From Novilysobacter viscosus (GTDB lineage Bacteria; Pseudomonadota; Gammaproteobacteria; Xanthomonadales; Xanthomonadaceae), in contig NZ_JBJMAV010000001.1 of assembly GCF_046600715.1 (NCBI RefSeq), positions 149,980 through 213,979 of the forward strand: a stretch of 64,000 bases of DNA, given 5' to 3'. How positions within the stretch are numbered: position 1 is the stretch's first letter; every line of letters begins with the position of its first letter. The notes beneath the pieces were generated by a model. The model was not told the origin of the DNA and searched no databases. It saw only the letters and a program-made list of their open reading frames with translations. The translations under genes and the position numbers were made by a program. Of this stretch, positions 1 through 64,000 are shown piece after piece.

Positions 1-653
1 AGCTGGAGCGGATCGTGCAACGGAACCGGCGTATCGAGCGGGGTGAACGCCTGTTCTGGCCGGGCGCGCCGCTCGCGGGGGTGTACGTGGCACGGGAGGG
101 TGCCTTCAAGACCACGGTGATCGACGAGTCGGGCGAGGAGCAGGTCCTGGGGTTCCACCTGCCCGGGGAAGTGATCGGACTGGACGCGATGGGCACCGGT
201 GTTCACCGCTGCGAGGCCGTCGCGCTGGCCACGGCCGAGGTGTGCGAGATCCCGTTCGCGCAGCTGACCGCGGTGGCGGCGCAATTGCCCTCGCTGCAGC
301 AGCAGCTGATGCGCGTGATCGGGCAGGGCGTGGATCGCGACCAGGTCCACCTCGGCGTGCTGGTGCGACGCCAGGCCAACGAGCGCGTCGCACTGTTCCT
401 GCACGGCCTGGGCGAGCGACTGCGCACCGCAGGCCAGTCCGCGACCCGGATCCGCCTGCCCATGAGTCGCGAGGACATCGCCCGCTACCTCGGCCTGGCG
501 CTGGAGACCGTCAGCCGCGGGTTTTCGCGCCTGCAGGAAGACGGCGTGATCGAAGTGACCGGTCGCCAGGTGGAAGTGGTGGACGCCGCCCTCCTCGCGC
601 GGCTGGCGCACGGCGTTGAGGAGCGCGTGCCGCGCCGGGGTCGCATCGCCTGA
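1..653 (+). CDS. fnr: Crp/Fnr-family transcriptional regulator (FNR/FixK-like), 5' partial
   Basis: Reading frame is open to the window edge. cNMP-binding-like beta-roll and C-terminal HTH (RYLGLALETVSRGFSRLQ). Paralogous to the 42663-43415 FNR. Sits in the classic position next to the cco cluster. Confidence 0.8.
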   Translation, partial: LERIVQRNRRIERGERLFWPGAPLAGVYVAREGAFKTTVIDESGEEQVLGFHLPGEVIGLDAMGTGVHRCEAVALATAEVCEIPFAQLTAVAAQLPSLQQQLMRVIGQGVDRDQVHLGVLVRRQANERVALFLHGLGERLRTAGQSATRIRLPMSREDIARYLGLALETVSRGFSRLQEDGVIEVTGRQVEVVDAALLARLAHGVEERVPRRGRIA

Positions 654-668
654 CCGCGCGGCGGCCAC

Positions 669-1388
669 TCAGCCGCCCGGAATGCAGCCCAGGGCATGAA
701 GCGCAGGGCCGATGACGGGCAGGGCGCCCAGCCATGGCGCGGCCATCGTTACCAGTCCCACGCCCATCACCAGGGCGCCGCCGGCGCGGCGGGTAGTGGC
801 GGCATGCCGGCCCTGCAGTGCGCGCGCGCCGGTCCAGGCCAGCGGCACCATCAGCGGCAGCGTGCCCAGGCCGAACGCGGCCATCGTCAGTGCACCGTTG
901 CGCGCGTCGGCCTGCAACCACGCCGCCGCAAGCACTGCACCACTGAGGCCGCACGGCATCCAGCCCCACAGCGCGCCCAGCCCGATGCGCTTCCACGCCC
1001 GGTCCGCCGGCATCAGCGCACGTTGAAGGGGTCGCAGCCGGTTCCACAGCGCGACCCCGGGCCGGACGGTGCCCAGGCGCAGGCGGCGCTCGGACCAGAG
1101 CCGCCAACCGATTGCCACCATCACCATGCCCAGCAGGAAACGCAGGGCCGGCCCCAGCCATTCGAGTTGCGCCACCGCAACGATCCCGTGGCCAACGCCG
1201 CCGGCGATCGCGCCGGCAGCGGAATAGCCGGCCACCCGCCCCAGGTTGGACTGCACCGCCGCCGCCAGGCCGCCACCGCCGACGCTCGACAGTCCGGTGG
1301 CGATGCCGCCGCACATGGCGATGCAGTGCAGCCCGCCCAGCGCACCGGCGCTGGCCGCGGCCATCAGGGTCAGCCAGTCAATCGGCAT
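669..1388 (-). CDS. TauE/SafE (DsbD_2-like) family membrane protein, cco-associated
   Basis: 239-aa polytopic Gly/Ala-rich membrane protein with HCIAMCGG and MPCG motifs. Immediately downstream of ccoS, overlapping it by 11 nt. Confidence 0.55.
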   Translation of the reverse strand: MPIDWLTLMAAASAGALGGLHCIAMCGGIATGLSSVGGGGLAAAVQSNLGRVAGYSAAGAIAGGVGHGIVAVAQLEWLGPALRFLLGMVMVAIGWRLWSERRLRLGTVRPGVALWNRLRPLQRALMPADRAWKRIGLGALWGWMPCGLSGAVLAAAWLQADARNGALTMAAFGLGTLPLMVPLAWTGARALQGRHAATTRRAGGALVMGVGLVTMAAPWLGALPVIGPALHALGCIPGG

Positions 1389-1590
1389 CGTCGCGTCCGC
1401 CGGCCCTGTCTCGCCCGGGGGCGCTGTCCGGATTGGGCAGGGGCTTCTCGCGGGGGTCGTCGCAGAGGATGTCGAGCGAAGGCGTATCCAGATCGTCGAA
1501 CTGGCCCCGACGCACCGCCCACACGAACGCCCACACGGCGACGCCCAGCAACACCATGCTGATCGGCACCAGCATCAGCAGGATGCTCAT
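1378..1590 (-). CDS. ccoS: cbb3 oxidase maturation protein CcoS (FixS)
   Basis: Internal Met start MSILLMLVPISMVLLGVAVWAFVWAVRRGQFDDLD. Its ATG overlaps the ccoI TGA (ATGA coupling). Single TM, about 70 aa. Confidence 0.8.
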   Translation of the reverse strand: MSILLMLVPISMVLLGVAVWAFVWAVRRGQFDDLDTPSLDILCDDPREKPLPNPDSAPGRDRAGGRDDAD

Positions 1591-3989
1591 GGCGCCACCC
1601 CGGCGGCGCGACCGGGCCGCGCCAGGCGCAACGCGTTGCCCACCACCAGCAGCGAGGATCCGGCCATGCCCAGCGCCGCTACCCATGGCGTCACCAGGCC
1701 CGCCGCCGCGAGGGGGATGGCAACCACGTTGTAGGCCAACGCCCACGCCAGGTTCTGCCGGATCACCGACCGGGTGCGCCGGGCCACGTCCACGGCCTGC
1801 GCGATCCGCACCAGCGAGTCACCCTGCAGCACCAGGTCGGCGGCGCGCTGGGCCAGCGGTGCGCCGCGGCCCATGGCGATCGACACGTCGGCCCCGGCCA
1901 GCACCGGAGCATCGTTGAGCCCGTCGCCGACCATCGCCACTACGCGTCCCGACGCCTGCAGTGCACGCACCGCCGCGAGCTTGCACTCCGGTGTCTGCCG
2001 CGAGGCCGGTGCATCGATGCCCAGCCGCGCGGCCAGCGCGTCGACGGTGGTGGCGGCGTCGCCGCTGGCCATGCGGACCGTCAGGCCCAGCGACTTGAGC
2101 CAGTCGACGGCCAACCGTGCGTCCGGGCGCTCGCCGTCGACGACCTCGAAGCGGCCGTAGGCCCGCTGGCCGTCCCCGAGCCAGATCGCGCCGTCGTCGG
2201 CGCGACCGGCCGCGAACGGCGCCTGCCCGATGCGAAGCGCCTGCCCGTCCACCGTACCGGCTATCCCCTGTCCGGCAACTCGGGTGACGCCCGTGGCTGT
2301 GAGGCCGGGCGGGGGCGGCGGGAACGCCCCGGCCAGGGGGTGACCGCTGGCATGTTCCAGCACCGCGGCCAGGGCCAATGCGCGTGCAGCATCGCTGTCT
2401 TCCGGCGTACTGCTGCCGGCCAGGGTGGGTCGGCCGCGGGTCAGGGTTCCGGTCTTGTCGAACACGATGTCGGTGGCGGAGGCGAGACGCTCCAGCGCGC
2501 GGTCGGTCAGTGTCAGCACGCCCAGCCGCGACAAGCTTCCCTGCGCGGTGGCCAGTGCGGTCGGCACGGCCAGCGCCAGCGCGCACGGGCAGCTGATGAC
2601 CAGCAACGCCAGGGTGACCTCAAGCGCGCGCTCGGGCATGTACCAGCGCCAGCCCAGGTAGACCACGACCGCAGCCAGGAGCAGGCCGGCGACGAAATGG
2701 TGCGCCACGCGCTCGCTGGCCACCGCAAGCGCCGGACGCATCGCCTGCGCGTGTTCGACCAGGCGCGCGAGTTCCGACAGGCGGGTGGTGGCGCCGGTGC
2801 CGGTCACCCGCATCCGAACCGGATGGTGGCGGGCGGAACTGCCGGCGTAGACCGATTGCCCGGCGGCGCGCGACACCGGCGCCGACTCACCGGTCAGCAG
2901 CGCCTCCTCAACCAGCGCATCCTCCAGCAGCACGCCATCGGCCGGCACCACCGTGCCCACCGACACGCGGATCGCGTCGCCGACCTGCAGGGCGGGGGTG
3001 GGCACGTTCTCGCAGGTGCCGTCGGCGCGCTCGCGCAGCGCGAATGCGGGGCGCGCGCGCGCCAGGGCATCCACCTGCGCGCTGGCGATGCGCCGCGCGC
3101 GCTGCTCCAGCATGCGTGCGCCCAGCAGCAGGAACACGAACATCACCGCCGCGTCGTACCAGACGTGCGGGCCACCACGCAGCGTCTCCACCACGCTGGC
3201 GCCCCACGCAAGAAGGGTCGAACCGGCCACCAGCGTGTCCATGCCCAGCCGCCGCAACCGGAGTTCGCGCCAGGCGCCGTGCAGGAAGGGCCAGCCGGCA
3301 TAGAACACCACCGGCGTCGAGACCAGGAGCGTGATCCAGCGGAAGAAGTCGCGCGTGGCCAGCGGCATCGAGGCGTTGAAGTCCAGGTACAGCGCCTCGG
3401 CCAGCATCATGGCCTGCATGGCGCCCAGCCCGGCGATCCCAAGTCGCAGCAGGTCGCGGTTGCGCGCGCGCCGCCGCGCCTCTTCGCTGGCGCTCCCGGT
3501 CGCCAGCGAGGGCGCGTACCCCAGGCCCGCCAGGCGCCGGACGATGGCCGACAGGGAGACCAGCGACGGGTCCCATGCCACCCGCACGCGGCCGGTGACG
3601 GCATTGGCCGACACCCAGTGCACGCCGGGCTCGCGCTGCACCGCACGGTCCACCAGCCAGGCGCAGGCGGCGCATCGCATGGCATCGGTCAGCAGGGTGG
3701 TTTCATGCACCCCGTCGCGGGCCACGACGTGCTCGGCGTGGATCTCGGCACGGTCCCAGAGCTCGAAATGGCCCTCGGCGGTGTCGCCGTCGACGCGGCC
3801 GGCCGGCACCGCGCGAAGCCGGTAATAGTCGTCCAGGCCGGCATCGCGGATCCAGGCCGCGGCGGCCTCGCAACCGTCGCAGCAGTAGCCGCCGCGCCCG
3901 CTGCCAATGGGGTCGCCGCAGTGTGCGCACCCCCCGGCCCGGTCGGCGTCGCCCGCCGCGATCGCCGCATCCCGGGCGGTGGCGTTCAC
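1587..3989 (-). CDS. ccoI: copper-translocating P1B-type ATPase CcoI (FixI)
   Basis: DKTGTLT, CPCALALAVP and GDGLNDAP motifs plus an N-terminal metal-binding Cys cluster. A GTG start overlaps the ccoH stop (GTGA). The long ORF extension upstream of this was discarded. Confidence 0.85.
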   Translation of the reverse strand: MNATARDAAIAAGDADRAGGCAHCGDPIGSGRGGYCCDGCEAAAAWIRDAGLDDYYRLRAVPAGRVDGDTAEGHFELWDRAEIHAEHVVARDGVHETTLLTDAMRCAACAWLVDRAVQREPGVHWVSANAVTGRVRVAWDPSLVSLSAIVRRLAGLGYAPSLATGSASEEARRRARNRDLLRLGIAGLGAMQAMMLAEALYLDFNASMPLATRDFFRWITLLVSTPVVFYAGWPFLHGAWRELRLRRLGMDTLVAGSTLLAWGASVVETLRGGPHVWYDAAVMFVFLLLGARMLEQRARRIASAQVDALARARPAFALRERADGTCENVPTPALQVGDAIRVSVGTVVPADGVLLEDALVEEALLTGESAPVSRAAGQSVYAGSSARHHPVRMRVTGTGATTRLSELARLVEHAQAMRPALAVASERVAHHFVAGLLLAAVVVYLGWRWYMPERALEVTLALLVISCPCALALAVPTALATAQGSLSRLGVLTLTDRALERLASATDIVFDKTGTLTRGRPTLAGSSTPEDSDAARALALAAVLEHASGHPLAGAFPPPPPGLTATGVTRVAGQGIAGTVDGQALRIGQAPFAAGRADDGAIWLGDGQRAYGRFEVVDGERPDARLAVDWLKSLGLTVRMASGDAATTVDALAARLGIDAPASRQTPECKLAAVRALQASGRVVAMVGDGLNDAPVLAGADVSIAMGRGAPLAQRAADLVLQGDSLVRIAQAVDVARRTRSVIRQNLAWALAYNVVAIPLAAAGLVTPWVAALGMAGSSLLVVGNALRLARPGRAAGVAP

Positions 3990-4498
3990 GGCGCGGGCGG
4001 GCTGCGCAGGGCGGGCTGGACCACCGCTGCCAGGGTGCCTTCGACCAGGCGACCCTGCAGGCGCCAGCTCCCATCGCTGGCTTCCAGCACCAGGTTCCAC
4101 GCCGGGCCTGCGTCCAACCGCAGGGGGGCGCGCCAACCCGCGTCGCTGCGCTGGAGCTGCAGCTCGACGTCATCGGCCTGCGAAGCAGGATGCACCAGCG
4201 TCAGCACCAGCAGCTGCGCCCCGTCGAAGTCACCGGCAGCCGGAATCACCTCGACGAAGCCGCCTTCCGGGTCAATCCGCACCACCGCCCGCAACTGGCG
4301 GCGCGCGGCAACGGCATCGGGGCCAATGTCGGCGACCTGCACCTGCGCGGTGCGCCTGACGTCCTCGGGCACGGCGTCGCTGCCGCCGCTGCGTACCGAC
4401 ACCACGATCAGCCCGATGCCGGCGACGACCGCCACCAGCGGCAGGCCGATGACCAGCCAGATGACCGGGTTGCGCCAATTGGAGAAGAAGGAGCTCAT
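3986..4498 (-). CDS. ccoH: cbb3 oxidase assembly protein CcoH (FixH)
   Basis: 170 aa with an N-terminal TM (WLVIGLPLVAVVAGIGLIVV). Position is between ccoG and ccoI. A 4-nt overlap with ccoG. Confidence 0.75.
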   Translation of the reverse strand: MSSFFSNWRNPVIWLVIGLPLVAVVAGIGLIVVSVRSGGSDAVPEDVRRTAQVQVADIGPDAVAARRQLRAVVRIDPEGGFVEVIPAAGDFDGAQLLVLTLVHPASQADDVELQLQRSDAGWRAPLRLDAGPAWNLVLEASDGSWRLQGRLVEGTLAAVVQPALRSPPAP

Positions 4499-6042
4499 TG
4501 CAGCGGTCCAAACCAGGTGGTGGCGACGTCGGCATGCGCATCGCCCTGTTGCGATTGCACCACGACCTGCAGGTCATGGCGGCCGCGGGCACCGGCGGGG
4601 CCGTTCACGGTAAGCGGAAGCTCGGCCACCTGCTGGGCCGGTACGCGGACCGGCTCTAGCGGCTGCAGGACAAGGCCCGGCGAACCCGCCTCGATAGATA
4701 CGGTGTAGACCTCGTCCTGGTCGGTCTTGTTGACCAGCTTGAGGGTGTAGCCATTCTCGATGCCCCCTGCGACTTCCCGGTACAGGGCGTTGCGGTCGCG
4801 CAGCACTTCCGCGATGAGCGGATCGCGATGCGTAACGCCCCAGCCCCACGCCACCAGAAGCGCCAGCAGCGCCGCGCCGTAGAAGATTATGCGCGGCCTC
4901 AGCACGCGCGTGGGCTTGCCGTCGATCGCGTTCTGGGTCGCGTAGCGGATCAGCCCGTGCGGGTAGCCCATCCGGTCCATCACGTCGTTGCACGCGTCGA
5001 TACACGCATCGCACGCGATGCACTCGTACTGCAGGCCGTTGCGGATGTCGATGCCGGTGGGGCACACCTGCACGCAGATGGTGCAGTCGATGCAGTCGCC
5101 CAGTTCGTCGGGGCTGAAGCGCGGTAGCGGAGCGGCCTCGCTGGCCTCGCAGTCGAAGGTGATCGTCCCGCGCGCCTGCGCGCGGTTGTCGGCGGCGGTG
5201 GGGTGTTGGGCAGCGCGGAACACCAGGTCGTACGCGGTAAGTTTGTCCAGCAACCCGCGTGCGCGTTGCAACACGCTGGGCATGCCGCGCTTGCGGGGCC
5301 CGCGGGGCTCGCCGCGCATCGGGTCATAGGCGATGAGCAGGGTGTTGCGGTCGAACATCGCGCTCTGGAAGCGCGCGTACGGACACATGTACTTGCATAC
5401 CTGCTCGCGCAGGAAACCCGCGTTGCCCCAGGTCGCCAGGGCATAAAACAGCACCCAGAACGTTTCCCAGCCGCCCCACTGGAACGGCCACGCACGCGCC
5501 CACAGTTCGGTGACGGGGGTGAAGAAACCGACGAAGGTGAACCCGGTCCACAGCGCGAACACCAGCCACAACGCGTGCTTGGCCCCCTTGCGTGCGAGCT
5601 TTCGCGCCGACCAGGGCGCGGCGTCGAGCTTCATCCGCTTGTTGCGGTCACCCTCCGTCCAGCGCTCCATCCACAGGAACACCTCGGTCCAGACCGTCTG
5701 TGGGCATGCGTAGCCGCACCAGAGCCGTCCGGCCAGCGCGGTGAAGAAGAACAGCGCCAGCGCGGCGATGATCAGCAGCAGCGCCAGGAACAGGAAGTCC
5801 TGTGGCCAGAAGGTCAGGCCGAAGACATGGAACTTGCGCGCGGGCAGGTCGAACAGAACCGCCTGGCGATCGTCCCATCGCAGCCAGGGGAACAGGTAGA
5901 ACATGCCCAGCAGCCAGACCACCGCCAGCTTGCGCAGCCGGTCGAGCGGCCCGCGCACTTCACGCGGGTAGATCTTGCTTTCGCTGACGTAGGGACCGGT
6001 GGGCTCCTCGCCGATCACCGACAGGGGAATGGAGCGGGTCAC
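4495..6042 (-). CDS. ccoG: cbb3 oxidase accessory 4Fe-4S ferredoxin CcoG (FixG)
   Basis: Two CxxCxxCxxxCP ferredoxin motifs (CIDCTICVQVCP, CIACDACIDAC), N-terminal TMs, 515 aa. Confidence 0.9.
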   Translation of the reverse strand: MTRSIPLSVIGEEPTGPYVSESKIYPREVRGPLDRLRKLAVVWLLGMFYLFPWLRWDDRQAVLFDLPARKFHVFGLTFWPQDFLFLALLLIIAALALFFFTALAGRLWCGYACPQTVWTEVFLWMERWTEGDRNKRMKLDAAPWSARKLARKGAKHALWLVFALWTGFTFVGFFTPVTELWARAWPFQWGGWETFWVLFYALATWGNAGFLREQVCKYMCPYARFQSAMFDRNTLLIAYDPMRGEPRGPRKRGMPSVLQRARGLLDKLTAYDLVFRAAQHPTAADNRAQARGTITFDCEASEAAPLPRFSPDELGDCIDCTICVQVCPTGIDIRNGLQYECIACDACIDACNDVMDRMGYPHGLIRYATQNAIDGKPTRVLRPRIIFYGAALLALLVAWGWGVTHRDPLIAEVLRDRNALYREVAGGIENGYTLKLVNKTDQDEVYTVSIEAGSPGLVLQPLEPVRVPAQQVAELPLTVNGPAGARGRHDLQVVVQSQQGDAHADVATTWFGPLQ

Positions 6043-6045
6043 GGC

Positions 6046-6348
6046 TCACGCATCCGGGGGCAACGCCCGGTTGAACCGGCTGGCCGGCCGCAGCAGCCAC
6101 CAGGTGAAGAGGCTGGACGCGCCCGTCGCCAGCCAGAACATGAAGAACCCGACCGTGTAGCCCAGCTCCCGGGTGACCTGCCAGCCCGGCAGCGTCATGT
6201 CGCGCAGCTGCAGGGGGTCGACGAACGCGAAGAACACCATCGTCGCCACGCCCGCGGCGAAGAAGCTGGGCCACAGGATCGCGCCCAGCCGTTGCGCCAG
6301 CGGCCGCGGCGGATGGTCTAACGTCGTGCGGGGGTCCGGCGCCTGCAT
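6046..6348 (-). CDS. small hypothetical membrane protein, coupled between ccoP and ccoG
   Basis: Internal start MQAPDPR; about 100 aa with two TM segments (ILWPSFFAAGVATMVFFAF, YTVGFFMFWLATGASSLF). Its ATG overlaps the ccoP stop (ATGA). The upstream 128 aa of the ORF are Arg/Pro junk. Confidence 0.5.
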   Translation of the reverse strand: MQAPDPRTTLDHPPRPLAQRLGAILWPSFFAAGVATMVFFAFVDPLQLRDMTLPGWQVTRELGYTVGFFMFWLATGASSLFTWWLLRPASRFNRALPPDA

Positions 6349-7283
6349 CACTGCGCAGCCGTTTCCGCGCCGGCCTGTTGCCGCGACAGCGACCACACAT
6401 AGGCGGCGACCAGCCGGCCCCGGGTTTCGCCAAGCCACTCGCGGTGGGCCGGCATCACGCCATGCCGGCCGTTGGCGATGGTCTCGCGCAGGCTGGCCAT
6501 GGACTTGCCGTACATCCAGTAGTCGTCGGTCAGGTCCGGGGCGCCCAGCGCCGCGTTGCCGGTGCCGTCGGCGGCGTGGCAGGCGACGCAGACGCCGTCG
6601 TAGTACTTCTTGCCGCGGACCGCGTCGAAGTCTCGCAGGGCGGCGGGATCGGGGCTGGCCATTGCCAGCACGAAGCGTGCGGTCTGGTCGATGGCCTGGT
6701 CGCCACCCATGCCGCGCAGCACCACGCCCCATGGCGGCATCACGCCCTCGCGGCCATCCAGCACGGAGGTGAGCACCTGTTCGGGTTCGCCGCCCCAGTG
6801 CCAGATGTCGTCGGCCAGGTTCGGGTAGCCGATGGCGCCCTGCGCGGACGAGCCGTGGCAGGTGGCGCAGCTGTTGGCGAAGATGCCGCGACCCAGCGCC
6901 AGAGCAGCCGGGTCGGCCGCGAGCTCCGGCAGGGGCCGGTCGCGATAGACCGCGAACGTCTCGTCCAGGCGTGCGTCCTGCCGGGCCTTCTCAGCGTCGT
7001 GCTCGCCCTGCGACGTCCAGCCGGCGTAGCCCGCGAACGAGCCCAGTCCCGGGTACCAGACCAGGTAACCGACGCTGAAGATGATCGTCAGGTAGAACAG
7101 GTTGATCCACCACCGTGGCAGCGGCTTGTTGTACTCGGTGATGTCACCGTCCCAGACGTGGCTGGTCTCGGTAGGGGCGGGGTCGCCGGGGCGGCGCCGT
7201 GCCGTCCACCACAGCAGCCACACGCAGCCCAGGATGTTGCTGACCACCAGGGCGATGACAAACCACGACCATCCCGCGCTCAT
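6348..7283 (-). CDS. ccoP: cbb3-type cytochrome c oxidase subunit III (diheme c)
   Basis: Two CxxCH motifs (CATCHG, CVACHAADG) and an N-terminal TM. 311 aa. Confidence 0.9.
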   Translation of the reverse strand: MSAGWSWFVIALVVSNILGCVWLLWWTARRRPGDPAPTETSHVWDGDITEYNKPLPRWWINLFYLTIIFSVGYLVWYPGLGSFAGYAGWTSQGEHDAEKARQDARLDETFAVYRDRPLPELAADPAALALGRGIFANSCATCHGSSAQGAIGYPNLADDIWHWGGEPEQVLTSVLDGREGVMPPWGVVLRGMGGDQAIDQTARFVLAMASPDPAALRDFDAVRGKKYYDGVCVACHAADGTGNAALGAPDLTDDYWMYGKSMASLRETIANGRHGVMPAHREWLGETRGRLVAAYVWSLSRQQAGAETAAQ

Positions 7284-7417
7284 CGCCGCGTCTCCTCTTC
7301 ATCCAGCGGCAACTGCGCCGCCTCGTCGAAATCGCGCTTGCGGCGGGGGCTCCAGGCCCAGGCCCAGCCGACCACGAACGCCACCAGCAGGACGGTGGTC
7401 ACGATGCCCGACAGCAT
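7280..7417 (-). CDS. ccoQ: cbb3 oxidase subunit CcoQ
   Basis: About 45 aa, MLSGIVTTVLLVAFVVGWAWAWSPRRKRDFDEAAQLPLDEEE. Sits between ccoO and ccoP. The upstream ORF extension was rejected. Confidence 0.6.
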   Translation of the reverse strand: MLSGIVTTVLLVAFVVGWAWAWSPRRKRDFDEAAQLPLDEEETRR

Positions 7418-7418
7418 G

Positions 7419-8048
7419 TCAGCCGCCCCCCGGAACGTGGCGGCCCAGGTCCTGCAGGTAGGCGACCACCGCGTCCAGTTCGGTCTTGCCGCGCACGTCG
7501 GCGGCAGCGGCGTCGATGTCCTGCTGCGAGTAGGGATCACCCAGGGTCCTCAGCGCACGCATGCGGCGGGTCACTTCCTGCCCATCGACGAAGTTCTCGG
7601 CCAGCCACGGGAACGACGGCATGTTCGACTCGGGCACCACGGCGCGCGGGTCGACCAGGTGCACGCGGTGCCAGTCATCCGAATAGCGCCCGCCCACGCG
7701 CGCCAGGTCCGGCCCGGTGCGCTTGGAACCCCACTGGAACGGGCGGTCGTAGACCGACTCACCGGCCAGCGAGTAGTGGCCGTAGCGTTCGGTCTCGAAG
7801 CGCAGGGTGCGGACCATCTGCGAGTGGCAGTTGTAGCAGCCCTCGCGAACATAGACGTCGCGCCCGGCCAGCTGCAGGGCGGGGTAGGGCTCGACCCCCG
7901 GCAACGGCTCGATCGCCTCGGCCTGGTACATCAGCGGCACGATCTCGGCCAGGCCGCCGAAGGAGACCACCACGGCGATCAGCACCGCCATCAGGCCGAC
8001 GTTCTTCTCGACCTTCTCGTGCGCGTTCTTGTTGTGTTCTTCGCTCAT
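7419..8048 (-). CDS. ccoO: cbb3 oxidase subunit II (monoheme c)
   Basis: CYNCHSQ heme motif and an N-terminal TM. 209 aa. Confidence 0.9.
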
Positions 8049-8063
8049 CGGTAGCTCCGGGGC

Positions 8064-9551
8064 TCAGGCACGCGCCTGGCTGGGTTCGGGCGGCAGCACG
8101 GGCTGGGCCACGGTCCGCGACAGGGCGAAGGTCTTCCACATGTTGACCGCCATCAGGCCCATGCCCGCCAGCACCAGCACGCCGCCACCCAGGCGCACCA
8201 GGTAGTAGGGGTAGGTGACGTTGAGCGCCTCGACGAAGCTGTAGGTCAGCGTGCCGTCGTCATTGGTTGCCCGCCACATCAGGCCCTGCATCACGCCGGC
8301 GATCCACATCGCCACGATGTAGAGCACCACGCCCAGGGTGTGGATCCAGAAGTGCAGGTCGATCCAGCGCGTGGAGTACATGGCGCTCTGGCCGACCAGG
8401 CGCGGCACCAGTGCGTAGATCGAGCCGATCGAGATCATCGCCACCCAGCCCAGTGCGCCGGCGTGGACGTGGCCCACGGTCCAGTCGGTGTAGTGGGACA
8501 GCGAGTTGACCGTCTTGATCGACATCATCGGTCCCTCGAAGGTCGCGATCATGTAGAAGCTCAGCGCGACGATCAGGAACTTGAGGATCGGGTCGGTACG
8601 CAGTTTGTGCCAGACGCCCGACAGGGTGAGGATGCCGTTGATCGCGCCGCCCCAGCTGGGCGCCAGCAGGATCAGCGAGAACACCATGCCCACCGACTGC
8701 GCCCAGTCGGGCAGGGCGGTGTACTGCAGGTGGTGCGGGCCGGCCCACATGTAAACGGCGATCAGCGCCCAGAAGTGCACGATCGACAGGCGGTAGGAGT
8801 ACACCGGCCGCCCGGCCTGCTTGGGCACGAAGTAGTACATCATCCCGAGGAAGCCCGCGGTCAGGAAGAAACCGACCGCGTTGTGGCCGTACCACCACTG
8901 CACCATTGCATCGACTGCGCCGGTATAGACCTGGTAGGACTTGCCCAGCCCCACCGGCAGCGCGAGGTTGTTGACCACGTGCAGCAGCGCGATGGTGATG
9001 ATGTAGGCGCCGTAGAACCAGTTCGCGACGTAGATGTGCTTGACCCGGCGCTTGGCGATGGTGCCGAAGAACAGCCACGCGTAGGCCAGCCACACGATGG
9101 TGATCAGGATGTCGATGGGCCACTCGAGCTCGGCGTACTCCTTGCTCTGGGTGATGCCCAGGGGCAGCGTAATGGCCGCTGCCACGATCACCGCCTGCCA
9201 ACCCCAGAACACGAATGACGCGAGCTTGTCGGAGATCAGCCGTACGTGGCAGGTGCGCTGCACCACGTGCAGGCTGGTGGCGAACAGCGCGCTGCCGCCG
9301 AAGGCGAAGATCACCGCGTTGGTATGCAGCGGGCGCAGGCGGCCATAGCTCAGCCACGGGATGCCCTCGCCTATGGTCGGCCAGTACAGCTGGGCGGCAA
9401 TCAACACGCCCACCGTCATGCCGACGATGCCCCAGACCACGGTGGCGATGGCGAACTGCCGGACTACCTTGTCGTTGTAGAACCCGTCCACTGCGCCAGG
9501 CGCGGGCACGGCACGGGAATCGGCCGGGTGGGCCGCCTGTTGCAGGGTCAT
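8064..9551 (-). CDS. ccoN: cbb3 oxidase catalytic subunit I
   Basis: 495 aa, 12+ TM, conserved His ligands of the heme-copper oxidase family. Heads the ccoNOQP operon. Confidence 0.9.
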
Positions 9552-9605
9552 GGGGTTACCCCAGGTGAACTCGGAATATTGTCGGTTGCGGGCGTCGGGG
9601 CTTCT

Positions 9606-9619
9606 TTGACCTGGGTCAA
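9606..9619. promoter_or_regulatory. FNR-type box TTGACctggGTCAA upstream of ccoN
   Basis: Perfect 5-4-5 palindrome centred about 61 bp upstream of the ccoN ATG. Confidence 0.6.
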
Positions 9620-9740
9620 TTCATGTCTCCGGGTTTCATGTCATGGGCATGCGACCGGTGGCGAAGCCGCTTCGGCCCATGCAGCCCTCTTCGTCCGCCA
9701 TGGCGGGATAAAACGTTAGCAGTCAGCAGGGCGCGTCAAT

Positions 9741-10334
9741 TCAGCCCGGACCGGCGGCCCGGCGGACCGCGGCGACGAACTCCGGATCCGGTTGGCTGCC
9801 CATCTGCTCGGTTCGCGCCAGCACCCGCCCCTGGGCGTCAAGCAGGATCAGGGCGCTGGTGTGGTTGAAGTCACCGTCGGCCAGTGCCCGGTAGCGGATG
9901 CCCAGCACGCCGGCCACGCCGCGGACCTGGGACGGTGCGGGGCTGGCCAGCGTCCAGCGCTGCGTATCGAGGCGCCTGGCGTCGACCACCGAGCGCAGCG
10001 CGACGGGGGTGTCGTGCGCGGGATCCATGCTGATCAGCAGGATGTCCACGCGCTGGCGCTGCGCCGGCGTCAGTTCGCGTTCGATCGCCTTGCCCGCGTC
10101 GACGATCAACGGGCAGATGTACTGGCACGACGTATAGAACATCGCCACCACCTGCGGCTTGCCGCGGCGGGCTGACCACGGCTGGCGGCGGCCATCCTGG
10201 TCGGTCAGGTCGACCTTGAGCCGGTACACCGAGTCGCGCGGCAGCGGCGCGGCGTCGGCGGCCGTTGCACCGGGAGTGGCAATGGCCAGGACCAGGCAGG
10301 CGAGGACGAGGACGGAGTGGCGCAACGGTGTCAT
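9741..10334 (-). CDS. SCO1/SenC family copper chaperone
   Basis: Thioredoxin-fold CxxxC (CQYICP), signal peptide/TM, 197 aa. Last gene of the nirK-nirV-sco operon. Confidence 0.85.
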   Translation of the reverse strand: MTPLRHSVLVLACLVLAIATPGATAADAAPLPRDSVYRLKVDLTDQDGRRQPWSARRGKPQVVAMFYTSCQYICPLIVDAGKAIERELTPAQRQRVDILLISMDPAHDTPVALRSVVDARRLDTQRWTLASPAPSQVRGVAGVLGIRYRALADGDFNHTSALILLDAQGRVLARTEQMGSQPDPEFVAAVRRAAGPG

Positions 10335-11116
10335 GGCAGGTCCCGGGCGCAGCGGAATCCGAGGTTGGCGGTGGTGTCGGCGGCGCCCAGAGAGGACAGC
10401 ATGGCCACCCGCATCAGCACCGCATAGTTCTCGCGGTCGTCCATCGACAGCGCACCGGCACCGCAGAAGCGCGCGTTGTCGGGGTCGCCCTGGTTGCGGT
10501 TGTCGGCATCGACCAGCAACGAGGAGAAATCATCGGTCCATTCCCAGACCAGTCCGTGCAGGTCCTGCACGCCATAGGCGTTGGGGGTCTGCAGGCCGGC
10601 ACGGGGCAGGGCGGTGTTGGACGGACGCGAGTACCAGCCGAGGATGCGCTCGCGCCAGACAGGGTCCTTGCGTGCATCGCGGCGGGTCTCGTCGGCGGCG
10701 GCCACGTATTCCCATTCGTTCCAGGTCGGCAGGCGCGCGCCCTGCGATTCGCAGTAGGCCGAGGCGGCAAACCAGCTGACCTGGACGACCGGCGCCTCGG
10801 GCAGGGTGGTCCCGAGCGCGGTCGGGCCCGCCCAGTGCGACAGGTAGCGCGGTTCGGCCATGACGGTGGCGGCGCGGTCGCGGCGCCATTCCGGTTCAGC
10901 CTTGACGAAGGCCAGGAACTCCGCATTCGTCACCGGTCGCTTCATCAGCGCGAACGGTGCGATACGGACGTTCCCGGGCACGTCCTCGTACGCGAGTGCG
11001 CTGCGGAAGCTGCCGCCCGGCAGCTTCACGTACCCCCCGCCGCTGGCAACCTGGCCGGCGACGGGCAGGGCCAGCAACAGCGCCGACGCCAGTACGAGTG
11101 CACGCACCCGGTCCAT
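10331..11116 (-). CDS. nirV: formylglycine-generating-enzyme family protein NirV
   Basis: FGE-sulfatase fold motifs (WEWT, RGGS-like, C-terminal GFRCAR). Signal peptide. Located immediately downstream of nirK, as is typical for nirV. Confidence 0.7.
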   Translation of the reverse strand: MDRVRALVLASALLLALPVAGQVASGGGYVKLPGGSFRSALAYEDVPGNVRIAPFALMKRPVTNAEFLAFVKAEPEWRRDRAATVMAEPRYLSHWAGPTALGTTLPEAPVVQVSWFAASAYCESQGARLPTWNEWEYVAAADETRRDARKDPVWRERILGWYSRPSNTALPRAGLQTPNAYGVQDLHGLVWEWTDDFSSLLVDADNRNQGDPDNARFCGAGALSMDDRENYAVLMRVAMLSSLGAADTTANLGFRCARDLP

Positions 11117-11117
11117 C

Positions 11118-12644
11118 TCAGTGGCCGGCCGACGCGTTGGCGGGTTTCACCGCGCGGATCTGGGCGGCCTCTTCCTTGGTCACGCGGCCGCCGGGGTTGC
11201 CCCAGCTGTTGAGCACGTAGGTGGAGATGTTGGCAACCTCGTCGTCGGTCAGCTGGCTCATCGGCGGCATGATCGAGTTGTAGTCGACGCCGTTGACCGT
11301 GACCGGCCCCTGCAGGCCGTGCAGGATCACGCGCGGCACCGCCTTGGGGTCGTTGGCGATGTAGTCGGCACCGGCCAGCGGCGGGAACACGCCTTCCATG
11401 CCCGCGCCATTGACCTGGTGGCAGGTGGAGCACGTGCCCTGGTAGAGCGCCTCGCCGGCCTTGACCTGCTGCTCGACGGTGAGCTCGCCGGTGCTGGCGG
11501 ACGCGGCCGCTACCGCAACAGCGGCCAGGTTGGGCTGGGCGCGGTCGCCGATGTAGACCGCGTCCACTTCCAGGCCCGAGTAGATTTCCTTGTTCTCCGG
11601 TCCGCTCGCCTGGAGGATGCCCAGGGCGCCCTTGTTGAACGCGCGGAACAGGCTGTGGTCGACCAGGATGTAGCTGCCGGGGACTTCCATGTGGAATTCC
11701 ATCATGGCCGCGCCGCCCGCCGGGATCAGCGTGGTCTGCACGTTCTCCTGGAAGTTCGTGCCGCCCTCGTACCAGACCTTGTCGAAGATCTCGCCGATCA
11801 CGTGGAAGCTCGACACCAGGTTCGGGCCACCGTTGCCCACGTACAGGCGGACGGTCTCGCCGGTGTTGGCGGTCAGCACCTTGTCGCCGGTCATCGAGCC
11901 TTCCGAGCCGTTGAACAGCACGTAGGTCGGGTTCTCGTCGATCGCCTTCTCCATGTCGAACGGCTGCAGGCCCTTCTCCCGGTACTTGCCGGCGGTGTAG
12001 AAGTCGCCCTGCATCACGTAGTACTCCTTGTCGACCGGCGGCAGGCCCTCCGGCGGCTCGACCAGGATCAGGCCGTACATGCCGTTGGCCACGTGCATGC
12101 CCACCGGCGCGGTGGCGCAGTGGTAGACGTAGAGGCCGGCGTTGAGCGCCTTGAAGGTGAAACGGGTCACGTGGCCGGGCGCGGTGAAGCTGGAGGTCGC
12201 GCCGCCGCCCGGGCCGGTGACGCCGTGCAGGTCGATGTTGTGGGGCATCTTGCTGTCGGGCATGTTGCGCAGGTGGAATTCCACCGTGTCGCCCTGGCGA
12301 ACGCGGATGAAGCTGCCGGGCACGGTGCCGCCGAAGGTCCAGAAGGTGTAGTCCACGCCCTCGGAGATCGGCATCACCTTCTCGACCACGTCCAGCTCCA
12401 CCACCACCTTTGCCGGGTAGTCGCGGCCGGTCGGCGGCGGCACCAGCGGCGGGCTGGTCAGCACCGCATCGATCGGCTTGCCCTGGGGTGGTCCGAAGTC
12501 GCCCTTGCGCGAGCCGCCGGTTCCTTCATCGGCAGCGCCGGCACGCGGTGCGTCGGCGGTGGCGTCGTCATTGTCCTGGCCGCAACCGGCCAGGAGCAGT
12601 GCGGCGATGGCGGCGGAAGCCATGAATCGGGTAGCACGGATCAT
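11118..12644 (-). CDS. nirK: copper-containing nitrite reductase NirK with C-terminal cytochrome c domain
   Basis: Type 1 and type 2 Cu ligand motifs ([28 protein letters not shown]), a C-terminal CSTCH heme motif and a lipoprotein signal (LLLAGCGQ). Start chosen at MIRATRF with a GGAG RBS. The upstream 57 aa of the ORF were rejected. Confidence 0.85.
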
Positions 12645-12728
12645 GCGGAACTCCCCTTCTGGTGTCGGGTAGTGGAAGCGATGGCCGGAGCCACGAAGGC
12701 CAGCATACCCACCGGTCTGGCCACCATC

Positions 12729-12742
12729 CTGATCGTGGTCAA
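12729..12742. promoter_or_regulatory. FNR/NNR-like box cTGATcgtgGTCAA, about 92 bp upstream of nirK
   Basis: 9/10 match to TTGAT-N4-ATCAA-type palindrome, followed by an A7 tract. Confidence 0.45.
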
Positions 12743-12817
12743 AAAAACGCAAAAGCCAGTCGGCGGCGGTCCTGCCGGCATTTGGAACGGGGGTGATGGT
12801 CGGCCCCAGGCTCACGC

Positions 12818-12831
12818 TTGACCTGCGTCAA
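12818..12831. promoter_or_regulatory. FNR/NNR box TTGACctgcGTCAA in the nirK / UbiT-like divergent region
   Basis: Perfect palindrome, 116 bp upstream of the 12947 ATG and 174 bp upstream of nirK. Confidence 0.55.
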
Positions 12832-12946
12832 TGTGCGGCTTCGCCGTCCTCGCGTCTCATGGGGGCACCTCCAGGGAGGCAGGCGTGGGCCACTACTTGT
12901 ATCGCCCCGGTTCGCAGGCGCGCGGGCCCATGGGAGCTGCCCGGCC

Positions 12947-13861
12947 ATGACGGCACGCACCGCAGGCAACACTGCAGCCGCAGGCACGGTGGGCACCGCC
13001 CCCGACCCGGTGGGCGGCCCCGCGATGGGCACACTGCGGGGCCTGCGACGCGCCATCGATGTGATCGACGACGCGTCGCTGGTCCTGCTTGCCACGCGCG
13101 GCCAGCTGGCACGTGTTGCGGGCCGAATCAAGACGGCACGGGGGCTTCCGCTGCGGGATCCGGCACGCGAGGCACGGGTGCACGCGCGGGCCCGGGCCCT
13201 GGCCCAACGCCTTGGGATCGAGCCGGACACCGCCCGGGCCTTCCGGGCGGTCGCGGTCGCCGATGCCTGCCGTCGCCAGGGCCTGCGACCTGATCTGGGT
13301 CAATGCGCCGGGGCCGGGGGCCCGTTCACGATGGCGGTCATGCCCGGTCCCGTAGAAGCACACCCCGCCGTGCGGCACCTGCTGCGCTGGCTCCCGCCTC
13401 CCTCTCGCCTGGCGCCGGTGCTGCGGCGGTTGCCGGCGGCTGCGAGCCATCAGCTGCTGGGACGCGCGCTGGAAAAGGTCCTTGCGACGCCGGTGTCGAA
13501 CGGCGACTTCGAGTTCATGGTGGGCCGGCGGATCGGCATCGAGGTCATCGACCTGGGGCTGCGCTGGGTCATCCAGTGCGACGAGGCGGGGCTGCGCGCC
13601 GGCGACGGCGCCGCCGAGGCCACGGTGCGCGGCACCGCGACCGACCTGTTGCTGCTCGCCAGCCGGCTGGAAGACGCCGACACGCTGTTCTTCCAGCGCC
13701 GCCTGGTGCTGACCGGGGACGTGGAGCTCGGGCTGACGGCGCGCAACCTGCTGGAAAGGTTGCCCTGGGAGTCGGTGCCATTGGGCATCCGGATCGGCCT
13801 GAATCGCGCTGCACGCCTGGCCAGCGCGGCGCGCGAGGCCCACCACGGGCGCACCGCCTGA
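12947..13861 (+). CDS. AroQ chorismate-mutase-like domain fused to an SCP2 sterol-carrier domain (UbiT-like)
   Basis: N-terminal LRGLRRAIDVIDDASLVLLATRGQLARVAGRIKTARGLPLRDPAREARV matches the AroQ catalytic helix pattern (R..R..K..D..RE). The C-terminal part, DFEFMVGRRIGIEVIDLGLRWVIQC...LTGDVELGLTARNLLERL, matches an SCP2 fold. Internal ATG with a GGGAG RBS. Confidence 0.65.
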   Translation: MTARTAGNTAAAGTVGTAPDPVGGPAMGTLRGLRRAIDVIDDASLVLLATRGQLARVAGRIKTARGLPLRDPAREARVHARARALAQRLGIEPDTARAFRAVAVADACRRQGLRPDLGQCAGAGGPFTMAVMPGPVEAHPAVRHLLRWLPPPSRLAPVLRRLPAAASHQLLGRALEKVLATPVSNGDFEFMVGRRIGIEVIDLGLRWVIQCDEAGLRAGDGAAEATVRGTATDLLLLASRLEDADTLFFQRRLVLTGDVELGLTARNLLERLPWESVPLGIRIGLNRAARLASAAREAHHGRTA

Positions 13862-13865
13862 CATG

Positions 13866-13900
13866 ACCTGCGATCGCGGCTGAAGCCGCTCCCATGGAAG
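13866..13900. repeat. REP-like intergenic palindromic element, copy 1
   Basis: GATCGCGGCTGAAGCCGCTCCCATGGAAGC shares about 30 nt with the copy at 18362. Contains the GCGGCT/AGCCGC stem. Confidence 0.5.
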
Positions 13901-13910
13901 CCACTGCCGC

Positions 13911-14948
13911 ATGACTGCTACCGCCGCACTGTCCGTGCCACGTTGGCGCGACGAGCTCGAGACCGAGTACGCGCCCCTGGTGGCGACGCTCGAACAACTG
14001 ATCCCGTGCATGGAGGTGCCCATGCACCTGCCGTGGATCGATGCGATCAACACGCTCAAGGAGGACCGCGATGCGGTGATCATGGCGCACAGCTACCAGT
14101 CGCCGGAGATTTTCCACGGGGTGGCCGACGTCACCGGCGACTCGCTGGCGCTCGCGCAGGCGGCGGCCGACTGCGACAGCGGGCTGATCGTGCTGTGCGG
14201 CGTGCACTTCATGGCCGAGAGCGCAAAGATCCTGGCGCCCGCCAAGACCGTACTCATCCCCGACCTGGAAGCGGGCTGCTCGCTGGCGGCGTCCATCACC
14301 GCCGCCGATGTCAGGGCCCTGCGCAAGCGCCACCCGGGTGTTCCGGTGGTCAGCTACGTCAACACCTCGGCAGAAGTGAAGGCCGAGTCGGACGCCTGCT
14401 GCACGTCGGCCAACGCGGTGCAGGTGGTGGAAGCCATCGCGGCCGAAACCGGGGCCCGGCAGGTCATCTTCCTGCCCGACCGCTACCTGGGCAGCTGGGT
14501 GGCAACGCAGACCGGCGTCGAACTGGTGCTGTGGAACGGCACCTGCGAGGTACATGAGACCTTCACCGCGCAGCAGGTGCGGCATACCCGCGAGCAGTTC
14601 GATACCAGGGTGGTCGCGCACCCGGAGTGCTCACCCGAGGTGCTGGCCGAGGCGGATTTCGTCGGTTCCACCAGCGCCATGGGGCGTTGGCTGGAGAAGG
14701 AACAGCCCGCGCGGGTGGCGATGATCACCGAGTGCTCGATGGCCGACAACCTGAAGAACCGGTTCCCGCAGGTGCAGTTCATCAAGCCGTGCAACCTGTG
14801 CCCGCACATGAAGCGCATCACCCTGCAGAACATCCACGCCTGCCTGCGCGACCTCAGGCACGAGGTGGTCGTGGCACCCGACGTGGCGGAGCGGGCGCGC
14901 CGCGCGCTGGACCGGATGCTGGCGGTCGGCCGGCGCGAGCAGGTCTGA
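13911..14948 (+). CDS. nadA: quinolinate synthase
   Basis: 345 aa with a conserved Cys triad and NadA family motifs (VMAHSYQ, CEVH, PECSPE). Confidence 0.9.
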   Translation: MTATAALSVPRWRDELETEYAPLVATLEQLIPCMEVPMHLPWIDAINTLKEDRDAVIMAHSYQSPEIFHGVADVTGDSLALAQAAADCDSGLIVLCGVHFMAESAKILAPAKTVLIPDLEAGCSLAASITAADVRALRKRHPGVPVVSYVNTSAEVKAESDACCTSANAVQVVEAIAAETGARQVIFLPDRYLGSWVATQTGVELVLWNGTCEVHETFTAQQVRHTREQFDTRVVAHPECSPEVLAEADFVGSTSAMGRWLEKEQPARVAMITECSMADNLKNRFPQVQFIKPCNLCPHMKRITLQNIHACLRDLRHEVVVAPDVAERARRALDRMLAVGRREQV

Positions 14949-16403
14949 GTGGCCGCAGGGCGCGTGGTGGTGGTCGGCAGTGGCATCGCCGGCCTGTGTG
15001 TCGCGTTGGCCGCGGCGCCCCGCGCGGTGCTGCTGCTGGGGCGTGCCCACCGGGGTGCCAGCGCGAGCGCATTGGCCCAGGGCGGCATCGCGGCCGCCGT
15101 CGGGGCAGGCGACTGCGCCGACGCGCATGCCCGGGACACGCTGGTGGCGGGCGCGTTCCGCAATGACGCCCCGCGGGTGCGGGCGCTGGTGGACGCGGCG
15201 CCGGGGGCGATCGCGTGGCTGCAGTCGATCGGCGTTGCGTTCGACCAGGACCATGGCCGCCCCAGGCTCGGTCGCGAGGGGGGGCACGGTGCCGCCCGCA
15301 TCGTGCACGCCGGCGGGGATGCCACCGGGGCGGCGGTGATGGCGGCATTGTCGCGGGCCGCCCGCTGCGCAGCGCATATCGAGTGGCACGAGGGAGACGG
15401 GGATGTCGACGCGCTGCTGATGCGCGGTGGCCGGGTGACGGGGGTGCGCCTGTCGCGGGAGGGCGTGCTGCTCAAAGCCGACACGGTGGTATTGGCGACC
15501 GGCGGCATCGGGGCGCTGTTCGCCCGCACCAGCAATCCGGACGGGTCCGATGGCGCCGGGCTGGCGCTGGCGCTGGCCGCGGGCGCGCAGCCACGCGACC
15601 TGGAGTTCATGCAGTTCCACCCCACCGCGATGGACGTTGGCACCGGATCACTCCCGCTGGTCACCGAAGCGCTGCGCGGGGCAGGCGCGAGGCTGCTGGA
15701 CGGAAACGGCAACGCGCTGATGCAGGGCGTTCACCCACAGGGCGACCTTGCACCGCGCGACATCGTTGCGCGACGCGTCTGGCAGGCGCGTCACGAGACG
15801 GGCGCGGCGGTGCTGGATGCGCGGGCAGGCTGGATCGACTGGGAGCGCCGCTTCCCGACCGCACTGGCGGCCTGTCGTGCCCACGGGATCGATCCGCGGC
15901 GGGAGCCGATACCGGTCACGGCGGCGGCGCACTTCCACATGGGCGGCGTGGCGACCGACGACCTCGGCCGCACCAGCGTGCCCGGGCTGCATGCCGTCGG
16001 CGAAGTCGCATGCAACGGCGTCCATGGCGCCAACCGGCTGGCCAGCAATTCGTTGCTGGAGGGCGTGGTCTTCGGCCGCCGGCTGGGGATGCGCCTGGCG
16101 CAGGTCGCTCCCACGGGTGCGTCCGGCCCGCGCACCCTGGCCGAACGTGGCCCGCCACTGGAGGGCGAAGAGCTGGTGCGGCTGCGCACCACCCTGTGGA
16201 ACGCCGCGGGTCCCGTGCGTACGGCCGAGGGGATGACCGCAGGGCTCGAGCAACTGGCCGTCCTTTCCGGTCGAGGCTGGCAGGCGAAACTGGCCGAAGC
16301 GATCCTGGCCGCGGCGCTCCGGCGCGGCACCAGCCTGGGGGCGCACTGGCGGGGCGACAGCGGAGTCCCGAGCCGCCAGGCCGTCGGCTCCAGGGCGGAC
16401 TAG
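14949..16403 (+). CDS. nadB: L-aspartate oxidase
   Basis: FAD-binding GSGIAGL, fumarate reductase/succinate DH flavoprotein family, 484 aa. GTG start abuts the nadA stop. Confidence 0.85.
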   Translation: MAAGRVVVVGSGIAGLCVALAAAPRAVLLLGRAHRGASASALAQGGIAAAVGAGDCADAHARDTLVAGAFRNDAPRVRALVDAAPGAIAWLQSIGVAFDQDHGRPRLGREGGHGAARIVHAGGDATGAAVMAALSRAARCAAHIEWHEGDGDVDALLMRGGRVTGVRLSREGVLLKADTVVLATGGIGALFARTSNPDGSDGAGLALALAAGAQPRDLEFMQFHPTAMDVGTGSLPLVTEALRGAGARLLDGNGNALMQGVHPQGDLAPRDIVARRVWQARHETGAAVLDARAGWIDWERRFPTALAACRAHGIDPRREPIPVTAAAHFHMGGVATDDLGRTSVPGLHAVGEVACNGVHGANRLASNSLLEGVVFGRRLGMRLAQVAPTGASGPRTLAERGPPLEGEELVRLRTTLWNAAGPVRTAEGMTAGLEQLAVLSGRGWQAKLAEAILAAALRRGTSLGAHWRGDSGVPSRQAVGSRAD

Positions 16404-16458
16404 GCGCCCCTGGAGTCCGGGTGCGCAGTGCGATACGCCGGGGCCCGGACCGGGCGAA

Positions 16459-16472
16459 TTGACCGTCATCAA
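16459..16472. promoter_or_regulatory. FNR box TTGACcgtcATCAA upstream of fabA
   Basis: 5-4-5 palindrome centred about 62 bp upstream of the fabA ATG. Confidence 0.55.
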
Positions 16473-16526
16473 GCCAAATGCACGCAGGAACGTGCAAAAT
16501 CAGGGTTTCGACAGCGCTTGGATGAC

Positions 16527-17042
16527 ATGGATCGACCTTCTTCGTTCGACTATGAGCAATTGCTGGCCTGCGGCCGTGGCGAGATGTTCGGCCCCGGCAA
16601 CGCGCGCCTGCCGCTACCGCCGATGCTGATGTTCGATCGCATCACCGAGATCTCGACCCAGGGCGGTGCCCACGGCAAGGGCGTGGTCCGGGCCGAGCTG
16701 GATATCCGCCCGGACCTGTGGTTCTTCGATTGCCATTTCCAGGGCGATCCGGTCATGCCCGGCTGCCTCGGGGTGGATGCGATGTGGCAGTTGTGCGGGT
16801 TCTACCTGCCCTGGCTGGGCGCCCCCGGCCGCGGTCGCGCCCTGGGCGTAGGCCAGGTCAAGTTCAGCGGCCAGGTGCTGCCCGACGCCAAGCGGGTGAG
16901 CTACGAGATCGACATTCGCCGCGTGATGCGCGGCAAGCTGGAGTTGGTGATCGCCGACGGACGCACCCTGGTGGACGGTCGTGAGATCTACACCGCCAGC
17001 GACCTGAGGGTCGGGCTGTTCACCTCCACGGAGGGGTTCTGA
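16527..17042 (+). CDS. fabA: 3-hydroxydecanoyl-ACP dehydratase/isomerase
   Basis: 171 aa, FabA hot-dog fold with active-site His/Asp context ([24 protein letters not shown]). Confidence 0.9.
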
Positions 17043-17043
17043 G

Positions 17044-18279
17044 ATGGCCGCCGGAAAAGGCAGGCGCGTGGTCGTCACCGGGATGGGCGTGGTCTCGTGC
17101 CTGGGCAATGACCGTGGCAGCGTGACCCGTTCACTGCGCGAGGGCCGCGCGGGGATCACGTTCATCCCCGAGTACGCGGAACTGGGCCTGCGCAGCCACG
17201 TGGCCGGTGCACCGCAGATCGACCTGGCCGAGCAGATCGACCGCAAGCTCAAGCGCTTCATGGGCGACGCGGCCGGCTACGCCTACGTGGCCATGCGCGA
17301 TGCCATCGCCGACGCCGGACTGGCCGACGACCTTGTCCGTAGTGCACGCACGGGGCTGATTGCCGGGTCCGGCGGGGGTTCGCCGCAGTGGCAGATCGAA
17401 ACCGGTGACCTGCTGCGCAAAAAGGGCGTGCGCAAGGTCGGCCCGTACATGGTGCCGCGCACGATGGGCTCCACGGTGTCGGCCGCGCTGTCCACCGCCT
17501 TCGGCATCCGTGGCCTGAGCTATTCGATATCGGCGGCCTGCGCGACATCCGCCCATTGCATCGGGGCGGCGGCCGACCTGATCCGGCTGGGACGGAAGGA
17601 CGTGATGTTCGCCGGTGGCGGCGAGGAGCTGCACTGGGGCATGACCGCCCAGTTCGATGCCATGGGTGCGCTGTCCAGCAAGCACAACGACACCCCGGCG
17701 TCGGCTTCCCGGCCGTATGACGTGGACCGCGATGGCTTCGTCATCGCCGGCGGCGGCGGCATGCTGGTGCTGGAAGACTACGAGCACGCCCAGGCGCGCG
17801 GCGCGACCATCATCGCCGAGCTGGTCGGCTACGGCGTGACCTCCGACGGCGTCGACATGGTGGCGCCCTCTGGCGAAGGCGCGGTGCGTTGCATGCGCAT
17901 GGCGCTGGAGGGGCTGGACGGCAACAGCGTCGGCACCATCGATTACCTCAATACCCACGGCACGTCCACGCCGGTGGGCGACGTGGTCGAGCTGGGCGCG
18001 GTGCGCGAGGTATTCGGCGACGCAGTGCCGCCGTTGTCCTCGACCAAGGCCCTGTCGGGGCACTCGCTCGGCGCGGCCAGCGTGCACGAGGCGATCTTCT
18101 GCCTGCTCATGATGCAGGAGGGTTTCGTCGCCGGCTCGGCCAACATCGAGACGCTCGACCCCAAGGCCGAGGGGTTCCCGATTCTTCGCGAAAGCCGCGA
18201 TGCAGAGCTCGGGACGGTGATGTCCAACAGCTTCGGCTTTGGCGGCACCAACGCCACGCTGGTGTTCGCGAAAGCCTGA
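17044..18279 (+). CDS. fabB: 3-oxoacyl-ACP synthase I
   Basis: KAS I family with active-site Cys ([10 protein letters not shown]) and His/His ([18 protein letters not shown]). 411 aa. Confidence 0.9.
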
Positions 18280-18361
18280 GGCGTCGCCCCGCCAACCGTG
18301 CGGGGTCCCCTTGTTGGATCGGCGTCAGCCCGGCCGGGAGCCGGCGCAGGCGGGTGGTTCC

Positions 18362-18400
18362 GGATCGCGGCTGAAGCCGCTCCTACGGGAGCGGCGGGTT
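18362..18400. repeat. REP-like intergenic palindromic element, copy 2
   Basis: GATCGCGGCTGAAGCCGCTCCTACGGGAGCGGCGGGTTC. Nested stems GCGGCT/AGCCGC and GCCGCTCC/GGAGCGGC. Confidence 0.5.
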
Positions 18401-18460
18401 CGACGTCGCCCTTGACCCGCGTCATGGCGGGGTGCCCGCCGCGGGCGCGACGATTGCGCC

Positions 18461-18910
18461 ATGCCCACCACCGCCTATCCGTATCTGTTGCTGCTGCACC
18501 TGTTCGGCGCGATCGCATTCGCCGGCACGGTGTTCTTCGAGGTGGTGATCCTGGAAGGGGTGCGCCGGCACGTGCCAGCGCGGGTGATGACGCTCGTCGA
18601 GGGGGGTATCGGAAAGCGCGCCCGGCAGGTGATTCCCCGAGTGTTGCTGTTGCTCTACGGCAGTGGCCTGGGGATGGCCTGGCACTATCGCGCGGCCCTC
18701 GCGGATCCGCTGGCGAGCAGTTTCAGCCTGCTGTTGACGATCAAGATCGTGCTGGCGCTCAGCGTGTTCGGCCACTTCCTGCTGGCGATGGCCCTGCGAA
18801 GGCGACAGCGACCGGTCGCGGACGCCTACCGGCGCATCCATTACAGCGTGTTCGGCCACGTCGTGGCGATCGTGCTGCTGGCCAAGGCGATGTTCCACCT
18901 GCACGGGTGA
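18461..18910 (+). CDS. hypothetical 4-TM membrane protein
   Basis: 149 aa with four hydrophobic helices. Preceded by a degenerate FNR-like site TTGACccgcGTCAt (18412-18425). Confidence 0.45.
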   Translation: MPTTAYPYLLLLHLFGAIAFAGTVFFEVVILEGVRRHVPARVMTLVEGGIGKRARQVIPRVLLLLYGSGLGMAWHYRAALADPLASSFSLLLTIKIVLALSVFGHFLLAMALRRRQRPVADAYRRIHYSVFGHVVAIVLLAKAMFHLHG

Positions 18911-18942
18911 CGGCGTCGGTGGAAGTAGCCCCGGACCCGGCC

Positions 18943-19830
18943 TCAGGGGGATTGGGCGGCCGCCGGCAGCACCATGCCCGGCTCGCCATGCCAGTAGCCG
19001 TTCCGCTCGCCCAGCATCGGGGCCGCGTCGGGGGATGCACGGGCACGGTCGAAATGCGCCACGATTTCGCGGCTGCCCTCGGCCTGGGGATAGATCCGGA
19101 GCAGGTCGACGCCGAGTGCGCGCAGTGCCGGCAGTTCCGGTCCGAGGTCGGTGGTTTCCTCTCCCTGCACCTGGATCCCGTTGATCCGCAGGAACGGCCG
19201 CCCGTCGCGGGTGGCCAGCAGCATCCCGTCCGGATAGTCGATGCAGCGGAAGCCGCACTGGTCCTTGGGCACGTCCAGCGCGCGTGCGGTGAAGCAGCGT
19301 GCCGAGAACGACAGCGGCAGGCGGCCCCAGGCGATCACTTCCAGCTCGGGCATGGCGTGGCCGGTGGCCTGCATCGCGTCGCGCAGTTCACGGATCAGGA
19401 CTTCGCCCTGCTCAACCCCGGGCACCCACCGCCGCAGGCCGTCCTCCATCAGCATCGCCAGCGCTTCGTGGTTGTAGATGTTGAGCGTCGGGCCGGCCAC
19501 GAACGGCAGCCCCGCCTGCCTGCACAGCTGCACCGCCGACAGGTCGTTGGCTTCCAGCCAGCAGCCGCCTTCCTCGACCAGCCGCGAGAGCACGCCCAGT
19601 TCCGACTCGGCCTCGATCAGGGCCAGGCTCGACAGCACCACCTGCTTGCCGCTGCCCGACAGCTCGCCGGCCAGGTCGATCCAGTCCCGGGTGCCCAGTT
19701 CGCGGCGCTTGCTGCATACCGTCTCGCCCAGGTAGACCACGTCCAGGGGCCAATCGACGGCCTCGCGGTAGAAGGCGAGGGTGCGCTCGCGCGGCCAGAA
19801 GTACTGCAGGGGGCCAAGGCTGAGTTTCAT
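18943..19830 (-). CDS. ubiV: U32-family protein UbiV (O2-independent ubiquinone hydroxylation)
   Basis: Start MKLSLGPLQYFWPRE. Peptidase-U32 fold with conserved Cys (CIDYPDG, CFTARALDVPKDQCGFRC). Directly downstream of ubiU. Confidence 0.75.
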   Translation of the reverse strand: MKLSLGPLQYFWPRERTLAFYREAVDWPLDVVYLGETVCSKRRELGTRDWIDLAGELSGSGKQVVLSSLALIEAESELGVLSRLVEEGGCWLEANDLSAVQLCRQAGLPFVAGPTLNIYNHEALAMLMEDGLRRWVPGVEQGEVLIRELRDAMQATGHAMPELEVIAWGRLPLSFSARCFTARALDVPKDQCGFRCIDYPDGMLLATRDGRPFLRINGIQVQGEETTDLGPELPALRALGVDLLRIYPQAEGSREIVAHFDRARASPDAAPMLGERNGYWHGEPGMVLPAAAQSP

Positions 19831-19840
19831 CGACGGGTCC

Positions 19841-20839
19841 TCAATGCCACGAGCGGTGGTAGGGGCCGAGGGTGGTCTGGTGGCCTTCGGCCTGGCTCGA
19901 CAGCGAGCGCTGCCACTGCGGATCCACGGTCCATGCATCCGGCGCGGCGGCGTGACGGTCCAGCGCGGCCCGCCATGTACGGGTTACCGCACCGACGTAG
20001 GCCACGCCCCGCTGCCTGCCTTCGATCTTCAGCGCCGCGACGCCGGCGCGGGCAAGCCGCGGCAGCAGTTCCATCGTATTGAGGCTGGTGGGCTCCTCCA
20101 GCGCATGGAAGGTCTCTCCGCCCACTTCGAACCGGCCCTTGCAGACGGTGGGATAACCGGCAGGTTCACTGGGTTCGAAGCGGTCGATCAGCACGTCATT
20201 GAGGTGCGCGGTGCGGCTGCCGTCGTCGAGCTCGTCCCAGCGGACGAACCTGGCCGGCGAGCACACCCCGTGCCGGTTGGGCGAGGCACCGGTGACGTAG
20301 CTGGACAACTGGCAGCGACCCTCGACCATGATGCACAGGCTGCCGAAGGCGAACACCTCGATGGCGACCGGCGAGCGCTGGCACAGGCGTTCGACCTGCT
20401 GGATGGACAACACGCGCGGCAGCACCGCGCGGGAAATGCCGAAGCGCTCGTAGGCGAACCGCAGCGCCGGCTCGGAGGTCGCCGAGCCTTGCACGGACAG
20501 GTGCCGCGGCAGGTCCGGATAGCGCCGTGCCGCGTAGGCCAGGATCGCGATCTCGGCGGCGATGATCGCGTCGCAGCCGAACGCGGCCGCGCGGTCGACC
20601 GCGGCCTGCCACATCGGCAGGCGCGCGCTGTCGGGATAGGTGTTGAGGGCCAGGTACACCTTGGCGCCCTTCGCATGCGCATAGCGGATGCCGGCCTGCA
20701 GCTCCTGGTCGGAGAAGTTCAGGCCGGGAAAGGCGCGGGCGTTGGTCTGGTCGCGGAAGCCGGCGTAGACCGCGTTGGCCCCGGCGTTTACGGCCGCCTG
20801 CAGTGCCGGCAGGTTGCCGGCAGGACATACCAGTTGCAT
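19841..20839 (-). CDS. ubiU: U32-family protein UbiU
   Basis: MQLVCPAGNLPALQAAVNAGANAVYAGF is a typical U32/YhbU N-terminus. Cys cluster (CIMVEGRCQLSSY, CSPARF). 332 aa. Confidence 0.75.
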   Translation of the reverse strand: MQLVCPAGNLPALQAAVNAGANAVYAGFRDQTNARAFPGLNFSDQELQAGIRYAHAKGAKVYLALNTYPDSARLPMWQAAVDRAAAFGCDAIIAAEIAILAYAARRYPDLPRHLSVQGSATSEPALRFAYERFGISRAVLPRVLSIQQVERLCQRSPVAIEVFAFGSLCIMVEGRCQLSSYVTGASPNRHGVCSPARFVRWDELDDGSRTAHLNDVLIDRFEPSEPAGYPTVCKGRFEVGGETFHALEEPTSLNTMELLPRLARAGVAALKIEGRQRGVAYVGAVTRTWRAALDRHAAAPDAWTVDPQWQRSLSSQAEGHQTTLGPYHRSWH

Positions 20840-20895
20840 GCGTGATCCCCGTCCAGTGGTGCAGGGATGGTGGCGATGAACGGCTGGCGGTGTCG

Positions 20896-20909
20896 TTGAC
20901 CTGGGTCAG
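20896..20909. promoter_or_regulatory. FNR-like box TTGACctggGTCAg upstream of ubiU
   Basis: 9/10 palindrome, about 64 bp upstream of the ubiU ATG. Same spacer sequence as the ccoN box. Confidence 0.5.
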
Positions 20910-21650
20910 GTGCCGAGGCCGTTGAGGCGTCTAGGATCGGCTGGCAGACCCCCAGGTCATCCGGAGCTACCCTTGAACGTTATCGCCCGATCTTCCCTCC
21001 TGCCGCTGCTGCTGTGTCCCGCCTTTGCGCTTGCCGCGCCGGCGCAGGACGCGCATGCGGATGCGCATCGCGAACACTCAACGCAGTCCCCGCAGTCCCC
21101 GCAGTCCCCGCAGTCCCCGCAGTCCCCGCAGTCCCCGCAGTCCGGTCATTCCGGTCATTCCGTTCATTCCGTTCATTCCGGGCATTCCGTTCATTCCGGG
21201 CATTCCGTTCATTCCGGGCATTCCGGGCATTCCGGGCATTCCGGGCATTCCGGGCGTGCAGCCGACCCTGCGCACGGGCAATCGACCGGCGGTGCAGGGA
21301 CCAGCGCCCCGCCCGACGGCGTGCGCTTCCAGGCAGACGCACCGCTGATGAAGGGCATGCGGCGCATGTCGGAACTGGTGCAAGGGCTTCAACACGGTCG
21401 ACAGGGCCATCTGGGGCCCGACCAGGTCAGGCAGCTCGCCACCGGCGTCAACCAGGCCGCCGCCGCGATGTTTGCCGAATGCCAGTTGCCTCCGGAGCCC
21501 GATGCGGCGCTGCATGGCTTGCTGGCCCGACTGATGGCCGGGGCTGGCGCGCTGGACGCCGACCCTGCCAACCTGGCGCCGCTTGATGACATGGATGCGG
21601 CGGTACGCGACTACACCCGGCTGTTCGACGACCCCGGGTTCCCGGACTGA
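20910..21650 (+). CDS. secreted His-rich tandem-repeat protein (SPQ x6, HSG/HSV x about 13) with a CpxP/Spy-like C-terminal domain
   Basis: Signal-like segment LNVIARSSLLPLLLCPAFALAAP. The true start may be TTG at about 20973 after a GGAG. Composition-biased repeats. C-terminal helical domain with an LxxDQxxQL-type motif. Confidence 0.55.
   Translation: MPRPLRRLGSAGRPPGHPELPLNVIARSSLLPLLLCPAFALAAPAQDAHADAHREHSTQSPQSPQSPQSPQSPQSPQSGHSGHSVHSVHSGHSVHSGHSVHSGHSGHSGHSGHSGRAADPAHGQSTGGAGTSAPPDGVRFQADAPLMKGMRRMSELVQGLQHGRQGHLGPDQVRQLATGVNQAAAAMFAECQLPPEPDAALHGLLARLMAGAGALDADPANLAPLDDMDAAVRDYTRLFDDPGFPD
21078..21260 (+). repeat. in-frame 9-nt tandem DNA repeats (CAGTCCCCG x6, then CATTCCGKK x about 14)
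   Basis: Direct visual repeats, period 9 nt. Confidence 0.9.
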
Positions 21651-23107
21651 ACTTCGGCCCAGAGCGCATCAACCCGGCGTTCGATGGCCGGTGCCAGCTG
21701 GATGGGCCGGCTCCACGTACGGCTGGTCTCGCCCGGCCACTTGTTGGTCGCGTCCAGGCCCAGTTTCGAGCCCAACCCGGGCCGTGGGCTGGCGAAATCC
21801 AGGTAGTCGATCGGCGTGTCGTTGACCAGCATCGAGTCGCGCGCCGGGTCGACCCGCGTCGACACCGCCCAGATCACCTGCGACCAGTCGCGCACGTCGA
21901 TGTCGTCGTCGGTGACGATCACGAACTTGGTGTAGGTGAACTGCCGCAGGTACGACCACACGCCCATCATGATGCGCCGCGCATGGCCGGCGTACTGCTT
22001 GCGGATCGACACCACCGCGATCCGGTAGGAGCAGGCTTCCGGCGGCAGGTAGAAGTCGACGATCTCCGGGAACACCTTGCGCAGGATCGGCACGAAGATG
22101 TCGTTGAGCGCCATCGCCAGCACCGATGGCTCGTCGTGGGGCGCCCGGCCCATGTAGCTGCCGTGGTAGATCGCGTCCTGCCGGAGGTGCATGCGCTCGA
22201 TGCCCAGCACCGGGAAGTGGTCGGCCGCGTTGTAATAGCCGGTGTGGTCGCCGAACGGGCCTTCCAGCGCGGTGTCGCCGGGTTGGATGACGCCTTCGAT
22301 GAGCATCTCGGCGCCGGCAGGGGCATCCAGGCCGGTGCGCTCGCTGTGCCAGAGCCGGGTGCGCTCACCCCGCAGCAGGCCCGCGAACTCGTACTCCGAC
22401 AGGGTGTCGGGCACCGGCGCCACTGCCGCGAGCATCGTGGCCGGATCGGCGCCGATGGCCACCAGCACCGGGAACGGCCGGTCGGGGTGGTCGGCGATCC
22501 AGTCGGCATGGTCCAGGGCACCACCGCGGTGCGGCAGCCAACGCATGATCACCCTGTCCGGGCCGATCACCTGCATCCGGTAGATGGCCACGTTCTGGCG
22601 CGGCTTGCGGGTGCCGCGGGTGATCACCAGGCCGAACGTGACCAGCCGCGCCGCGTCCCCGGGCCAACATTGCTGGATCGGAAGCCGCGAGAGGTCGATC
22701 TCGCTGCCGGCGAGCGTTTCGTGCCCGAACGCGGCTTCGCGTTCCCGCCTGGGGGCCACGTGTGCCAGTTGTGCCAGCTCCGGCCAGGTCGACAGGGCCT
22801 GCTTGAGGCTCGACGGCCAGCGCGGCTCCTTGATGGCCGCGAGCAGCTCGCCGAGCTCACGCAGGCTCGCCAACGGCCTCCCGGCCAGCGCCGCTTCGAT
22901 CCGGTCCCGATGGCCGAACAGGTTGCCCAGCAGCGAATGCCGCGCCCCGGTCGGGTTCTCCATGAGCAGTGCCGGCCCGCCGGCCTTGAGTGCGCGCAGG
23001 CACAGCGAAGTCGATTCAAGGTCCGGGTCCACCGGCTGCGGGACGCGGCGCAGCTGGCCCGTCGCCTCCAGGCGGGCAAGGAACGAACGCAGGTCGTGGT
23101 GGGCCAT
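21611..23107 (-). CDS. ubiD: 4-hydroxy-3-polyprenylbenzoate decarboxylase
   Basis: 498 aa, UbiD family (prFMN-dependent) motifs. Converges on the His-rich gene with a 40-nt overlap. Confidence 0.85.
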   Translation of the reverse strand: MAHHDLRSFLARLEATGQLRRVPQPVDPDLESTSLCLRALKAGGPALLMENPTGARHSLLGNLFGHRDRIEAALAGRPLASLRELGELLAAIKEPRWPSSLKQALSTWPELAQLAHVAPRREREAAFGHETLAGSEIDLSRLPIQQCWPGDAARLVTFGLVITRGTRKPRQNVAIYRMQVIGPDRVIMRWLPHRGGALDHADWIADHPDRPFPVLVAIGADPATMLAAVAPVPDTLSEYEFAGLLRGERTRLWHSERTGLDAPAGAEMLIEGVIQPGDTALEGPFGDHTGYYNAADHFPVLGIERMHLRQDAIYHGSYMGRAPHDEPSVLAMALNDIFVPILRKVFPEIVDFYLPPEACSYRIAVVSIRKQYAGHARRIMMGVWSYLRQFTYTKFVIVTDDDIDVRDWSQVIWAVSTRVDPARDSMLVNDTPIDYLDFASPRPGLGSKLGLDATNKWPGETSRTWSRPIQLAPAIERRVDALWAEVQSGNPGSSNSRV

Positions 23108-23438
23108 GGGCGGGGCGGGGCGTGGAGGGACACCGAGCCTCGCAGGTGGCGATCCGCCGTGCCCTGACGCCAGTCAAGCCGGGCGCGGGCCGGGTTGGCG
23201 GCAGCAGGCGCGCGGCCAACCGGGACGATCCGCGGACGCGGGAGCCGCACATACGTGTTCAATGGCAGTGCCGCGGCACGCTGCGCGGCGACAAGGCGTC
23301 TTGTCGAGCGACGCCCTGCCGAACCGAAGTGCACGGGCAAGGGACCGTCGCGACCCCGCCGCTCGTTGGGGTACCAGGCCGCGACTTGCGTCGCTCCTGT
23401 ATGAGCTGCGGCCGGTCCTGCCGGCCCAGCGCCGCCGG

Positions 23439-24536
23439 TCAGGTGGCGGTCGGCGCGGCGAGTCGCTTCTGCACGTCCTCGCGCATGCGGGCGAGGTCCG
23501 CCTCGGCCTGGCGGCGCTGTTCGATGCCTTCGCGGTGGATCTCGCGCACGTCCTCGACCGTCTGGATCAACTTGTCGTGGACATGCTGGAGCGTCTCCAT
23601 GTCGATCACGCCGCGCTGGTTGGCCTTGGCGGTGGCCACCGAACTCTCGTGCAGGAGGTCGGCATTGCGGCGCATGAGTTCGTTGGTGGCGTCGTCGATC
23701 GCGTTGGCCAGCTCGACCGCGTGCTTCTGCTCATTGAGCGAAAGCTGGATGGCGAAGCTGCGTTTCCATGCCGGGATGGTGATGTCGCGGACCGAGGTGA
23801 ACTTCTCGATCAGCTGCATCGCGTTGGCCTGGATCATCCGGACCATGGGCAACGACTGGTCGGCCGCGTGCTGCATCAGCAGCAGGTCCCCGACGCGCTT
23901 GTCGAGCAGGCGCAGCGCCATGTCAACCTGCTGGCGCCGGGTGCGCGAGGCGGGGTCCTCCGCGCCCTCCAGCCCGGCGCGTTCGTCGCCCAGCGCCTGC
24001 AGGCGCATCTTCCCCGCCGCGACATGCAGGCCGAGCTGGTGGCGTTCGGCCGCGACGATGTCGTGCATGCGGTCGAAATCGCGCACCCGCTTGGCCAGGT
24101 CGTCCTGCTGCCGCGTCAGGTCGCGCATCAGGTGTTCGATCTGCTCGTTGGTGGTGCTGAACTTCTGGACCAGCTCGCCCTTCGAGTCCCGCATCCTGTC
24201 CAGCAGCGGACCCACCACCGGCAGCTTGGAGCGGCCGCTGAACTTGTGCAGGTTGAGGTTGCGGGCGATGCGTACGACTTCGCCCAGCTTGTCGCCGGTC
24301 GCGTCGAGGTCGCGATTGCGGACCTGGTCGAGCAGGTCGCTGGAAAACTTCGTGGTCGCGGCCGCGACGTCGCGGCCGAAGCCCTGCACCTCGGTCGCGG
24401 GCAGCTCGGCCAGCGCGTGATGGATCGTGGACACCTGCTGCAGGTCGGCCGGAACCAGGCCAAGATTCTGCAGCGTCGCCTCATCCAGTCCCGGCGGCAG
24501 TTGCGTGGGTGCGAGGGGGGTGGTGGACTCGGTCAT
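23439..24536 (-). CDS. telA: TelA/KlaA-family toxic-anion-resistance protein
   Basis: Start MTESTTPLAP. Long coiled-coil TelA-like core (KFSSDLLDQVRNRDLDATGDKLGEVVRIARNL...). Its ATG overlaps the upstream stop (ATGA). Confidence 0.75.
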   Translation of the reverse strand: MTESTTPLAPTQLPPGLDEATLQNLGLVPADLQQVSTIHHALAELPATEVQGFGRDVAAATTKFSSDLLDQVRNRDLDATGDKLGEVVRIARNLNLHKFSGRSKLPVVGPLLDRMRDSKGELVQKFSTTNEQIEHLMRDLTRQQDDLAKRVRDFDRMHDIVAAERHQLGLHVAAGKMRLQALGDERAGLEGAEDPASRTRRQQVDMALRLLDKRVGDLLLMQHAADQSLPMVRMIQANAMQLIEKFTSVRDITIPAWKRSFAIQLSLNEQKHAVELANAIDDATNELMRRNADLLHESSVATAKANQRGVIDMETLQHVHDKLIQTVEDVREIHREGIEQRRQAEADLARMREDVQKRLAAPTAT

Positions 24537-25285
24537 GGCGATGGCTCCCTGTCGGCCGGGGTTGGATGTTGCGGAGTATGCGGTGTGGGCGCGGGCGCGG
24601 AGGCCTGGAGCGAGGCGATCAGCCGGCGCAGGGCGTGCTCGTCGTGTTCGGTCCCGCGAGGGGTGCCGGCGTTGGATCGCTTGTTGATCGCCGCCCCTGC
24701 CGCCTGCTGGTGCCACAGCGGCACGAGCAGGTCGCGTACCTGGTGGTAGCGCTCCAGTACCCGGCGGATGTGTGCGGCTTCCAGCTCCAGCTGTGCGCGG
24801 GTGGTGCGCCACGAGTCGCCGAGGGCCTGGAAGTAGTCAAGGCGACGATGGGCCGACGCGCCGGAAGCGGCGCAAGCCTCGCGGCTGCTGGTTACGAACG
24901 CGTCCATGGCGGCGATCTGCTGCTCCACCGGGACGGGTAGCGCCGCGAGGTCGGACAGATGCCGCTGGACGCGTTCTGCGTGTTCGCTGGCGTGTGCCAG
25001 GTGCACCCGCAGGCGCGCATCGGCTGCGTCCGGGTGCGCCTGGGCCACGAGGTCCCAGCCGAGCAGGCGGCCCAGGAGTCCCGCCCGGCGCCGGGTACGT
25101 TGCGCATCCGATGCGTCGATCACTTCGACGATCGCAGCCAGGTCGGCGAGCAGGCGGGCCGCCGGCGCGCGGGCGAGCAATCGGCTGATCGCCTCGAAGT
25201 CGAGACGCGATGCGATCTCGTGACCCCGGCGGTCGATCTCCCCGGGCGTGTCTGCAGCCGCGTTGCCGGCGCCGGGCGCGTTCAC
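24533..25285 (-). CDS. hypothetical 250-aa protein coupled between the giant ATPase and TelA (possibly XpaC-like)
   Basis: No recognisable motif. Helical, Ala/Arg-rich. Start and stop both overlap its neighbours. Confidence 0.55.
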   Translation of the reverse strand: MNAPGAGNAAADTPGEIDRRGHEIASRLDFEAISRLLARAPAARLLADLAAIVEVIDASDAQRTRRRAGLLGRLLGWDLVAQAHPDAADARLRVHLAHASEHAERVQRHLSDLAALPVPVEQQIAAMDAFVTSSREACAASGASAHRRLDYFQALGDSWRTTRAQLELEAAHIRRVLERYHQVRDLLVPLWHQQAAGAAINKRSNAGTPRGTEHDEHALRRLIASLQASAPAPTPHTPQHPTPADREPSP

Positions 25286-28200
25286 CGAGCCGCCGGTGCG
25301 TCCGCAAGGCCGGCATGCAGGCGCGCAAGGGCCTCATCGAGCCGGCGCTCCTCAGGTGTCGGAGTGTGCGGCGCGCGGCCGGTCGGAGGCCGGGCCGTCA
25401 TGCGGGCACGGATCGCGCTGGCCAGGTGGAGCATCGCGTTGCTCAGCTGGTCCTGGTGGCCCTGGCTTGAATGGATGGCGGCGACCAGAGGCTGGATTGC
25501 AGTCTTGACCAGCGCGTCGACGTCGTCCGTTCCGGGGCGCGGCGCGTCCACGCGGCGGTCAGCGACCACCCGCTCCAGCAGTGCCAGGGCGTCTTTCCAG
25601 GGCGGCGACTCGGACGCCGCCGGGGCATCGCCCGCCGGGCCGGCGACGGCACTACCCATCGCCTGCAGCCCACCGGCGATGTCGGCCAGCTGCGCCACCA
25701 CCCGGCCGCCGACGTCCGCGTCCTCGGCGCCCATCGCCTTGTTGCGCAGGAAGTCGTGCTTGATCTGCGCCCAGCGGGCCTGCTCGGTGGCGGTCAGCAC
25801 GCCGCGCAGCTCCTTGAGCTTGAGCAGGTTCTCCTCGGCACCGACGGTCAGAAGTTGCGCTTCGCCCTGGTAGTGGTCGCTGATCAGTTGCTGCAATTCA
25901 CCCTCGTTCATCACCGGCGAAATCTTCTCGACCAGCTTGTTCATGTTGCGATAGCTGCCCTGCAGCTTGAACGCCGGTTCGGTACGGTACTTGTCGGCCT
26001 GCGCGGCGGATGCGATGTACTGCTGGTTCACGCGGTACACGACATCGCGCACCTTCATGACCCGGACCAGGGTTTCGACGAACTCGTTGATCTCCGCCGC
26101 ACTGTAGGCATGGGACAGGTCGGTCGCCGAAACCTGCTCGCCCCGCGCCTTGTCGACGAGGCGATGGAGGTCGGCCAGGTCGCGCGTTGCAAGCGGCGCG
26201 AGCAGCGGACTGGAGGTCAGGCTGTTCTCGACGTAGCTCAGGGTGAAGGTGTCTTCCACCCCGCCCAGGACATCGCCCAGGTTGTAGATGTCGGCGCGGT
26301 TGGCCAGCATGTCGGGGATCTTGAACACTTCGCCCGACTCGGTGTACGGGTTTCCCGCCATGACCACGCAGAACTTCTTGCCGCGCATGTCGTAGGTGCG
26401 CGTCCGCCCCTTCCAGACGCCCTCGACGCGGCGCGTGCCATCGCATAGGGAGATGAACTTCTGCAGGAACTCGGGGTGCGTGTGCTGGATGTCGTCGACA
26501 TAGAGCATCACGTTGTTGCCCATCTCGAAGGCGAGGTTGAGCTTCTCCAGCTCCTGTCGCGACGTGGCGTCCGGCGCCTGCGCGGGGTCGACCGAACGGA
26601 CCTCGTGCCCCAGCGCGGGCCCGTTGATCTTCATGAAGACCAGGCCCAGCCGGCTTGCCACGTACTCCATGAGCGTCGTCTTGCCGTAGCCGGGGGGCGA
26701 AATCATCATCAGCAGGCCCATAAGGTCGCTGCGCTTGCCTTCCCCTGCGGTACCCATCTGCTTGGCGAGGTTGTCGCCGATGATCGGAAGGTAGACCTCG
26801 TTGATCAGCTTGTTGCGCACGAACGAGGACAGCGGACGCGCCTGGAATTCACCCAGCCGAAGCGCGGTGCGCTCGCGTGCGGCGACTTCGTTGCGCACCT
26901 GGTGGTAGCGCCGGAACCCGGGAACGAACCGTTCGCGGTGCACGCGCAGACGGGCGAGCAGGTCGTCGACGGCCAGCTCCATGCGCCCGTCTGAAATCCG
27001 CGGGTGATCGCCCAGCAAGCCCTCGACCGTGGTGGTGAGGGCCACCGGGTGGTCGCGGAACGAGAGCGCATCCCGCGCCAGGATCCATGCGGCGGACTCG
27101 GGGACGTACGGCGCCATCGCCGCCGCCGCCGGGGTGTTGCACAGTGCCTGGAGCCAGTGCAGGACGTGCTGCCAGCGGGCGTCGGGACGGTCCTCGAGCA
27201 GGTCCAAGGTGTGCTGGAAGGGCGCCTGCAAGCTCGCGCTGGCCAAGCGGGACTCCAGCATTTCGGCCAGTTCACGGCCCTGTCGCGAGAGCACCAGGCC
27301 CGGTTCGCCGCTGGTGAGGTGGTCGGACAGGAAGTCGGCGGCAGCCCTTGCGCAGGAGGCGTCGAATGGCAGCCCCCGCTCCTGCGCGAACCCGGCCAGT
27401 CGCGTGGCCATGTCGGCGCGCAAGGCGTCCAGGCTGTCGCGCGATCCGAACAGCCGGTGCATGGCCAACGCACCGGCGGCACGCGGCTCCCATTGGGCTA
27501 CGTCCGCATCGTCGCCGTGCGATGCCAGCAGCAGGGTCGCCAGTGCACGCGGCGCGGGGGCGTGGATTAGGTTGCCTGCGACGTCGCGCTGGGCCAGGAA
27601 GGCCCGGAGGATGAGTGCGGCGTCATGGTCGTGGATGCCCCGCTCGTAGCCATCGCGGTAGCGGGGCGCGGCGAACTCACGAACCGCCCGGGCGAGGGCG
27701 TCGGGGTCGCTCGCCAATTTCTGCAGCGTCTCATCGTCAAGCCCGTCGCTACCGGCCGAGGCCGCTGCGACCAGCTCGCCTGCGAGGTACTCCGCGCGGT
27801 ACAGCGCCGGTGATTCCGACTCCAGCCCCAGCTGCCAGTACTCACGCAGCTCCGCCAGCCTGGCGTCTTCGATGGGCTCCATGAAATCGGTGCCGGTCAG
27901 GTGCAGGGCCAGCCGGTCACCGCGCGGCAGGATAGTGAGGTCCAGCGGCTGGGTGTTCACGCTGAAGCGGTGGCGGCCCAGCCGGATGACCTGGCCGTCG
28001 CCCTCGAACAGATCCACGCGATCACGCAGTGCGCGCACGGCCTGGTCGCGCGCGCCCTTCAGCCGGGCTTCGACGTCATCGGCCTTCACCGAGTCCTTCA
28101 GTGAGCGCAGCCGCTCGGCGAGTTCGCGGACCTTGAGGATCAAGGGATCCCCGGCAAAGAAGGCGTTGAGTTCGTCGGGACTGGAGAACTTTTCGGTGCG

Positions 28201-30597
28201 CTTTCCCAGTCCGGAAAGGATGCGGTCGGCCGCGTCCAGCACCGACTGGGCCTTGCGGTGGCGGTCGTCGAGCAGCGCCTGCTTGTGCGCGTCGAAGGTC
28301 TCCAGCAGCTCTTCGCGCTTGGTCAGGATGTCGCCCAGGAACCGCTCGTGTTCGCCGAACTGGCTCTCAAGCTCTTCGAGCTGGACCATCAGCCGGGACA
28401 GCTGCTCGTCGGCTTTCTCCGGGTCGGTCGCCAATCCCAGGGCGCCGGTGATCGCCTGCCCGAACAGCGTGAACTGCGCGCCGAACTGGGCCACGGCCTC
28501 GGCCGAACCCAGCGCCCTGCGGCGTTGCTCTGCACGCGCGCGTGCCTGGTTGAGGCGGCTGTAGATCGCCGATACGGCCTCCACCACGCGGGTGCGCTGG
28601 GCCGGGTCGTCGACCTTCAGCGTGGCCATCAGTTCCGACAGCATGTCCAGGTCCGATGACATCGCCTGGAGCGCGGCGAGGCTTTCGGCCAGCTCCGTGG
28701 CGGTCTCCGCGCTCCGGGCCCGGCCGTCCAGCGCCACGACACCGTCCAGGTAGGGCGCAAGTGCGGTGTCCGAGGCAAGGAACACGCCCGTGGCGGCTGC
28801 AACCCGCTCATGCTGGACTTGGAGTTCGGCCCCCAGCGCGTCGATCGCCGGGACATCGATATACCTGTGTTCGCGGATCGTCAGCAGGTGGCCGCGCTGG
28901 CGCGTGATCTCGTTGAGCGCATCGACGAACTCCTGCACCTGAGTCCAGTTTTCCGGGAGCAGCCGGGCCACCAGGGCGGCGTGGTCGTCGCGCGCATCGG
29001 CCATTGCCTGCGCGGACTGCCGGCGGATGCCCTGGACCTTCTCGAACTCGTCGAGGACCGACTCGCCGGTCGCGGCGATCTCGCGAACCAGGCTGGCCAC
29101 GCCATCGCAGTGGGCGTCATCGATCCAGTGGTGGGCGTCGAACAGCTTGCGGGTGTCGCGGACCAGCAACTGGTAGCGCTGCAGCGACACCTCCTCGCTG
29201 CCAATCTCACGGGCGAGGCTCACCAGGTTGGAGATGCCGCGCACCAGCTCGGCATTGCCCAGTCGTCCCAGGTAGGTATTGCTCTCCGGCCGGCTTGCGG
29301 CGAACTCGTCGCTCACGAACGGCGTTTGCCAGGCCTGCATCGGATGGATGCGGGTCGGCCCATCGCCTTCGGCGTGGAAGATGACCATCCGGCCGTCGGC
29401 AAGGCGCGCGTAACCATGGCCGAACACCGGGTTGTGCAGTTGCCGCTGGATCATGTTGTAGACGAACAGGGCCGACCTGCCGGGGACCTGGTCATAGAAG
29501 ATGTAAAGCACGTCCTCGCCATTGGGCGAGCGGATCGCACGCTTGAACTGCATGCCGGACATGGCCGCGTCGAAGGCCTTGTGCTCGCCGTTCTGGAGGT
29601 AGTAGCCGCCGGGGAAGATGATCCCGTGGTCCTCGGGCAGCTGCACGCACGCCTGGATGATCGCGTCGTTGCGCTGCACGCGGCCGGTGAGTGTGTTGTA
29701 GATGAAACCGCGCCACTGGTCCTCGCGGTAGGGGAGGACCTTGAGCAGGACCAGCGAGCCGACCCGGGCGAAATCGAAGGTGGCGTCGTCCAGCGACTGG
29801 GTCTTGTCCTCGACCGGTTCGGAGTGGATGCCCTGGCCGCTCTCGGTGTTGTCCTCGACCTTGATGGTGAGGTCGCCCCCGGTCGTCTCCACGAACAGGG
29901 TGTCGAGCACGTTCAGGTGCGGATGCCGGCCGTTGACCATCAACTCGCGCGTCGCACGCGTCCATTCGAAGTCGAAGGCTGGGGGCATCGTCAGGTCGCG
30001 CTCGCCGCGCGCGTCGATGTAGGTCGCCTCGCCGCCGGGCGTCAACGACCACCGGAACACCCGCACGTCCGTGGTGCGCTCGCCGATCTGGAACGAGGCC
30101 AGCAACCTGCCGTCGCGAACGACCAGCTGCAGGAGGCGGGCGTTCTTGTAATAGGCGTAGAGCTCGGTGAAGTCCCGAGTGAACTGCGGGTCGCCCAGGA
30201 AGCTGCCGGCAAGTTCAACCGGCACCACGTCGAACCCGTCTTCAGTGGATACCAGCTGGTAGAGGCCGAACACGTCCTCGATCCGTGTGCTGGTCTTGAG
30301 GCCGATGAAGACGTTGTAGCCGAACAGGATCAGGTGGCCGACCTGGACGATGTCGCGGCCGATGCAGTTGTTGTCGGTGCGCACGCGGACGCGACCGATG
30401 ACCTCCATGGTGCTGCTGCCGAATTCTTCCACGCGCCGGGCATTCATCCGCTCGGCGGCGTCGCGCAGGCGCCGGCCCTGGTCGGACAGGCGCCGACGCA
30501 GCACCTCGTAGGCGCCTCCCTGCGCGACGGCCTGGTCGATCGGGTCGGACCCCGGCGCGGGGGAGGGATTGGATTCGGCGGGCGTGTTGGACGTCAT
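25282..30597 (-). CDS. giant (1771-aa) protein with a MoxR/AAA_5-type ATPase module near the C-terminus
   Basis: Walker A SPPGYGKTTL (about 26686-26703). Walker B VMLYVDDIQHTHPEFLQKF (about 26490-26508), which is MoxR-like DExxxAxPexq. Sensor VVMAGNP (about 26367). The rest is a long helical / coiled-coil region. Start chosen at MTSNTP; the upstream 39 codons were rejected. Confidence 0.8.
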   Translation of the reverse strand: MTSNTPAESNPSPAPGSDPIDQAVAQGGAYEVLRRRLSDQGRRLRDAAERMNARRVEEFGSSTMEVIGRVRVRTDNNCIGRDIVQVGHLILFGYNVFIGLKTSTRIEDVFGLYQLVSTEDGFDVVPVELAGSFLGDPQFTRDFTELYAYYKNARLLQLVVRDGRLLASFQIGERTTDVRVFRWSLTPGGEATYIDARGERDLTMPPAFDFEWTRATRELMVNGRHPHLNVLDTLFVETTGGDLTIKVEDNTESGQGIHSEPVEDKTQSLDDATFDFARVGSLVLLKVLPYREDQWRGFIYNTLTGRVQRNDAIIQACVQLPEDHGIIFPGGYYLQNGEHKAFDAAMSGMQFKRAIRSPNGEDVLYIFYDQVPGRSALFVYNMIQRQLHNPVFGHGYARLADGRMVIFHAEGDGPTRIHPMQAWQTPFVSDEFAASRPESNTYLGRLGNAELVRGISNLVSLAREIGSEEVSLQRYQLLVRDTRKLFDAHHWIDDAHCDGVASLVREIAATGESVLDEFEKVQGIRRQSAQAMADARDDHAALVARLLPENWTQVQEFVDALNEITRQRGHLLTIREHRYIDVPAIDALGAELQVQHERVAAATGVFLASDTALAPYLDGVVALDGRARSAETATELAESLAALQAMSSDLDMLSELMATLKVDDPAQRTRVVEAVSAIYSRLNQARARAEQRRRALGSAEAVAQFGAQFTLFGQAITGALGLATDPEKADEQLSRLMVQLEELESQFGEHERFLGDILTKREELLETFDAHKQALLDDRHRKAQSVLDAADRILSGLGKRTEKFSSPDELNAFFAGDPLILKVRELAERLRSLKDSVKADDVEARLKGARDQAVRALRDRVDLFEGDGQVIRLGRHRFSVNTQPLDLTILPRGDRLALHLTGTDFMEPIEDARLAELREYWQLGLESESPALYRAEYLAGELVAAASAGSDGLDDETLQKLASDPDALARAVREFAAPRYRDGYERGIHDHDAALILRAFLAQRDVAGNLIHAPAPRALATLLLASHGDDADVAQWEPRAAGALAMHRLFGSRDSLDALRADMATRLAGFAQERGLPFDASCARAAADFLSDHLTSGEPGLVLSRQGRELAEMLESRLASASLQAPFQHTLDLLEDRPDARWQHVLHWLQALCNTPAAAAMAPYVPESAAWILARDALSFRDHPVALTTTVEGLLGDHPRISDGRMELAVDDLLARLRVHRERFVPGFRRYHQVRNEVAARERTALRLGEFQARPLSSFVRNKLINEVYLPIIGDNLAKQMGTAGEGKRSDLMGLLMMISPPGYGKTTLMEYVASRLGLVFMKINGPALGHEVRSVDPAQAPDATSRQELEKLNLAFEMGNNVMLYVDDIQHTHPEFLQKFISLCDGTRRVEGVWKGRTRTYDMRGKKFCVVMAGNPYTESGEVFKIPDMLANRADIYNLGDVLGGVEDTFTLSYVENSLTSSPLLAPLATRDLADLHRLVDKARGEQVSATDLSHAYSAAEINEFVETLVRVMKVRDVVYRVNQQYIASAAQADKYRTEPAFKLQGSYRNMNKLVEKISPVMNEGELQQLISDHYQGEAQLLTVGAEENLLKLKELRGVLTATEQARWAQIKHDFLRNKAMGAEDADVGGRVVAQLADIAGGLQAMGSAVAGPAGDAPAASESPPWKDALALLERVVADRRVDAPRPGTDDVDALVKTAIQPLVAAIHSSQGHQDQLSNAMLHLASAIRARMTARPPTGRAPHTPTPEERRLDEALARLHAGLADAPAAR

Positions 30598-30667
30598 CGT
30601 GGAACCTCGCCCGCGCAGGCGGGCCATCCATGCTGCAATCGGGAGGGCAGGCGTCGGAGGCGGTCGC

Positions 30668-30925
30668 TCAGGCAACCTCGACCGGTACCGGCCCCAGTTT
30701 CCGGCGCAGCGCATCCAGGCGCACCTTCATTGCGGAATCGATCTCGTCGGGCTGGATGCGCGAGATGATGTTGTTGAGGACACGGCTCTCGTCGTCGTTG
30801 ATGGTGCCGTCGCGTTCGGCGATCGCCACGATCCGGTCGAGCTCGGCCGCCTCCAGGCGTCCGTCGTCGGCGAAGCAGGTGATGGAGTGGAAGGCCATTT
30901 CCAGGTGGTCGCGATTCACGGTCAT
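30668..30925 (-). CDS. small TerB-like (tellurite-resistance TerB N-domain-like) protein
   Basis: 85 aa, FADDGRLEAAELDRIVAIAERDGTINDDESRVLNNII resembles the TerB/DjlA N-terminal acidic helical repeat. AAGGA RBS. Confidence 0.45.
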   Translation of the reverse strand: MTVNRDHLEMAFHSITCFADDGRLEAAELDRIVAIAERDGTINDDESRVLNNIISRIQPDEIDSAMKVRLDALRRKLGPVPVEVA

Positions 30926-30992
30926 TTCGTGTGTCCTTGCGGGGTGGGCAATGCCGGCGGCAGGGCTGCCGCCAGCCATCAGAAGGCCGGGG

Positions 30993-33008
30993 TCAGGCAC
31001 CTGCTTCGGGGGTCGCCGCTGCGGCGCGTTCGCCGGTTCCCGGCTGCGGAAGCGTTGCAGTCGCAGGTGTGACGGCGTTGACGCCGAGATAGCGACTCAG
31101 CAGGTCCTGCACGATCGGACTCTTGCCTGCCAGGCCTTCGACGGCCTTGCCCAGCGAGAGCGACTTGGAGAACGCTTCGAACAGGCCGCCGTCGCCGCCG
31201 ACCAGGTCGATGTTGGCATTGCGAAGGGCGGCGGCGATGACTTCCGCGTTCTCCTTGGCGACATCCTTGCCCGCGGAGATCGATGCCAGAGCCTGCTGGA
31301 GGTGGATGTCCAGCGACATGCGGAACTCCTCGTGGCTGCGCGCATCGACCGACAACGAGTCGATCGCCTCGAACTTGCGCGTCAAGCCTTCCGCTTCGGC
31401 CATGAGCTTCTTGACCGTCACGTTTGCCTCCGCGCCGCCGATGGCCTCGACCGAGGCGGCATTGGCGTGGCCGAGCTTGGTGGTGCCCTCGGCCTCGGCG
31501 GCCATGCGCTCGGCGAGGACGCGGGCATCGTTGGTGCCCTCCACCAGCCGCGCGGCAGCCTTGGCTTCGATCACGCGCGCCTCGGCGATACCGTGCTTCT
31601 CGATGGCCTGGGCCTCGGCTTCGCGGACCTGGACTTCGGCCAGTCCCGGGGCGGCCTGCTCGGCCTTGACGCCGTCGGCCAGCACCCGCTTGGCTTCGGC
31701 CTCGCGGTTGGCAGCTTCCAGTTCCGCCTGTGCAAGCGTGGTGCGTTCCACCGCCCGATGCTTGGCAGCGGTCTCCGCGGCCTCGGCTTCCTTGACCTTG
31801 TGGACCAGGGCTTCCTGCGCGGCGGCCTCGGCGGCCAGCACGCGGGCCTGCTTTTCGCGGTCGGCCTCGGACACCACGCGCACTTCGTTGATCCGCTCTT
31901 CCTCGATCGCGACGGTCTTGTCGATCGCGATGCGCTCGCGGGTGATGTTGGCTACGTCCTTCTTGCCGACCTCGACGACCTTGTCGCGCTCGACGGCCTG
32001 CAACTGGACCTCACGATCGGTGGTGACCTTCTCCAGCTCGCGGGCCCGGACCACGCGCTCTTCCTCGATCGCAACCGCGCGCTGGCGGTTCTGGCCGGCG
32101 ACTTCCACTTCGCGATTCACGTTCTGCTCGCGGATCTGGATCTTCTCGTCCGACTCGAGCCGGGCCTGCTCGGCGATCAGCCGCTGCTCTTCCCGCACGC
32201 GCGCGGTTTCGGCCTCCTCGCGCGCACGGATGGTCTCGATCTCGCGCTGCTGGCGGGCTTCCGCCTCCGCCTGCTGCCTTTCCAGCGCCAGGGTCGCCTC
32301 GCGTGCCTCGACGTTCTTCTTGGTGATCGCCAGCTTTTCGTTCTGCTCCAGCTCGTTGGTGACGACGTTCTGCGTCGCCGTGATCTGGGTGATCTTCTTG
32401 ATGCCCTCCGAATCCATGATGTTGTTCGGATCGAGGTCGGACTTCCGGGTCTGCTCGAGGTAGTCGATGGCGACGTCCTCCAGCACGTAGCCATTGAGGT
32501 CGTTGCCGATCACCTTGATGATCTCGTCGCGGAATTCCTGGCGCTTCTCGAACAGCTCGGTGAACTCGAACTTCTTGCCGACGGTCTTCAACGCCTCGGA
32601 GAACTTGGCGTTGAACAGCTCGTCCACGGCCGCCTTGTCGGATGCGCGTTCGGCACCGACGGCCTTGGCTACGCGCAGCACGTCCTGCTGGGTCTCGTTC
32701 ACCCGCAGGTAGAAGGCCACGGAGATGTCCGCGCGCATGTTGTCGCGGCAGATCAGGCCCTCGCGCCCACGGCGGTCGACCTGCAGCGTGATCAGGCTGA
32801 TCTGCATCAGCTCGGCCTTGTACAGCACCGGGATGATCAGGCCGCCGGTGAAGCGGACCTTCGGCGTCGCGCTCAGGTCGTTGACGATCAGTGCGGTGCC
32901 TTGCGGGACCTTGATGTAGAACGCCTTGAACAGGCCGAAGATGCCGAGCAACACGACGAGTAGAACGCCTGCGCCGACGACGAACGGCAGGATCATGGAC
33001 ATGGTCAT
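30993..33008 (-). CDS. flotillin / SPFH-domain protein (YqiK-like)
   Basis: N-terminal TM, SPFH core (PQGTALIVN...KVRFTGGLIIPVLYKAELMQISL), a LDPNNIMDSEGIKKITQ block matching E. coli YqiK, then a long EA-rich coiled coil. 671 aa. Confidence 0.85.
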   Translation of the reverse strand: MTMSMILPFVVGAGVLLVVLLGIFGLFKAFYIKVPQGTALIVNDLSATPKVRFTGGLIIPVLYKAELMQISLITLQVDRRGREGLICRDNMRADISVAFYLRVNETQQDVLRVAKAVGAERASDKAAVDELFNAKFSEALKTVGKKFEFTELFEKRQEFRDEIIKVIGNDLNGYVLEDVAIDYLEQTRKSDLDPNNIMDSEGIKKITQITATQNVVTNELEQNEKLAITKKNVEAREATLALERQQAEAEARQQREIETIRAREEAETARVREEQRLIAEQARLESDEKIQIREQNVNREVEVAGQNRQRAVAIEEERVVRARELEKVTTDREVQLQAVERDKVVEVGKKDVANITRERIAIDKTVAIEEERINEVRVVSEADREKQARVLAAEAAAQEALVHKVKEAEAAETAAKHRAVERTTLAQAELEAANREAEAKRVLADGVKAEQAAPGLAEVQVREAEAQAIEKHGIAEARVIEAKAAARLVEGTNDARVLAERMAAEAEGTTKLGHANAASVEAIGGAEANVTVKKLMAEAEGLTRKFEAIDSLSVDARSHEEFRMSLDIHLQQALASISAGKDVAKENAEVIAAALRNANIDLVGGDGGLFEAFSKSLSLGKAVEGLAGKSPIVQDLLSRYLGVNAVTPATATLPQPGTGERAAAATPEAGA

Positions 33009-33035
33009 TGCTACCTCTCCTTGGGATTCGAGCTC

Positions 33036-33671
33036 TTACAGGGTCTGGAACTGCCGTTCCGGTATCACGCGATAGGCATGCTGCGCATCGAGGTATTCGA
33101 TAAGCACGACGCGGTCGCCGCGTTTGAAGCGACCGGTCTCTCCGTCCCGCACCTGCAGCACCAGGCCCGCGCCGCCGTCGTCGACGGTGGCCGTGCCGTA
33201 GTCGGTGGCGACCTCCGGCGAGTTGACCACCGCCACGCGTCCCAGCAGCGACGGGTCAAGCGGTGGGCGCAGCTTGAGCAGCAACCGGCTCAGGGGGCGC
33301 AGCAGGACGGAGGTGAGCACGATGCCCGGGACCAGCATGGCCAGCGCGACGGCCGCGCCGGCGAACAGCCGCAGGCCCTCGCCCAGGTGGGCGAGTACGA
33401 GCAGGTGCACGAAATAGGTACCGATCCAACCCACGAACGCCAGCACGGTGGCCACCAGCATCAACGGGACACCTGACAGGCCGAGCCTTGAAATCATGGC
33501 GGCCGCGCCACTGGAGTCCGGGCTGTCGCCGTCGCCACCCAGCAGGCCGTCCAGTGCATCGATCTCGACCAGTCCGGTCGCTGCCAGGGCCCAGTAGATC
33601 GTGCAGACTGCCAGCACGACGCTGTAGGCGAGGGTGGGGAATGACAGTGCGGTTGTCAGGAACTCACTCAC
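33036..33671 (-). CDS. NfeD-like (YqiJ/DUF1449) membrane protein with C-terminal OB-fold
   Basis: Four TMs plus GRVAVVNSPEVATDYGTATVDDGGAGLVLQVRDGETGRFKRGDRVVLIEY, an NfeD beta-barrel. Canonical partner of flotillin. Confidence 0.75.
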   Translation of the reverse strand: MSEFLTTALSFPTLAYSVVLAVCTIYWALAATGLVEIDALDGLLGGDGDSPDSSGAAAMISRLGLSGVPLMLVATVLAFVGWIGTYFVHLLVLAHLGEGLRLFAGAAVALAMLVPGIVLTSVLLRPLSRLLLKLRPPLDPSLLGRVAVVNSPEVATDYGTATVDDGGAGLVLQVRDGETGRFKRGDRVVLIEYLDAQHAYRVIPERQFQTL

Positions 33672-34437
33672 GTGGGCTCTCCTTGCGGATGGTGGCGCGG
33701 CGCCGTTTCCGGGCCGGAGTCGCTTCCTTGCCTGCCGCGCCGGTCTCAGCGGCCTGGGCGGCCAGCCGGGTCAGCACGTTCTCGACGGCGGGGGGCGTGG
33801 CGGTGATTCCTGCTGCCTGGAGCTTCTCGTCGAGCGGATCGTGCGGGACGTTGCCGCTCGATGGCCGGGCCCGGGTCGGGGGGGTCGACTGGCGGGAACG
33901 CAGCAATTCCGCCGAATCGATCGCCGTCGGGATTCCGGTGCCGGTACCCGACGCGCCCCCTGCGAACGCCTTCTCCGCGCTGGCGACGGCCTCGGAGGCA
34001 CGCAGCAGGTCAAGCTCGTGCTTGAGGCGCCTGAGGGCGTTGTGTCCGTGCCGCACCATGGCATCCAGCTCGGAGGCCCGGTCCGCGTTGTCCGTGAGCA
34101 ATGCCTGTTCCGCATCGCGCTCGGATTCCAGCTCGACGATCGACAGGGCGACTTCGCGGGCAAGGGCTGGCTGGCCGGCCCGCAGCGCAGCCACCGCCTG
34201 GGCCTCGCGCTGCACGATCTTCTCCAGGGTCGCTTCGTGCCGTTCCTGCGCGGTGTAGCGCTGCGCTTTCAGTACGTCGAGTTCGCGCCGGAGCGTCTTG
34301 AGCTCCTCGTCCACGCGGTGGATGCGATCGTCCAGGGCACGTCCTGCATTCCACTCGCGGACTCCGCCGCGCACCGTGTCGCCGATATCGGCGATCTGTG
34401 CACCGAGGCGGGCCAGAAGGGTGTCGCGGCGCTTCAC
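33664..34437 (-). CDS. PspA/IM30 (Vipp1/YjfJ-like) family protein
   Basis: PspA-type coiled coil (LARLGAQIADIGDTVRGG...LKTLRRELDVLKAQRYTAQERHEATLEKIVQREAQAVAALRAG). 257 aa. Confidence 0.8.
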   Translation of the reverse strand: MKRRDTLLARLGAQIADIGDTVRGGVREWNAGRALDDRIHRVDEELKTLRRELDVLKAQRYTAQERHEATLEKIVQREAQAVAALRAGQPALAREVALSIVELESERDAEQALLTDNADRASELDAMVRHGHNALRRLKHELDLLRASEAVASAEKAFAGGASGTGTGIPTAIDSAELLRSRQSTPPTRARPSSGNVPHDPLDEKLQAAGITATPPAVENVLTRLAAQAAETGAAGKEATPARKRRRATIRKESPRE

Positions 34438-35093
34438 GATGCGCTTGCCTCGTCATGCGGCCACACCTCATCACGCAGGAAGGCCCCGTATGCATCGACA
34501 CATGCGATGACATTGCCCGCAAGTGCTTCGATCTCGAACAGGATGTCGGCCAGGGGGGAATGCGTGCCGAGCGATCCGAACATGACATAGCTCGGCACGC
34601 CGGCGACCGGCTCGATGCCCATCGTGGTCAGCGGCCACAGCTTGTGCGTGCGCAGGACGCGGGCATTGAAGGCGGCCGGATCGGACACGTGGTCGAGCGG
34701 CCACATCAACACCTGGACGACGATCTGCAGGCCGCCGACGGCGACGAAGACCGGAAGGTCACCGTAGTCGCGCATCACCAGGCGCAGCGTCGGGTCGGCA
34801 CCCTCGGAGCGGTGCACTTCGATGCTCCCGGATCCAACGGGGGTGGATCCTTCGATGGCGCGCTGCAGTGCGGCCAGCGTCCACCCCGGTTCGCCCGGAG
34901 TCTCGCGCAGGCAGTCGATCCCCGGGGCTTCGCCGGACGCGGGCGCCTGGCGAAAGCGTTGTTCGACAGCGGCCAGATCCTCCGAGAACTCGGGGCGGAT
35001 CCACACGTCCTTCTTGACGAGGCCGGCGTTGCGCATCCGCGCGCGGAACTCGCGTACGTAATCGGCGGACGAGCGTGGCTTCCCTGCTTTCAT
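34434..35093 (-). CDS. YjfI-like DUF2170 protein with an about 90-aa N-terminal extension
   Basis: C-terminal 130 aa, LPVFVAVGGLQIVVQVLMWPLDHVSDPAAFNARVLRTHKLWPLTTMGIEPVAGVPSYVMFGSLGTHSPLADILFEIEALAGNV, fits the YjfI family. First gene of the operon. Confidence 0.65.
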   Translation of the reverse strand: MKAGKPRSSADYVREFRARMRNAGLVKKDVWIRPEFSEDLAAVEQRFRQAPASGEAPGIDCLRETPGEPGWTLAALQRAIEGSTPVGSGSIEVHRSEGADPTLRLVMRDYGDLPVFVAVGGLQIVVQVLMWPLDHVSDPAAFNARVLRTHKLWPLTTMGIEPVAGVPSYVMFGSLGTHSPLADILFEIEALAGNVIACVDAYGAFLRDEVWPHDEASAS

Positions 35094-35117
35094 GTAAGCA
35101 TCCTAGTTTCTTACATG
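35091..35117 (-). promoter_or_regulatory. perfect 8-bp inverted repeat CATGTAAG-N11-CTTACATG overlapping the start codon / SD of the first operon gene
   Basis: Seen directly in the sequence. The mRNA would fold as CAUGUAAG-aaacuAGGAugc-CUUACAUG, with the SD in the loop and the AUG in the 3' arm. Lies in an AT-rich leader. Confidence 0.6.
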
Positions 35118-35142
35118 TAACTTTACAACCCGGCCACCTAGC

Positions 35143-35176
35143 GTGCCGACGAACGGTTCGTTCGCCCAATCGGCAC
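35143..35176. promoter_or_regulatory. nested palindrome GTGCCGAcgaacgGttcgttcgcccaaTCGGCAC in the operon leader
   Basis: 7-bp outer arms enclosing ACGAAC-g-GTTCGT. No T-run follows, so an operator is more likely than a terminator. Confidence 0.4.
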
Positions 35177-35215
35177 ATGGGCTCAGCCCCGGTCGTCCCC
35201 CGGCAGGCGCTTCTT

Positions 35216-36310
35216 CTAGAGCCCCCGCCATTCCCCGGTGGCAATGATCGCACGCAGCGCGGCGTCCGGGCCGGAGGCGTCCAGTCCGCGCTGTGCCAGC
35301 CACGCCCGGTCGTAGAGCGTTGCGTCGTAGCTTTCGCCCGGGTCGCACAGCAGGCTGACGATGCTGCCCTGCATGCCTGCCGTTCGCATGCGCGCTGCCA
35401 GTTGCAGGCATCCGACCAGGTTGGTGCCCGACGAGCCGCCATAACGCCGGCCAAGGTGTTCCTCCAACAAGTGCATGGCGGCGATGGAGGCGGTGTCGGG
35501 AACCTCGACCACGTCGTCGACCACGTCGAACAGGAAGCCCGGCTCCACGCGTGGTCGGCCGATGCCTTCGATCACCGTCGGCATGCTGCAGGTGGCATCG
35601 CGGTCGCGCTGGCGCCAGCCGTGGATGAACGCGCTGCCGGCGGGGTCGGCGACGCACAGGCCGGTCGGCAGGCTGCGGTAGCGCAGGTAGCGGCCGATGG
35701 TGGCCGAGGTTCCGCCGGTCCCCGCGCCGCAAACGATCCAGGCGGGCTCGGGGTGGGGTTCGCCGGCCAGCTGGCCGATGATCGATTCGGCGATGTTGTT
35801 GTTGCCGCGCCAGTCGGTGGCGCGTTCGGCCAGGCCGAACTGGTCGAGGTGGCAGGCCCCGTTGCGGGCATGCCAGTCGGCGCGCTCGTACACCTGCGCG
35901 GGGTCGTCGACCAGGTCGCAACGGCCCCCGAGCGCCTGCACGTCGGCGATCTTGCGCGGTGCGGTGCACGCCGGCATCACCGCGGTGAATTCCAGCCCGA
36001 GCAATCGCGCGAACCAGGCTTCCGAGATCGCGGTGCTGCCGGACGACGCGTCCACCACCGGCTGCCCACGCCGCAGGCGACCGTTGCACAGCGCATACAG
36101 GTACAGCGAGCGGGCGAGGCGGTGCTTGAGGCTGCCGGTGGGGTGGGCGGCTTCGTCCTTGAAGTAGAAGTCGATGCCGGGGAATCCCGGGAACCCGAGC
36201 TTCAGCAGGTGGGTGTCGGCCGATCGCGCGGCTTCCTGCCGCAGCCGGGCCAGCGACTGCCCGGTCCACTCGCGCATGTCCGCGACGGTCGGGGCAGGCG
36301 CGATGTTCAC
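35216..36310 (-). CDS. PLP-dependent cysteine-synthase-family (CysK/CBS/SbnA-like) enzyme
   Basis: PLP lysine motif PTGSLKHRLA, Gly-rich loop GAGTGGT, 364 aa. Confidence 0.75.
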   Translation of the reverse strand: MNIAPAPTVADMREWTGQSLARLRQEAARSADTHLLKLGFPGFPGIDFYFKDEAAHPTGSLKHRLARSLYLYALCNGRLRRGQPVVDASSGSTAISEAWFARLLGLEFTAVMPACTAPRKIADVQALGGRCDLVDDPAQVYERADWHARNGACHLDQFGLAERATDWRGNNNIAESIIGQLAGEPHPEPAWIVCGAGTGGTSATIGRYLRYRSLPTGLCVADPAGSAFIHGWRQRDRDATCSMPTVIEGIGRPRVEPGFLFDVVDDVVEVPDTASIAAMHLLEEHLGRRYGGSSGTNLVGCLQLAARMRTAGMQGSIVSLLCDPGESYDATLYDRAWLAQRGLDASGPDAALRAIIATGEWRGL

Positions 36311-38292
36311 GCGCCGGTTTCCAGCAGGCTGCTGATCCGCCGGCCCAGGTAGGCCAGGTACATGTCGATGTAGCTGATGCCGTTGGCGTGGTCGACCAGG
36401 TAAGGGTTCATCAGCGTATGCCGCAGGATCACCAGCCGGTCGTTGTCATTGCCGCCGTCGGGGTCCAGGGTGCCGGGGTCGAGCCCGATCGAGCCCAGGA
36501 TCCGCCGCATCTCGACGTCGCCCACCGCCTCGGGTCGCAGCGTGGTCATTGATCCGAAGAACTGCTTGAGCTGGAGCGGCTGGCGCGGGTCGCAACGCAG
36601 CTCGTCGTGGATCCTGCGCACGAACGCATTGGCCACCGACAGGTCGGCATTGCCCGCCGGGTTGATCGCCAGGCAGACCAGGTTGCTGTCGGGCGCGAAG
36701 GGCACGGCCACCCGTGCCACGCCCTCCAGCTCGCGGGCCAGCCCCAGTGCCGCTTCGTGCAGCGCCTCGGCCGCGAGCACGGTCTGCCGCGGCAGGTGTC
36801 CGAAGTTGAGGTGGTCCAGCGGCAGCACCTTGTGGGTGACATAGACCGCGGCCGCCGCCGCGCCGGACTTGGAGCCTTCGGGTACGAACTGGCCGAGCTG
36901 GCGATAGCGGGTGAGGTAGTTCCGGGCCGGATCCGGGTCGGCCGGGCCTTCGCGGAACACATAGTCCGCCGCTTCCGACAGCAGCGCGGTGGCGCGATGG
37001 TCACGGCAGATGAAGGCGCCGGCCCCGTAGGGCAGGTAGCCCAGTTTGTGCGGATCGACGGTGACCGAATCGGTCCGCCCCAGTGCGGCGAACGCGGCGT
37101 GTACCTCGGGCAACGGGAAGCGTGCGAAGTCCTCGCGCACCTCGTCGAGACCACGCAGGCTGCCATCGGGATTGCGGAACAGCGTGGCGAGATAACCACC
37201 CCATGCACCGTCCACGTGCACGCTGAAGCCCAGGCCCATACGCAGCGCGCGTTCCCGGGCGTCTACCACCGCGTCGACGGGATCGACCGTGCCGTACTCG
37301 GTGGTGCCCAGCACGGCTACCGCCAGCAGCACCGGCTGGCGCTCGCGCTCGCATCGCTGCAGCGTCGATTCGAGTGCGTCCGCATCCAGGCGCATGCCGC
37401 GCTCGGGCAACAGTTCGAGCTGGTCGCGACCGAGCCCGAGCAGCTTCAATCCCTTGCTCCAGGAATAGTGCGCAGTGATCGGTGCCAGCACCTTCGGCAC
37501 CCGCAGGTCCGGGTGGCGGGCGAAGAACCCGACCATGCCGAGGTGTTCCAGCCGCTCGGCCTGCACCGCCTCCCGCCAGCGCCTGCGGTCGCGGGGCGAC
37601 TGCGCGGCGAGCCAGTCCTGCCACTGCACCACCAGCCCGGTACCGGCATCGGGGCCGGTGTTGAACACGGACCAGTCATCGCCGGGAAGCTCGATGTCCG
37701 GTACGCCTGCCGCCCGCAACGCGACCGGGAACGCCTTCAGCGCGAGCGCCAGCCGCAGTGCCTGGTAGTTGGCGACGGTACCGCCGGAGGTGAGGTGTCC
37801 GAAGGCGCAGTCGGGCTGCGCGGGATCGTTCGGGTAGCCCAGCATGCGCGCCAGTTGCAGGCCGACCTGGACTTCCAGGTCGATCGTGACGGGCGCGGCA
37901 TCTTCGCTGACGTTGTTGGGGTTGTAGGGCAGGGTGAGGATCTGTGCGGCCAGCCCGGGCAGCAACAGGTCGGACGCCATGTGGCCGATGTAGCGGGGGC
38001 TGTGGAACGGCACCGACCTCTTGAGCGAGGCCGACAGCTGGTGGAGCTCGCGCCGAAGCCGGGCCTCGAAGGCCTGGTACCCGGGCTGTTGCGCGGCGTG
38101 GGTCGGGATCGCCGGCGGATCCTCGGGATGGAAGTTGCGGCGCCAGTAGACGTGGTCGCGCAGGAACTCCACCACCAGCTTCTCCAGCATGGTGTCGTTC
38201 TCGCCGTACGGGCCGAGGAACAGGGCGTCCAGCATGCCCCGGTCAGGGTCGCTCCCGGCGCGGCTCGTCGATGGGGGCAGCGGGCCGGACAT
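36307..38292 (-). CDS. group II PLP-dependent amino-acid decarboxylase
   Basis: SPRYIGHMASD...TLPYNPNNVSEDAAPVTIDLE, HLTSGGTVANYQAL, HVDGAWGG and VDPHKLGYLPYGAG (PLP-Lys) match the DDC/GAD/CSAD family. Start is uncertain (38292 or 38235). Confidence 0.7.
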   Translation of the reverse strand: MSGPLPPSTSRAGSDPDRGMLDALFLGPYGENDTMLEKLVVEFLRDHVYWRRNFHPEDPPAIPTHAAQQPGYQAFEARLRRELHQLSASLKRSVPFHSPRYIGHMASDLLLPGLAAQILTLPYNPNNVSEDAAPVTIDLEVQVGLQLARMLGYPNDPAQPDCAFGHLTSGGTVANYQALRLALALKAFPVALRAAGVPDIELPGDDWSVFNTGPDAGTGLVVQWQDWLAAQSPRDRRRWREAVQAERLEHLGMVGFFARHPDLRVPKVLAPITAHYSWSKGLKLLGLGRDQLELLPERGMRLDADALESTLQRCERERQPVLLAVAVLGTTEYGTVDPVDAVVDARERALRMGLGFSVHVDGAWGGYLATLFRNPDGSLRGLDEVREDFARFPLPEVHAAFAALGRTDSVTVDPHKLGYLPYGAGAFICRDHRATALLSEAADYVFREGPADPDPARNYLTRYRQLGQFVPEGSKSGAAAAAVYVTHKVLPLDHLNFGHLPRQTVLAAEALHEAALGLARELEGVARVAVPFAPDSNLVCLAINPAGNADLSVANAFVRRIHDELRCDPRQPLQLKQFFGSMTTLRPEAVGDVEMRRILGSIGLDPGTLDPDGGNDNDRLVILRHTLMNPYLVDHANGISYIDMYLAYLGRRISSLLETGA

Positions 38293-38299
38293 CGCGACG

Positions 38300-38701
38300 T
38301 CAGCCGAGCAGGCCATGCCCGAACCCCAGCGGATGGTGGGCCCTGGCGATGCTGTAGACCATGCCGAAGGTGGCCAGGGCGGCGACGTAGAAGCCGGCGC
38401 GCGCCCCGCGGGTGCGGCCACGGCGAAGTGCGAGCACGCCGAAGACCACGTACACCACCAGCAGCACCAGCTTGGCGGCGAGCCAGCCATTGGAGAACAG
38501 CGCGCCGGGCAGGATCGTCAGCAGCATCAGTGCCGCGGTGAGCAGGGTGGTGTCGATGCCGTAACTGGTCCAGCGCACGGCGGTCCACTGGGGCCAACGC
38601 ATGCCTGCCAGCGAGGCGCCGCCGCGCAACGCGAACAGCAGGCCGCTGGCCACCGCCATCATGATGTGGACGTGCTTGATCTGCGGGTAGAACTCGATCA
38701 C
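38300..38701 (-). CDS. SirB2 (YchQ)-family small membrane protein
   Basis: MIEFYPQIKHVHIMMAV... resembles SirB2. 133 aa, 4 TM. Confidence 0.55.
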   Translation of the reverse strand: MIEFYPQIKHVHIMMAVASGLLFALRGGASLAGMRWPQWTAVRWTSYGIDTTLLTAALMLLTILPGALFSNGWLAAKLVLLVVYVVFGVLALRRGRTRGARAGFYVAALATFGMVYSIARAHHPLGFGHGLLG

Positions 38702-38732
38702 GGGAAGCTTCCTTGGAGTACGGGCCGAGCGG

Positions 38733-39965
38733 TCAGCCGGGACGGCCGTCGATGCGGGGGGTCAGGTAGATGGCGCCGATGCGCACCACCCAGGGGGCGA
38801 ACGCCAGCAGCCAGCCGACTGCGGCCGCCGCCTGCCACGCCATGCCGTCGGGCGCGGCTTCGGCCACCACGCGCGTCACCGCGACCAGCTGGATGGCCAC
38901 GAAGGCGAACCAGGCGGTCGGCGACATTTCCAGCGCGCGGCCGGAGTGGCCCTGGGTGACACGGGTCACCATCGCCACCAGCACGCTGCCGAAGAAGCCG
39001 ATGAACAATGCATGCGCGGGGCCACGGCCCAGCCAGTACACGCCGGTCAACTCGTAGGCGATGCTCTGGCCGACATAGAGCGCGAACGCCAGCGGAAGCC
39101 AGGCCATGCCGACGAACAGCACCGCCAGGATCCCCGGCTTGGGACCACGCGGCCACCAGCGCCACAGCATCAGTCCGGTCAGGCCCAGCAGCGGCAGGTC
39201 GACCACCCACAGCCAGCCGTAGGCGTGGAAGAGTTCAAGCACCAAATGGGCCAGCGACAGGGGCCAGAACGCACCGAGCAGCCACATCGGCCGCCACGCC
39301 GTGTATCCGGGCACCACGCGGCCGGCAAAGAACGGGAACATGCGGTGTGCCACGGTCATGTAGACCGGGAGAAGCAACCCGAACGTGCCCATCTTGATGC
39401 TGGCGAACGCCCACAGCGGGGATGCCCCCAGCACGAACGCGGTCCATGCGAGGACACCGCAGAAGCCGAGCACCAGCGCGCCGAAGCATGAGCGCGCATG
39501 CCAGGTCACGCCCTGTTCGCGCCACAGCACCGGCGCAAGCGTGAGCAGGCCTGCCAGCCAGCCGGCCATGGTCATCAGCAGGCCCACGGTGATGCCGGCG
39601 TCCCAGCCGATCGCACCCAGCAGCGTCGCCAGTTGTCCGCCGAACAGACCAAGCCCGACGGGCACGTAGCGCCAGCGGTCGAAGTCCGGCTGGCCGGTCC
39701 ATTTCGGGAAGGTGGTGAGCAGGAAGCCGAAGAAGAAGCTGGGCAGCATCTGGTATTGCATGACGAACGCATGCAGCCAGCCCGCGGGCTGCGCAGGTTG
39801 CGGCAGCGCCATGCCCGGCCAGCGTGCCGATGCGAGCCATGCGGCCCACCACGCCATGGCCAGCAACAGGTTGGTGGCGCCGATGAAGAACATCAGGCGG
39901 TGTGGAGCCTGGCCAAGCACGGCGGGCGAAATCTTCCGGGACGGCGGGGACGTGGTGTTCTGCAT
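38733..39965 (-). CDS. nnrS: NnrS-family heme-copper membrane protein (NO-stress response)
   Basis: 410 aa with about 12 TM and conserved His-rich helices. Internal start MQNTTSPP. The upstream 423 aa of the 833-aa ORF overlap norB out of frame and were rejected. Confidence 0.8.
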   Translation of the reverse strand: MQNTTSPPSRKISPAVLGQAPHRLMFFIGATNLLLAMAWWAAWLASARWPGMALPQPAQPAGWLHAFVMQYQMLPSFFFGFLLTTFPKWTGQPDFDRWRYVPVGLGLFGGQLATLLGAIGWDAGITVGLLMTMAGWLAGLLTLAPVLWREQGVTWHARSCFGALVLGFCGVLAWTAFVLGASPLWAFASIKMGTFGLLLPVYMTVAHRMFPFFAGRVVPGYTAWRPMWLLGAFWPLSLAHLVLELFHAYGWLWVVDLPLLGLTGLMLWRWWPRGPKPGILAVLFVGMAWLPLAFALYVGQSIAYELTGVYWLGRGPAHALFIGFFGSVLVAMVTRVTQGHSGRALEMSPTAWFAFVAIQLVAVTRVVAEAAPDGMAWQAAAAVGWLLAFAPWVVRIGAIYLTPRIDGRPG

Positions 39966-40000
39966 GTCGACAGGATGAAGGTTGGTGGCGTGCAGGTCAT

Positions 40001-40014
40001 TGATTTGGATCACG
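40001..40014. promoter_or_regulatory. FNR/NNR box TTGATttggATCAc upstream of nnrS
   Basis: 9/10 match to TTGAT-N4-ATCAA, centred about 42 bp upstream of the nnrS ATG. Confidence 0.6.
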
Positions 40015-40046
40015 GGTGCCACGGATGACCGGGGTCGGCGGCGCGG

Positions 40047-40081
40047 CCGGCCCCAAGAAAAAGGGCGGCCACGTGGCCGCC
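40047..40081 (-). terminator. rho-independent terminator downstream of norB
   Basis: GGGCGGCCACGTGGCCGCCC perfect hairpin followed by TTTTTCTT on the minus strand (an A5 run on the plus side, so potentially bidirectional). Confidence 0.7.
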
Positions 40082-40102
40082 CTTTTCCTGTCCAACATCC
40101 GG

Positions 40103-42430
40103 TCAGCCGGACTGGATCTCCGACCCGTGCTCCCCGGGCTCCTCCAGCTTCGGCTTCACCCAGAGGCGCAGCACGAAGTAGATCAGGGCCAGGGCGCCGA
40201 TGCTGAAGATCGTGTCGCCGGGCACCCGCATCCACACCAGCAGGTCGACGATGGGCTTCTGCATGAACTCCGCCGAGCGGGCATACCAGTAGCCATGCTC
40301 GATCGCCGCCAGCAGCTGCATCGTGCCCAGCGGCAGCAGCGTGAGCACCGCCATCAGTGCCAGGCCGATGTTGAGCGACCAGAAGCTGATGCGCAGCGCC
40401 TTCTCGTTCCACACCTGGTTGGGTCGCAGGCCGCGCATGCAGAACAGCACCAGCGCGATGCCGAGCATGCCGTACACCCCGAACAGCGCGGTGTGGCCGT
40501 GCAGCGGCGTCAGGTTGAGGCCCTGCATGTAGTAAAGCGAGAGCGGCGGGTTGATGAGGAAGCCGAACAGGCCCGCACCCACCAGGTTCCAGAACGACAC
40601 CGACAGGAAGAAGAAGATCGGCCAGCGGTAGCGTTGCATCCACGGCGTGGCCTTGCCAAGCCTGTAGGTGTGGTACGCCTCGAAGCCGATGTAGGCCAGC
40701 GGCACCACTTCCAGGGCACTGAAGCTCGCGCCCAGCGCAATCACCGCGGTCGGGCTGCCGACGAAGTACAGGTGGTGCAGGGTGCCCAGCACGCCGCCGG
40801 TCATGAACACGATGGTGGCGAACAGCACCGCCACCGACGCGGTCGACGCGCGCAGCAGGCCCAGCTTGGTGAAGATCAGTGCCATCACCGCGGTGGCGAA
40901 CACTTCGAAGAAGCCTTCCACCCACAGGTGCACCAGCCACCAGCGCCAGTACTCGACGATCGAGATGTGGGTGTGTTCGCGCCACATCAGGCCGGCGGCG
41001 AAGAACACGCCGATGGCGACCGTGGACAGGAACAGCAGCCCGACGATGGATTTGGTGTCGGTCTTCGGACCGGTCAGCACCGGCCACAACGCACGGCCCA
41101 CCATCGTCAGCCACAGCAACAGGCCGATGAACAGGAACCACTGCCAGAAGCGGCCGATGTCGGCGTACTCCCAGCCCTGGTGGCCGAACCAGAAGTTGTT
41201 GGCGATGCCGAGCTTCTGCATCACCGCGAACCATTGCCCGGCGAACGCGCCGACGACGATGATCACGAGGCAGGCGAACAGGAAGTTGACGCCCAGCCGC
41301 TGGAAGCGCGGTTCATGGCCCGACAGCGCCGGTCCGATGTAAAGGCCCGTGCCCAGCCACGCAACCGCGATCCACAGCACCGCCAATTGCGTGTGCCAGG
41401 TGCGGGTGATCGAGTACGGCAGGATTTCCGAAAGCTGGAACCCGTAGGCTTGCTGGCCTTCGATCTGGTAATGCGCGGTCATCGCGCCGAACAGGATCTG
41501 CACCAGGAACAATGCCAGCACCAGCCAGAAATACTTGGCCGTGGCCCGCATCGAGGGCGTGACCTTGAGTGCGGCCAGGGGATCCCGGTCGGGGATGCGG
41601 TGGCCGTCGTCATGGCCGTGGGTCACGGCATGGTGCCAACCCAGCAGCGCGATACCGGCGATCAGGAACAGCACGCTGAAGGCCGACCACACCCACGTGC
41701 TCGGCGGCGGCGTGTTGCCGACCAGCGGCTCGCCGGGCCAGTTGTTGGTGTAGGTGACGCGCTTCTCGGCGATGCCCGGACGGTCCGGTGCCACCGTCTC
41801 CGACACGCCTACGTGGCGCTCGGTCGTCGCCGCCCATGCGGTCCACCAGAAGAACGAGGCCAGTGCACGGCGATGCTCGGCATCGGGCACCGTGTTGTTC
41901 TTCATCGCGTAGGCTTCGCGCAGCTCCGCGGTGGCCGGGTCGTTGCCGAACAGGCTCTCGTAATGCGCCGACACGTTGGACATCGCCACCACCCGGTCCA
42001 TGTCCAGGGTGATCGTGCCGGTCGCCGGGTCGTAGGTGTTCTCGCGCATCATTTCCTGCAGGCGGCCCTGCAGGGAAGCGCGGTCACCGGCCGGAAGCTG
42101 CTCGTATGTCGCCATGCCGCCATCGGCACGCGCCCACATGTTGAGGATCTCGATGGCCTCGCGGTGCAGCCAGTCCGCGCTCCAGTCCGGGGCGACGTAG
42201 GCGCCGTGGCCCCAGATGGAACCCAACTGCATGCCGCCGGTGGTCTGCCAGACCTGGCGACCCCGCTCCATGTCGGCACGCGTGTAGATGACGGTGCCGT
42301 CCTGGGCCACCACCTGCTCCGGCATCGGAGGCTTGTACCGGTTGATTTCGCCGCCGGACCACAGCAGCACGCTGAACGATGCAATGAGCAGGACGGCAAG
42401 TCCTATCCAAAGCCTTCTTGTATTCCCCAT
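40103..42430 (-). CDS. norB: quinol-dependent nitric-oxide reductase (qNor, single-subunit NorB/NorZ)
   Basis: 775 aa: N-terminal periplasmic extension plus a 12+ TM heme-copper-oxidase-like core with conserved His. Confidence 0.9.
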   Translation of the reverse strand: MGNTRRLWIGLAVLLIASFSVLLWSGGEINRYKPPMPEQVVAQDGTVIYTRADMERGRQVWQTTGGMQLGSIWGHGAYVAPDWSADWLHREAIEILNMWARADGGMATYEQLPAGDRASLQGRLQEMMRENTYDPATGTITLDMDRVVAMSNVSAHYESLFGNDPATAELREAYAMKNNTVPDAEHRRALASFFWWTAWAATTERHVGVSETVAPDRPGIAEKRVTYTNNWPGEPLVGNTPPPSTWVWSAFSVLFLIAGIALLGWHHAVTHGHDDGHRIPDRDPLAALKVTPSMRATAKYFWLVLALFLVQILFGAMTAHYQIEGQQAYGFQLSEILPYSITRTWHTQLAVLWIAVAWLGTGLYIGPALSGHEPRFQRLGVNFLFACLVIIVVGAFAGQWFAVMQKLGIANNFWFGHQGWEYADIGRFWQWFLFIGLLLWLTMVGRALWPVLTGPKTDTKSIVGLLFLSTVAIGVFFAAGLMWREHTHISIVEYWRWWLVHLWVEGFFEVFATAVMALIFTKLGLLRASTASVAVLFATIVFMTGGVLGTLHHLYFVGSPTAVIALGASFSALEVVPLAYIGFEAYHTYRLGKATPWMQRYRWPIFFFLSVSFWNLVGAGLFGFLINPPLSLYYMQGLNLTPLHGHTALFGVYGMLGIALVLFCMRGLRPNQVWNEKALRISFWSLNIGLALMAVLTLLPLGTMQLLAAIEHGYWYARSAEFMQKPIVDLLVWMRVPGDTIFSIGALALIYFVLRLWVKPKLEEPGEHGSEIQSG

Positions 42431-42485
42431 CGAGGCATCTCCGTGAATGGCTGCATCATGCTCGCGGTTGGCGCGGTCAACCGCG

Positions 42486-42499
42486 TTGACTCAGGTCAA
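42486..42499. promoter_or_regulatory. NNR/DNR-type box TTGACtcagGTCAA upstream of norB
   Basis: Perfect palindrome, 56 bp upstream of the norB ATG. Confidence 0.65.
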
Positions 42500-42662
42500 G
42501 TTTCGTCAGGACGATTCTGCCAACCAGGCCCGCGCTGTCAGGAACCGGGCCCCAGCGCCACGTGCAGCCGTGTGCATCGCAGCGCAGCGCGGCGCTGCGC
42601 GGACCATGGTCGGCCGTGTCCCGGGAGCGGGAAAGTGACTTCCGCGTTGTTACGGCCGGCGC

Positions 42663-43415
42663 TCAGGCGCGCAGGACGGGCTCGGCGAGTTCTTCGAGCT
42701 TCGGGCGGTCCAGCAGCTCAAGTTCGCGCCGATCCACGACCAGCAGGCCGTCCTTCTGGAAGCGGCGCAGCACCCGGCTGACGGTTTCCGGCGCCAATCG
42801 GAGGTAGTTGGCGATGTCGGTGCGCGCCATGGTCAGCTGGAAGCGGTTGGGCGAAAACCCGCGCGCGGCGAGCCGGCGTGCCATGCCGACCAGGAACGCG
42901 GCCATGCGCTGGTCGGCCGTCCAGTCGCCGGCCAGCAGCGCTGCCCTGCCGATGTCGCGGCTCAACAGCCGGAACAGGTGCTTCTGCAGCCCCGGCAACC
43001 GGGATGCAAGCACCGCGATCTTGGGGAACGAGAACCGGCACAGCATCGCCGTGTCCAACGCCACCGCGTTGCAGGGGTAGGTCTCGCCGTCGATCGCATC
43101 CAGCCCGATCACTTCACCGGGCAGGTAGAAGCCCAGCACGTGTTCCCGGCCGTCGCGGTCGATCACGTAGGTCTTGACGGTGCCGGCGCGGACCGCGGCG
43201 ATCGCCTCGAAGGGATCACCCACCCGGAAGATGTGGTCGCCGGCATGGAACGGGCCGACGTGCTCGACCAGCACGTGCAGGTCCATCAGCGAGCGCTTGT
43301 CCATGCCCTCGGCCATGCAGGCCTGGGAAAACGCGCAGGTCGAGCAGAACGAGAACTCGTCGCCGTCGTCGGAGAGCGTGCGCTCGTCCTGGCGGGGAAA
43401 CGCGGTCGGCTTCAC
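42663..43415 (-). CDS. fnr: FNR/ANR-type global anaerobic regulator (4Fe-4S Cys cluster present)
   Basis: N-terminal CSTCAFSQAC...C cluster, cNMP-like domain and C-terminal HTH (ANYLRLAPETVSRVLRRFQ). 250 aa. Confidence 0.85.
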   Translation of the reverse strand: MKPTAFPRQDERTLSDDGDEFSFCSTCAFSQACMAEGMDKRSLMDLHVLVEHVGPFHAGDHIFRVGDPFEAIAAVRAGTVKTYVIDRDGREHVLGFYLPGEVIGLDAIDGETYPCNAVALDTAMLCRFSFPKIAVLASRLPGLQKHLFRLLSRDIGRAALLAGDWTADQRMAAFLVGMARRLAARGFSPNRFQLTMARTDIANYLRLAPETVSRVLRRFQKDGLLVVDRRELELLDRPKLEELAEPVLRA

Positions 43416-43434
43416 GCGCGCCCCCGGGGCGATG

Positions 43435-44832
43435 TCAGATCGCTCGGGAGAAGCGGGGCGCGGCCGGGACGGGGGACGGGTCGAGGTATCGGTCGAAGCA
43501 CATCGCTATGTTACGCAGCAACAGCCGTCCGCGCGAGGTGGCGACGATCCTGCGCTCCTCGACCCGGACCAGCCCGTCCTCCATGAGCGGGTGGAGCCGG
43601 TCCAGCGCGTCGGCGAAGTACTCGCCGAAATTGATCAGGTAGCGGCGTTCCAGCGCGTCGATGGGGATCTGGCCCTGGCACATCAGGCTCTGGATCAGGT
43701 CGGCGCGCAGCTGGTCGTCCTCGCTCAGTCGCATGCCGCGGAAGACCGGCAGGCGGCCCTCGTCAAGCGCGATCTGCCAGCTGGGCAGGTCGCGCGGGTT
43801 CTGGCTGAAGCTGTCGCCGATATGGCTGATCGCGCTCACCCCGAGCCCGATCAGGTCGGTGTCGGCGTGGGTGGTATAGCCCATGAAATTGCGGTGCAGT
43901 CCGCCGCGCGCCTGCGCTGTGGCGAGGTCGTCGTCCGGCAGCGCGAAGTGGTCCATGCCGATGTAGGAATAGCCCGCGCCGGTGAGCTTCTCGATGGCCA
44001 GTTGCAACAGCGCCAGTTTTACTTCCGGTGCCGGCAGGTCAGCTTCCCCTATCTGGCGCTGCGGCTTGAACATGGCCGGCAGGTGGGCGTAGCTGTACAC
44101 CGCCAGCCGGTCCGGGCGGGCCTGGACCACGGTATCCAGCGTGCGCGAGAACCCTTCGAGGTTCTGCTTGGGCAGGCCGTAGATCAGGTCGACATTGACC
44201 GATCGGAAGCCATGCTCGCGGCAGGCATCGATGATCGCCACCGTCTCCTCGACGCTCTGGATGCGGTTGACCGCCTGCTGCACCACCGGGTCGAAATCCT
44301 GCACGCCAAGGCTGGCGCGATTGAAGCCGATGGCGGCCAGTTCACCCACCTCGGCCGGCGTGATGAAGCGCGGATCCAGCTCGATCGACAGGTCGCGGTC
44401 GCGCGACTCGGAGAAGTGGAACTGGCTGCGCAGGGTTTCCACCACCTCGCCCAGCTGGGCCGGCGAGAGGAAGTTGGGCGTGCCGCCGCCGAAATGGAGC
44501 TGGATCACCTCGCGGTCGCGGTCGAACAGCTCGGCCATCATCGCGATCTCGCGGTACAGGCGGACCAGGTAGGTTTCGCCCCGCGCCAGGTCACGGGTGA
44601 TGATCCGGTTGCAGCCGCAGTAGAAGCACGGGCTCATGCAGAACGGCACGTGCACGTACAGCGAGAGCCGGCGCGGAATGGGGTCGCCATTGCTGGCGGC
44701 TACCGTATCGCGCAATTCACGCTCCCCGAAGCCGGCGTGGAACTGCGGCGCGGTGGGGTAGGAGGTGTAGCGCGGACCGGGCCGGTCATAGCGACGGAGC
44801 AGGCCGGGGTCGAATTGGGCGGTAGCGATCAT
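43435..44832 (-). CDS. hemN: oxygen-independent coproporphyrinogen III oxidase (radical SAM)
   Basis: MIATAQFDPGLLRRYDRPGPRYTSYPTAPQF is the canonical HemN N-terminus. CxxxCxxC radical-SAM motif (CMSPCFYCGC). 465 aa. Confidence 0.9.
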   Translation of the reverse strand: MIATAQFDPGLLRRYDRPGPRYTSYPTAPQFHAGFGERELRDTVAASNGDPIPRRLSLYVHVPFCMSPCFYCGCNRIITRDLARGETYLVRLYREIAMMAELFDRDREVIQLHFGGGTPNFLSPAQLGEVVETLRSQFHFSESRDRDLSIELDPRFITPAEVGELAAIGFNRASLGVQDFDPVVQQAVNRIQSVEETVAIIDACREHGFRSVNVDLIYGLPKQNLEGFSRTLDTVVQARPDRLAVYSYAHLPAMFKPQRQIGEADLPAPEVKLALLQLAIEKLTGAGYSYIGMDHFALPDDDLATAQARGGLHRNFMGYTTHADTDLIGLGVSAISHIGDSFSQNPRDLPSWQIALDEGRLPVFRGMRLSEDDQLRADLIQSLMCQGQIPIDALERRYLINFGEYFADALDRLHPLMEDGLVRVEERRIVATSRGRLLLRNIAMCFDRYLDPSPVPAAPRFSRAI

Positions 44833-44866
44833 GCGTGCAGGCTATGGCGCTGCCTGCGCGGGTGCC

Positions 44867-44880
44867 TTGATCTCGGTCAA
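44867..44880. promoter_or_regulatory. FNR box TTGATctcgGTCAA upstream of hemN
   Basis: Centred 41.5 bp upstream of the hemN ATG. Confidence 0.65.
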
Positions 44881-44904
44881 ACCCCGCCGTCAGGCGGGCA
44901 AGGC

Positions 44905-45498
44905 TCAGGCTGCCTGGTCGCTGGGCAGCGACTTGTCGAGACGGGCATACCACTCGCCGCCGTCGGGGACGAACATCGAACAGGCCTGCATCGGCCCCTT
45001 GTAGATGTGCACCGAGACCGCCACCGCGTCCTGGCGGGTGTTGCGGATGGTGTGGTACTCGTGCGGCGGGATCAGGCTGCCGGCGCTGCCGGGCCCGGCG
45101 ACCATGCCGCCGGCGGCGCGGAAGCGGAAACGCTCCCCATCACGCTCCAGCAGTTCGTACTGGGTGATCTCGAGTTCCCCGTCCCACACCCCTTCAACGC
45201 ACCACAGGCCGCAGTGGTCGTGGACGGGGGTGCCCTGGCCCGGGCCCCAGGTCATCGCCACGACGCTATAGCCCAGTTCGGGGCTGCGGTAGATCTCGCG
45301 GCGTGCGTAGTGGTCCTCGAGCGGGTCGTACACGCACGCCGGCAGGCGGACGTCGCGGTCGCGGATCATCCGGCACAGGGTGTTGCGCAGCGCGGAGGTG
45401 ATGGCGTGCTGGTCGCCCGCGGAGACGGCCAGGTCGAGCGCGTGGACCAGCTTGTCGTGGCCGGGGAAGTCGATGTCGGGCAGGGCGGCGGCGTTCAT
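44905..45498 (-). CDS. cupin-fold cysteine-dioxygenase-type-I-like protein
   Basis: Start MNAAALPDIDF. Cupin His motifs (PVHDHCGLWCVEGVWDGE...HEYHTIRN). 197 aa. The upstream 110 aa of the ORF were rejected. Confidence 0.55.
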   Translation of the reverse strand: MNAAALPDIDFPGHDKLVHALDLAVSAGDQHAITSALRNTLCRMIRDRDVRLPACVYDPLEDHYARREIYRSPELGYSVVAMTWGPGQGTPVHDHCGLWCVEGVWDGELEITQYELLERDGERFRFRAAGGMVAGPGSAGSLIPPHEYHTIRNTRQDAVAVSVHIYKGPMQACSMFVPDGGEWYARLDKSLPSDQAA

Positions 45499-45580
45499 GC
45501 GGCTGATTTTACGCCGGTGCGGTCCCCGCTGCCGGCCGTGGGTGTCCAGAGCGTCCGCCGCACCCGTTTCGCCACCTCGG

Positions 45581-46714
45581 CTACAGCGATTCCAGGAAGT
45601 CGCGCACCGCCGGCCCGAACCGGGCGATGTCGACCAGGAACGCGTCGTGCCCCTGTGGCGACTCCAGCGGCAGGAACCGGGCGTCGGCCCCGCCATCGCG
45701 CAGGCCGTCGGCAATCTCCTGCTGTTGTTGCAGCGGAAACAGGATGTCCGTGTGCACGCCGATCGCCAGGGCTTTCTCGATGCCGATCTTCGCCAGCCCG
45801 GCCCGCGTCTGGCCTTCGCTGGGTCCACCGCGGCGCTCGCAGTAGTCGCCCACGTCGAACCAGTCCATCGAGCGGCTCAGGTAGAGGTAGCAGTTGGGGT
45901 CGAAGCGGCGTACGAACCGCCGCGCATGGGCTTCAAGGTAGCTCTCGACCTCGAACTCCAGCCCGAACGGGTCGTCGTCGGCGCGGTCCGAGTCCAGGCG
46001 GACGCGGCCGAAGCGGCCGTCCCACTCCAGCGCCGAACGGTAGGTAATCACGCCCAGCTTGCGCGCCATCCGCATGCCCGATTCGGGATAGTGGTCGTCG
46101 TCGTAGTCGCCGCCGTTCCACAGCGGGTCCAGGCGGATCGCTTCGCGTTGCAGCGAGCGGATGGCAATGGAGAAGGGCAACGCGCGCGCGGCGCCGGAGA
46201 TGTTGACGTGGCTGCGGGCGATGCCCGGGTGCCGCACGAGCAGGGCTAGTGCGGTCATGCCGCCCATCGAGTTGCCGATGACGCAGGCGAGGCGGTCGAT
46301 GCCCAGTTCGCGAAGCACGTGCAGCGCGGCTTCGGCGCCGTCCTCGATCGAGAGTTCGGGGAAAGCCAGCCGATAGGGCGTCCCGGTGCGCGGGTCGATG
46401 GATGCCGGGCCGGTCGACCCCTTGCAGCTGCCAAGCGAATTGACGCACACCACGAACCAGCGGTCGCTGTCGATCGGCTTGCCCGGGCCCAGCATCTCCT
46501 CCCACCAGCCCGGCTCGGGATTGGCCCGGTTGGCGGCGGCATGCGCGTCCGGCGACAGGCCGGTCAGAACCAGCACCGCGTTGTCGCGGGCGGCATTGAG
46601 CGTGCCCCAGGTTTCGTACGCCACCCGCGCGCCGTGCAGTGCGTCGCCGCGCCGCATCGGGAACGGATCGGGCAGGGCGATGAAGCGGGTGCCGGGGGGA
46701 ATGAATTCGGTCAT
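45581..46714 (-). CDS. metX: homoserine O-acyltransferase
   Basis: alpha/beta hydrolase with nucleophile elbow GNSMGG. MetX family, 378 aa, start MTEFIPPG. Confidence 0.8.
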   Translation of the reverse strand: MTEFIPPGTRFIALPDPFPMRRGDALHGARVAYETWGTLNAARDNAVLVLTGLSPDAHAAANRANPEPGWWEEMLGPGKPIDSDRWFVVCVNSLGSCKGSTGPASIDPRTGTPYRLAFPELSIEDGAEAALHVLRELGIDRLACVIGNSMGGMTALALLVRHPGIARSHVNISGAARALPFSIAIRSLQREAIRLDPLWNGGDYDDDHYPESGMRMARKLGVITYRSALEWDGRFGRVRLDSDRADDDPFGLEFEVESYLEAHARRFVRRFDPNCYLYLSRSMDWFDVGDYCERRGGPSEGQTRAGLAKIGIEKALAIGVHTDILFPLQQQQEIADGLRDGGADARFLPLESPQGHDAFLVDIARFGPAVRDFLESL

Positions 46715-46835
46715 GCCGGAGCGGGTCCTTTCGTGCGGCGGGGCGGGTAGAGCCCCGTGCATTGTGCAGGCAAGCCGCCCCCCGGTCCCGGTGCACGCGG
46801 CACCGCCGCGCGGCAAGGCTGCCGGGTGCGTCCGA

Positions 46836-47855
46836 TCAGCGCACCACCTGGTCGATCAGCAGCGCGGCACGGGCATCGGTGCCGGGCCGGGCGCGCACGG
46901 GGACGGAGGTGAAGTCGCCCGGTCGCGGGGTGGCGTCGCCGCTGGCCGAGATACGTGCCACCAGTTCCACCGTGTCGAGCTCGGACAGCTTGAGGGTCGG
47001 CATCAGGCTGTCGCGGTCGTCCAGCGTCACCACGGTGGGCAGCGCGGATACCGGCAGGCGCTCGACGGCGACGGGCATGGGCGAGCCGTCGGGCTGGCGG
47101 GCGATCACGAAGACCGTCGCGCCTTCCGGCAGGCGCATCACCAGTTGGGGATCCAGCGACACGCTGACGGTGACCCCCGGTCCGGGCGCCTGCCCGGGTA
47201 CCGGCGTGGCCGCTGCCGGGAGCGGCGGCAGGCCGGCCTGGGCGCGGGCAAGGTCGATCTGCTCGCGCAACGGCCCGGCGGTGCTGGCATCGACCGCGCC
47301 CAGCAGCGGCGACCACGTGGCCGCGGCCTGCGCGTGCTGGCCGCGCTGGCGCTGGGCGATGCCGAGGAACCAGCGGCTGCGCTGGTGCATGGGTTGCACC
47401 TGCAGCGCTCGCTGCAGCATGTCCACGGCGGCGTCGTCGAAGCGGCGGTCCGGCTGCGCCAGGGCCCTGGATTCGGCGGCTTCGGCCAGCAGGTCGGCGT
47501 CATCCGGTGCCAGTTCCACCGCCTTGCTGAAGGCGTCGCGCGCATCGACCATGCGTGCCTCGGCCGCGTAGGCCCGCGCCAGCAGGCGCCAACCTTCCGG
47601 CTGGCGGGGATCTCGCTCGAGCGCGGCCTCCAGCCCGGCGATGGCTTCCGGCAGCGTCTCGGGCGGGCGGCGGTTGGCGGGATCCAGCGCGTCGGGATTG
47701 CCGACCGCCAGGTACAGCGCCCCGGCCAGGACCGCCATCGTCGCCACCGCAACCGCGCCGGGCACGGGTGCCTGTCGCCACAGCGGCGTGGTCGCCCACG
47801 CCAGCGCGGCCAGCGCCAGCACGACGGCCAGGATCACGAAGGTGGCCATCACCAT
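46836..47855 (-). CDS. ccmI: cytochrome c maturation protein CcmI (CycH), TPR
   Basis: N-terminal TM then TPR-like helices. Last gene of the ccm operon. Start MVMATF or the M two codons later overlaps the ccmH stop. Confidence 0.65.
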   Translation of the reverse strand: MVMATFVILAVVLALAALAWATTPLWRQAPVPGAVAVATMAVLAGALYLAVGNPDALDPANRRPPETLPEAIAGLEAALERDPRQPEGWRLLARAYAAEARMVDARDAFSKAVELAPDDADLLAEAAESRALAQPDRRFDDAAVDMLQRALQVQPMHQRSRWFLGIAQRQRGQHAQAAATWSPLLGAVDASTAGPLREQIDLARAQAGLPPLPAAATPVPGQAPGPGVTVSVSLDPQLVMRLPEGATVFVIARQPDGSPMPVAVERLPVSALPTVVTLDDRDSLMPTLKLSELDTVELVARISASGDATPRPGDFTSVPVRARPGTDARAALLIDQVVR

Positions 47856-48328
47856 TCCTGTCCCTCGTCTTCGGGTACCGGACGCGCGCCGCGCCTGCGT
47901 ACCGCCACCGCCACGGCTGCGCCGCCCGCCAGCAGAACCAGCAGGGGCGCGATCCACAACAGCCACGTATTGGCCTGGAATGCGGGCCGGTACAGCACGA
48001 ACTCGCCGTAACGCGCCACCAGGAAGTCCTTGATTTCGTCGTCGCTGCGCCCCGACTGCATCAGTTCGAGCACTTCGCGCCGCAGGTCGTGTGCGATCTG
48101 CGCGTCGGAGTCGGCCAGCGACTGGTTCTGGCACATCACGCAGCGAAGTTCGGCGACCAGCGCGTGGAAGCGGCGTTCCTCGACGGTGTCGGTGAACTGC
48201 AGGGGCGCCGGGTCGCTGCCGGCCTGCGCGCGCACTGGCAGCGGCGCCAGGACCACCGCCACCAGCACCCACAGCGCCAGCGTTGCCAGCAGCGCGACGC
48301 GAAGGCGGGCGATGGCGGGCGCGCCGGT
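47849..48328 (-). CDS. ccmH: cytochrome c maturation protein CcmH
   Basis: LRCVMCQNQSL CxxC motif, signal peptide and C-terminal TM. GTG start overlaps the ccmG stop. Confidence 0.75.
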   Translation of the reverse strand, partial: TGAPAIARLRVALLATLALWVLVAVVLAPLPVRAQAGSDPAPLQFTDTVEERRFHALVAELRCVMCQNQSLADSDAQIAHDLRREVLELMQSGRSDDEIKDFLVARYGEFVLYRPAFQANTWLLWIAPLLVLLAGGAAVAVAVRRRGARPVPEDEGQEW

Positions 48329-48912
48329 CACAGCGCCTGCTCCGTGGGAATGCGCTCGACGGCCGCCAGCGCAGGCAACAGCTCCTCGCGGATGATGTCG
48401 TCGCTCACCGTACCCACGTACTTCCAGCGCACCACGCCGTTGGCGTCGACCAGGAAGGTCTCCGGCGCGCCGTAGATGCCCCAGTCGATGGCGGCCCGGC
48501 CTTCCAGGTCGACCAGCACCATCCAGTAGGGATTGCCGAACCGCTCGAGCCAGCGCAGCGCGTCGGCGGGCTCGTCCTTGAGGTTGTAGCCGATCACGCG
48601 CACGCGCTTGGTCTCGGCGAAACGCGTGAGCACCGGATGCTCGACGCGGCACTCGGGGCACCAGCTGCCCCACACGTTGAGCAGGTAGGGTGCGCCGCGC
48701 AGCTCCTGGCCGGTCACGGTGCGGGCCGGGTCGTGCAGCAGGGGCAGCGCGAAGTCCGGCGCAGGGCGGTCGATGAGGGCCGAAGGCAGCGCATCGCGGC
48801 CGGGGTCGCGGCTCATCCAGACGCCTGCGGCCAGCAGCACGCCCAGCGCGGCGACCACCACCAGGGGCAGCCAGCGCGCGAGCGAGGGGCGGGCAGCGCG
48901 GGGCTCGGTCAT
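48328..48912 (-). CDS. ccmG: thiol:disulfide oxidoreductase CcmG/DsbE
   Basis: WCPEC thioredoxin motif, N-terminal anchor. 194 aa. Confidence 0.85.
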   Translation of the reverse strand: MTEPRAARPSLARWLPLVVVAALGVLLAAGVWMSRDPGRDALPSALIDRPAPDFALPLLHDPARTVTGQELRGAPYLLNVWGSWCPECRVEHPVLTRFAETKRVRVIGYNLKDEPADALRWLERFGNPYWMVLVDLEGRAAIDWGIYGAPETFLVDANGVVRWKYVGTVSDDIIREELLPALAAVERIPTEQAL

Positions 48913-50843
48913 GGCGTGGGCTCTGGACGGGGGGTGATGGGCTTGCGGAAGCGGCGATCGGTGGCGGTGATGAACCCGCCCAGCATCATCAGCAGCGCGC
49001 CCGCCCAGATCCAGCGGACGTACGGCTTGACGTGCACCCGCAGTGCCCAGGCGCCGTCACCGAGGGGTTCGCCCAGGGCGACGTACAGGTCGCGGGTGAC
49101 GCCCGGGACCAGCGCGGCCTCGGTCATGATCTGGCCACCGGCGACGTAGGCGCGCTTCTCCGGATGCATGACCGCGATGCGGGTCTCGCCGTCGAACACG
49201 GTGACGGTGCCGCGGTCGGCCAGGAAGTTCGGGCCCTGGTACGTGTCCACGCCATCGAAGCGGAAACGGTAGTCGCCCAGGGTGACCTGGTTACCCGGCG
49301 CCACCGCGACTTCACGCTGGCGGTTGAGCCCTTCGGTCAGCAGCGCGCCCACCAGGAATACCGCCACGCCCAGGTGCGCGAGCACCATGCCGACCATCTC
49401 CGGGGTGAAGCGGCCTTTGGCGCGCACACGCGTCCACACGAAGTGCAACGTGCCGCCCGCTACCCAGGCCGCGCCGAAGATGCCCGCGGCCACCTTCCAC
49501 GGGCCCTGTGGTGCCAGGAAGAACGCCGCGGCGCCGGCGATCAGCGCCACCACGAACCAGGGCGCGAGCATCGCCACCAGCCGGGAGGGCTGCTCGCGTT
49601 GCCAGCGCGTGAGCGGGCCGAACGGCAGCAACAGCACCAGGGGGGCCATCAGCAGGATGAACATCAGCGCGAAATACGGCGGGCCCACCGAGATCTTGCC
49701 CAGTCCCAGCGCATCGGCCAGCAACGGGTAGAGCGTGCCGATCAGCACCATCGCGCAGGCCGTGGCCAGCAGCAGGTTGTTGGCCAGCAACAGGGTTTCC
49801 CGCGAGGCCGGTGCGAACGGCTTGCCGTCGTCCAGAGCGGTGGGCGCGCGCAAGGCGTAGAGCAACAGCGAGCCGCCGATGACCAGGCCCAGGAACACCA
49901 GGATGAACAGGCCGCGCGAGGGGTCGGCGGCGAAGCTGTGCACGCTGGTCAGCACCCCCGAACGCACCAGGAAGGCACCCAGCAGCGACAGCGAGAACGT
50001 GGCGATCGCCAACAGCAGGGTCCAGCTGCGGAACGAGCCGCGCTTTTCGGTGACGGCCTGGGAATGGATCAGCGCGGCGCCGGCCAGCCACGGCATGAAG
50101 CTGGCGTTCTCGACCGGGTCCCAGAACCACCAGCCGCCCCAGCCCAGCTCGTAGTACGCCCACCAGCTGCCCAGCATGATGCCCAGGGTCAGGAAGCCCC
50201 ACGCGATGTTGGTCCACGGCCGCGTCCAGCGCAGCCAGCGCACGTCCACGCGTCCATCGAGCAGCGCGGCGATGGCGAAGGCGAACGACACCGCGAACCC
50301 CACGTAGCCGAAGTACAGCATCGGCGGGTGGATGATCATCCCCGGGTCCTGCAACAACGGGTTGAGGTCGCGACCCTCCACCGCTGCCGGCAACAGCCGC
50401 GCGAAGGGGTTGCTGGTGAAGATGAGGAACGCCAGGAAGCCGGTCGCCACGATGCCCATCACGCCCAGCACCCGGGCGATGACGGTGGCCGGGAGCGCAC
50501 GCGAGAAGCGCGCGACCGCCGCGGTCCACAGCGCGATCACCAGCGTCCACAGCAGCAGCGAGCCTTCGTGCGAGCCCCAGACCGCGGTGATCCGGTAAAG
50601 CGTCGGTAGCAGGGTGTTGCTGTGCTGGGTGACGTAGCGGACCGAGAAATCCTGCGTGACGAAGGCGTGCGTCAGCAGGCCGTAGGCGACCGCGACCAGC
50701 GCCAGCTGCGCGTACGCCGCCGGCCGCGCCACCGCCATCCAGCCGGCCACGCCGCGGTGCGCGCCGGCCAGTGGCAGCACCGCCTGCAACAGGGCCACCA
50801 GCAGCGCCAGGACCAGTGCGACCTGGCCGAGTTCAGGAAGCAT
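48909..50843 (-). CDS. ccmF: heme lyase subunit CcmF
   Basis: 644 aa, about 15 TM, WWD domain (WGGWWFWDPVEN). Confidence 0.9.
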   Translation of the reverse strand: MLPELGQVALVLALLVALLQAVLPLAGAHRGVAGWMAVARPAAYAQLALVAVAYGLLTHAFVTQDFSVRYVTQHSNTLLPTLYRITAVWGSHEGSLLLWTLVIALWTAAVARFSRALPATVIARVLGVMGIVATGFLAFLIFTSNPFARLLPAAVEGRDLNPLLQDPGMIIHPPMLYFGYVGFAVSFAFAIAALLDGRVDVRWLRWTRPWTNIAWGFLTLGIMLGSWWAYYELGWGGWWFWDPVENASFMPWLAGAALIHSQAVTEKRGSFRSWTLLLAIATFSLSLLGAFLVRSGVLTSVHSFAADPSRGLFILVFLGLVIGGSLLLYALRAPTALDDGKPFAPASRETLLLANNLLLATACAMVLIGTLYPLLADALGLGKISVGPPYFALMFILLMAPLVLLLPFGPLTRWQREQPSRLVAMLAPWFVVALIAGAAAFFLAPQGPWKVAAGIFGAAWVAGGTLHFVWTRVRAKGRFTPEMVGMVLAHLGVAVFLVGALLTEGLNRQREVAVAPGNQVTLGDYRFRFDGVDTYQGPNFLADRGTVTVFDGETRIAVMHPEKRAYVAGGQIMTEAALVPGVTRDLYVALGEPLGDGAWALRVHVKPYVRWIWAGALLMMLGGFITATDRRFRKPITPRPEPTP

Positions 50844-50894
50844 CGGCAGGGGACCCCTGGAGCGCGCCGCGCAAGCACCGCATGCGAGCGCCCA

Positions 50895-51389
50895 TCAGTA
50901 CCCGGCCCCATCCGCCGCCGCGTCGGTCGCAGGCGCGTCCACGTCGTGCTTGCGGTGGGCCTCGCCCATCTTGTCCGCCACTTCCTTGGGCATGTAGTTC
51001 TCGTCGTGCTTGGCCAGCAGTTCCTCGGCGACGAAGGTGTCGCCCTGCATGCGGCCGGTAGCGACCACGGCCTGGTCCTCGCGGAACAGGTCGGGGAGGA
51101 TGCCGGTATAGGACACAGGCATTTCCGCATCGCCGTCGGTCACACGGAAGCGCGCCTCCATCGATCCCACCGGGCGCTGGAACGAATCCTTGGCGACCAT
51201 GCCGCCCAGGCGGAAGCGCGCGGTGCCGTCGCTGACCTGCGCGCCGGCCTCGCCGGTCAGCACTTCGTTCGGGGTGTACAGGTAGGCGACGTTGCGCTGC
51301 AGCGCCATCGCCACCAGGCCCGCGGCAATACCGGCAGCGGCGACCAGGGCAAGTATCAGGAGCAGTCGGCGGCGGCGGATCGGGTTCAT
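50895..51389 (-). CDS. ccmE: heme chaperone CcmE
   Basis: Start [15 protein letters not shown]-fold. 164 aa. The upstream ORF extension was rejected. Confidence 0.8.
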
Positions 51390-51556
51390 CGGGTCAACTC
51401 GGGGGGGTGGGGGCCGCGGCGCGGGGCGGTGCGGGCGGCACGCAGCAGCGCGGCGCGACGGGCACGGCGGATCTGCAGGTGGGGGACGATCAACTCGTAG
51501 GCCATGACCAGCACGAACACTACGTAGGCGGCGACCACGTATTCCAGGTAGGTCAT
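51386..51556 (-). CDS. ccmD: heme exporter protein CcmD
   Basis: 56 aa single-TM peptide [24 protein letters not shown], coupled between ccmC and ccmE. Confidence 0.6.
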
Positions 51557-52302
51557 CGCGGTGTCCCTGCGGGTTCCACGACCCACGCCTTGCCCGCTTC
51601 GCGCTGCAGGTTGTCGGCGCGCGATCGTGCCAGCAGGGCGCCGATGAACCACAGTTTGGTTCCCACCACCATCCAGGCAAGCGGCCACACCATGCTGGCG
51701 TCCATCGAGGACTCGCCGAACATCCGGATCGTCTGGCCCTGGTGCAGCGAGTTCCACCACACCACCGAGTAGCGGATCACCGGCAGCAGCACCACGCCCA
51801 CGATCGCCAGCAAGCCGGCGGCGCGCGCGGCGGCGCGGCGGTCGTCGATGGCGTTGTAGAGACCGATCACGCCCAGGTAGAGGAACAGCAGGATCAGCTC
51901 CGTGGTCAGGCGCGGGTCCCAGTCCCACCACGTGCCCCACATCGGCTTGCCCCAGATGGAGCCGGTGGCAAGCGTGATGAGAGTGAACCCGGCACCGATC
52001 GGTGCACACGCCATGGCCAGTATCTCGCAGAGCTTGATCCGCCAGACCAGCGCGATCGCTGCATACACTGCCATCAGCGCGAACACCGCCATGCTCATCC
52101 ATGCGCTGGGCACGTGGATGTAGAGGATGCGGAAGCTGTCACCCTGCTGGTAGTCCGCCGGCACCACCCACAGCGCCCCGTACACGCCGACCGCCATCGC
52201 GAGGAAGCCCAGGCCGTAGGCCCAGGGCGCCCAGCGCGCGGCGAAGCGGTCGAAGTAGGGAGGCGATCCGAGTTTGTGGAACCAGCGGACGATTGGATTC
52301 AT
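51553..52302 (-). CDS. ccmC: heme exporter protein CcmC
   Basis: WWD motif ([11 protein letters not shown]), 6 TM, 249 aa. Confidence 0.9.
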
Positions 52303-52378
52303 TGCTCTTCGCCCCCTCCCGTGCGGGGCAGGGGAGGGTTGGTGAGGGGGGCCCGTGTCCGACCGCGCGCAGCGGCCA

Positions 52379-53065
52379 TCAGTTCAGCGCGATCCGGATC
52401 GCGGCGGCCGCCGCCAGTGGTGCCAGCACCAGTGCCAGCACCAGCCCGGCTGCAAGCAGCAGCAACGCACCGGTGGGGTCCAATCCCTGCGCCGAGGCCG
52501 CCACGCTGCCGGCCCCGAACACCAGGACCGGGACGTACAGGGGCAGCGCCAGCAGGGCAACGAGTATACCGGAGCGCCGCATCCCGACCGTCAGCGCGGC
52601 CACCACCGAGCCCAGCAGGCTGAGCAGGGGCGTGCCCAGTGCCAGGCCGGCCAGCAGCAGCCCCAGCTGGTCGCGGGGCAGGTACAGCAACTCGCCCAGG
52701 ACCGGGGTGGCAACCAGCAGCGGCAGCGAGGTGCTGGCCCAGTGCATGAAGGTCCGCACGGCCACCAGCCATGCGAGGGGTACCGGCGCCAGCATCCACT
52801 GCTCCAGCGAGCCGTCCTCCGCATCGCCCCGGAACAGGGTATCCAGCGACAGCAGCCCGGCCAGCAGCACCGCGACCCACAGCACCGCGCCCGCCGACGG
52901 GGCCAGCGCCTCGCGCTCCCCACCCAGTGCCAGCGCGAACAGCACCACCACCAGCAAGGCGAACAGCGCCGGCTGCATCGCATCGCCCCGGCGGCGCCAC
53001 AGCAGCCGGGCGTCACGGGCCACCAGCGCGCGGGCGGTGGAGAGGAGCGTGGGCGCGGCGCTCAT
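52379..53065 (-). CDS. ccmB: heme exporter permease CcmB
   Basis: 228 aa, 6-TM ABC permease of the CcmB family. Confidence 0.85.
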
Positions 53066-53706
53066 GACCGCTTCTCCAGCACCAGCGTCCGGGTCCGTAC
53101 CGGCGGTGCCGCGTACGCCCCGTGCGTGGTCACCAGCGCCGCGCCGCCGGCACGGAGCTGGGCCTGCACCATCCGGTTGACCAGTTCGATGCCGTCAAGG
53201 TCCAGGTTGGCGTAGGGCTCGTCCAGCAGCCACATCGGTGCCGGGGACAGCCACAGCCTCGCCAGTCCAAGGCGCTTCTTCTGGCCGGCCGAAAGCTGCC
53301 GCAGCAACGCGTCCCCATAGCCGGCCAGGCCGACCATCGCCAGTGCGTTCTCGGGCAACTGGGCGCGCCGCCGTCCGTGCAGGCCGCACTGGAAGTCGAG
53401 GTTCTCCATGACGCTGAGGTCGGCCTTCAGTCCGGGCAGGTGCCCCAGGTAGGCCATGGCGCTGGCGCGGCGCGCCGGGCGGGCAGGCTCGCCGTCGATA
53501 TCGACCGTGCCGCCATCGGCGCGCAGCAGGCCGACCAGGACCCGCAGCAAGGTGGTCTTGCCGGCCCCGTTGTCGCCCTGCACCAGCAGCGCCTCACCGG
53601 CGTCCACGGAGAAATCCAATGGGCCGAAGACCGGCAGGTCGTTGCGCGAATAGCGCAGGCCGTTGACGTGCAGCAGGGGTGGCGCGGGATGGTCGGGGGT
53701 CGGCAA
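53062..53706 (-). CDS. ccmA: heme exporter ATPase CcmA
   Basis: Walker [13 protein letters not shown] signature LSAGQKKRL, Walker B LWLLDEP. Confidence 0.85.
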
Positions 53707-53789
53707 CGGGCGCGGCCAGTCAACTGGGGGCCGGCAATTCTACCGGGCCACCTTCCGCCCGGCGGTCGACCCGCGTGACTCGTGTCGGG

Positions 53790-54260
53790 TCATTCGACCC
53801 AGTCGACGTGGGGCGCCATCGGGGCGCCTTGCGGACGATGCAGCAGCATCTGCAGGCGCACCGGCTGGCCGCGATCCCAAGACAGGATGCCGGCCTGCCC
53901 GAACTCCTGCGCCAGGGTCGAGCTCGCGCAGTCGTCCAGTCCCGCGACCAGCCAGCCCGGTTCGCGCCAGTCGCCCTGCGCGCCCTGCGACCAGGCGGCG
54001 TGGCGCTGCAGCCCGGCCGCGTCGAGCCGGGTTACAAGCAACGCATCGGCGGTGTCGTTGGCGGCATCGGAGTGGACTTCCGACGCCGGGTTCCAGGCGG
54101 TGATGAAGACATAGCGTTCGGCCGGCCAGTACGCCTCCAGGTCGGACGCCACCTGCCCAACGGCCAGGGGCAAGGTGTCGCCATCGATCATCACGCAGTA
54201 GCGGGCGCCGGCATACGCCGCCGCCAGGCCTGCGGCATCAACCACGGTGAGCGTGCGCAT
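53790..54260 (-). CDS. DUF3293-like hypothetical protein
   Basis: 156-aa internal ORF MRTLTVVDAAG...; the rest of the 622-aa ORF is antisense junk. Confidence 0.45.
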   Translation of the reverse strand: MRTLTVVDAAGLAAAYAGARYCVMIDGDTLPLAVGQVASDLEAYWPAERYVFITAWNPASEVHSDAANDTADALLVTRLDAAGLQRHAAWSQGAQGDWREPGWLVAGLDDCASSTLAQEFGQAGILSWDRGQPVRLQMLLHRPQGAPMAPHVDWVE

Positions 54261-54440
54261 GGGGCGAGTGTCCAGCGTGGGCGATCGGGTTGCAAACGCG
54301 GAAGGCACTGTCGTCCCCACCCTGGGCAGGGTGGGACGGCGCGTTCCCTGGGCATCGGCACTGCATCCCGACCGTTTCGCACGCCGCCATCGCCGGGTTT
54401 CGTAGACTCGGCGGCCGTTTCGCTTCATCGAGCCGCCGCC

Positions 54441-55598
54441 ATGCCCGTGCCCGCCCCCGCGACCAAACTTCCCAACGTCGGCACCACGATCTTCACCGTG
54501 ATGTCGCAGCTCGCCGCCGAACACGGCGCAGTCAACCTGGGGCAGGGGTTCCCCGACTTCGACGTGCCCGAACGGCTGGTGCAGGCGCTGGGGCGCGCCA
54601 TGCGCGAAGGCAGGAACCAGTACGCGCCGATGACCGGCCTGCCGGTGCTGCGCGAGGCGATCGCAGCCAAGACCGAGCGTTGCTACGGCCATCGCCCCGA
54701 CCCGGATGCCGAGATCACCGTGACCTCGGGCGCCAGCGAGGCCATCTTCGATGCGGTACACGCCGTGGTGCGGCCCGGCGACGAGGTGATCGTGCTGGAC
54801 CCCTGCTACGACTGCTACGAACCGGCCATCGACCTGGCCGGTGGCCACGCGGTGCACGTGCCGCTGGACCCGGCGCACTTCCGCGCCGACTGGGACCGCA
54901 TCCGTGCGGCGGTCACTGCGAATACGCGGATGATCATCACCAACACCCCGCACAACCCGTCGGGCGCGATGTTCAGCGGCGACGACATCGCGCAGTTGGC
55001 CGCGTTGCTGCACGACACCGGCATCTACCTGCTGTCGGACGAGGTGTACGAGCACATCGTGTTCGATGGCGCGCGCCACGAGTCGGCCCTGCGCTACCCG
55101 GCCCTGCGCGAGCGCGCATTCGTGGTGTCCAGCTTCGGCAAGACCTACCACTGCACCGGCTGGAAGGTCGGCTACTGCATCGCGCCGCCGGCGCTGTCGG
55201 CTGAACTGCGCAAGGTCCACCAGTACAACACCTTCTGTACCTTCACCCCGGCGCAGGCGGCGTTCGCCGAGATGATCGAGGCCGAGCCGGCGCATTACGA
55301 AGGACTGGGCGCGTTCTACCAGGCCAAGCGCGACCGGTTCCAGGAGCAGTTGCTGGATACGCGGCTGAAGTCGCTGGAGGTGCCCGGTGGCTACTTCCAG
55401 CTGGTCGACTACTCGGCGGTGAGCGACCTGGACGACGCCTCGTTCTGCCGCTGGCTGACGGTGGAGAAGGGCGTGTGCGCGATCCCGCTTTCGCCCTTCT
55501 ATGCCACGCCGCCGCGGCGACAGCACCTGGCCCGGCTGTGCTTCGCCAAGAACGAGGCGACGCTGGATGCTGCAATCGAGCGCCTGAAGGACCTTTGA
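54441..55598 (+). CDS. class I/II PLP aminotransferase (methionine aminotransferase YbdL-like)
   Basis: PLP-Lys motif SFGKTYHCTGWKVGY, NPSGAMFS block, 385 aa, clear ATG. Confidence 0.85.
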   Translation: MPVPAPATKLPNVGTTIFTVMSQLAAEHGAVNLGQGFPDFDVPERLVQALGRAMREGRNQYAPMTGLPVLREAIAAKTERCYGHRPDPDAEITVTSGASEAIFDAVHAVVRPGDEVIVLDPCYDCYEPAIDLAGGHAVHVPLDPAHFRADWDRIRAAVTANTRMIITNTPHNPSGAMFSGDDIAQLAALLHDTGIYLLSDEVYEHIVFDGARHESALRYPALRERAFVVSSFGKTYHCTGWKVGYCIAPPALSAELRKVHQYNTFCTFTPAQAAFAEMIEAEPAHYEGLGAFYQAKRDRFQEQLLDTRLKSLEVPGGYFQLVDYSAVSDLDDASFCRWLTVEKGVCAIPLSPFYATPPRRQHLARLCFAKNEATLDAAIERLKDL

Positions 55599-55708
55599 GC
55601 GCAATGATGGATGGAGCGCGCGCGGCCTGAACGGGACCCGGCGGCGATAACCCGGCATTCACCGCGGCGCGCCGATGCTGGCATGGTTTTCCGCCGTGGA
55701 GCAGCGCC

Positions 55709-56440
55709 ATGCACGCCAAGCAGATCGACACCCAGACCCCAGCGGCCTCGCGCCGGTTCCGGGCCCTACCCAAAGCGCTCGCGGCGTCCGCGTTGCTGCT
55801 TGCCCTGGGTGGCTGTGCCACCGGCATGGGCGGGCTGGGCGGGGCATACCCCGGTGGCTACGGCCAGGGCCAGAGTTATCCGGACCAGTACCGCGGCCAA
55901 TACGGCAGCCAGCGCCTGCTGGGCACCGTGCAGGGCGTGGATCCCCGCTACGGCCGGATCGTGCTGAGCACCGAAGGCCGCGGAGGGTATGGCGGTGGGC
56001 AGGTCGAGGTCATGTACGACCGCAATACCCAGCTGGTCTACCAGGGCCGGGTGCTGCCGGTCGACGGGCTGGAGCGTGGCGACCGCATCAGCGTGGACAC
56101 CGTGCGTTCGGGCAACCGCCTGGTCGCGCGCCGTATCGAGGTCGTCCACAACGTGCGCGACAGCCGTGGCGGCAGCTACTACGGTGGCGAACTCAACGGC
56201 GCGGTCGCGTTCGTCGATACGCGATCGCGCGTGATCGGCCTGACCCGCGGCGGCTACAGCGGCCGCGAGGAGCGCGTGTACTACGACGAGCGCACCGCCG
56301 TCGAGTACCGCGGCCAGTTCTACCGCCCCGATGAGCTCGAGCGTGGCGACGTGCTTCGCATCCAGGCCCGTCCCCGTGGCAACGACTGGGTCGCCGAGCG
56401 GATCTGGGTCGAAGTGAACGTCCGCGACCGCAGGCGCTGA
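55709..56440 (+). CDS. lipoprotein with internal tandem duplication
   Basis: Lipobox LLLALGGC. Gly/Tyr/Gln-rich linker, then two homologous modules (...LERGDRISVDTVRSGNRLVARRIEVVHNVRD / ...LERGDVLRIQARPRGNDWVAERIWVEVNVRD). Confidence 0.6.
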   Translation: MHAKQIDTQTPAASRRFRALPKALAASALLLALGGCATGMGGLGGAYPGGYGQGQSYPDQYRGQYGSQRLLGTVQGVDPRYGRIVLSTEGRGGYGGGQVEVMYDRNTQLVYQGRVLPVDGLERGDRISVDTVRSGNRLVARRIEVVHNVRDSRGGSYYGGELNGAVAFVDTRSRVIGLTRGGYSGREERVYYDERTAVEYRGQFYRPDELERGDVLRIQARPRGNDWVAERIWVEVNVRDRRR

Positions 56441-56495
56441 TCGCAGGCAGCCGGGCGGGGCGCGTCGAGGTGGCGCGCCCCGGTACAATGGCCGG

Positions 56496-58379
56496 ATGCC
56501 TTTGATAACCCTCCAGGACGTCGACTACAGCGTCGGCGGCCCGCTGCTGCTCCAGAACGTCCAGCTGTCCATCGAACCCGGCGAGCGCATCGCGCTGATC
56601 GGCCGCAATGGCGCCGGCAAGTCCACCCTGATGAAACTGATCGCCGGCGAGCTGGTGCCCGACGACGGCGAGGTGCGCCGCGAGGCCACGGCCCGCGTGG
56701 CGCGCCTGGAGCAGGAAGTACCTGCGGGTGCGGCCGGCGACGTATGGGACGTGGTCGCCGGCGGCATGGGCGAAGTAGGCACCTGGCTGGCCGAGTACCA
56801 CCACCTGAGCCATGCCGAGGAGTTCGATGGCGACGCCCTGGCGGAGGTTCAGGGACGGATCGAGGCGGTCGGTGGGTGGAGCCTGGACCAGCGCGTGGTC
56901 GAGACGCTGGAGCGCCTCGGGCTGGACGGAGACGCCGCGTTCTCGGGTCTGTCAGGTGGGATGAAGCGTCGGGTGCTGCTGGCGCGCGCGCTGGTTTCGG
57001 CCCCCGACCTGCTCTTGCTGGACGAACCGACCAACCACCTCGACATCGAGGCGATCGACTGGCTCGAGACCTTCCTGAAGGGCTGGGCAGGATCGCTGCT
57101 GTTCGTCACCCACGACCGGCGCTTCCTGAAGGCGCTGGCAACGCGCATCGTCGAGATCGACCGCGGGCAGGTCACCAGCTGGCCGGGTGACTGGGCCAAC
57201 TACGAGCGACGCCGCGAGGAGCGCTTGAACGCCGAGGCGCAGGAGAACGCCCGCTTCGACAAGCTGCTTGCGCAGGAGGAAGTCTGGATCCGGCAGGGCA
57301 TCAAGGCGCGCCGCACCCGTGACGAGGGGCGCGTGCGCCGGCTGAAGACGATGCGCAACGAACGTGCCGAACGGCGTGCGCATACCGGCAACGTGCGGAT
57401 GGATTTCGCCCAGTCCGAGTCCTCGGGCAAGAAGGTGGTCGAGGCGCGCGACGTGTCGTTCGACTACGGCGGAAAGCCGCTGCTGCGTGACGTGTCCACC
57501 ACCATCTTCCGGGGCGACCGGATCGGGCTGATCGGGCCCAACGGCAGCGGCAAGACCACCCTGATCAAGGTCCTGCTCGGCGAGCTGGCGCCTACCTCGG
57601 GCGAGGTGCGGCTCGGCAGCAACCTGCAGGTGGCGTACTTCGACCAGTACCGCGCGACCCTGCGGGAGGACTGGAACGCGCTGGAGAACGTGTCCGAGGG
57701 CCGCGAGTTCGTGGAGGTCGGCGGCAAGAGCAAGCACGTGATCGGCTACCTGCAGGACTTCCTGTTCACTCCCGAGCGCGCGCGGGCGCCGATCACCCGG
57801 CTCTCGGGGGGCGAGCGCAACCGCCTGCTGCTGGCCAAGCTGTTCGCACAGCCGTCCAACCTGCTGGTCATGGACGAACCGACCAACGACCTGGACGTCG
57901 AGACCCTGGAGCTGCTCGAGGAGATCCTCGGCGACTACGCCGGCACGCTGCTGCTGGTCAGCCACGACCGAGACTTCCTGGACAACGTGGTGACCTCCAC
58001 CCTGGTGATGGAAGGCGACGGCCGCGTCGGCGAGTACGTCGGCGGTTACAGCGACTGGCTGCGCCAGCGCCGGGTCGAATTCACCGCGCCGGCGCCGTCC
58101 GGGCCGGTTTCGATGCCGGTGTCCCCGATCGCGGCTGCCGCCACCACGCCCTCCGCGCCGCGGCGCAAGCTCGGGTTCAAGGAGTCGCGCGAACTGGAGC
58201 AGCTTCCCGGGCGGATCGAGGCGCTGGAAACACGTATCGCGCAGCTTTCAGCGGCGATGGCGGAACCCGCCTACTTCCAGCGCGAACCCGCGGCGGTCGC
58301 CTCCGACAATGCCGCCCTGGCCGAGGCACAGCAGCAGCTCGAGGTTGCATTCGCCCGCTGGGCGGAACTGGACGGGTAG
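56496..58379 (+). CDS. uup: ABC-F family ATPase (Uup/EttA-like)
   Basis: Two ABC cassettes (GRNGAGKST / GPNGSGKTT, LSGGMKRR / LSGGERNR) with a linker and a C-terminal coiled coil. 627 aa. Confidence 0.85.
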   Translation: MPLITLQDVDYSVGGPLLLQNVQLSIEPGERIALIGRNGAGKSTLMKLIAGELVPDDGEVRREATARVARLEQEVPAGAAGDVWDVVAGGMGEVGTWLAEYHHLSHAEEFDGDALAEVQGRIEAVGGWSLDQRVVETLERLGLDGDAAFSGLSGGMKRRVLLARALVSAPDLLLLDEPTNHLDIEAIDWLETFLKGWAGSLLFVTHDRRFLKALATRIVEIDRGQVTSWPGDWANYERRREERLNAEAQENARFDKLLAQEEVWIRQGIKARRTRDEGRVRRLKTMRNERAERRAHTGNVRMDFAQSESSGKKVVEARDVSFDYGGKPLLRDVSTTIFRGDRIGLIGPNGSGKTTLIKVLLGELAPTSGEVRLGSNLQVAYFDQYRATLREDWNALENVSEGREFVEVGGKSKHVIGYLQDFLFTPERARAPITRLSGGERNRLLLAKLFAQPSNLLVMDEPTNDLDVETLELLEEILGDYAGTLLLVSHDRDFLDNVVTSTLVMEGDGRVGEYVGGYSDWLRQRRVEFTAPAPSGPVSMPVSPIAAAATTPSAPRRKLGFKESRELEQLPGRIEALETRIAQLSAAMAEPAYFQREPAAVASDNAALAEAQQQLEVAFARWAELDG

Positions 58380-58506
58380 GGCCCGGTCTTCAGCTTCGGC
58401 TCCGCGCCAGGGGATCGATGGTGGTGCGCCGGCATTGGGCTCGACCGGGCAGCGCGTACAGGCGCTTGCGATACGTCGCGCGCGCCCTGATCGACTTCCC
58501 GGCGCG

Positions 58507-59096
58507 ATGGAGTCCGTCCGGCGAAATCCCGTCGTTGCCCTCGTCGTTGCCGGGACGGTCATGTTTGCCGGCCCCTGGGGATCGGTGGCGGCGGCCGTCA
58601 AGGACCAGTCGTCTGCCGGTTTCACCATCGAGCATGGAGCCGTGGTCGCCATCGACGCGGCAACCGCATGGACGCGCTGGTCAATGGCGTCGATCGCTGG
58701 TGGCCCAAGGACCACACGTGGTGGGGCGTGGAATCGGCGCTGTCGATCGATGCGCGCGCAGGCGGCTGCTTCTGCGAGGTGGGTGGCGACCGCCAGGCGC
58801 GTCACCTCGAAGTGGTCTTCACCGAGCCGGGCACGCCGTTGCGCATGACCGGCGGGCTGGGTCCGCTGCAGGGCGTGGGCCTGGACGGCGTGCTCGAATT
58901 CCGCCTGCAACCGGTCCGGGGCCCGGATGGCGCGGAGCGCCCGGACCTGACCCGGATCGTGTTGCACTACCGCGCCGGCGGCTACGCACCCGACCACATC
59001 GGGGCGTTCGCCCCGGTAGTCGACCGCGTGCAGGCGGCCCAGCTCAAGGGCCTGGTCGACCATCTCGCCATGATTGGGGCCGACGCCGCACCCTGA
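58507..59096 (+). pseudogene. SRPBCC (Aha1/AHSA1-like) protein interrupted by a frameshift near 58667
   Basis: N-terminal part (signal-like MESVRRNPVVALVVAGTVMFA...FTIEHGAVVAIDAATA) is in one frame. The conserved block DALVNGVDRWWPKDHTWWGV...EVVFTEPG continues in another frame (ORFs 58309-58848 and 58668-59096). Confidence 0.5.
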
Positions 59097-59127
59097 GAGA
59101 ACGGTGCGGGCGCTTCCACGCGGGACT

Positions 59128-59961
59128 TCAGCCGATGAAGCCGCCGCCATTCACGTGCAGGAACTGGCCGGTCACGTAGCTGCTGTCGTCGCACGCGAGG
59201 TAGACGTAGGCCGGGCCCAGCTCGCTGGGCTGGCCGGGGCGCTTCATCGGCGTGTCGCGACCGAACTCGCGCTGTTGCTTCTTGTTGAAGCTGGAGGTGA
59301 TCAGCGGGGTCCAGATCGGGCCGGGTGCCACGCCGTTCACGCGGATGCCGCGGTCGACCACGTTCTTGGCCAGCGAGTAGGTGAACGTCTCGATCGCACC
59401 CTTGGTGGCGGCGTAGTCGATCAGGTGGTCGCTGCCACGGAAGGAGGTGACCGAGCCGGTGTTGATGATCGCGCTTCCCTCCTGCATGTGCGCCAGGGCG
59501 TGGCGTGACAGGTGGAAGAAGGGATACACGTTGTTCTCGAAGGTGTCGCGCAACTGCGCGGGCGTGATCTCCTCCAGCGTGTCCTGGGGGACGTGGTCGG
59601 CGAGGTTGTTGACCAGCACGTCCAGCCGGCCCAGCGTCTTCACCGTCCGTGCCACGGCCGAGCGGCACAGCGCCTCGCGCCGGGCGTCGCCGCGGATCTG
59701 CAGGCAGCGCCGGCCTTCGGCCTCGACCATGTCGGCGGTGTCGCGTGCATCGCCGTCCTCGCTGAGATACAGGATGGCGACGTCCGCGCCTTCGCGGGCG
59801 AAGTGGACCGCGACCGAGCGTCCGATGCCGCTGTCGCCCCCGGTCACCAGCGCCACCTTGCCCTCCAGCTTGCCGGAACCGCGATAGCCCTCGCGGATGG
59901 TCTCGGGTCGCGGCGTCATCGATCGCTGGCTGCCGGGGGATGCCTGCTTGCGGGTGGCCAT
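59128..59961 (-). CDS. SDR-family NAD(P)-dependent oxidoreductase (YghA-like)
   Basis: TGGDSGIG Rossmann motif, NNLAD, and a catalytic YxxxK-equivalent region (YAATKGAIETF). Start MATRKQ. Confidence 0.8.
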   Translation of the reverse strand: MATRKQASPGSQRSMTPRPETIREGYRGSGKLEGKVALVTGGDSGIGRSVAVHFAREGADVAILYLSEDGDARDTADMVEAEGRRCLQIRGDARREALCRSAVARTVKTLGRLDVLVNNLADHVPQDTLEEITPAQLRDTFENNVYPFFHLSRHALAHMQEGSAIINTGSVTSFRGSDHLIDYAATKGAIETFTYSLAKNVVDRGIRVNGVAPGPIWTPLITSSFNKKQQREFGRDTPMKRPGQPSELGPAYVYLACDDSSYVTGQFLHVNGGGFIG

Positions 59962-60251
59962 GGGCGTCTCCTGGGTGGGGGAGCCATGGTCGGCAACCAG
60001 GCGTGGCCGGCTGATGAAGTGGCGGCACTCCCCGTATGCGCGCGCCCTCAATCCTGGAGTGGACCTCACACCGGGCGAAGCGTAGGTCGCCGCATTGCCA
60101 GCGGATCAGCGCCTCAAGGCCAGGGCCTGCAGGAGCGGCTTCAGCCCCTATCGTCGCCACAGCGGGTCAAGCTTCCACACCCTGCGGGGTCGGTCCCGGA
60201 GAACCCGGGCAAGCCCGGATTCCCCGCAAAGACCGACCCACCTTGTTCACC

Positions 60252-62027
60252 TCAGCGAGGTGCGGTATCGACCCGCAGTACAGGGTAGAGGTTGAAGCGG
60301 TCGTCCCATGCACTGTGGCGACGGTAGAAGAAGTCCAGGCGCGCCGACGGGTCCTTGGCGAAGGCGGCGTCTTCGCGCAGGCGCCGTTCGAACGTCGCTT
60401 TCAGCGCGGGATCCGCCGCCAGCATCTCCCGCGCAACGGCCTCGGCCACGTACGGCTCCATGTACTCCTTGCGTTCGAAGTGGTTGTTGAACAGGCCCCA
60501 TGCCGCCAGCGAGTCGGGTGCCTGTGGCTCCAGCAGGGCCATCACCAGGCGCGACAGGGGCTGCGCAATGGGCACGAACAGAGCGCCCGCGGCTACGTCG
60601 TGCGTCTCCGCCGCCCACGTCCCCTCGACGGTCAGCCGCTGGTGGCTTTCCATCGGTCGCGGCGCGAACTCCGTCTTTTCCGCACGGAATGCCTGCGCCG
60701 CCACCTCGCCCGGTGCCTTGTCGAGGCTGCGGTATTGCACGCCATGCACGTCCAGGCGCCGGGACACCCAGTCCGCGTGCGCCGCGGGCACCAGATAGCC
60801 CGCACCCGGCGCCTTGACCACGCGACCCGGCACCACCTCGTCGCGTACCGGGATGGTCCAGGCCTGTGGCGTGGTCTCGTCATAGCGCGTCACCAGCGCA
60901 CCGGATACGTCCGACGGCGTGCGCGTGTAGGCATAGCCGCGGAACTGCATCGTCCGCGCCTTGTCGGTGGCCTTGTAATCCAGTGGCACCGGCTGGCCGG
61001 CCAGCGCGGCGGCGCGAACGTCCGCCGCCCTGGTCGCGTCCAACCACTGGCTGCCGTGCTGGGCCACCAGTTCGGCCACGGCCACGATCGTATTGCGGGT
61101 CAGGGCCACGCGGGTGGAGTAGTCCTTCCACGAGTGGGTTTCGACCAGCATCCCGAAGCGGTTGCGCACCTGCATGTAGCCCTGCGAGAACCGTGGCGGC
61201 GCGGCGCCGTCCTCGATGCCGGAAGCGGGGTTGTCGTGCTCGACGAACGAGGGGTAGAAGGGCAGCGGCAATGCGCCGTCCGCGGCGAGCCGCGCGATGG
61301 TGGCGTCGCGCAGCTGCGTGCCGATTACCCGCAGTACCTCGTCGCCGCCGTGCAGCGGCTCGACCTGGATGGCGATGTCGTGCTCGAACTGCGCGCCGTT
61401 GGTAGCGTGCAGGTCCACGTAAACCAGCGGATCCCATGCTCCGACCAACCCCAGCATCGCGCGCATTTCGGGCGCATCGGCCTTCAGGTAATCGCGGTTG
61501 AGGTTGTAGTTCTGCGCGGTGGTACGCCAGCCCATCTGTTCGGGCCCCCGCTGGTTGGGCCGGTTCCACGCACCGAACCGCTCATGGCCGTCGACGTTGA
61601 ACACCGGCACGAACAACAGTACCTGGCGCTCGAGTGCGCCCGGGGCAGCCTCGCCGTCGAGGATCTGCCGCAGCGCCAGGAAGCCGGCGTCCTTGCCGTC
61701 GATCTCGCCCGCATGGATGCCGCCCTGCATCAGCGTCACCGGGATGCCGCGAGCCGCCGCCTCGACCGCGGTGAAGGCACCGGTGTCGGTGGCAACCAGC
61801 AGGTGCATCGGCCGCCCCTCGGGCGTGGTGCCGAATTGCTCGCAGCGCACCCGTTCCGGGTAGTGCGCCGCGAACGCCCCGCACAGGCGGGTCACCTCGT
61901 CGTAGCGACCGGTCTGGGTGAACCCGGACCGCTCGGCATGGGTGGCGAGGGCGGAGGGCTGTGCGGTCGCGGTCGCCGGCAGGGCGAGCACGGCGGCCAG
62001 CAGGGCGGGACGGAGGGTAGGCGTCAT
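60252..62027 (-). CDS. M14-family metallocarboxypeptidase, secreted
   Basis: Signal peptide MTPTLRPALLAAVLALPATATAQ. Zinc ligands in GGIHAGEIDG (HxxE) and VDLHATNG. Confidence 0.7.
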   Translation of the reverse strand: MTPTLRPALLAAVLALPATATAQPSALATHAERSGFTQTGRYDEVTRLCGAFAAHYPERVRCEQFGTTPEGRPMHLLVATDTGAFTAVEAAARGIPVTLMQGGIHAGEIDGKDAGFLALRQILDGEAAPGALERQVLLFVPVFNVDGHERFGAWNRPNQRGPEQMGWRTTAQNYNLNRDYLKADAPEMRAMLGLVGAWDPLVYVDLHATNGAQFEHDIAIQVEPLHGGDEVLRVIGTQLRDATIARLAADGALPLPFYPSFVEHDNPASGIEDGAAPPRFSQGYMQVRNRFGMLVETHSWKDYSTRVALTRNTIVAVAELVAQHGSQWLDATRAADVRAAALAGQPVPLDYKATDKARTMQFRGYAYTRTPSDVSGALVTRYDETTPQAWTIPVRDEVVPGRVVKAPGAGYLVPAAHADWVSRRLDVHGVQYRSLDKAPGEVAAQAFRAEKTEFAPRPMESHQRLTVEGTWAAETHDVAAGALFVPIAQPLSRLVMALLEPQAPDSLAAWGLFNNHFERKEYMEPYVAEAVAREMLAADPALKATFERRLREDAAFAKDPSARLDFFYRRHSAWDDRFNLYPVLRVDTAPR

Positions 62028-62131
62028 CGGCGGGCTCCAGGGGCAGGGGGGCGATGGTAAAGCAGGGCACCCGCGCCACCCGGACCGCGCCCGCACGCCC
62101 TAGACTTGTCGTTCCTGCAGGAGTCTCCGCC

Positions 62132-62764
62132 ATGCACGTCCTCTACTACTCCCCCGGCGCGGCCAGTTTCGCGGTGCACTGGCTCCTGCTGGAGCTGGAG
62201 ATCGACCACGAACTGCGCGCCCTGGACCTCAAGGCCGGCGAGCAGAAACAGGCCGATTACCTCGCGCTCAACCCCGACGGCGTGGTGCCCACCCTGGTGG
62301 TGGACGGCCAGCCGATGACCGAGGCGGCGGCGTTGTTGCTGACGCTGGCGGACGCGCATCCCGGGTGCGGCCTGGCGCCTCCTTGCGGTGACCCGCTGCG
62401 TGCGCGCCTGCACCAGTGGATGTTCCACCTGGCCAACGCGGTGCAGCCGCTGTTCCGCCTGTGGTGGTACCCGCACGAAGCCGCGGGCCAGGCCCATGCC
62501 GATGCTGCGCGCGATTCGGTGCGGCCGCGGATCGAGGCCTGCTGGGATCGAATCGACGCGCACCTGGGAGCCAACGGCCCGTACCTGCTGGGGGACGCGG
62601 TCAGCGTGGCGGACTTCTACCTGGCCATGCTGATGCGCTGGTCGCGCAACATGCCGCGACCGGCAACCTCGTGGCCGCATCTGGCCGCGTACGCCCGACG
62701 GATGCGCGCGCGCCCCACCTTCCGGCGGCTGTACGAGCGCGAAGGCCTGGAGGAGTGGGCCTGA
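62132..62764 (+). CDS. glutathione S-transferase
   Basis: GST N-terminal thioredoxin-like motif (MHVLYYSPGAASFAVHWLL) and C-terminal alpha domain. AGGAG RBS. Confidence 0.8.
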   Translation: MHVLYYSPGAASFAVHWLLLELEIDHELRALDLKAGEQKQADYLALNPDGVVPTLVVDGQPMTEAAALLLTLADAHPGCGLAPPCGDPLRARLHQWMFHLANAVQPLFRLWWYPHEAAGQAHADAARDSVRPRIEACWDRIDAHLGANGPYLLGDAVSVADFYLAMLMRWSRNMPRPATSWPHLAAYARRMRARPTFRRLYEREGLEEWA

Positions 62765-62852
62765 GCCTGAACGCGTGCGGCACATCGGGTAGGCTGCGCG
62801 CTTCGCTTCGCGGCCGTCCTGGTCGCACTGCCGCTACCGGACCCGCTGCCTG

Positions 62853-63458
62853 ATGTTGACCCTGATCCTGATCGCGGTGACCGTGCTGGTCACCTGGCTG
62901 GCCTTCAACAATCCGCGCCTGCTTGAACGACTGATCCTCTGGCCCCCGGCGATCGACCGCAAGCACCAGTACGACCGGCTGCTGACCCACGGCTTCATCC
63001 ACGCCGACTGGCAGCACCTGCTGTTCAACATGATCACGCTGTTCTTCTTCGGTCGCTTTGCCGAGCAGGTGATCGGCTCGATGATCGGCCCGGTCGGCTA
63101 CGTGCTGTTCTACCTGTCGGCGATCGTGATCGCGATCCTGCCGACCTACCTGCGCCATCGGCATGACGTGCAGTACCGCAGCCTGGGTGCCTCGGGTGCG
63201 GTGTCGGCGGTGCTGTTCGCCTTCATCCTGGTGCAGCCGTGGTCGCTGATCTTCGTGTTCTTCCTGCCGGTGCCGGCGATCCTCTACGGCGTGTTCTACG
63301 TCGGCTACTCATTCTGGATGGATCGGCAGGGCGGTGACAACACCAACCACAGCGCGCACCTCTCCGGGGCGATCTACGGCGTGCTGTTCATGCTGCTGAT
63401 GGAGCCGCGCATCGCCGGCGTGTTCCTGGAGCGACTGGCCAGCCCCTCGTTTGGCTGA
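62853..63458 (+). CDS. rhomboid-family intramembrane serine protease
   Basis: GASGAV catalytic Ser motif, a conserved His in the last TM (HLSGAIYG), 6 TM, 201 aa. Confidence 0.8.
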   Translation: MLTLILIAVTVLVTWLAFNNPRLLERLILWPPAIDRKHQYDRLLTHGFIHADWQHLLFNMITLFFFGRFAEQVIGSMIGPVGYVLFYLSAIVIAILPTYLRHRHDVQYRSLGASGAVSAVLFAFILVQPWSLIFVFFLPVPAILYGVFYVGYSFWMDRQGGDNTNHSAHLSGAIYGVLFMLLMEPRIAGVFLERLASPSFG

Positions 63459-63512
63459 CCCGCGCGTGCCGCCGGATTGCCGGCGCCCCAGGTCACGGCC
63501 CGGGGCATCGGG

Positions 63513-63707
63513 TCAGGCAGCCAGTGGCCCGGCGTCTCCCGGGCCGGTCGATGGCTCCGCGTAGGCCTCGGCAAGGCGCTCGTAGACGACCGCGTCAAGC
63601 CGGACCAGTTCGCCCTCGTCGCCGCCCTTGAAGGCGATCTCGAACAGGCGCTCCATCAGCTCGAAGTCGCCGACGCCATCGACCGGGTGGTGCTGCAACA
63701 CGTCCAT
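63513..63707 (-). CDS. small acidic hypothetical protein (64 aa)
   Basis: Internal ATG with a GGAAAGG RBS. MDVLQHHPVDGVGDFELMERLFEIAFKGGDEGELVRLDAVVYERLAEAY. No family recognised. Confidence 0.3.
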   Translation of the reverse strand: MDVLQHHPVDGVGDFELMERLFEIAFKGGDEGELVRLDAVVYERLAEAYAEPSTGPGDAGPLAA

Positions 63708-63958
63708 CGACCTTTCCCAGGAGAGCGCGAGGCCCGTTGCCCGTTTCCTGCAGGATCCGTGCCGGAACCTGCATGGAGGCCCGGTACGGAGCCGATCGGT
63801 CGGTCGTGGGCAATGCAGTGGCAGACGCCTGCCTCGATCGTCATGCAGGCGACTGGCGCCTTCCTGCACTCACCCGCCTTGAATGTTTGCCGTGCTAACA
63901 CGCAACGGTGACGGTCGAAGCCGTCCCAGCCCGTCCACGACACTCCAGGAGGCACGCA

Positions 63959-64000
63959 TGGCGACCCGTAAAGCCGCCAAGAAGAACGCCAGCAAGACCA
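63959..64000 (+). CDS. 3'-truncated ORF beginning MATRKAAKKNASKT (Lys/Ala-rich, histone-like N-terminus)
   Basis: ATG at 63959 after the AGGAGG-like sequence ccaggaggcacgc. Only 14 codons are in the window. Confidence 0.3.

Follow-up and report, generated by a model that had tools for sequence, protein, structure and literature searches.

A giant DUF3686-DUF7902-AAA+ protein encoded with flotillin in Novilysobacter viscosus: a candidate remodeller of flotillin assemblies

The window analysed here, a stretch of 64,000 nucleotides from Novilysobacter viscosus (GCF_046600715.1, NZ_JBJMAV010000001.1:149980-213979), carries an operon that encodes a giant DUF3686-DUF7902-AAA+ protein. Together with a YqiJ-like gene and a flotillin gene, the giant gene forms a trio that is a near-invariant core across phyla. 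We propose that the protein is a soluble cytoplasmic DUF3686 mechano-enzyme, probably hexameric, that remodels flotillin assemblies in envelope stress, and we give this proposal an even chance of being right. Since the giant gene almost always directly follows the flotillin gene, remodelling of the flotillin scaffold appears to be its most likely function.

The giant gene is an intact minus-strand ORF (25282..30597, stop codon within these coordinates) of 1771 aa. Its product is 100% identical to the NCBI entry 'DNA repair ATPase [Lysobacter sp. A3-1-A15 / Novilysobacter viscosus]', and the gene is also called in the public assembly. The GC content at its three codon positions (0.71/0.44/0.88) is usual for real genes of the window. 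Translation of 25282..30597 revealed no internal stops, and more than 6,244 homologues of equal length were found, which indicates one gene and not several. The initial annotation, which had described a single 5.3-kb gene with these ends, was thus borne out, and its concern that internal stops might split the ORF into several genes was dispelled. The longest form of the ORF (25282-30714, minus strand) encodes 1810 aa counted from the first ATG; the homologues and NCBI both place the start at Met40 of this form, at 30597. The extension would run into a conserved, separately called 85-aa gene.

The operon has the order yjfI, pspA, yqiJ-like, flotillin, 85-aa gene, giant gene, 250-aa gene, telA. 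It is packed both transcriptionally and translationally, its adjacent genes overlapping by 4-8 nt or standing no more than 70 nt apart, and is flanked in the window by housekeeping genes. Its members are as follows.

34434..35093, minus strand: YjfI/DUF2170 protein (ORF 219 aa, NCBI start 200 aa; Pfam PF09938, E 8.9e-40; NCBI 'YjfI family protein')
33664..34437, minus strand: PspA/IM30 protein, YjfJ-type, 257 aa (Pfam PF04012, E 5e-19; NCBI name)
33036..33671, minus strand: YqiJ/YuaF-like membrane protein, 211 aa (three TM segments and a C-terminal soluble domain; likeness by position and architecture)
30993..33008, minus strand: flotillin, YqiK-type SPFH protein, 671 aa (one N-terminal TM segment; NCBI 'flotillin family protein')
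30668..30925, minus strand: conserved hypothetical protein, 85 aa, between the flotillin and giant genes (called in the public assembly)
25282..30597, minus strand: giant DUF3686-DUF7902-AAA+ protein (ORF, translation, Pfam, public gene call)
24533..25285, minus strand: helical hypothetical protein, 250 aa (start overlaps the giant gene stop codon, stop overlaps the telA start codon)
23439..24536, minus strand: TelA (toxic anion resistance), 365 aa from the Met at 24536 (Pfam PF05816, E 9e-73; translation)

When compared by BLASTP, the flotillin showed 28% identity over 456 aa to E. coli YqiK (E 7e-40). Judged by this similarity, the upstream neighbour is a true YqiK homologue, and its N-terminal TM segment fits the membrane anchor of a flotillin; it is accordingly assigned to the flotillin/SPFH proteins, which are marked by an SPFH domain and an Ala/Glu-rich coiled coil. 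Pfam Band_7 gave no match to the flotillin of the window itself and the family profile found no PDB chain; Band_7 is recorded for the orthologous flotillin genes in two other loci (L084, L085). For the 211-aa protein, BLASTP gave no significant similarity to E. coli YqiJ (E 20). About 17 related clusters contain homologues of the 85-aa protein, which take three alternative positions there, and the protein has no match in Pfam or PDB. The 250-aa protein has weak local similarity to TelA (E 0.003), and in 7 of 80 loci a homologue of it follows the giant gene. It may be noted that the giant gene had been described as lying next to flotillin and PspA. Among the large genes upstream, flotillin is indeed the closest, with only the 85-aa gene intervening, but PspA lies two genes further, beyond the YqiJ-like gene.

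Of 80 loci examined in relatives, 76 have a flotillin gene immediately 5' of the giant gene and in the same orientation. In three of the other four the contig is truncated there, and the fraction is 76 of 77 for loci that have upstream DNA. The fourth (L046) has a giant gene without an adjacent flotillin gene, which counts against the flotillin proposal. A YqiJ-like gene was present 5' of flotillin in 71 of the 80 loci, which represent several phyla. The trio is kept in relatives at 25-30% identity, and was observed in Streptomyces and on the Pseudomonas megaplasmid pQBR103 as well. The link to flotillin is hence near-obligate, far stronger than could be told from the window. PspA-YjfI, TelA, the rhomboid protease and the 85-aa protein are recurrent but optional partners; in 10-kb neighbourhoods, PspA was counted in 31 of 87 loci, TelA in 13 (in or beside the cluster, three distant branches among them) and the rhomboid protease in 9. 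PspA, named initially alongside flotillin, is thus optional rather than constant.

These counts bear on whether flotillin is the substrate at all. A polymer of PspA (an ESCRT-III relative) or of TelA might be the true substrate, with the giant protein acting as a Vps4-like recycler and flotillin serving as a platform only. PspA-YjfI lies within the operon here and in about a third of the loci, while TelA or TelA-like genes are translationally coupled 3' of the giant gene and recur in distant branches; moreover, Ravi et al. (PMC11237479) regarded it as unknown how PspA homologues without an associated AAA ATPase regulate assembly. However, PspA is missing in about two-thirds of the loci and TelA in about 85%, whereas flotillin is present in about 99%. 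The ATPase is of the MoxR/dynein type and not of the classical Vps4 type, and Pfam detected no MIT-like domain in the giant protein. We consider this alternative unlikely.

The presence of TelA in the operon might also point to an anti-phage or toxic-compound defence module akin to Ter/TelA, in which the ATPase would be the sensor or effector. In Streptomyces, TerD is encoded in the vicinity of the cluster, and one copy is on pQBR103. When seven operon proteins were searched against PADLOC-DB, however, no significant match was obtained, and none at all for the giant protein; the sole match, to JetA, was insignificant (E 0.005) and concerned the 250-aa protein. Plasmid carriage is rare: the giant gene is present in only 13 of 72,556 plasmid records, and most of these 13 are chromids or chromosomes with a wrong label. 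Within Lysobacterales the identity of the giant gene follows taxonomy, from 82% down to 65%, as expected for vertical inheritance, and the flanks are housekeeping genes. A defence role is thus quite improbable.

The 1300 residues preceding the ATPase had been described as helical and devoid of any other recognisable catalytic motif, with AlphaFold prediction suggested as a check. The helical picture proved wrong. The models are not uniformly helical, and aa ~61-430 form a large and highly conserved beta-propeller-like domain, which Pfam already lists as DUF3686. From the N terminus, the protein consists of a helix, this propeller-like domain, a helical-bundle rod of ~430 aa, a small beta domain, a helical domain, one AAA+ module and a variable tail, as listed below.

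30421..30543, minus strand: N-terminal helix, aa 19-59, before the propeller (AlphaFold model; DSSP H19-26 and H29-59)
29308..30417, minus strand: beta-propeller-like domain, aa ~61-430, DUF3686 core (Pfam PF12458, AlphaFold, Foldseek)
28003..29307, minus strand: helical-bundle rod, aa ~431-865, including DUF7902
28516..28764, minus strand: DUF7902 (PF25472), aa 612-694, inside the rod (Pfam)
27871..27990, minus strand: small beta domain, aa ~870-909, motif GRHRFSVN...LT (strands in both AlphaFold models)
27058..27810, minus strand: middle helical domain, aa ~930-1180 (C-terminal model, pLDDT 94-98)
27616..27642, minus strand: invariant motif RGIHDHDAA, aa 986-994, in the middle helical domain
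26263..26811, minus strand: AAA+ alpha/beta core, aa ~1263-1445
26674..26697, minus strand: Walker A
26455..26511, minus strand: Walker B
26347..26367, minus strand: sensor-1
within 26290..26316, minus strand: candidate arginine finger R1434
25723..26262, minus strand: lid followed by a conserved helical domain towards the C terminus, aa ~1446-1625, containing YRTEPAFKLQGSYRNMNK with the invariant R1538 and R1550
25285..25722, minus strand: Ala-rich tail, aa ~1626-1771, of lineage-specific length (pLDDT 45-70, no conservation)

Pfam DUF3686 (PF12458) matched aa 44-490 over profile positions 2-448 of 448, with 654.8 bits against a cut-off of 25 (E 6.8e-197), and DUF7902 matched within the helical region with 88.1 bits against a cut-off of 26. 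The content of Ala+Arg+Leu+Glu is 27.6% in the beta-rich aa ~61-430, compared to 46-49% in the helical parts. In the AlphaFold model the propeller-like domain has ~28 strands, mostly with pLDDT above 90. When the N-terminal domain was submitted to Foldseek, all matches were beta-propellers, both 6- and 7-bladed (CyRPA, paraoxonase-1, Vps11 WD40, prolyl oligopeptidase), at a probability of ~1.0 but with a TM-score of only ~0.3. Mean pLDDT was 86.4 for the model of aa 1-1000, and 89.7, with a pTM of 0.80, for that of aa 850-1771. The small beta and helical domains pack against the ATPase. G874 of the small beta domain is invariant in the family alignment, as are G987, H989 and D992 of the middle helical domain in 77 sequences. 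In 75 of 76 relatives, 825-913 aa separate Walker A from the end of the propeller, despite weak sequence conservation, which points to a structured scaffold. The interval from Walker A to the C terminus varies from 243 to 606 aa across the family (mostly 320-606), and full-length relatives have 1541-2036 aa. No TM segment was predicted in the giant protein.

The family is widespread in bacteria under the label 'DNA repair ATPase', which is a mislabel. What speaks for a DNA-repair ATPase is the inherited Pfam/NCBI label and a resemblance to RuvB (17 bits) that is confined to the P-loop. With the NCBIfam models of RuvB the protein reaches 16-17 bits, where the cut-offs are 282-299; no DNA-binding or nuclease domain was found and no repair-gene context, the conserved neighbours being all membrane or envelope-stress proteins. 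A literature search yielded no paper supporting the label. The annotation is effectively refuted, and we attach almost no probability to it.

The single AAA+ module was correctly noticed in the initial annotation: Walker A, PPGYGKTT, is the only P-loop of the protein and lies at aa 1301-1308, 470 aa from the C terminus. The Walker B region, VMLYVDDIQHTHPEFLQKF, is at aa 1363-1381 and sensor-1, VVMAGNP, at aa 1411-1417. With the candidate arginine finger and an alpha/beta core followed by a helical lid, the features of the AAA+ superfamily are present. It had been asked whether these motifs might fail in orthologues. Across 77 family members, the most distant at 26% identity, K1306, D1368/D1369, N1416, R1434, R1538 and R1550 are, however, either invariant or kept in at least 90% of the sequences. 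All nucleotide-binding and hydrolysis residues are conserved, and catalytic competence is predicted.

The placement of the module with MoxR/AAA_5 rather than classical AAA proteins held in part. Its closest structural and profile similarity is to MoxR, dynein and midasin, and the marks of classical AAA proteins (a second region of homology with two arginines, AAA_lid_3, best similarity to Cdc48/Vps4/FtsH) were not found. On the other hand, the Pfam scores for AAA (E 1.4e-5) and AAA_5 (E 2.2e-5), both above gathering thresholds, are so nearly equal that the clade is not separable by sequence alone. Walker B reads VDDIQH, with DD kept in at least 90% of the family, in place of the DE (catalytic glutamate, hhhhDE) of MoxR/dynein. 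With this substitution, hydrolysis may be slow and switch-like and not that of a processive motor. The MoxR/AAA_5 clade is also marked by a pre-sensor-1 beta-hairpin and a helix-2 insert. The C-terminal model has a beta-hairpin (model strands 541-546 and 549-554) after Walker B/alpha3 and before the strand of sensor-1, and the beta2-alpha2 interval is a conserved 18-residue loop without a hairpin. MoxR-class ATPases are usually partnered with a VWA/MIDAS protein. Pfam detected no VWA domain in the giant protein, nor was one present among its neighbours in the window and nine annotated loci, a point against the present proposal.

The same module bears on a role in membrane-protein quality control, in which a flotillin cage would corral damaged membrane proteins, with the AAA+ ring extracting or unfolding them to supply a protease, as a cytoplasmic analogue of HflK/C-FtsH or prohibitin-m-AAA. 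PMC12048511 and PMC13220708 describe SPFH cages paired with AAA+ proteases in bacteria and mitochondria, and some of the clusters, that of pQBR103 among them, contain a rhomboid protease gene. Yet such genes occur in only ~10% of loci, there is neither a fused protease domain nor a constantly linked protease gene, and the sequence has no aromatic pore-loop motif between beta2 and alpha2. We regard such a role as distinctly unlikely.

The proposal of flotillin remodelling may be sketched as follows. Having a single AAA+ module per chain, the giant protein would have to oligomerise; by analogy with other MoxR-class AAA+ proteins it would form a ring, probably of six subunits with a total mass of about 1.2 MDa, the oligomeric state being assumed from the family. 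Rigid, length-constrained arms would hold the propellers outward as binding modules. From the cytoplasmic side, the ring would dock at the inner membrane onto an oligomer of the YqiJ-like protein and N-terminally anchored flotillin. ATP hydrolysis would then remodel the SPFH assembly by opening, disassembling or reloading it, or by extracting subunits or clients. Such remodelling would be part of an envelope-stress and membrane-maintenance response, which in many lineages would also recruit PspA-YjfI, TelA or a rhomboid protease. The recurrence of these three partners in the clusters fits such a stress theme, and TelA contributes to resistance to nisin and cell-wall-acting antibiotics (Collins 2010, cited in PMC7574537). 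SPFH proteins are described, in PMC11260169, PMC12048511 and PMC13220708, as closed cages that pair elsewhere with AAA+ machines, with open and closed HflK/C forms under study. The length of the flotillin coiled coil did not co-vary with that of the giant scaffold (Spearman rho 0.08), so no support was obtained for a simple model with arms as long as the cage is high. Our literature search found no experiment on any DUF3686 family member. The initial suggestion of mechanochemical membrane remodelling or repair appears reasonable, in agreement with a published comparative-genomic suggestion (PMC11237479).

Compared with known systems, the giant protein differs from MoxR-family members (CbbQ, NorQ, RavA), which have about 270-500 aa, a VWA/MIDAS partner and a DE in Walker B, whereas it has 1771 aa with a propeller and ~880-aa scaffold in front, no VWA in the clusters examined and a DD. 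The dynein heavy chain and midasin (Rea1/Mdn1) are eukaryotic and carry six concatenated AAA modules per chain, in contrast to the single one here. In HflK/C-FtsH and prohibitin-m-AAA, an SPFH scaffold is likewise tied genetically or physically to a membrane AAA+ machine. FtsH and m-AAA are, however, membrane-anchored, cage-enclosed proteases of the classical clade, while the giant ATPase is soluble, of a different AAA+ clade and devoid of a protease domain, and the flotillin that it would face is cytoplasmic. The likeness to Vps4/ESCRT-III is one of concept, an AAA+ protein recycling a membrane-remodelling polymer, with the ESCRT-III relative PspA in the operon; Vps4 is a classical AAA protein with an MIT domain, and PspA is only an optional neighbour here. 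The closest precedent is the operon class described by Ravi et al. 2024 (PMC11237479), exemplified by Dokdonia donghaensis, which combines CesT/Tir(YjfI)-PspA, YqiJ/YuaF, Band-7/flotillin and a beta-propeller-coiled-coil-AAA+ ATPase, and has the same gene set and three-part ATPase architecture. These authors independently read it as a sub-membrane assembly and dynamics system, and remarked that shorter operons of flotillin + YqiJ (+ ATPase) have a wider distribution, with which our neighbourhood counts agree. Their account is one descriptive paragraph without the DUF3686/DUF7902 link, the AAA+ clade, a structure model or statistics; TelA has 0 occurrences in its main text, where the 85-aa gene and the length-constrained scaffold are likewise absent.

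The giant gene (25282..30597, minus strand) lies in a window with a G+C content of about 69%, where the open reading frame runs without interruption from 25282 to 30714. Its real start is the ATG at 30597, since the resulting product of 1771 residues is identical to an NCBI protein (P0001, 'DNA repair ATPase', Lysobacter sp. A3-1-A15 / Novilysobacter viscosus), homologues begin there, and upstream extension runs into a separately called gene for an 85-residue protein. The GC content by codon position (0.71/0.44/0.88) follows the pattern of genuine genes of the window. More than 6,244 database proteins matched the giant protein at E ≤1e-5, and those listed were about 1670–1820 residues long. 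Therefore, the possibilities that the ORF represents several genes or a pseudogene were excluded, and the single gene described in the initial annotation holds.

The genes around it, all on the minus strand, are as follows.

34434..35093, minus strand, yjfI (DUF2170)
33664..34437, minus strand, pspA (yjfJ type)
33036..33671, minus strand, YqiJ-like protein of 211 residues with three TM segments
30993..33008, minus strand, flotillin of 671 residues
30668..30925, minus strand, hypothetical protein of 85 residues
25282..30597, minus strand, giant gene
24533..25285, minus strand, hypothetical protein of 250 residues
23439..24536, minus strand, telA

Neighbouring genes overlap by 4–8 nt or are separated by gaps of at most 70 nt, and hence the genes from yjfI to telA look like one operon. 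A scan for consensus promoters and terminators gave nothing useful on the minus strand, so the limits of the operon were taken from gene spacing alone. Rfam gave no match in 20000..40000. PADLOC gave no real match, which speaks against the cluster being a Ter-like defence module, a very unlikely explanation. Directly upstream of the operon (35216..38490, minus strand) are genes for a PALP (PLP-dependent) enzyme and a long pyridoxal-dependent decarboxylase; they are probably unrelated, because this adjacency is conserved in no locus but that of the closest relative (L001).

The gene for the 250-residue protein shows ATGA overlaps with the stop codon of the giant gene and with the start codon of telA. 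Its product resembles TelA weakly and locally (E 0.003), and so may be a divergent TelA-like paralogue. The start of telA itself is most likely the Met at 24536, giving 365 residues, and not that of the recorded 298-residue call. In a second public assembly (L081), from this strain or one nearly identical to it, telA carries a 74-bp palindromic, fold-back-like insertion (16211-16285, window ~24387) that breaks the frame and that the window lacks. The giant gene is identical in the two assemblies, and no mismatch was found over the ~2 kb aligned around the insertion (3' end of the giant gene, 250-residue gene and telA). The insertion reflects either an error of assembly or a genuine inverted duplication.

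Gene context was examined at 80 loci from Lysobacterales, Enterobacterales, Wohlfahrtiimonas, Arenicella, Cellvibrionaceae, Colwellia, Pseudoalteromonas, Zooshikella and Myxococcota. A flotillin gene was found directly upstream of the giant gene, on the same strand, at 76 of the 80 loci, and a YqiJ-like gene preceded the flotillin gene at 71 of the 80. Three of the four loci without the upstream flotillin gene are contigs that end at that point. The only locus with ample upstream DNA and no adjacent flotillin gene was L046 (7248-12794), where genes for a histidine kinase and a Cys-rich secreted protein are found instead. The trio of YqiJ-like, flotillin and giant genes was kept in family members only 25–30% identical (L082–L086), and was also found in Streptomyces and in the Pseudomonas fluorescens megaplasmid pQBR103, joined there to a complete yjfI-pspA-rhomboid-yjfKLMC-like block. 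This last locus (L088; NC_009444.1 84437-97641, strain SBW25) is the fullest version of the cluster. Its order is yjfI, pspA, rhomboid, DUF2491, DUF350, DUF1190, a glutathionylspermidine-synthase-like gene, a hypothetical gene in the YqiJ position, the SPFH gene and the giant gene, and it thus unites the yjfIJKLMC-type and yqiJK-type operons of E. coli in one unit.

Optional partners were counted in 87 loci: PspA was present at 31, YjfI at 26, the 85-residue protein at about 17, TelA at 13 (three distant branches included) and a rhomboid protease at nine. It may be noted that greedy longest-ORF calling took antisense shadow ORFs in high-GC loci; these calls were used for downstream genes only. 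Resistance to nisin and cell-wall antibiotics has been linked to TelA (Collins 2010, as cited in PMC7574537). With PspA and TelA among the partners, the flotillin could be a platform only and polymers of PspA or TelA the substrate, which we consider unlikely.

The family is present at least in Pseudomonadota, Myxococcota, Actinomycetota, Deinococcota and Bacteroidota. Only 13 of 72,556 plasmid records carried it, mostly chromids, and a plasmid-borne mobile system was rejected. Copies in contigs of Longimicrobium (Gemmatimonadota) MAGs (L007, L009, L011, L019, L031, L035) were 70–75% identical to the Lysobacter protein, nearer to it than the Stenotrophomonas copies, and are probably mis-binned Lysobacterales DNA or the result of a very recent transfer.

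The window flotillin gave no Pfam Band_7 match, and neither single-sequence nor profile searches found a PDB chain. Its identity was settled by BLASTP against YqiK of E. coli K-12 (28% identity over 456 residues, E 7e-40). It is named 'flotillin family protein' by NCBI, and Band_7 is recorded for the orthologous genes in distant relatives. The flotillins associated with the giant gene form a divergent SPFH subgroup and exceed YqiK by about 120 residues, most of them additional Ala/Glu-rich coiled coil. The 211-residue protein has three TM segments and occupies the YqiJ position; no sequence similarity to E. coli YqiJ was detectable, and it is called YqiJ-like by position and topology only.

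Between the flotillin and giant genes lies the conserved 85-residue gene (30668..30925, minus strand), whose sequence begins MTVNRDHLEMAFHSITCFADDGRLEAAELDRIVAIAERDGTINDDE. Its homologues recur in about 17 related clusters at three positions (in the flotillin–giant gap, on the upstream side of yjfI, or on the downstream side of the giant gene), which suggests a functional link. The protein contains two 'DG..(D/E)..E' repeats, reminiscent of TerB or an EF-hand by eye only; Pfam and PDB searches gave no match, and neither identity was accepted.

In the giant protein, Pfam matched DUF3686 (PF12458) over its full length at the N-terminus (E 6.8e-197) and DUF7902 (PF25472) in the middle (E 4.6e-25). 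The structure was predicted in two overlapping parts, residues 1–1000 (pLDDT 86.4, pTM 0.61) and 850–1771 (pLDDT 89.7, pTM 0.80).

Regions of the giant protein in the predicted models
aa 19-59, helix
aa ~61-430, domain of ~28 strands (beta-propeller-like)
aa ~431-865, rod of long helices, single helices up to 58 residues
aa ~870-909, small beta domain
aa ~930-1180, helical domain
between the helical domain and the AAA+ core, three-stranded element and long helix
aa ~1263-1445, AAA+ alpha/beta core
to aa ~1625, lid and conserved helical domain
after aa ~1625, Ala-rich tail, low confidence

The protein had been described as a giant helical one. This is right for the rod and the helical domains of the models, but not for the first 430 residues, which are beta-rich and contain the ~28-strand domain; Ala, Arg, Leu and Glu together make up 27.6% of this part, compared with 46–49% in the helical parts. 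No TM segment was found. The span from the end of the propeller to Walker A (aa 423–1301, window 26695..29329) is poorly conserved in sequence, and measures 825–913 residues in 75 of 76 family members. As its length is so tightly held and model confidence is high, the middle region is, on the predicted structure, a structured scaffold and not a floppy linker. Between Walker A and the C-terminus lie 243 to 606 residues across the family (mostly 320–606), and the 470 residues of the window protein are therefore specific to its lineage. Searching exhaustively with the N-terminal 761 residues gave 981 representatives of clusters at 50% identity; those of full length ranged from 1541 to 2036 residues, so the architecture of the family is constant. 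Scaffold length did not follow the length of the flotillin coiled coil (rho 0.08; coiled coil of 368–492 residues in all but one of 74 loci), and a matching of the two lengths was rejected.

Besides the propeller and the ATPase, the sole strongly conserved patch is the motif RGIHDHDAA in the middle helical domain (aa 986–994, window 27616..27642, minus strand). Among 77 sequences, down to 26% identity, G987, H989 and D992 were invariant, and Y984, D990 and A993 at least 90% conserved. The patch matched no known domain; it may be a metal-binding or interaction site.

The ATPase motifs were found as the initial annotation had given them: Walker A PPGYGKTT (aa 1301–1308, 470 residues from the C-terminus), which is the only P-loop, Walker B VMLYVDDIQH... 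(aa 1363–1381) and sensor-1 VVMAGNP (aa 1411–1417). The ATPase half was by far the best-conserved part of the protein. In two 77-sequence alignments (A1, A2), reaching down to 26% identity, K1306, D1368/D1369, N1416, R1434, R1538 and R1550 were invariant or at least 90% conserved, R1434 being a candidate arginine finger. Hence, a lack of motif conservation in orthologues, which would have refuted the initial annotation, does not apply.

The assignment to the MoxR/AAA_5 clade was supported, with reservations. It is favoured by the clade comparison, with values of ~13–12.6 for Hsp101, ClpA and ClpB, 12.0 for Cdc48 and 11.7 for McrB, although the margin is small, and by a modelled beta-hairpin between Walker B/alpha3 and the sensor-1 strand; such a hairpin is typical of the pre-sensor-1-hairpin superclade. 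Among the reservations, profile matches were confined to the P-loop region, where they resembled classical AAA or RuvB: Pfam gave AAA (E 1.4e-5) and AAA_5 (E 2.2e-5), NCBIfam nothing above cut-off and only sub-threshold RuvB and Cdc48 P-loop matches, and PDB searches, whether by the single sequence or by the profile of the family, no match beyond the P-loop. Moreover, Walker B is DD across the family, where DE is expected. MoxR systems usually include a VWA/MIDAS partner, whereas none was encoded in any inspected cluster. The ATPase is thus of MoxR type, conserved and apparently competent.

The name 'DNA repair ATPase' has no visible basis in Pfam, NCBIfam or the literature, and a role in DNA repair, the least probable of the explanations by far, was rejected. 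It has been copied unsupported into thousands of annotated genomes, and a new name is needed. Among the papers searched, none dealt with DUF3686, PF12458 or a 'DNA repair ATPase' with flotillin, and none with TelA together with flotillin, PspA and AAA+. No experiment on family members was found in the literature, and the ATPase does not figure in a 2026 survey of SPFH proteins in Pseudomonas. The operon class is described in one paragraph by Ravi et al. 2024 (PMC11237479), abbreviated versions being more widespread; the supplement gives Dokdonia donghaensis as an example, with the architecture 'Betapropeller+Coiled-coil+AAA-ATPase', and a role akin to a chaperone's in assembling sub-membrane complexes was inferred. 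The giant gene is an ordinary orthologue of a family catalogued by Pfam and briefly published.

The giant protein is soluble, with a rigid, length-constrained scaffold and a highly conserved propeller. Its gene is linked almost obligately to those of a membrane-anchored flotillin and a 3-TM partner, and recurs with envelope-stress genes. From these features we infer a mechanism that has, in our estimate, about an even chance of being correct. The protein would oligomerise into a ring, like other MoxR-class ATPases, its propellers would attach to the flotillin/YqiJ assembly on the cytoplasmic side of the inner membrane, and ATP turnover would remodel that assembly. The membrane-remodelling or repair role first proposed was broadly sensible and the finding behind it real, with the helical description only partly right. 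Extraction of membrane proteins for proteolysis, a rival reading, is quite unlikely.

By recent cryo-EM, the membrane assemblies of SPFH proteins (flotillins, HflK/C, prohibitins, stomatins, erlins) are closed cages. To our knowledge, no mechanism by which SPFH cages open, load or dismantle has been established, nor any ATP-driven factor that acts on flotillin described. SPFH cages are reported to pair with AAA+ machines, and their open versus closed state is under active study. Since the giant gene is almost never separated from the flotillin gene, its family (about 1000 clusters at 50% identity, more than 6000 sequences) is an obvious candidate for an ATP-driven flotillin remodeller, and is amenable to genetics in Stenotrophomonas, Xanthomonas, Myxococcus, Proteus and Streptomyces.

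A bolder form of the remodelling mechanism is possible, though doubtful. In it, remodelling SPFH/flotillin cages with ATP would be the dedicated task of DUF3686 proteins, the first known to have it; they would form a MoxR-type ring of ~1.2 MDa whose propeller-tipped rigid arms grip a cytoplasmic flotillin–YqiJ assembly and open or recycle it. Their action on flotillin would then be likened to that of Vps4 on ESCRT-III. The layout of a propeller followed by a helical rod, which Foldseek aligned weakly to nucleoporin, IFT-A, Vps11 and clathrin chains, would in such cage remodellers be a bacterial, ATPase-fused analogue of membrane coats.

What the first reader, a model, noticed from the sequence alone, without database searches (positions are those of the whole stretch)
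35085..35180. AT-rich leader with a start-codon-occluding hairpin and a nested palindrome
In a roughly 70 percent GC genome, the about 60 bp around the YjfI-like start are AT-rich. A perfect inverted repeat CATGTAAG-N11-CTTACATG (35091-35117) places the SD (AGGA) in the loop and the initiation AUG in the 3' arm. A second, nested palindrome GTGCCGA...ACGAAC-g-GTTCGT...TCGGCAC lies 25 bp further upstream. These look like a translational control hairpin (thermosensor-like or riboregulated) and/or an operator for a dedicated repressor of the stress operon.
Basis: seen in the sequence. Interest (0 to 1): 0.6.

Follow-up and report, generated by a model that had tools for sequence, protein, structure and literature searches.

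The report
Operator boxes on a leaderless promoter
The "hairpin" is two copies of a conserved 10-bp DNA box that sit on the promoter and start codon of a membrane-stress operon whose mRNA most likely begins at the AUG, so it looks like a repressor binding site rather than an RNA switch.

Summary
The sequence features are real. The gene lies on the minus strand. It is a yjfI/bacA-like gene that heads an operon with a PspA-like gene.

The inverted repeat is two copies of a palindromic box, TTWCATGWAA, at -27 and -4 from the ATG. Across 81 orthologous loci such boxes sit only at -4, -27, -50 and -73. They are about 870-fold enriched there.

A sigma-70-type promoter is conserved around the boxes: TTGACA, a 17-18 nt spacer, then TAnnnT ending 6-7 nt before the ATG.

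In the P. aeruginosa PA14 ortholog, published 5'-end mapping puts the transcription start on the A of this ATG. The mRNA is therefore most likely leaderless, and the 5' arm of the hairpin is not transcribed. The stem shows no compensatory changes.

Best reading: an operator overlapping the promoter. The likely binder is the unannotated, basic N-terminal domain of about 45 aa of the encoded protein itself. A published bacA transposon mutant over-produces the operon 6-13-fold.

The second palindrome contains a conserved core, ACCGTTCGTCGG, at about -65. Its function is unknown.

The parts
35088..35097 (-). Proximal box TTACATGAAA, at -4..+6 relative to the A of the ATG. It contains the start codon and codon 2 (AAA).
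   Evidence: Perfect TTWCATGWAA match. A box occupies -4 in 44 of 81 loci. The preceding TTWC is present in 32 of 33 class-I loci, and codon 2 is AAA in 35 of 35 Lys cases, against 27% AAA elsewhere in the same ORFs.
35111..35120 (-). Distal box TTACATGTAA, at -27..-18, a perfect 10-bp palindrome inside the promoter spacer.
   Evidence: a box lies at -26 to -28 in 78 of 81 loci. The strict pattern TYACATGTRA occurs only at these promoters in all fetched loci.
35100..35105 (-). -10 hexamer TAGGAT.
   Evidence: a TAnnnT hexamer ends 6-7 nt before the ATG in 77 of 81 loci. An SD core is not conserved.
35123..35128 (-). -35 hexamer TTGTAA, with a 17-nt spacer to the -10.
   Evidence: the -35 is mostly TTGACA in orthologs, with spacer 17 in 55 loci and 18 in 25.
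35091..35093 (-). ATG start codon. The predicted transcription start is at 35093, giving a leaderless mRNA.
   Evidence: Conserved promoter geometry. PA14 ortholog TSS 1374599 equals the A of the long-form ATG. The first nine or so nucleotides of the transcript are predicted unpaired.
35146..35157 (-). Conserved upstream motif ACCGTTCGTCGG, centred near -60. Function unknown; possibly a second protein-binding site.
   Evidence: Single match in the window. CCGTTCGTCGG with 0-2 mismatches lies at -63 to -66 in 23 loci, reversed in three Pseudomonas loci, with second copies near -123 in three loci.
35143..35176 (.). Only the core above is conserved.
   Evidence: As RNA it would fold at -18.7 kcal/mol, z -2.5. 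No T-tract follows and no terminator was called. The outer arms are not conserved in L. spongiicola.
34947..35093 (-). Codons 1-49 of the yjfI/bacA-like gene: a basic helix / extended segment / helix N-terminal domain, the candidate DNA-binding module.
   Evidence: Conserved and under coding constraint, with pairwise differences of 0.24/0.18/0.51 at codon positions 1/2/3. AF2 gives H9-22 and H34-49. Weak, sub-threshold PF11455 hits in 31 of 39 members.
34476..34883 (-). DUF2170 (YjfI/BacA, T3SS-chaperone-like) domain, residues 71-206.
   Evidence: PF09938, E 8.9e-40. PDB 8q8o, E 6e-33. Foldseek TM 0.95 to 8q8o.
30993..34437 (-). Rest of the operon: a PspA/IM30-like gene (33664-34437), a 211-aa membrane protein (33036-33671) and a 671-aa protein (30993-33008). 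The first two junctions overlap by 4 and 8 nt.
   Evidence: The same gene order is found in 72-77 of 80 loci, whereas the upstream neighbour is shared with only 1.

Best explanation
The inverted repeat is a DNA operator made of two palindromic boxes (TTWCATGWAA, 23 bp apart). The boxes lie on a sigma-70-type promoter whose transcript starts at the A of the ATG, so the mRNA is leaderless. One box fills the -35/-10 spacer and the other covers the start site and the first two codons, so a bound protein would exclude RNA polymerase and repress the operon (yjfI/bacA-like gene, PspA-like gene, membrane protein, 671-aa protein). The most likely binder is the product of the first gene itself. It would bind through its conserved, basic, unannotated N-terminal domain of about 45 residues, with the C-terminal DUF2170 (T3SS-chaperone-like) dimer serving as the partner- or signal-sensing part. 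Shown: the boxes, their fixed positions, the promoter geometry, the absence of an SD, the absence of stem covariation, and the TSS in one ortholog. Inferred: repression, the identity of the binder, and how stress relieves repression.
For: Boxes: 170 hits within 140 nt of the start in 81 loci, against 12 in 693 kb outside. They are quantised at -4, -27, -50 and -73, and the strict pattern occurs only at these promoters. Promoter: TTGACA, 17/18 nt, TAnnnT, then 6-7 nt to the ATG in 77 of 81 loci. SD core: 9 of 81 against 62 of 63 for a control gene. TSS: PA14 transcriptional unit 841 has TSS 1374599 and a 177-nt "5'UTR" to the short annotated start, which places it on the A of the 206-aa ORF's ATG. 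P. aeruginosa has the same layout. Binder: every box-bearing locus encodes the N-terminal domain. Two yjfI genes without the domain, E. coli and Pseudomonas sp. DG56-2, have an SD-led start and no boxes. A distant stand-alone homolog of the domain sits just upstream of a different DUF2170-PspA operon and is preceded by two TTACATGTAA boxes. The box variant tracks the protein subfamily. A PA14 bacA::MAR2xT7 mutant shows BacB-F raised 6-13.5-fold (PMC10948618). No other regulator gene is conserved nearby.
Against: No binding experiment exists. The N-terminal domain has no solved or confidently assigned DNA-binding fold: PF11455 scores 15-20 bits against a cut-off of 22, there is no PDB match, and AF2 confidence is moderate. 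The mutant evidence comes from a transposon insertion that could drive downstream genes by read-out. The TSS was measured in P. aeruginosa, not in this organism. The window's hexamers are weak, TTGTAA/TAGGAT at 8 of 12 matches, below the tool's default promoter threshold. The link between box variant and protein subfamily is confounded by phylogeny. AAA or GAA at codon 2 could also be selected for translation efficiency.
Confidence: 0.65

Rival explanations
1. An RNA hairpin in the 5' leader sequesters the SD and AUG and acts as a thermosensor or riboregulated translational switch.
For: If it were transcribed, the 8-bp stem would fold at -7.6 kcal/mol, z -2.9 in isolation. AGGA would lie in the loop and AUG in the 3' arm.
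Against: The 5' arm lies between the -35 and -10 of a conserved promoter, and the ortholog TSS is at the AUG. There are no compensatory changes. The SD is not conserved. Each arm is itself a palindrome. Class-II relatives keep their boxes at -50 and -27, upstream of the start site. In a 61-nt context the fold is unremarkable, z -1.0. No Rfam family matches. PA3732 mRNA goes down about 2-fold on heat shock.
Confidence: 0.05
2. The boxes are an operator, but for a trans-acting regulator encoded elsewhere. The N-terminal domain of the YjfI-like protein does something else, for example protein or RNA binding.
For: Conservation and placement of the boxes do not identify the binder. The N-terminal domain has no assigned DNA-binding fold.
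Against: Boxes and domain co-occur across Lysobacteraceae, Pseudomonas and other Gammaproteobacteria. They are also seen in one MAG labelled Rhodocyclaceae and in a split-gene locus with a different operon type. Boxes are absent where the domain is absent. In 700 kb of flanks and the 64-kb window, boxes occur nowhere else, which argues for a local regulator. The bacA mutant is derepressed.
Confidence: 0.2
3. The hairpin does form, but only on read-through transcripts from the upstream PLP-enzyme gene, where it hides the AUG and insulates the operon. This would be a side effect of the operator symmetry, not its reason for being.
For: The upstream gene is on the same strand and ends 122 nt away. 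No intrinsic terminator was detected. A leaderless start codon placed internally without an SD would be poorly used anyway.
Against: The upstream neighbour is not conserved while the boxes are. Many loci have a clear terminator upstream. Nothing tests this directly.
Confidence: 0.1

Closest known systems
P. aeruginosa bac operon (bacA/PA3732/PA14_16140 to bacF) and its proposed negative control by BacA (Wallart et al. 2024, PMC10948618; PDB 8q8o)
   Same: It is orthologous: 43% structural-alignment identity over DUF2170. The operon order is the same, as is the box / promoter / ATG layout. The BacA mutant over-produces the operon.
   Different: That work used the short 147-aa annotation (DUF2170 only) and proposed a sigma-54 promoter from sequence alone. 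It did not describe the N-terminal domain, the boxes or the leaderless start. No sigma-54-like match lies upstream on the coding strand. The window belongs to class I (boxes at -27 and -4) and P. aeruginosa to class II (boxes at -50 and -27).
Leaderless mRNAs of autoregulated repressors (lambda cI from PRM, Tn1721 tetR). This comparison rests on general knowledge, not on a test here.
   Same: A repressor gene whose transcript starts at the AUG, with its own operators overlapping the promoter.
   Different: The proteins and operators are unrelated. Here the start codon itself lies inside an operator box, and the repressor is fused to a chaperone-like domain at the head of a membrane-stress operon.
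Type II antitoxin-style autoregulation, and Pfam PF11455 (MazE-like, formerly DUF3018)
   Same: A small basic N-terminal module is the only consistent (weak) Pfam similarity. Palindromic operators overlap the promoter of its own operon. Stand-alone homologs of 45-70 aa occur in prophage-like contexts.
   Different: Scores are below the Pfam threshold. There is no toxin partner. The domain is fused to DUF2170.
E. coli Psp system (sigma-54 promoter, PspF activator held by PspA)
   Same: A PspA-family protein encoded in an operon whose expression is controlled by a dedicated regulator encoded alongside it.
   Different: The promoter here is sigma-70-type and the logic is repression at an operator, not enhancer-dependent activation. 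No bEBP or -24/-12 element was seen.
RNA thermometers and SD-occluding hairpins (ROSE, fourU)
   Same: The superficial geometry matches: AGGA in a loop and AUG in a stem.
   Different: The element is not in the transcript, shows no covariation and has no Rfam match.

Membership tests
Translational-control RNA hairpin / RNA thermometer | Both arms lie in the transcribed 5' UTR. | tested here: not met
   The 5' arm lies in the -35/-10 spacer. The ortholog TSS is at the A of the ATG.
Translational-control RNA hairpin / RNA thermometer | Base pairing is maintained by compensatory changes. | tested here: not met
   7 of 11 pairs are invariant. The variable positions break pairing. The covariation score is 0.025 against 0.016 shuffled, reached by 34 of 500 shuffles.
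Translational-control RNA hairpin / RNA thermometer | A functional SD is sequestered. | tested here: not met
   An SD core is found in 9 of 81 loci against 62 of 63 for a control gene. AGGA belongs to TAGGAT.
Leaderless mRNA | The TSS coincides with the start codon. | tested here: inconclusive
   Met experimentally for the PA14 ortholog. For this window it is inferred from identical geometry: the -10 ends 6 nt before the ATG. There is no direct data for this organism.
Leaderless mRNA | An AUG start codon and no SD. | tested here: met
   The start is ATG at 35093. An ATG could be assigned at the conserved N-terminus in all loci. SD is absent.
Repressor operator overlapping a sigma-70 promoter | Symmetric sites are conserved in sequence and overlap -35, -10 or +1. 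| tested here: met
Repressor operator overlapping a sigma-70 promoter | Specific protein binding, with derepression when the binder or the site is removed. | not testable with these tools
   There is only indirect support: the bacA::Tn mutant has the operon up 6-13.5-fold, with the caveat of transposon read-out.
Pfam PF11455 MazE-like antitoxin | Score at or above the gathering threshold (22 bits). | tested here: not met
   15.1-15.6 bits for the window protein. The best E-value among 39 members is 7.8e-4, and 31 of 39 hit weakly.
Pfam PF11455 MazE-like antitoxin | Paired with a toxin gene. | tested here: not met
   The downstream genes are PspA-like, a membrane protein and a 671-aa protein.
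YjfI / DUF2170 / BacA family | PF09938 domain with a T3SS-chaperone-like fold, first gene of a PspA-containing operon. | tested here: met
   136 bits against a cut-off of 27. 8q8o E 6e-33. TM 0.95. Operon conserved.
Sigma-54 / PspF-type psp promoter | A -24 GG / -12 GC element upstream of the first gene. | tested here: not met
   There is no coding-strand match with up to 3 mismatches in the 300 nt upstream of P. aeruginosa bacA. The conserved hexamers are sigma-70-like. The window itself was only inspected by eye.

The most novel reading that the evidence does not exclude
A previously unrecognised small DNA-binding domain (helix / extended segment / helix, about 45 aa) also occurs as stand-alone phage and mobile-element proteins. 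Fused to a T3SS-chaperone-like sensor domain, it forms a leaderless autorepressor whose own start codon lies inside its operator. Arrays of boxes at a strict 23-bp period would let chaperone-domain dimers bridge neighbouring boxes. Capture of the chaperone domain by the PspA-like or membrane partners under envelope stress would release the DNA. This would be a sigma-70, repression-based counterpart of the PspA-PspF partner switch.
Probability: 0.3. Interest if true: 0.7.

Novelty: new variant of a known kind. Interest (0 to 1): 0.55.

Why it matters
It replaces an attractive but wrong RNA-switch reading with a testable DNA-level mechanism. It also bears on a studied P. aeruginosa locus, the biofilm and virulence bac operon. 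There the annotated gene start, the "177-nt 5' UTR" and the proposed sigma-54 promoter all appear to need revision. BacA's reported negative control of the operon gains a concrete candidate mechanism: an N-terminal DNA-binding domain plus ACATGT boxes on a leaderless promoter. Finally, it defines a compact, portable operator/repressor pair conserved across Lysobacteraceae, Pseudomonas and other Gammaproteobacteria, and it gives a function hypothesis for a family of tiny stand-alone proteins.

Tried and rejected
Several approaches gave nothing useful or were set aside.

- Rfam scan of 34800-35500 at E<=10 returned only chance hits.
- The generic promoter/terminator scan found nothing, because the window's hexamers score 8 of 12, below its threshold.
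- Folding alone is ambiguous: z -1.0 in context against -2.9 in isolation.
- I considered a sigma-54 or ECF promoter around the CCGTTCGTCGG motif. No conserved -35 or -24 partner lies upstream of it and there is no sigma-54 match.
- I tried to treat the GC-rich palindrome as a terminator of the upstream gene. It has no T-tract and no call, and its outer arms are not conserved.
- Structure of the N-terminal domain: the monomer model is two helices with no PDB match, and the profile search against PDB sequences gave only noise. A dimer or DNA complex could not be modelled with these tools.
- Alignment A4 contained two N-terminal sequences whose tails I had typed from assumption. It was discarded and rebuilt from real translations and was not used for any result.
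- Brencic & Lory 2009 (RsmA and PA3732) and a second P. aeruginosa TSS data set could not be read.

Full report
**What is there.** The finding sits in the 122-nt gap between two minus-strand genes. Upstream is a PLP-dependent enzyme gene, 35216-36310. Downstream is a 219-aa ORF, 34434-35093. The ORF carries DUF2170/YjfI (PF09938, E 8.9e-40, residues 71-206). It is followed by a PspA/IM30-like gene, a 211-aa membrane protein and a 671-aa protein, and the first two junctions overlap. Database hits place the window in Lysobacter sp. A3-1-A15 / Novilysobacter.

- the perfect repeat CATGTAAG-N11-CTTACATG at 35091-35117, extendable to 11-nt arms;
- the GC-rich nested palindrome at 35143-35176;
- an AT-rich island, which is the lowest-GC 60-mer of the whole window at 0.43 against 0.69.

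Perfect 8-bp inverted repeats are not rare here in themselves, 60 observed against about 54 in shuffles. This is the only AT-rich one.

**The start codon.** RefSeq-type annotation starts the protein at Met20 (P0001, 200 aa). Homologs of 205-220 aa conserve the N-terminus from Met1-Lys2 onward, with invariant R21, G24, K27, W31 and P34. The block is under coding constraint. Mean pairwise differences are 0.24, 0.18 and 0.51 at codon positions 1, 2 and 3, and half of the differing codons are synonymous. The ATG at 35093 is therefore the start.

**Comparative anatomy.** I fetched 80 orthologous loci. They come from Lysobacteraceae, Pseudomonas and other Gammaproteobacteria, plus one MAG labelled Rhodocyclaceae. 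I aligned them on the start codon. Two things are conserved in otherwise divergent upstream DNA.

The first is a 10-bp palindromic box, T[TC][AT]CATG[AT][AG]A. It occurs 170 times within 140 nt of the start in 81 loci, against 12 times in 693 kb elsewhere. That is about 870-fold enrichment. The positions are quantised at -4, -27, -50 and -73, a 23-bp period. The strict form TYACATGTRA occurs nowhere else in any fetched locus. The window's two copies are its only perfect matches in 64 kb. Because each box is itself a palindrome, the pair reads as both a direct and an inverted repeat.

The second is a sigma-70-type promoter wrapped around the boxes. The -35 is mostly TTGACA and the spacer is 17-18 nt and contains the -27 box. 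A TAnnnT -10 ends 6-7 nt before the A of the ATG in 77 of 81 loci. The search range for that distance was 4-10 nt. In the window the elements are TTGTAA (35123-35128), a 17-nt spacer, TAGGAT (35100-35105), then 6 nt to the ATG.

A 4-nt SD core is present upstream of this start in only 9 of 81 loci. In those loci it is a by-product of -10 variants. For the 671-aa gene of the same operons the figure is 62 of 63.

**Experimental anchor.** The P. aeruginosa ortholog is bacA (PA3732 / PA14_16140). Its full ORF is 206 aa (P0123). Its upstream region reads TTACATGTGA-gctg-TTGAAA-tc-TTACATGTGA-tctcg-TAGTGT-gagtcc-ATG. Wurtzel et al. 2012, Table S3, lists transcriptional unit 841 with TSS 1374599, annotated start 1374776 and a 5' UTR of 177 nt. 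The annotated start is the internal Met60, and Met1 lies exactly 59 codons, or 177 nt, upstream. The flanking distances in my locus match the PA14 coordinates: 482 nt to the upstream gene and 1154 nt to the end of the next gene. The mapped TSS is therefore the A of the long-form ATG, and the mRNA is leaderless. By the same geometry the window's transcript should start at 35093. The 5' arm of the proposed hairpin would then not be transcribed.

**Test of the RNA reading.** I aligned 38 promoters that carry both the -27 and -4 boxes. Of the 11 stem pairs, 7 never vary and the variable positions break pairing rather than compensate. The paired fraction (87.3%) and the covariation score (0.025) are not above column shuffles. 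In class-II relatives the well-formed boxes are at -50 and -27, and sometimes -73, which is upstream of the start site. Rfam gives nothing. In isolation the hairpin would be -7.6 kcal/mol (z -2.9), but in context the fold is unremarkable. The RNA-switch reading is therefore rejected for the primary transcript. It could matter only on read-through from the upstream gene.

**Who binds the boxes.** The boxes cover the spacer and the start site in class I, or the -35 edge and the spacer in class II. Those are the positions of a repressor. The only conserved local candidate is the first gene's own N-terminal domain.
- It is basic, with invariant or nearly invariant R14, R17, R19, R21, K27 and K28. 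It is predicted as helix 9-22, an extended segment, then helix 34-49. A disordered linker joins it to a DUF2170 domain that matches the BacA crystal structure 8q8o and T3SS chaperones/YbjN.
- Its only consistent family similarity is weak and sub-threshold, to PF11455 "MazE-like" (31 of 39 members).
- A profile search finds just 196 representatives at E<=1e-3 among 1.84 billion proteins. They include stand-alone proteins of 45-70 aa, some in Mu-like prophage or small-gene clusters.

The association evidence is as follows:
- Every box-bearing locus has the domain.
- Two yjfI genes that lack the domain have ordinary SD-led starts and no boxes. These are E. coli K-12 and Pseudomonas sp. DG56-2.
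- In a metagenomic contig, a distant stand-alone homolog lies directly upstream of a different DUF2170-PspA-GSP-synthetase operon. It is preceded by two TTACATGTAA boxes.
- Box variants track protein subfamilies, although phylogeny confounds this.
- Wallart et al. 2024 found BacB-F raised 6-13.5-fold in a bacA::MAR2xT7 mutant and inferred negative control. They worked with the short DUF2170-only protein and proposed a sigma-54 promoter from sequence. I find no sigma-54-like match on the coding strand upstream. Read-out from the transposon is a caveat.

**The start codon inside the operator.** In class I the -4 box is TT[AT]C-ATG-A[AC]A. The untranslated TTWC is kept in 32 of 33 loci. Lys codon 2 is AAA in 35 of 35 cases, against 27% AAA elsewhere in the same ORFs. 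Glu codon 2 is GAA in 34 of 34, against 36%. This fits DNA-level selection for the box. Selection for A-rich early codons in translation initiation is an alternative explanation.

**The second palindrome.** Its core ACCGTTCGTCGG (35146-35157) is the only such match in the window. The motif recurs at -63 to -66 in 23 loci with up to 2 mismatches. It is reversed in three Pseudomonas loci, and a second copy lies near -123 in three loci. Nothing else is conserved upstream of it, and in several loci it lies just downstream of the terminator of an unrelated gene. Centred near -60, it is a plausible second protein site, at a position typical of class-I activators, but I could not identify a binder.

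**Verdict.** The RNA interpretation is refuted, and the operator alternative is supported and extended. The most likely mechanism is autorepression of a leaderless, sigma-70-driven membrane-stress operon. The repressor's N-terminal domain would bind periodic ACATGT boxes, and relief would presumably come through the chaperone-like domain. Confidence is high for the cis-architecture, good for leaderless transcription, and moderate for the identity of the binder.

Noticed in passing
window 35034-35093 (minus strand); L082 1501-1680: Public annotations start this gene too late. The window's protein is annotated from Met20 (P0001, 200 aa). P. aeruginosa PA14_16140/PA3732 is annotated from Met60 (147 aa), which turns the N-terminal domain into a "177-nt 5' UTR". 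The crystal structure 8q8o and the functional work used the short form.
   Followed up: yes
L082 1655-1680 (P. aeruginosa): Just upstream of the internal Met60 lies a GGA-rich stretch, GGAGAAGGAGGAAGAC-ATG, inside the linker-coding region. PA3732 is cited as a direct RsmA target with several sites "around the SD". These sites would lie inside the long ORF. An internal start producing a DUF2170-only isoform is conceivable. The window has no Met in its linker.
   Followed up: partly
window 35146-35157 and L001-L080 at about -65: The conserved motif ACCGTTCGTCGG(AA) lies upstream of the -35 in about 27 loci. Sometimes there is a second copy near -123, and it is reversed in three Pseudomonas loci. 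No binder was identified, and the motif is absent from P. aeruginosa.
   Followed up: partly
L085/L086 2501-2677; L088 2501-2713; L089 2501-2665: Stand-alone homologs of the N-terminal domain, 54-70 aa, sit in Mu-like prophage or small-gene clusters. This suggests a wider family of tiny, uncharacterised and possibly DNA-binding proteins on mobile elements.
   Followed up: partly
L087 2456-3122: This is a split arrangement. A 60-aa stand-alone domain gene lies about 120 nt upstream of a DUF2170 gene in a PspA-GSP-synthetase-type operon. Two TTACATGTAA boxes 14 bp apart precede it, and here there is a leader. The contig has low coverage (3x), so a frameshifted fusion cannot be excluded.
   Followed up: partly
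window 34434-34437 and 33664-33671: The stop and start codons of the first three operon genes overlap, by 4 nt and 8 nt. This suggests translational coupling downstream of the leaderless first gene.
   Followed up: no
window 30993-33008: The 671-aa fourth gene gave no Pfam hit at E<=0.01. By position it corresponds to the band-7/flotillin gene of the operon class described by Ravi et al. 2024. It is the most conserved protein of the operon, at 58-94% identity across loci.
   Followed up: no
L027, L030-L032, L037, L042, L055, L062: Some class-II promoters carry three boxes at -73, -50 and -27, plus a degenerate TTCCATGGAA at -4. That makes up to four sites at a strict 23-bp period, which hints at cooperative or bridging binding.
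   Followed up: partly

Follow-up and report, generated by a model that had tools for sequence, protein, structure and literature searches.

Nitrate-respiration and denitrification clusters of several gammaproteobacterial lineages repeatedly include a PLP enzyme that resembles tyrosine decarboxylases and whose gene is preceded by an FNR box; in Lysobacterales, this enzyme is joined with nnrS, a membrane protein of the SirB2 family, and a Cds1-like sulfur enzyme. We analysed this combination in a 64,000-nt stretch of Novilysobacter viscosus DNA (the window) and read it, with a probability of roughly 0.55, as a low-oxygen (FNR-family) activated stress operon made of separately recruited modules whose enzymes act in parallel. 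The reductases and regulators of denitrification and NO tolerance are well charted, whereas several conserved accessory genes, nnrS included, lack a mechanism; the Lysobacterales include Rhodanobacter, an acid-tolerant groundwater denitrifier. The analysis yields concrete candidates for an amino-acid or sulfur arm, not described so far, of the response to NO stress under anaerobic conditions. It also gives a genomic reason for the role in anaerobic fitness that was recently reported for SirB2, and it corrects the default annotations of the two PLP enzymes ("cysteine synthase" and "glutamate/tyrosine decarboxylase"). No description of the four-gene combination was found in the searchable literature, including Rhodanobacter omics, in line with the preliminary description, which had called it an undescribed pathway.

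The four genes lie on the minus strand, in the order nnrS (38733-39965; 410 aa, haem-copper membrane protein family), a gene for a SirB2-family inner-membrane protein (38300-38701; 133 aa, four predicted transmembrane helices; sirB below), a group II PLP-dependent amino-acid decarboxylase of a tyrosine-decarboxylase-like clade (36307-38292; 661 aa, PF00282 and PF21391), and a PALP/cysteine-synthase-family gene of the Cds1-like branch encoding a fold-type II PLP enzyme (35216-36310; 364 aa, PF00291; PALP below). As reported earlier, they are co-oriented and separated by gaps of 31, 7, and −4 nt, the last of which corresponds to a PALP GTG start overlapping the decarboxylase stop by 4 nt (GTGA). 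Alternative decarboxylase starts are present at ATG 38316, overlapping sirB by 17 nt (gap of −17), and at ATG 38235; the N. spongiicola gene is called from the equivalent of ATG 38316 and overlaps sirB. Other species keep these short distances: median gaps, each based on 30 to 47 loci per gene pair, were 19 nt for nnrS-sirB, −1 for sirB-decarboxylase, and 23 for decarboxylase-PALP, compared with 136 for norB-nnrS. Just upstream of nnrS, a 15-bp GC-rich hairpin with a U-run (40054-40090, minus strand; −33.5 kcal/mol, z = −2.6) acts as a predicted strong intrinsic terminator of norB (40103-42430, minus strand), which encodes the quinol-dependent NO reductase qNorB (775 aa; PF22085 and PF00115), indicating that nnrS begins a separate transcription unit. 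No terminator-like sites were found inside the four-gene block, and an Rfam scan of positions 34000-46000 matched no RNA family. Judged from the sequence, the genes from nnrS to PALP are probably co-transcribed, and the data support a four-gene, operon-like unit behind an FNR-family box.

This box, TTGATTTGGATCAC (40000-40013), is centred ~41.5 nt 5′ of the nnrS ATG and carries one mismatch to TTGAT-N4-ATCAA; at that stringency, five matches were found window-wide versus 0.2 expected by chance. Of 31 orthologous loci, 21 have its equivalent (CTGAyCTGnnTCAA) between −41.5 and −45 relative to the nnrS start when up to two mismatches are allowed, compared with 7% of control windows. A palindrome at class II distance 5′ of the first gene, kept in orthologues, places nnrS in an FNR/DNR/NNR-type regulon. 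Boxes were also predicted upstream of norB (TTGACCTGAGTCAA, 42486-42499; at −62 in orthologous loci) and of hemN, the gene for oxygen-independent coproporphyrinogen oxidase (43435-44832, minus strand; box at 44867-44880, found at about −42 in 14 of 20 loci). The hemN-fnr-norB order is conserved, and the translation of the CRP/FNR-family regulator gene (42663-43415, minus strand) contains an FNR-type cysteine cluster (FCSTCAFSQAC), i.e., the C-X2-C-X5-C iron-sulfur motif, which identifies it as FNR/ANR type rather than NnrR or DNR. Other genera have weaker, DNR-like paralogues close to norB, and the FNR-family box fits FNR (O2) and DNR/NNR (NO) control alike. The "NNR box" and "NnrS control" proposed earlier are imprecise terms in view of the neighbouring FNR-type regulator.

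The same terms are imprecise for the decarboxylase, since an FNR-type box is retained upstream of this gene where nnrS is absent, stand-alone loci included. Boxes with at most one mismatch within 320 nt upstream of the decarboxylase were present in 17 of 75 genome loci versus 2.6% of random positions; upstream boxes were further found in 8 of 10 Kangiella-like loci and in 7 of 34 diverse high-GC loci (1.9% in the latter comparison). Enrichment was ~6-fold in the Kangiella-like group and 9- to 11-fold in the other two.

NnrS matched PF05940 over its full length (198.9 bits, cut-off of 28; residues 19-404 on profile positions 4-371), and its orthologues occupy the same position in related loci. 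Experiments in Rhodobacter and Vibrio characterised NnrS as a membrane protein that binds haem and copper and reduces the formation of dinitrosyl-iron (PMC9246220). In the DNR, NnrR, NsrR, and NorR regulons, nnrS has been described either as a single-gene unit or together with nsrR, hmp, or nor genes, and no decarboxylase, cysteine-synthase-family, or SirB gene is mentioned with it in that regulon survey (Rodionov et al. 2005; PMC1274295). These NO-responsive loci, as well as V. cholerae nnrS, share with the window the protein family, the CRP/FNR-family palindrome, the regulatory logic, and the proximity to NO reductase and hemN-fnr genes, but differ in the adjoining regulator, which here is FNR type with a Cys cluster.

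The sirB product belongs to PF04247 (109.3 bits, cut-off of 30.9) and is 100% identical to a "SirB2 family protein" of Lysobacter sp. A3-1-A15, whereas its score with the enterobacterial SirB2 model NF007622 (28.3 bits versus a cut-off of 190) sets it apart from that equivalog. Its AlphaFold model is a generic bundle of four long helices (pLDDT of 73) for which the best Foldseek match in the PDB reached only an E value of 0.76, and the only secondary Pfam match, to UPF0093/HemJ (E = 2.1), was not significant, so that the fold gave no clue to function. P. aeruginosa SirB2 (PA14_RS04555), likewise a PF04247 four-helix inner-membrane protein, has been studied through a mutant impaired in anaerobic nitrate respiration (PMC12721095), a defect that matches the genomic context of sirB. 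The Pseudomonas gene adjoins oprG and is under Vfr and AmrZ, with no link to NO proposed (PMC12721095), whereas in the loci studied here sirB lies between the decarboxylase gene and nnrS (or norB).

The decarboxylase is a member of the group II PLP-dependent family (PF00282, 72.5 bits, cut-off of 27) with a marginally scoring C-terminal TyrDC domain (PF21391, 29.1 versus 27.2 bits). It aligned full length (residues 21-642) with the Enterococcus-type tyrosine decarboxylase model TIGR03811, although at 290 bits versus an equivalog cut-off of 905, and matched the L. brevis TyrDC structure 5hsi at E = 2e-80. The catalytic residues are intact (PLP Lys416 within DPHK, pyridine-N Asp361, stacking His275, and catalytic-loop Tyr444), most of these positions being invariant or nearly so across the family, and Y422 and T626 are the counterparts of LbTDC Y398 and S586. 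This pocket comparison would be compatible with an aromatic substrate, but the residues are not discriminating; given the 290-bit score and an identity of about 29-35% to characterised tyrosine decarboxylases, an aromatic substrate is a guess. Firmicute TyrDC/Tdc enzymes (L. brevis 5hsi, E. faecalis 7cwx) share the long group II fold with the TyrDC C-terminal domain, the four catalytic residues, and the Y398/S586 equivalents. However, they are encoded by acid-induced tdc operons, whereas the decarboxylase of our locus is found behind an FNR-type box in nitrate-respiring Gammaproteobacteria and has no tyrP-type or Na+/H+ antiporter gene as neighbour. With no precursor/amine antiporter encoded near the decarboxylase, the case for a classical role in acid resistance or the proton-motive force is weakened. 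A plasmid collection contained only distant tdc genes (29-37% identity).

Among curated families, the PALP protein (PF00291, 161 bits) is best described by Cds1, by 346 bits. It scored 480 bits on positions 1-354 of NF052478, below the equivalog cut-off of 600, versus 134 for PRK10717 (CysK; cut-off of 387), 113 for SbnA (350), 90 for CysKM (344), 80 for CysM (394), and 75 for the cysteate synthase CapA (600); the protein is therefore nearest to Cds1 and not to SbnA or cysteate synthase. The sequence retains the PLP Lys (SLKHR) as well as GSSG and the GTGGT glycine loop, and it has Ser (SSGST) in place of the substrate-loop Asn of CysK/CBS (TSGNT). An exact look-up of the protein sequence returned no identical record. 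M. tuberculosis Cds1 (Rv3684), of the same fold-type II class and about 360 aa in length, with its whole 354-position profile covered by our protein, turns Cys into H2S and pyruvate (and NH3), an activity established for Rv3684 alone; with an 11 mM Km for cysteine (PMC8389258), Cds1 may have a physiological reaction other than desulfhydration. The PALP protein departs from Cds1 in its sub-cut-off score and in its norB/nnrS/decarboxylase neighbourhood, a context not known for Cds1. Furthermore, the decarboxylase-linked type is more diverged from Cds1 (440-480 bits) than a second Lysobacterales paralogue (530-542 bits), which lies near the decarboxylase in three loci where the usual PALP is missing (L018, L074, and L083).

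With PALP nearest to Cds1 and the decarboxylase nearest to tyrosine decarboxylases, the two products suggested in the preliminary description are unsupported. A diaminopropionate/2,4-diaminobutyrate route was rejected as the primary reading on the low SbnA score and on that of the DABA decarboxylase model NF052646 (68.9 bits versus 900). A hypotaurine/taurine route through the cupin at 44905 was also discarded: CSAD structures matched the decarboxylase at 52-54 bits over only about 100 residues, similarity to cysteate synthase was weak, and the cupin is not conserved with the cluster, since in none of 84 loci did a homologue of it lie within 10 kb of the decarboxylase gene.

In the operon of separately recruited modules that we favour, the unit lies beside qNorB but would be transcribed on its own, with each module belonging to the anaerobic nitrate-respiration/NO regulon in its own right. 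NnrS would serve as a membrane haem-copper protein, as does its Vibrio counterpart in shielding the iron pool from dinitrosyl-iron formation, and the four-helix SirB2-family protein may resemble its Pseudomonas homologue, required for fitness in nitrate respiration. The cytoplasmic decarboxylase would convert an amino acid, probably aromatic or otherwise bulky, to an amine and CO2 with the consumption of one proton. It may thereby provide a protective amine or a proton sink, comparable to the cadaverine made by E. coli lysine decarboxylase against acidified nitrite; cadaverine from LdcI/LdcC increases E. coli resistance to nitrosative stress (PMC4832331). The stress-induced, proton-consuming reactions of LdcI/CadA, AdiA, and SpeF would be analogous to this proposed role, but these enzymes belong to the AAT-fold LAOdc family, work alongside antiporters, and are under the control of pH sensors; none of these features is found at our locus. 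The Cds1-like enzyme, presumably beta-eliminating or beta-replacing and working on cysteine or sulfide, could tune the cysteine/sulfide pool when Fe-S and sirohaem enzymes come under attack from NO and nitrite, whether by releasing sulfide or by making cysteine from sulfide or thiosulfate. The two PLP enzymes would thus work in parallel, not in sequence.

The distribution of the decarboxylase bears on this parallel arrangement. It is the widest-ranging member of the anaerobic regulon, with relatives at 45-51% identity encoded among nar, nirS, or fnr-hemN genes in Paraglaciecola (narK-DC-narX-narGHJ, where DC is the decarboxylase), Kangiella (narGHJI...DC-fnr-hemN), and one further lineage (3 kb from nirS-nirJ-nirF). 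Among 80 species-level Lysobacterales loci holding the gene, sirB was directly upstream in 44, norB nearby in 33, and nnrS in 29, so that orthologues do co-occur with nnrS; the same linkage recurs in metagenomic loci. Two loci (L027 and L031) carry a gene for an alternative oxidase as an insertion between sirB and the decarboxylase, consistent with an NO-stress island. A YeeE/YedE-type sulfur-compound transporter in two halves (PF04143 and DUF6691) follows PALP at a single locus (L178); this transporter and a P-type ATPase seen in a handful of loci were considered as unit members and rejected as too rare.

It is possible, though less probable than parallel action, that the two PLP enzymes catalyse successive steps of one coupled pathway, yielding a dedicated small metabolite that acts in NO or anaerobic physiology. 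PALP would either combine serine, O-acetylserine, O-phosphoserine, or cysteine with a nucleophile to give a beta-substituted alanine that the decarboxylase converts to an amine, or use the amine released by the decarboxylase as its nucleophile, in the manner of SbnA. No gene neighbours the decarboxylase more often than PALP (adjacent in 50 of the 80 loci), which lies at gaps of at most 60 nt in 46 of 47 cases and shows the stop/start overlap in the window. The linkage is kept through the rearranged Dokdonella-type order (nnrS-sirB-PALP-x-DC), and in L018, L074, and L083, where the usual PALP is missing, the second Cds1-like paralogue lies beside the decarboxylase. These traits would fit a coupled pathway better than parallel action; the divergence of the linked PALP type would suit a new function, and the high Km of Cds1 hints at a missing co-substrate. 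Nevertheless, either enzyme can also be found on its own in this type of setting, which weakens the one-pathway idea that the conserved pairing had inspired. The decarboxylase lacks PALP in 30 of the 80 loci, in at least 16 Lysobacterales species it is a solitary gene with an FNR-type box of its own, no PALP gene is found within 8-10 kb in Kangiella-like and Paraglaciecola loci, and PALP orthologues (74-76% identity) follow norB directly with no decarboxylase in L177 and L178. Besides the poor scores for diaminopropionate/DABA- and hypotaurine-type products, no third conserved pathway gene (ligase, acyltransferase, or exporter) was found alongside the two.

More tentative still is the specific proposal that the decarboxylase and the Cds1-like enzyme make a new small amine or thio-amine under FNR control against NO/nitrite in denitrifying Gammaproteobacteria, with the SirB2-family protein as a membrane partner or a qNor/NnrS accessory. 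An accessory role of this kind would, if true, explain the anaerobic-respiration defect of the P. aeruginosa sirB2 mutant.

We consider it unlikely that PALP functions like CysM/CysK2 as a cysteine or S-sulfocysteine synthase that works anaerobically, tolerates NO, and uses sulfide or thiosulfate, thereby bypassing the nitrite-/NO-sensitive sirohaem sulfite reductase during denitrification, with the decarboxylase unrelated and merely co-regulated. Its membership in the cysteine-synthase family with every PLP motif present, its ties to norB by itself, and the sulfur-transporter halves behind it at L178 would agree with such a function, and there are precedents, enteric CysM being the isozyme favoured anaerobically and M. 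tuberculosis maintaining stress-resistant alternative cysteine synthases. However, the CysK, CysM, and CysKM models score 65-134 bits versus cut-offs of 344-413, the loop Asn is Ser, the transporter neighbours PALP in one locus only, and Cds1, the sole characterised close relative, eliminates instead of synthesising.

Finally, a meaningless juxtaposition of housekeeping PLP enzymes beside nnrS in this lineage is very improbable: more distant decarboxylase homologues (43-45% identity) do have neighbours unrelated to nitrogen-oxide metabolism, and clustering of the neighbours of 36 diverse metagenomic loci revealed no common partner beyond occasional fnr and hemN, but a conserved, nonrandom association of both PLP enzymes with NO/denitrification genes is supported by the linkage repeated in dozens of species with differing gene orders, by the enrichment of FNR-type boxes 5′ of the decarboxylase, and by independent recruitment to nar, nir, and nor clusters in four lineages.

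On the basis of its sequence and gene context, the block nnrS-sirB-DC-PALP is best filed as an anaerobic or NO-stress operon with undescribed enzymatic cargo. The region has a G+C content of ~68%, and all its genes from hemN to PALP lie on the minus strand. Read in that direction, hemN (43435-44832) comes first, followed by a CRP/FNR-family regulator gene (42663-43415), the quinol-dependent NO reductase (qNorB) gene norB (40103-42430), nnrS (38733-39965; PF05940, 199 bits), the SirB-family membrane protein gene sirB (38300-38701; PF04247, 109 bits), the gene of a 661-aa group II PLP decarboxylase (DC; 36307-38292; PF00282 and PF21391), and that of a 364-aa fold-type II PLP enzyme (PALP; 35216-36310; PF00291). 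The last four genes are separated by 31 nt (nnrS-sirB), 7 nt (sirB-DC), and a 4-nt GTGA overlap (DC-PALP), confirming the preliminary description of co-oriented, closely spaced genes with precisely these gaps. Possible alternative DC starts are ATG 38316, which overlaps sirB by 17 nt and is the start called in Novilysobacter spongiicola, and ATG 38235. A 15-bp hairpin and a subsequent U-run mark the norB 3′ end; inside the four-gene block neither a terminator-like site nor an Rfam element was found, and its genes are probably co-transcribed. The encoded SirB matches its counterpart in Lysobacter sp. A3-1-A15 at 100% identity, and DC is 94% identical to its N. spongiicola counterpart, which places the window in a Lysobacteraceae genome. 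Downstream of PALP, DUF2170(BacA-like)/PspA form a separate unit. The 122-nt spacer 3′ of the PALP stop (35094-35215) contains an imperfect hairpin without U-run and then an unusually AT-rich part (TTGTAA-17 nt-TAGGAT, 6 nt, ATG) that looks like a separate, nearly leaderless promoter for the DUF2170/BacA-like gene (34434-35093).

To survey the arrangement, DC relatives were scanned with one genome per species, and the neighbors of the best 80 of the 597 returned were located by tblastn of the window's proteins. These 80 all belong to Lysobacterales (66 to 94% identity) and span Lysobacter, Luteimonas, Thermomonas, Pseudoxanthomonas, Rhodanobacter, Dokdonella, Dyella, Frateuria, and Arenimonas. 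PALP is adjacent and co-directional to DC at 50 of the 80 loci, sirB lies directly upstream of DC at 44, norB within 6 kb at 33, and nnrS in the neighborhood at 29; DC stands alone at 16, plus 7 on truncated contigs. Gene order varies, with norB-sirB-DC-PALP lacking nnrS in Rhodanobacter and nnrS-sirB-PALP-x-DC in the Dokdonella type. Estimated median intergenic distances are short within the unit (nnrS-sirB, 19 nt; sirB-DC, -1; DC-PALP, 23) and long between norB and nnrS (136 nt), which indicates that nnrS-sirB-DC-PALP recurs as an operon-like unit separate from norB. Between sirB and DC, Lysobacter yangpyeongensis (L027:9045-9722) and Cognatiluteimonas profundi (L031:9140-9889) carry a gene for an AOX-like (alternative oxidase) di-iron protein; AOX is an NO-insensitive oxidase and an NsrR target in Vibrio fischeri. 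A Ca/Mg-type P-type ATPase (~850 aa) lies a few kilobases from DC or PALP at six loci (L015, L016, L078, L134, L173, and L177), and at L016 it occupies the place of PALP directly after DC. That an nnrS gene can lie behind an FNR-family box beside nor genes is textbook knowledge. No decarboxylase, cysteine-synthase-family, or sirB gene is mentioned in the 2005 regulon survey, and the literature searched contained no account of the four-gene combination, as the preliminary description had claimed. The linkage is genuine, conserved, and previously undescribed, and it opens to testing both the biology of NnrS and SirB2 and a possible new branch of metabolism in denitrifiers.

Upstream of nnrS, after the norB hairpin, the box TTGATTTGGATCAC (40000-40013) has one mismatch to TTGAT-N4-ATCAA. 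The window contains five such one-mismatch matches versus 0.2 expected: one more precedes hemN, and the other three are at 8515, 16459, and 26624, at least two of them inside long ORFs. A two-mismatch box, TTGACCTGAGTCAA (42486-42499), precedes norB. Among related loci, the motif CTGAyCTGnnTCAA (at most two mismatches) is centered -41.5 to -45 from the annotated nnrS ATG in 21 of 31, against 7% of random windows. This spacing is class II FNR geometry, and its near constancy in ~20 species argues that the nnrS transcription start coincides with the start codon or lies only a few nucleotides from it, which implies a putatively leaderless or near-leaderless mRNA. DC genes not fused to nnrS-sirB also have a box of their own: at most one mismatch within 320 nt upstream was found at 17 of 75 genome loci versus 2.6% of random positions, and these 17 include six DC genes alone and five with PALP only. 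The same holds for metagenomic loci of the Lysobacterales type (9/27 versus 3.8% of controls), Kangiella-like loci (8/10 versus 13%), and a diverse high-GC group (7/34 versus 1.9%). Boxes of this type are common to FNR, ANR, DNR, and NNR. The regulator next to norB (42663-43415) has the FNR/ANR-type N-terminal Cys motif FCSTCAFSQAC and is probably an O2 sensor rather than an NO sensor of the NNR/DNR kind; the earlier wording of an "NNR-boxed" nnrS and of "NnrS control" is therefore imprecise, while the FNR-family box itself is present. Weaker paralogues of this regulator (35 to 38% identity) adjoin norB in Cognatiluteimonas and Rhodanobacter loci (L021, L031, and L037-L039).

DC matches the tyrosine decarboxylases of Lactobacillus brevis (LbTDC; E = 2e-80) and Enterococcus faecalis (E = 8e-76) over its full length, but on the TyrDC equivalog model it reaches no more than 290 bits against a cut-off of 905, and it is 29 to 35% identical to the products of genuine tdc genes. 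Transfer of the published LbTDC residues (PMC4904194) by alignment revealed retention of the PLP lysine K416 (DPHK), D361, A363, the stacking H275, T331, the phosphate loop G171/T172, and the catalytic-loop Y444, as well as of the pocket residues Y422 (LbTDC Y398) and T626 (LbTDC S586). DC should thus be an active, amine-producing decarboxylase with a plausibly aromatic substrate. Far poorer matches were obtained with DABA decarboxylase, PanP, GAD, histidine decarboxylase, and sulfinoalanine decarboxylase (CSAD). Around residues 466 to 472, the window's DC has LGQFVPEGSK versus LGxYILEGSK in most family members and LbTDC; this Tyr-to-Phe change adjoins the flexible catalytic loop, whose catalytic Y444 is kept.

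PALP has the PLP lysine (SLKHR), the glycine loop, and GSSG, and aligns over the whole profile of Cds1, the Mycobacterium tuberculosis L-cysteine desulfhydrase, with 480 bits (cut-off, 600); scores on other models were 134 (CysK), 113 (SbnA), 92 (CBS), and 75 bits (cysteate synthase). Cds1 breaks cysteine down into H2S, pyruvate, and ammonia (Km, 11 mM; PMC8389258). A second Lysobacterales paralogue (53 to 57% identical) reaches 530 to 542 bits on the Cds1 model and lies near DC at three loci from which the usual PALP gene is missing (L018, L074, and L083). Both look-ups anchored on PALP (2/2) placed an orthologue (74 to 76% identity) directly behind norB without DC. L177 has norB-PALP with a 5-nt gap (L177:3695-7101), and L178 has hemN-fnr-norB-PALP and then two small sulfur-transporter halves of the YeeE/YedE type (PF04143 and DUF6691; L178:3636-8092); nnrS-sirB lies 4 kb from there. 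In L177, norB is preceded by a truncated ribonucleotide-reductase-like gene (PF02867, 348 aa).

We favor parallel, co-regulated functions of DC and PALP over a two-step pathway, with a probability of about 0.55; the block is most likely a mosaic of enzymes that are each of an ordinary type. Coupling of the two enzymes in one pathway, which we consider less likely, draws on the facts that PALP is the commonest neighbor of DC, that their junction is almost always tight, that the linkage is kept through rearrangement, and that the Cds1-like paralogue can occupy the place of PALP. However, many genomes, and every lineage examined outside Lysobacterales, carry DC on its own, preceded by an FNR-type box, and norB-PALP occurs without DC in L177 and L178, indicating that each enzyme is linked to the NO/anaerobic genes independently of the other. 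The AOX gene between sirB and DC in two species likewise fits a mosaic "NO-stress island" better than a biosynthetic cluster. The linkage survives from the preliminary interpretation, but the specific products it named are not supported: for diaminopropionate/DABA, PALP scores low on SbnA and DABA decarboxylase matches DC poorly, and for hypotaurine/sulfinate, PALP scores low on cysteate synthase and CSAD matches DC poorly. The proposed link to a CDO-like cupin (44905-45828, minus strand), just upstream of the hemN box, lacks support as well: no homologue was found in 84 of 84 related loci and the N. spongiicola locus does not contain the gene, which suggests an insertion specific to this strain. 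Its PF05995 match is confined to the C-terminal part, and the true start is thus probably an internal Met near residue 110.

Under parallel functions, low oxygen, possibly reinforced by NO via a DNR-like paralogue, would activate the class II FNR-type promoter, and the transcript would span nnrS, sirB, DC, and PALP. NnrS would limit dinitrosyl-iron formation, its reported role (PMC9246220). The SirB2-family protein may aid anaerobic respiration; the Pseudomonas aeruginosa homologue is a fitness requirement on nitrate, and mutants lacking it have a raised NADH/NAD+ (PMC12721095). That study proposed no link to NO; the gene context here points to one. The Cds1-like enzyme could tune cysteine and sulfide while Fe-S and siroheme enzymes are under attack, either by releasing sulfide or lowering free cysteine or by making cysteine from sulfide or thiosulfate. 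DC would consume a proton and yield an amine, with a precedent in E. coli, where cadaverine from lysine decarboxylase protects against nitrosative stress (PMC4832331). The absent antiporter and the low identity to characterized enzymes are the main weaknesses of this scheme.

A search of representatives of 50%-identity clusters gave a single tight Lysobacterales DC cluster, beyond which lie a few clusters at 43 to 51% and then tyrosine-decarboxylase-like proteins at 35 to 40%. Paraglaciecola mesophila has narK-DC-narX-narGHJ, with moaA, mobA, moaCDE, and narL alongside; Kangiella has narGHJI-ppiC-moeA ... mobA-DC-fnr-hemN, and the order DC-fnr-hemN recurs in ten metagenomic contigs. In an uncultured lineage (51% identity), nirS-nirJ-nirF-nirDL lies 3 kb away. 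Homologues at 43 to 45% in other lineages have unrelated neighbors, and the diverse metagenomic group has none in common. The DC clade has thus been recruited time and again into anaerobic nitrate-respiration or denitrification clusters, outside Lysobacterales without PALP, sirB, or nnrS. More widely, and as a new point, this TyrDC-like clade belongs to the FNR-type regulons of nitrate respirers. At the nirS-linked locus (L095:7876-8700, minus strand, and 6523-7773), a LigB-family extradiol dioxygenase gene (PF02900) is divergently adjacent to DC, and an Alginate_exp-type porin gene separates it from nirS. The same porin family occurs near DC at L085, L108, L125, and L128, which are Paraglaciecola and Kangiella-like loci.
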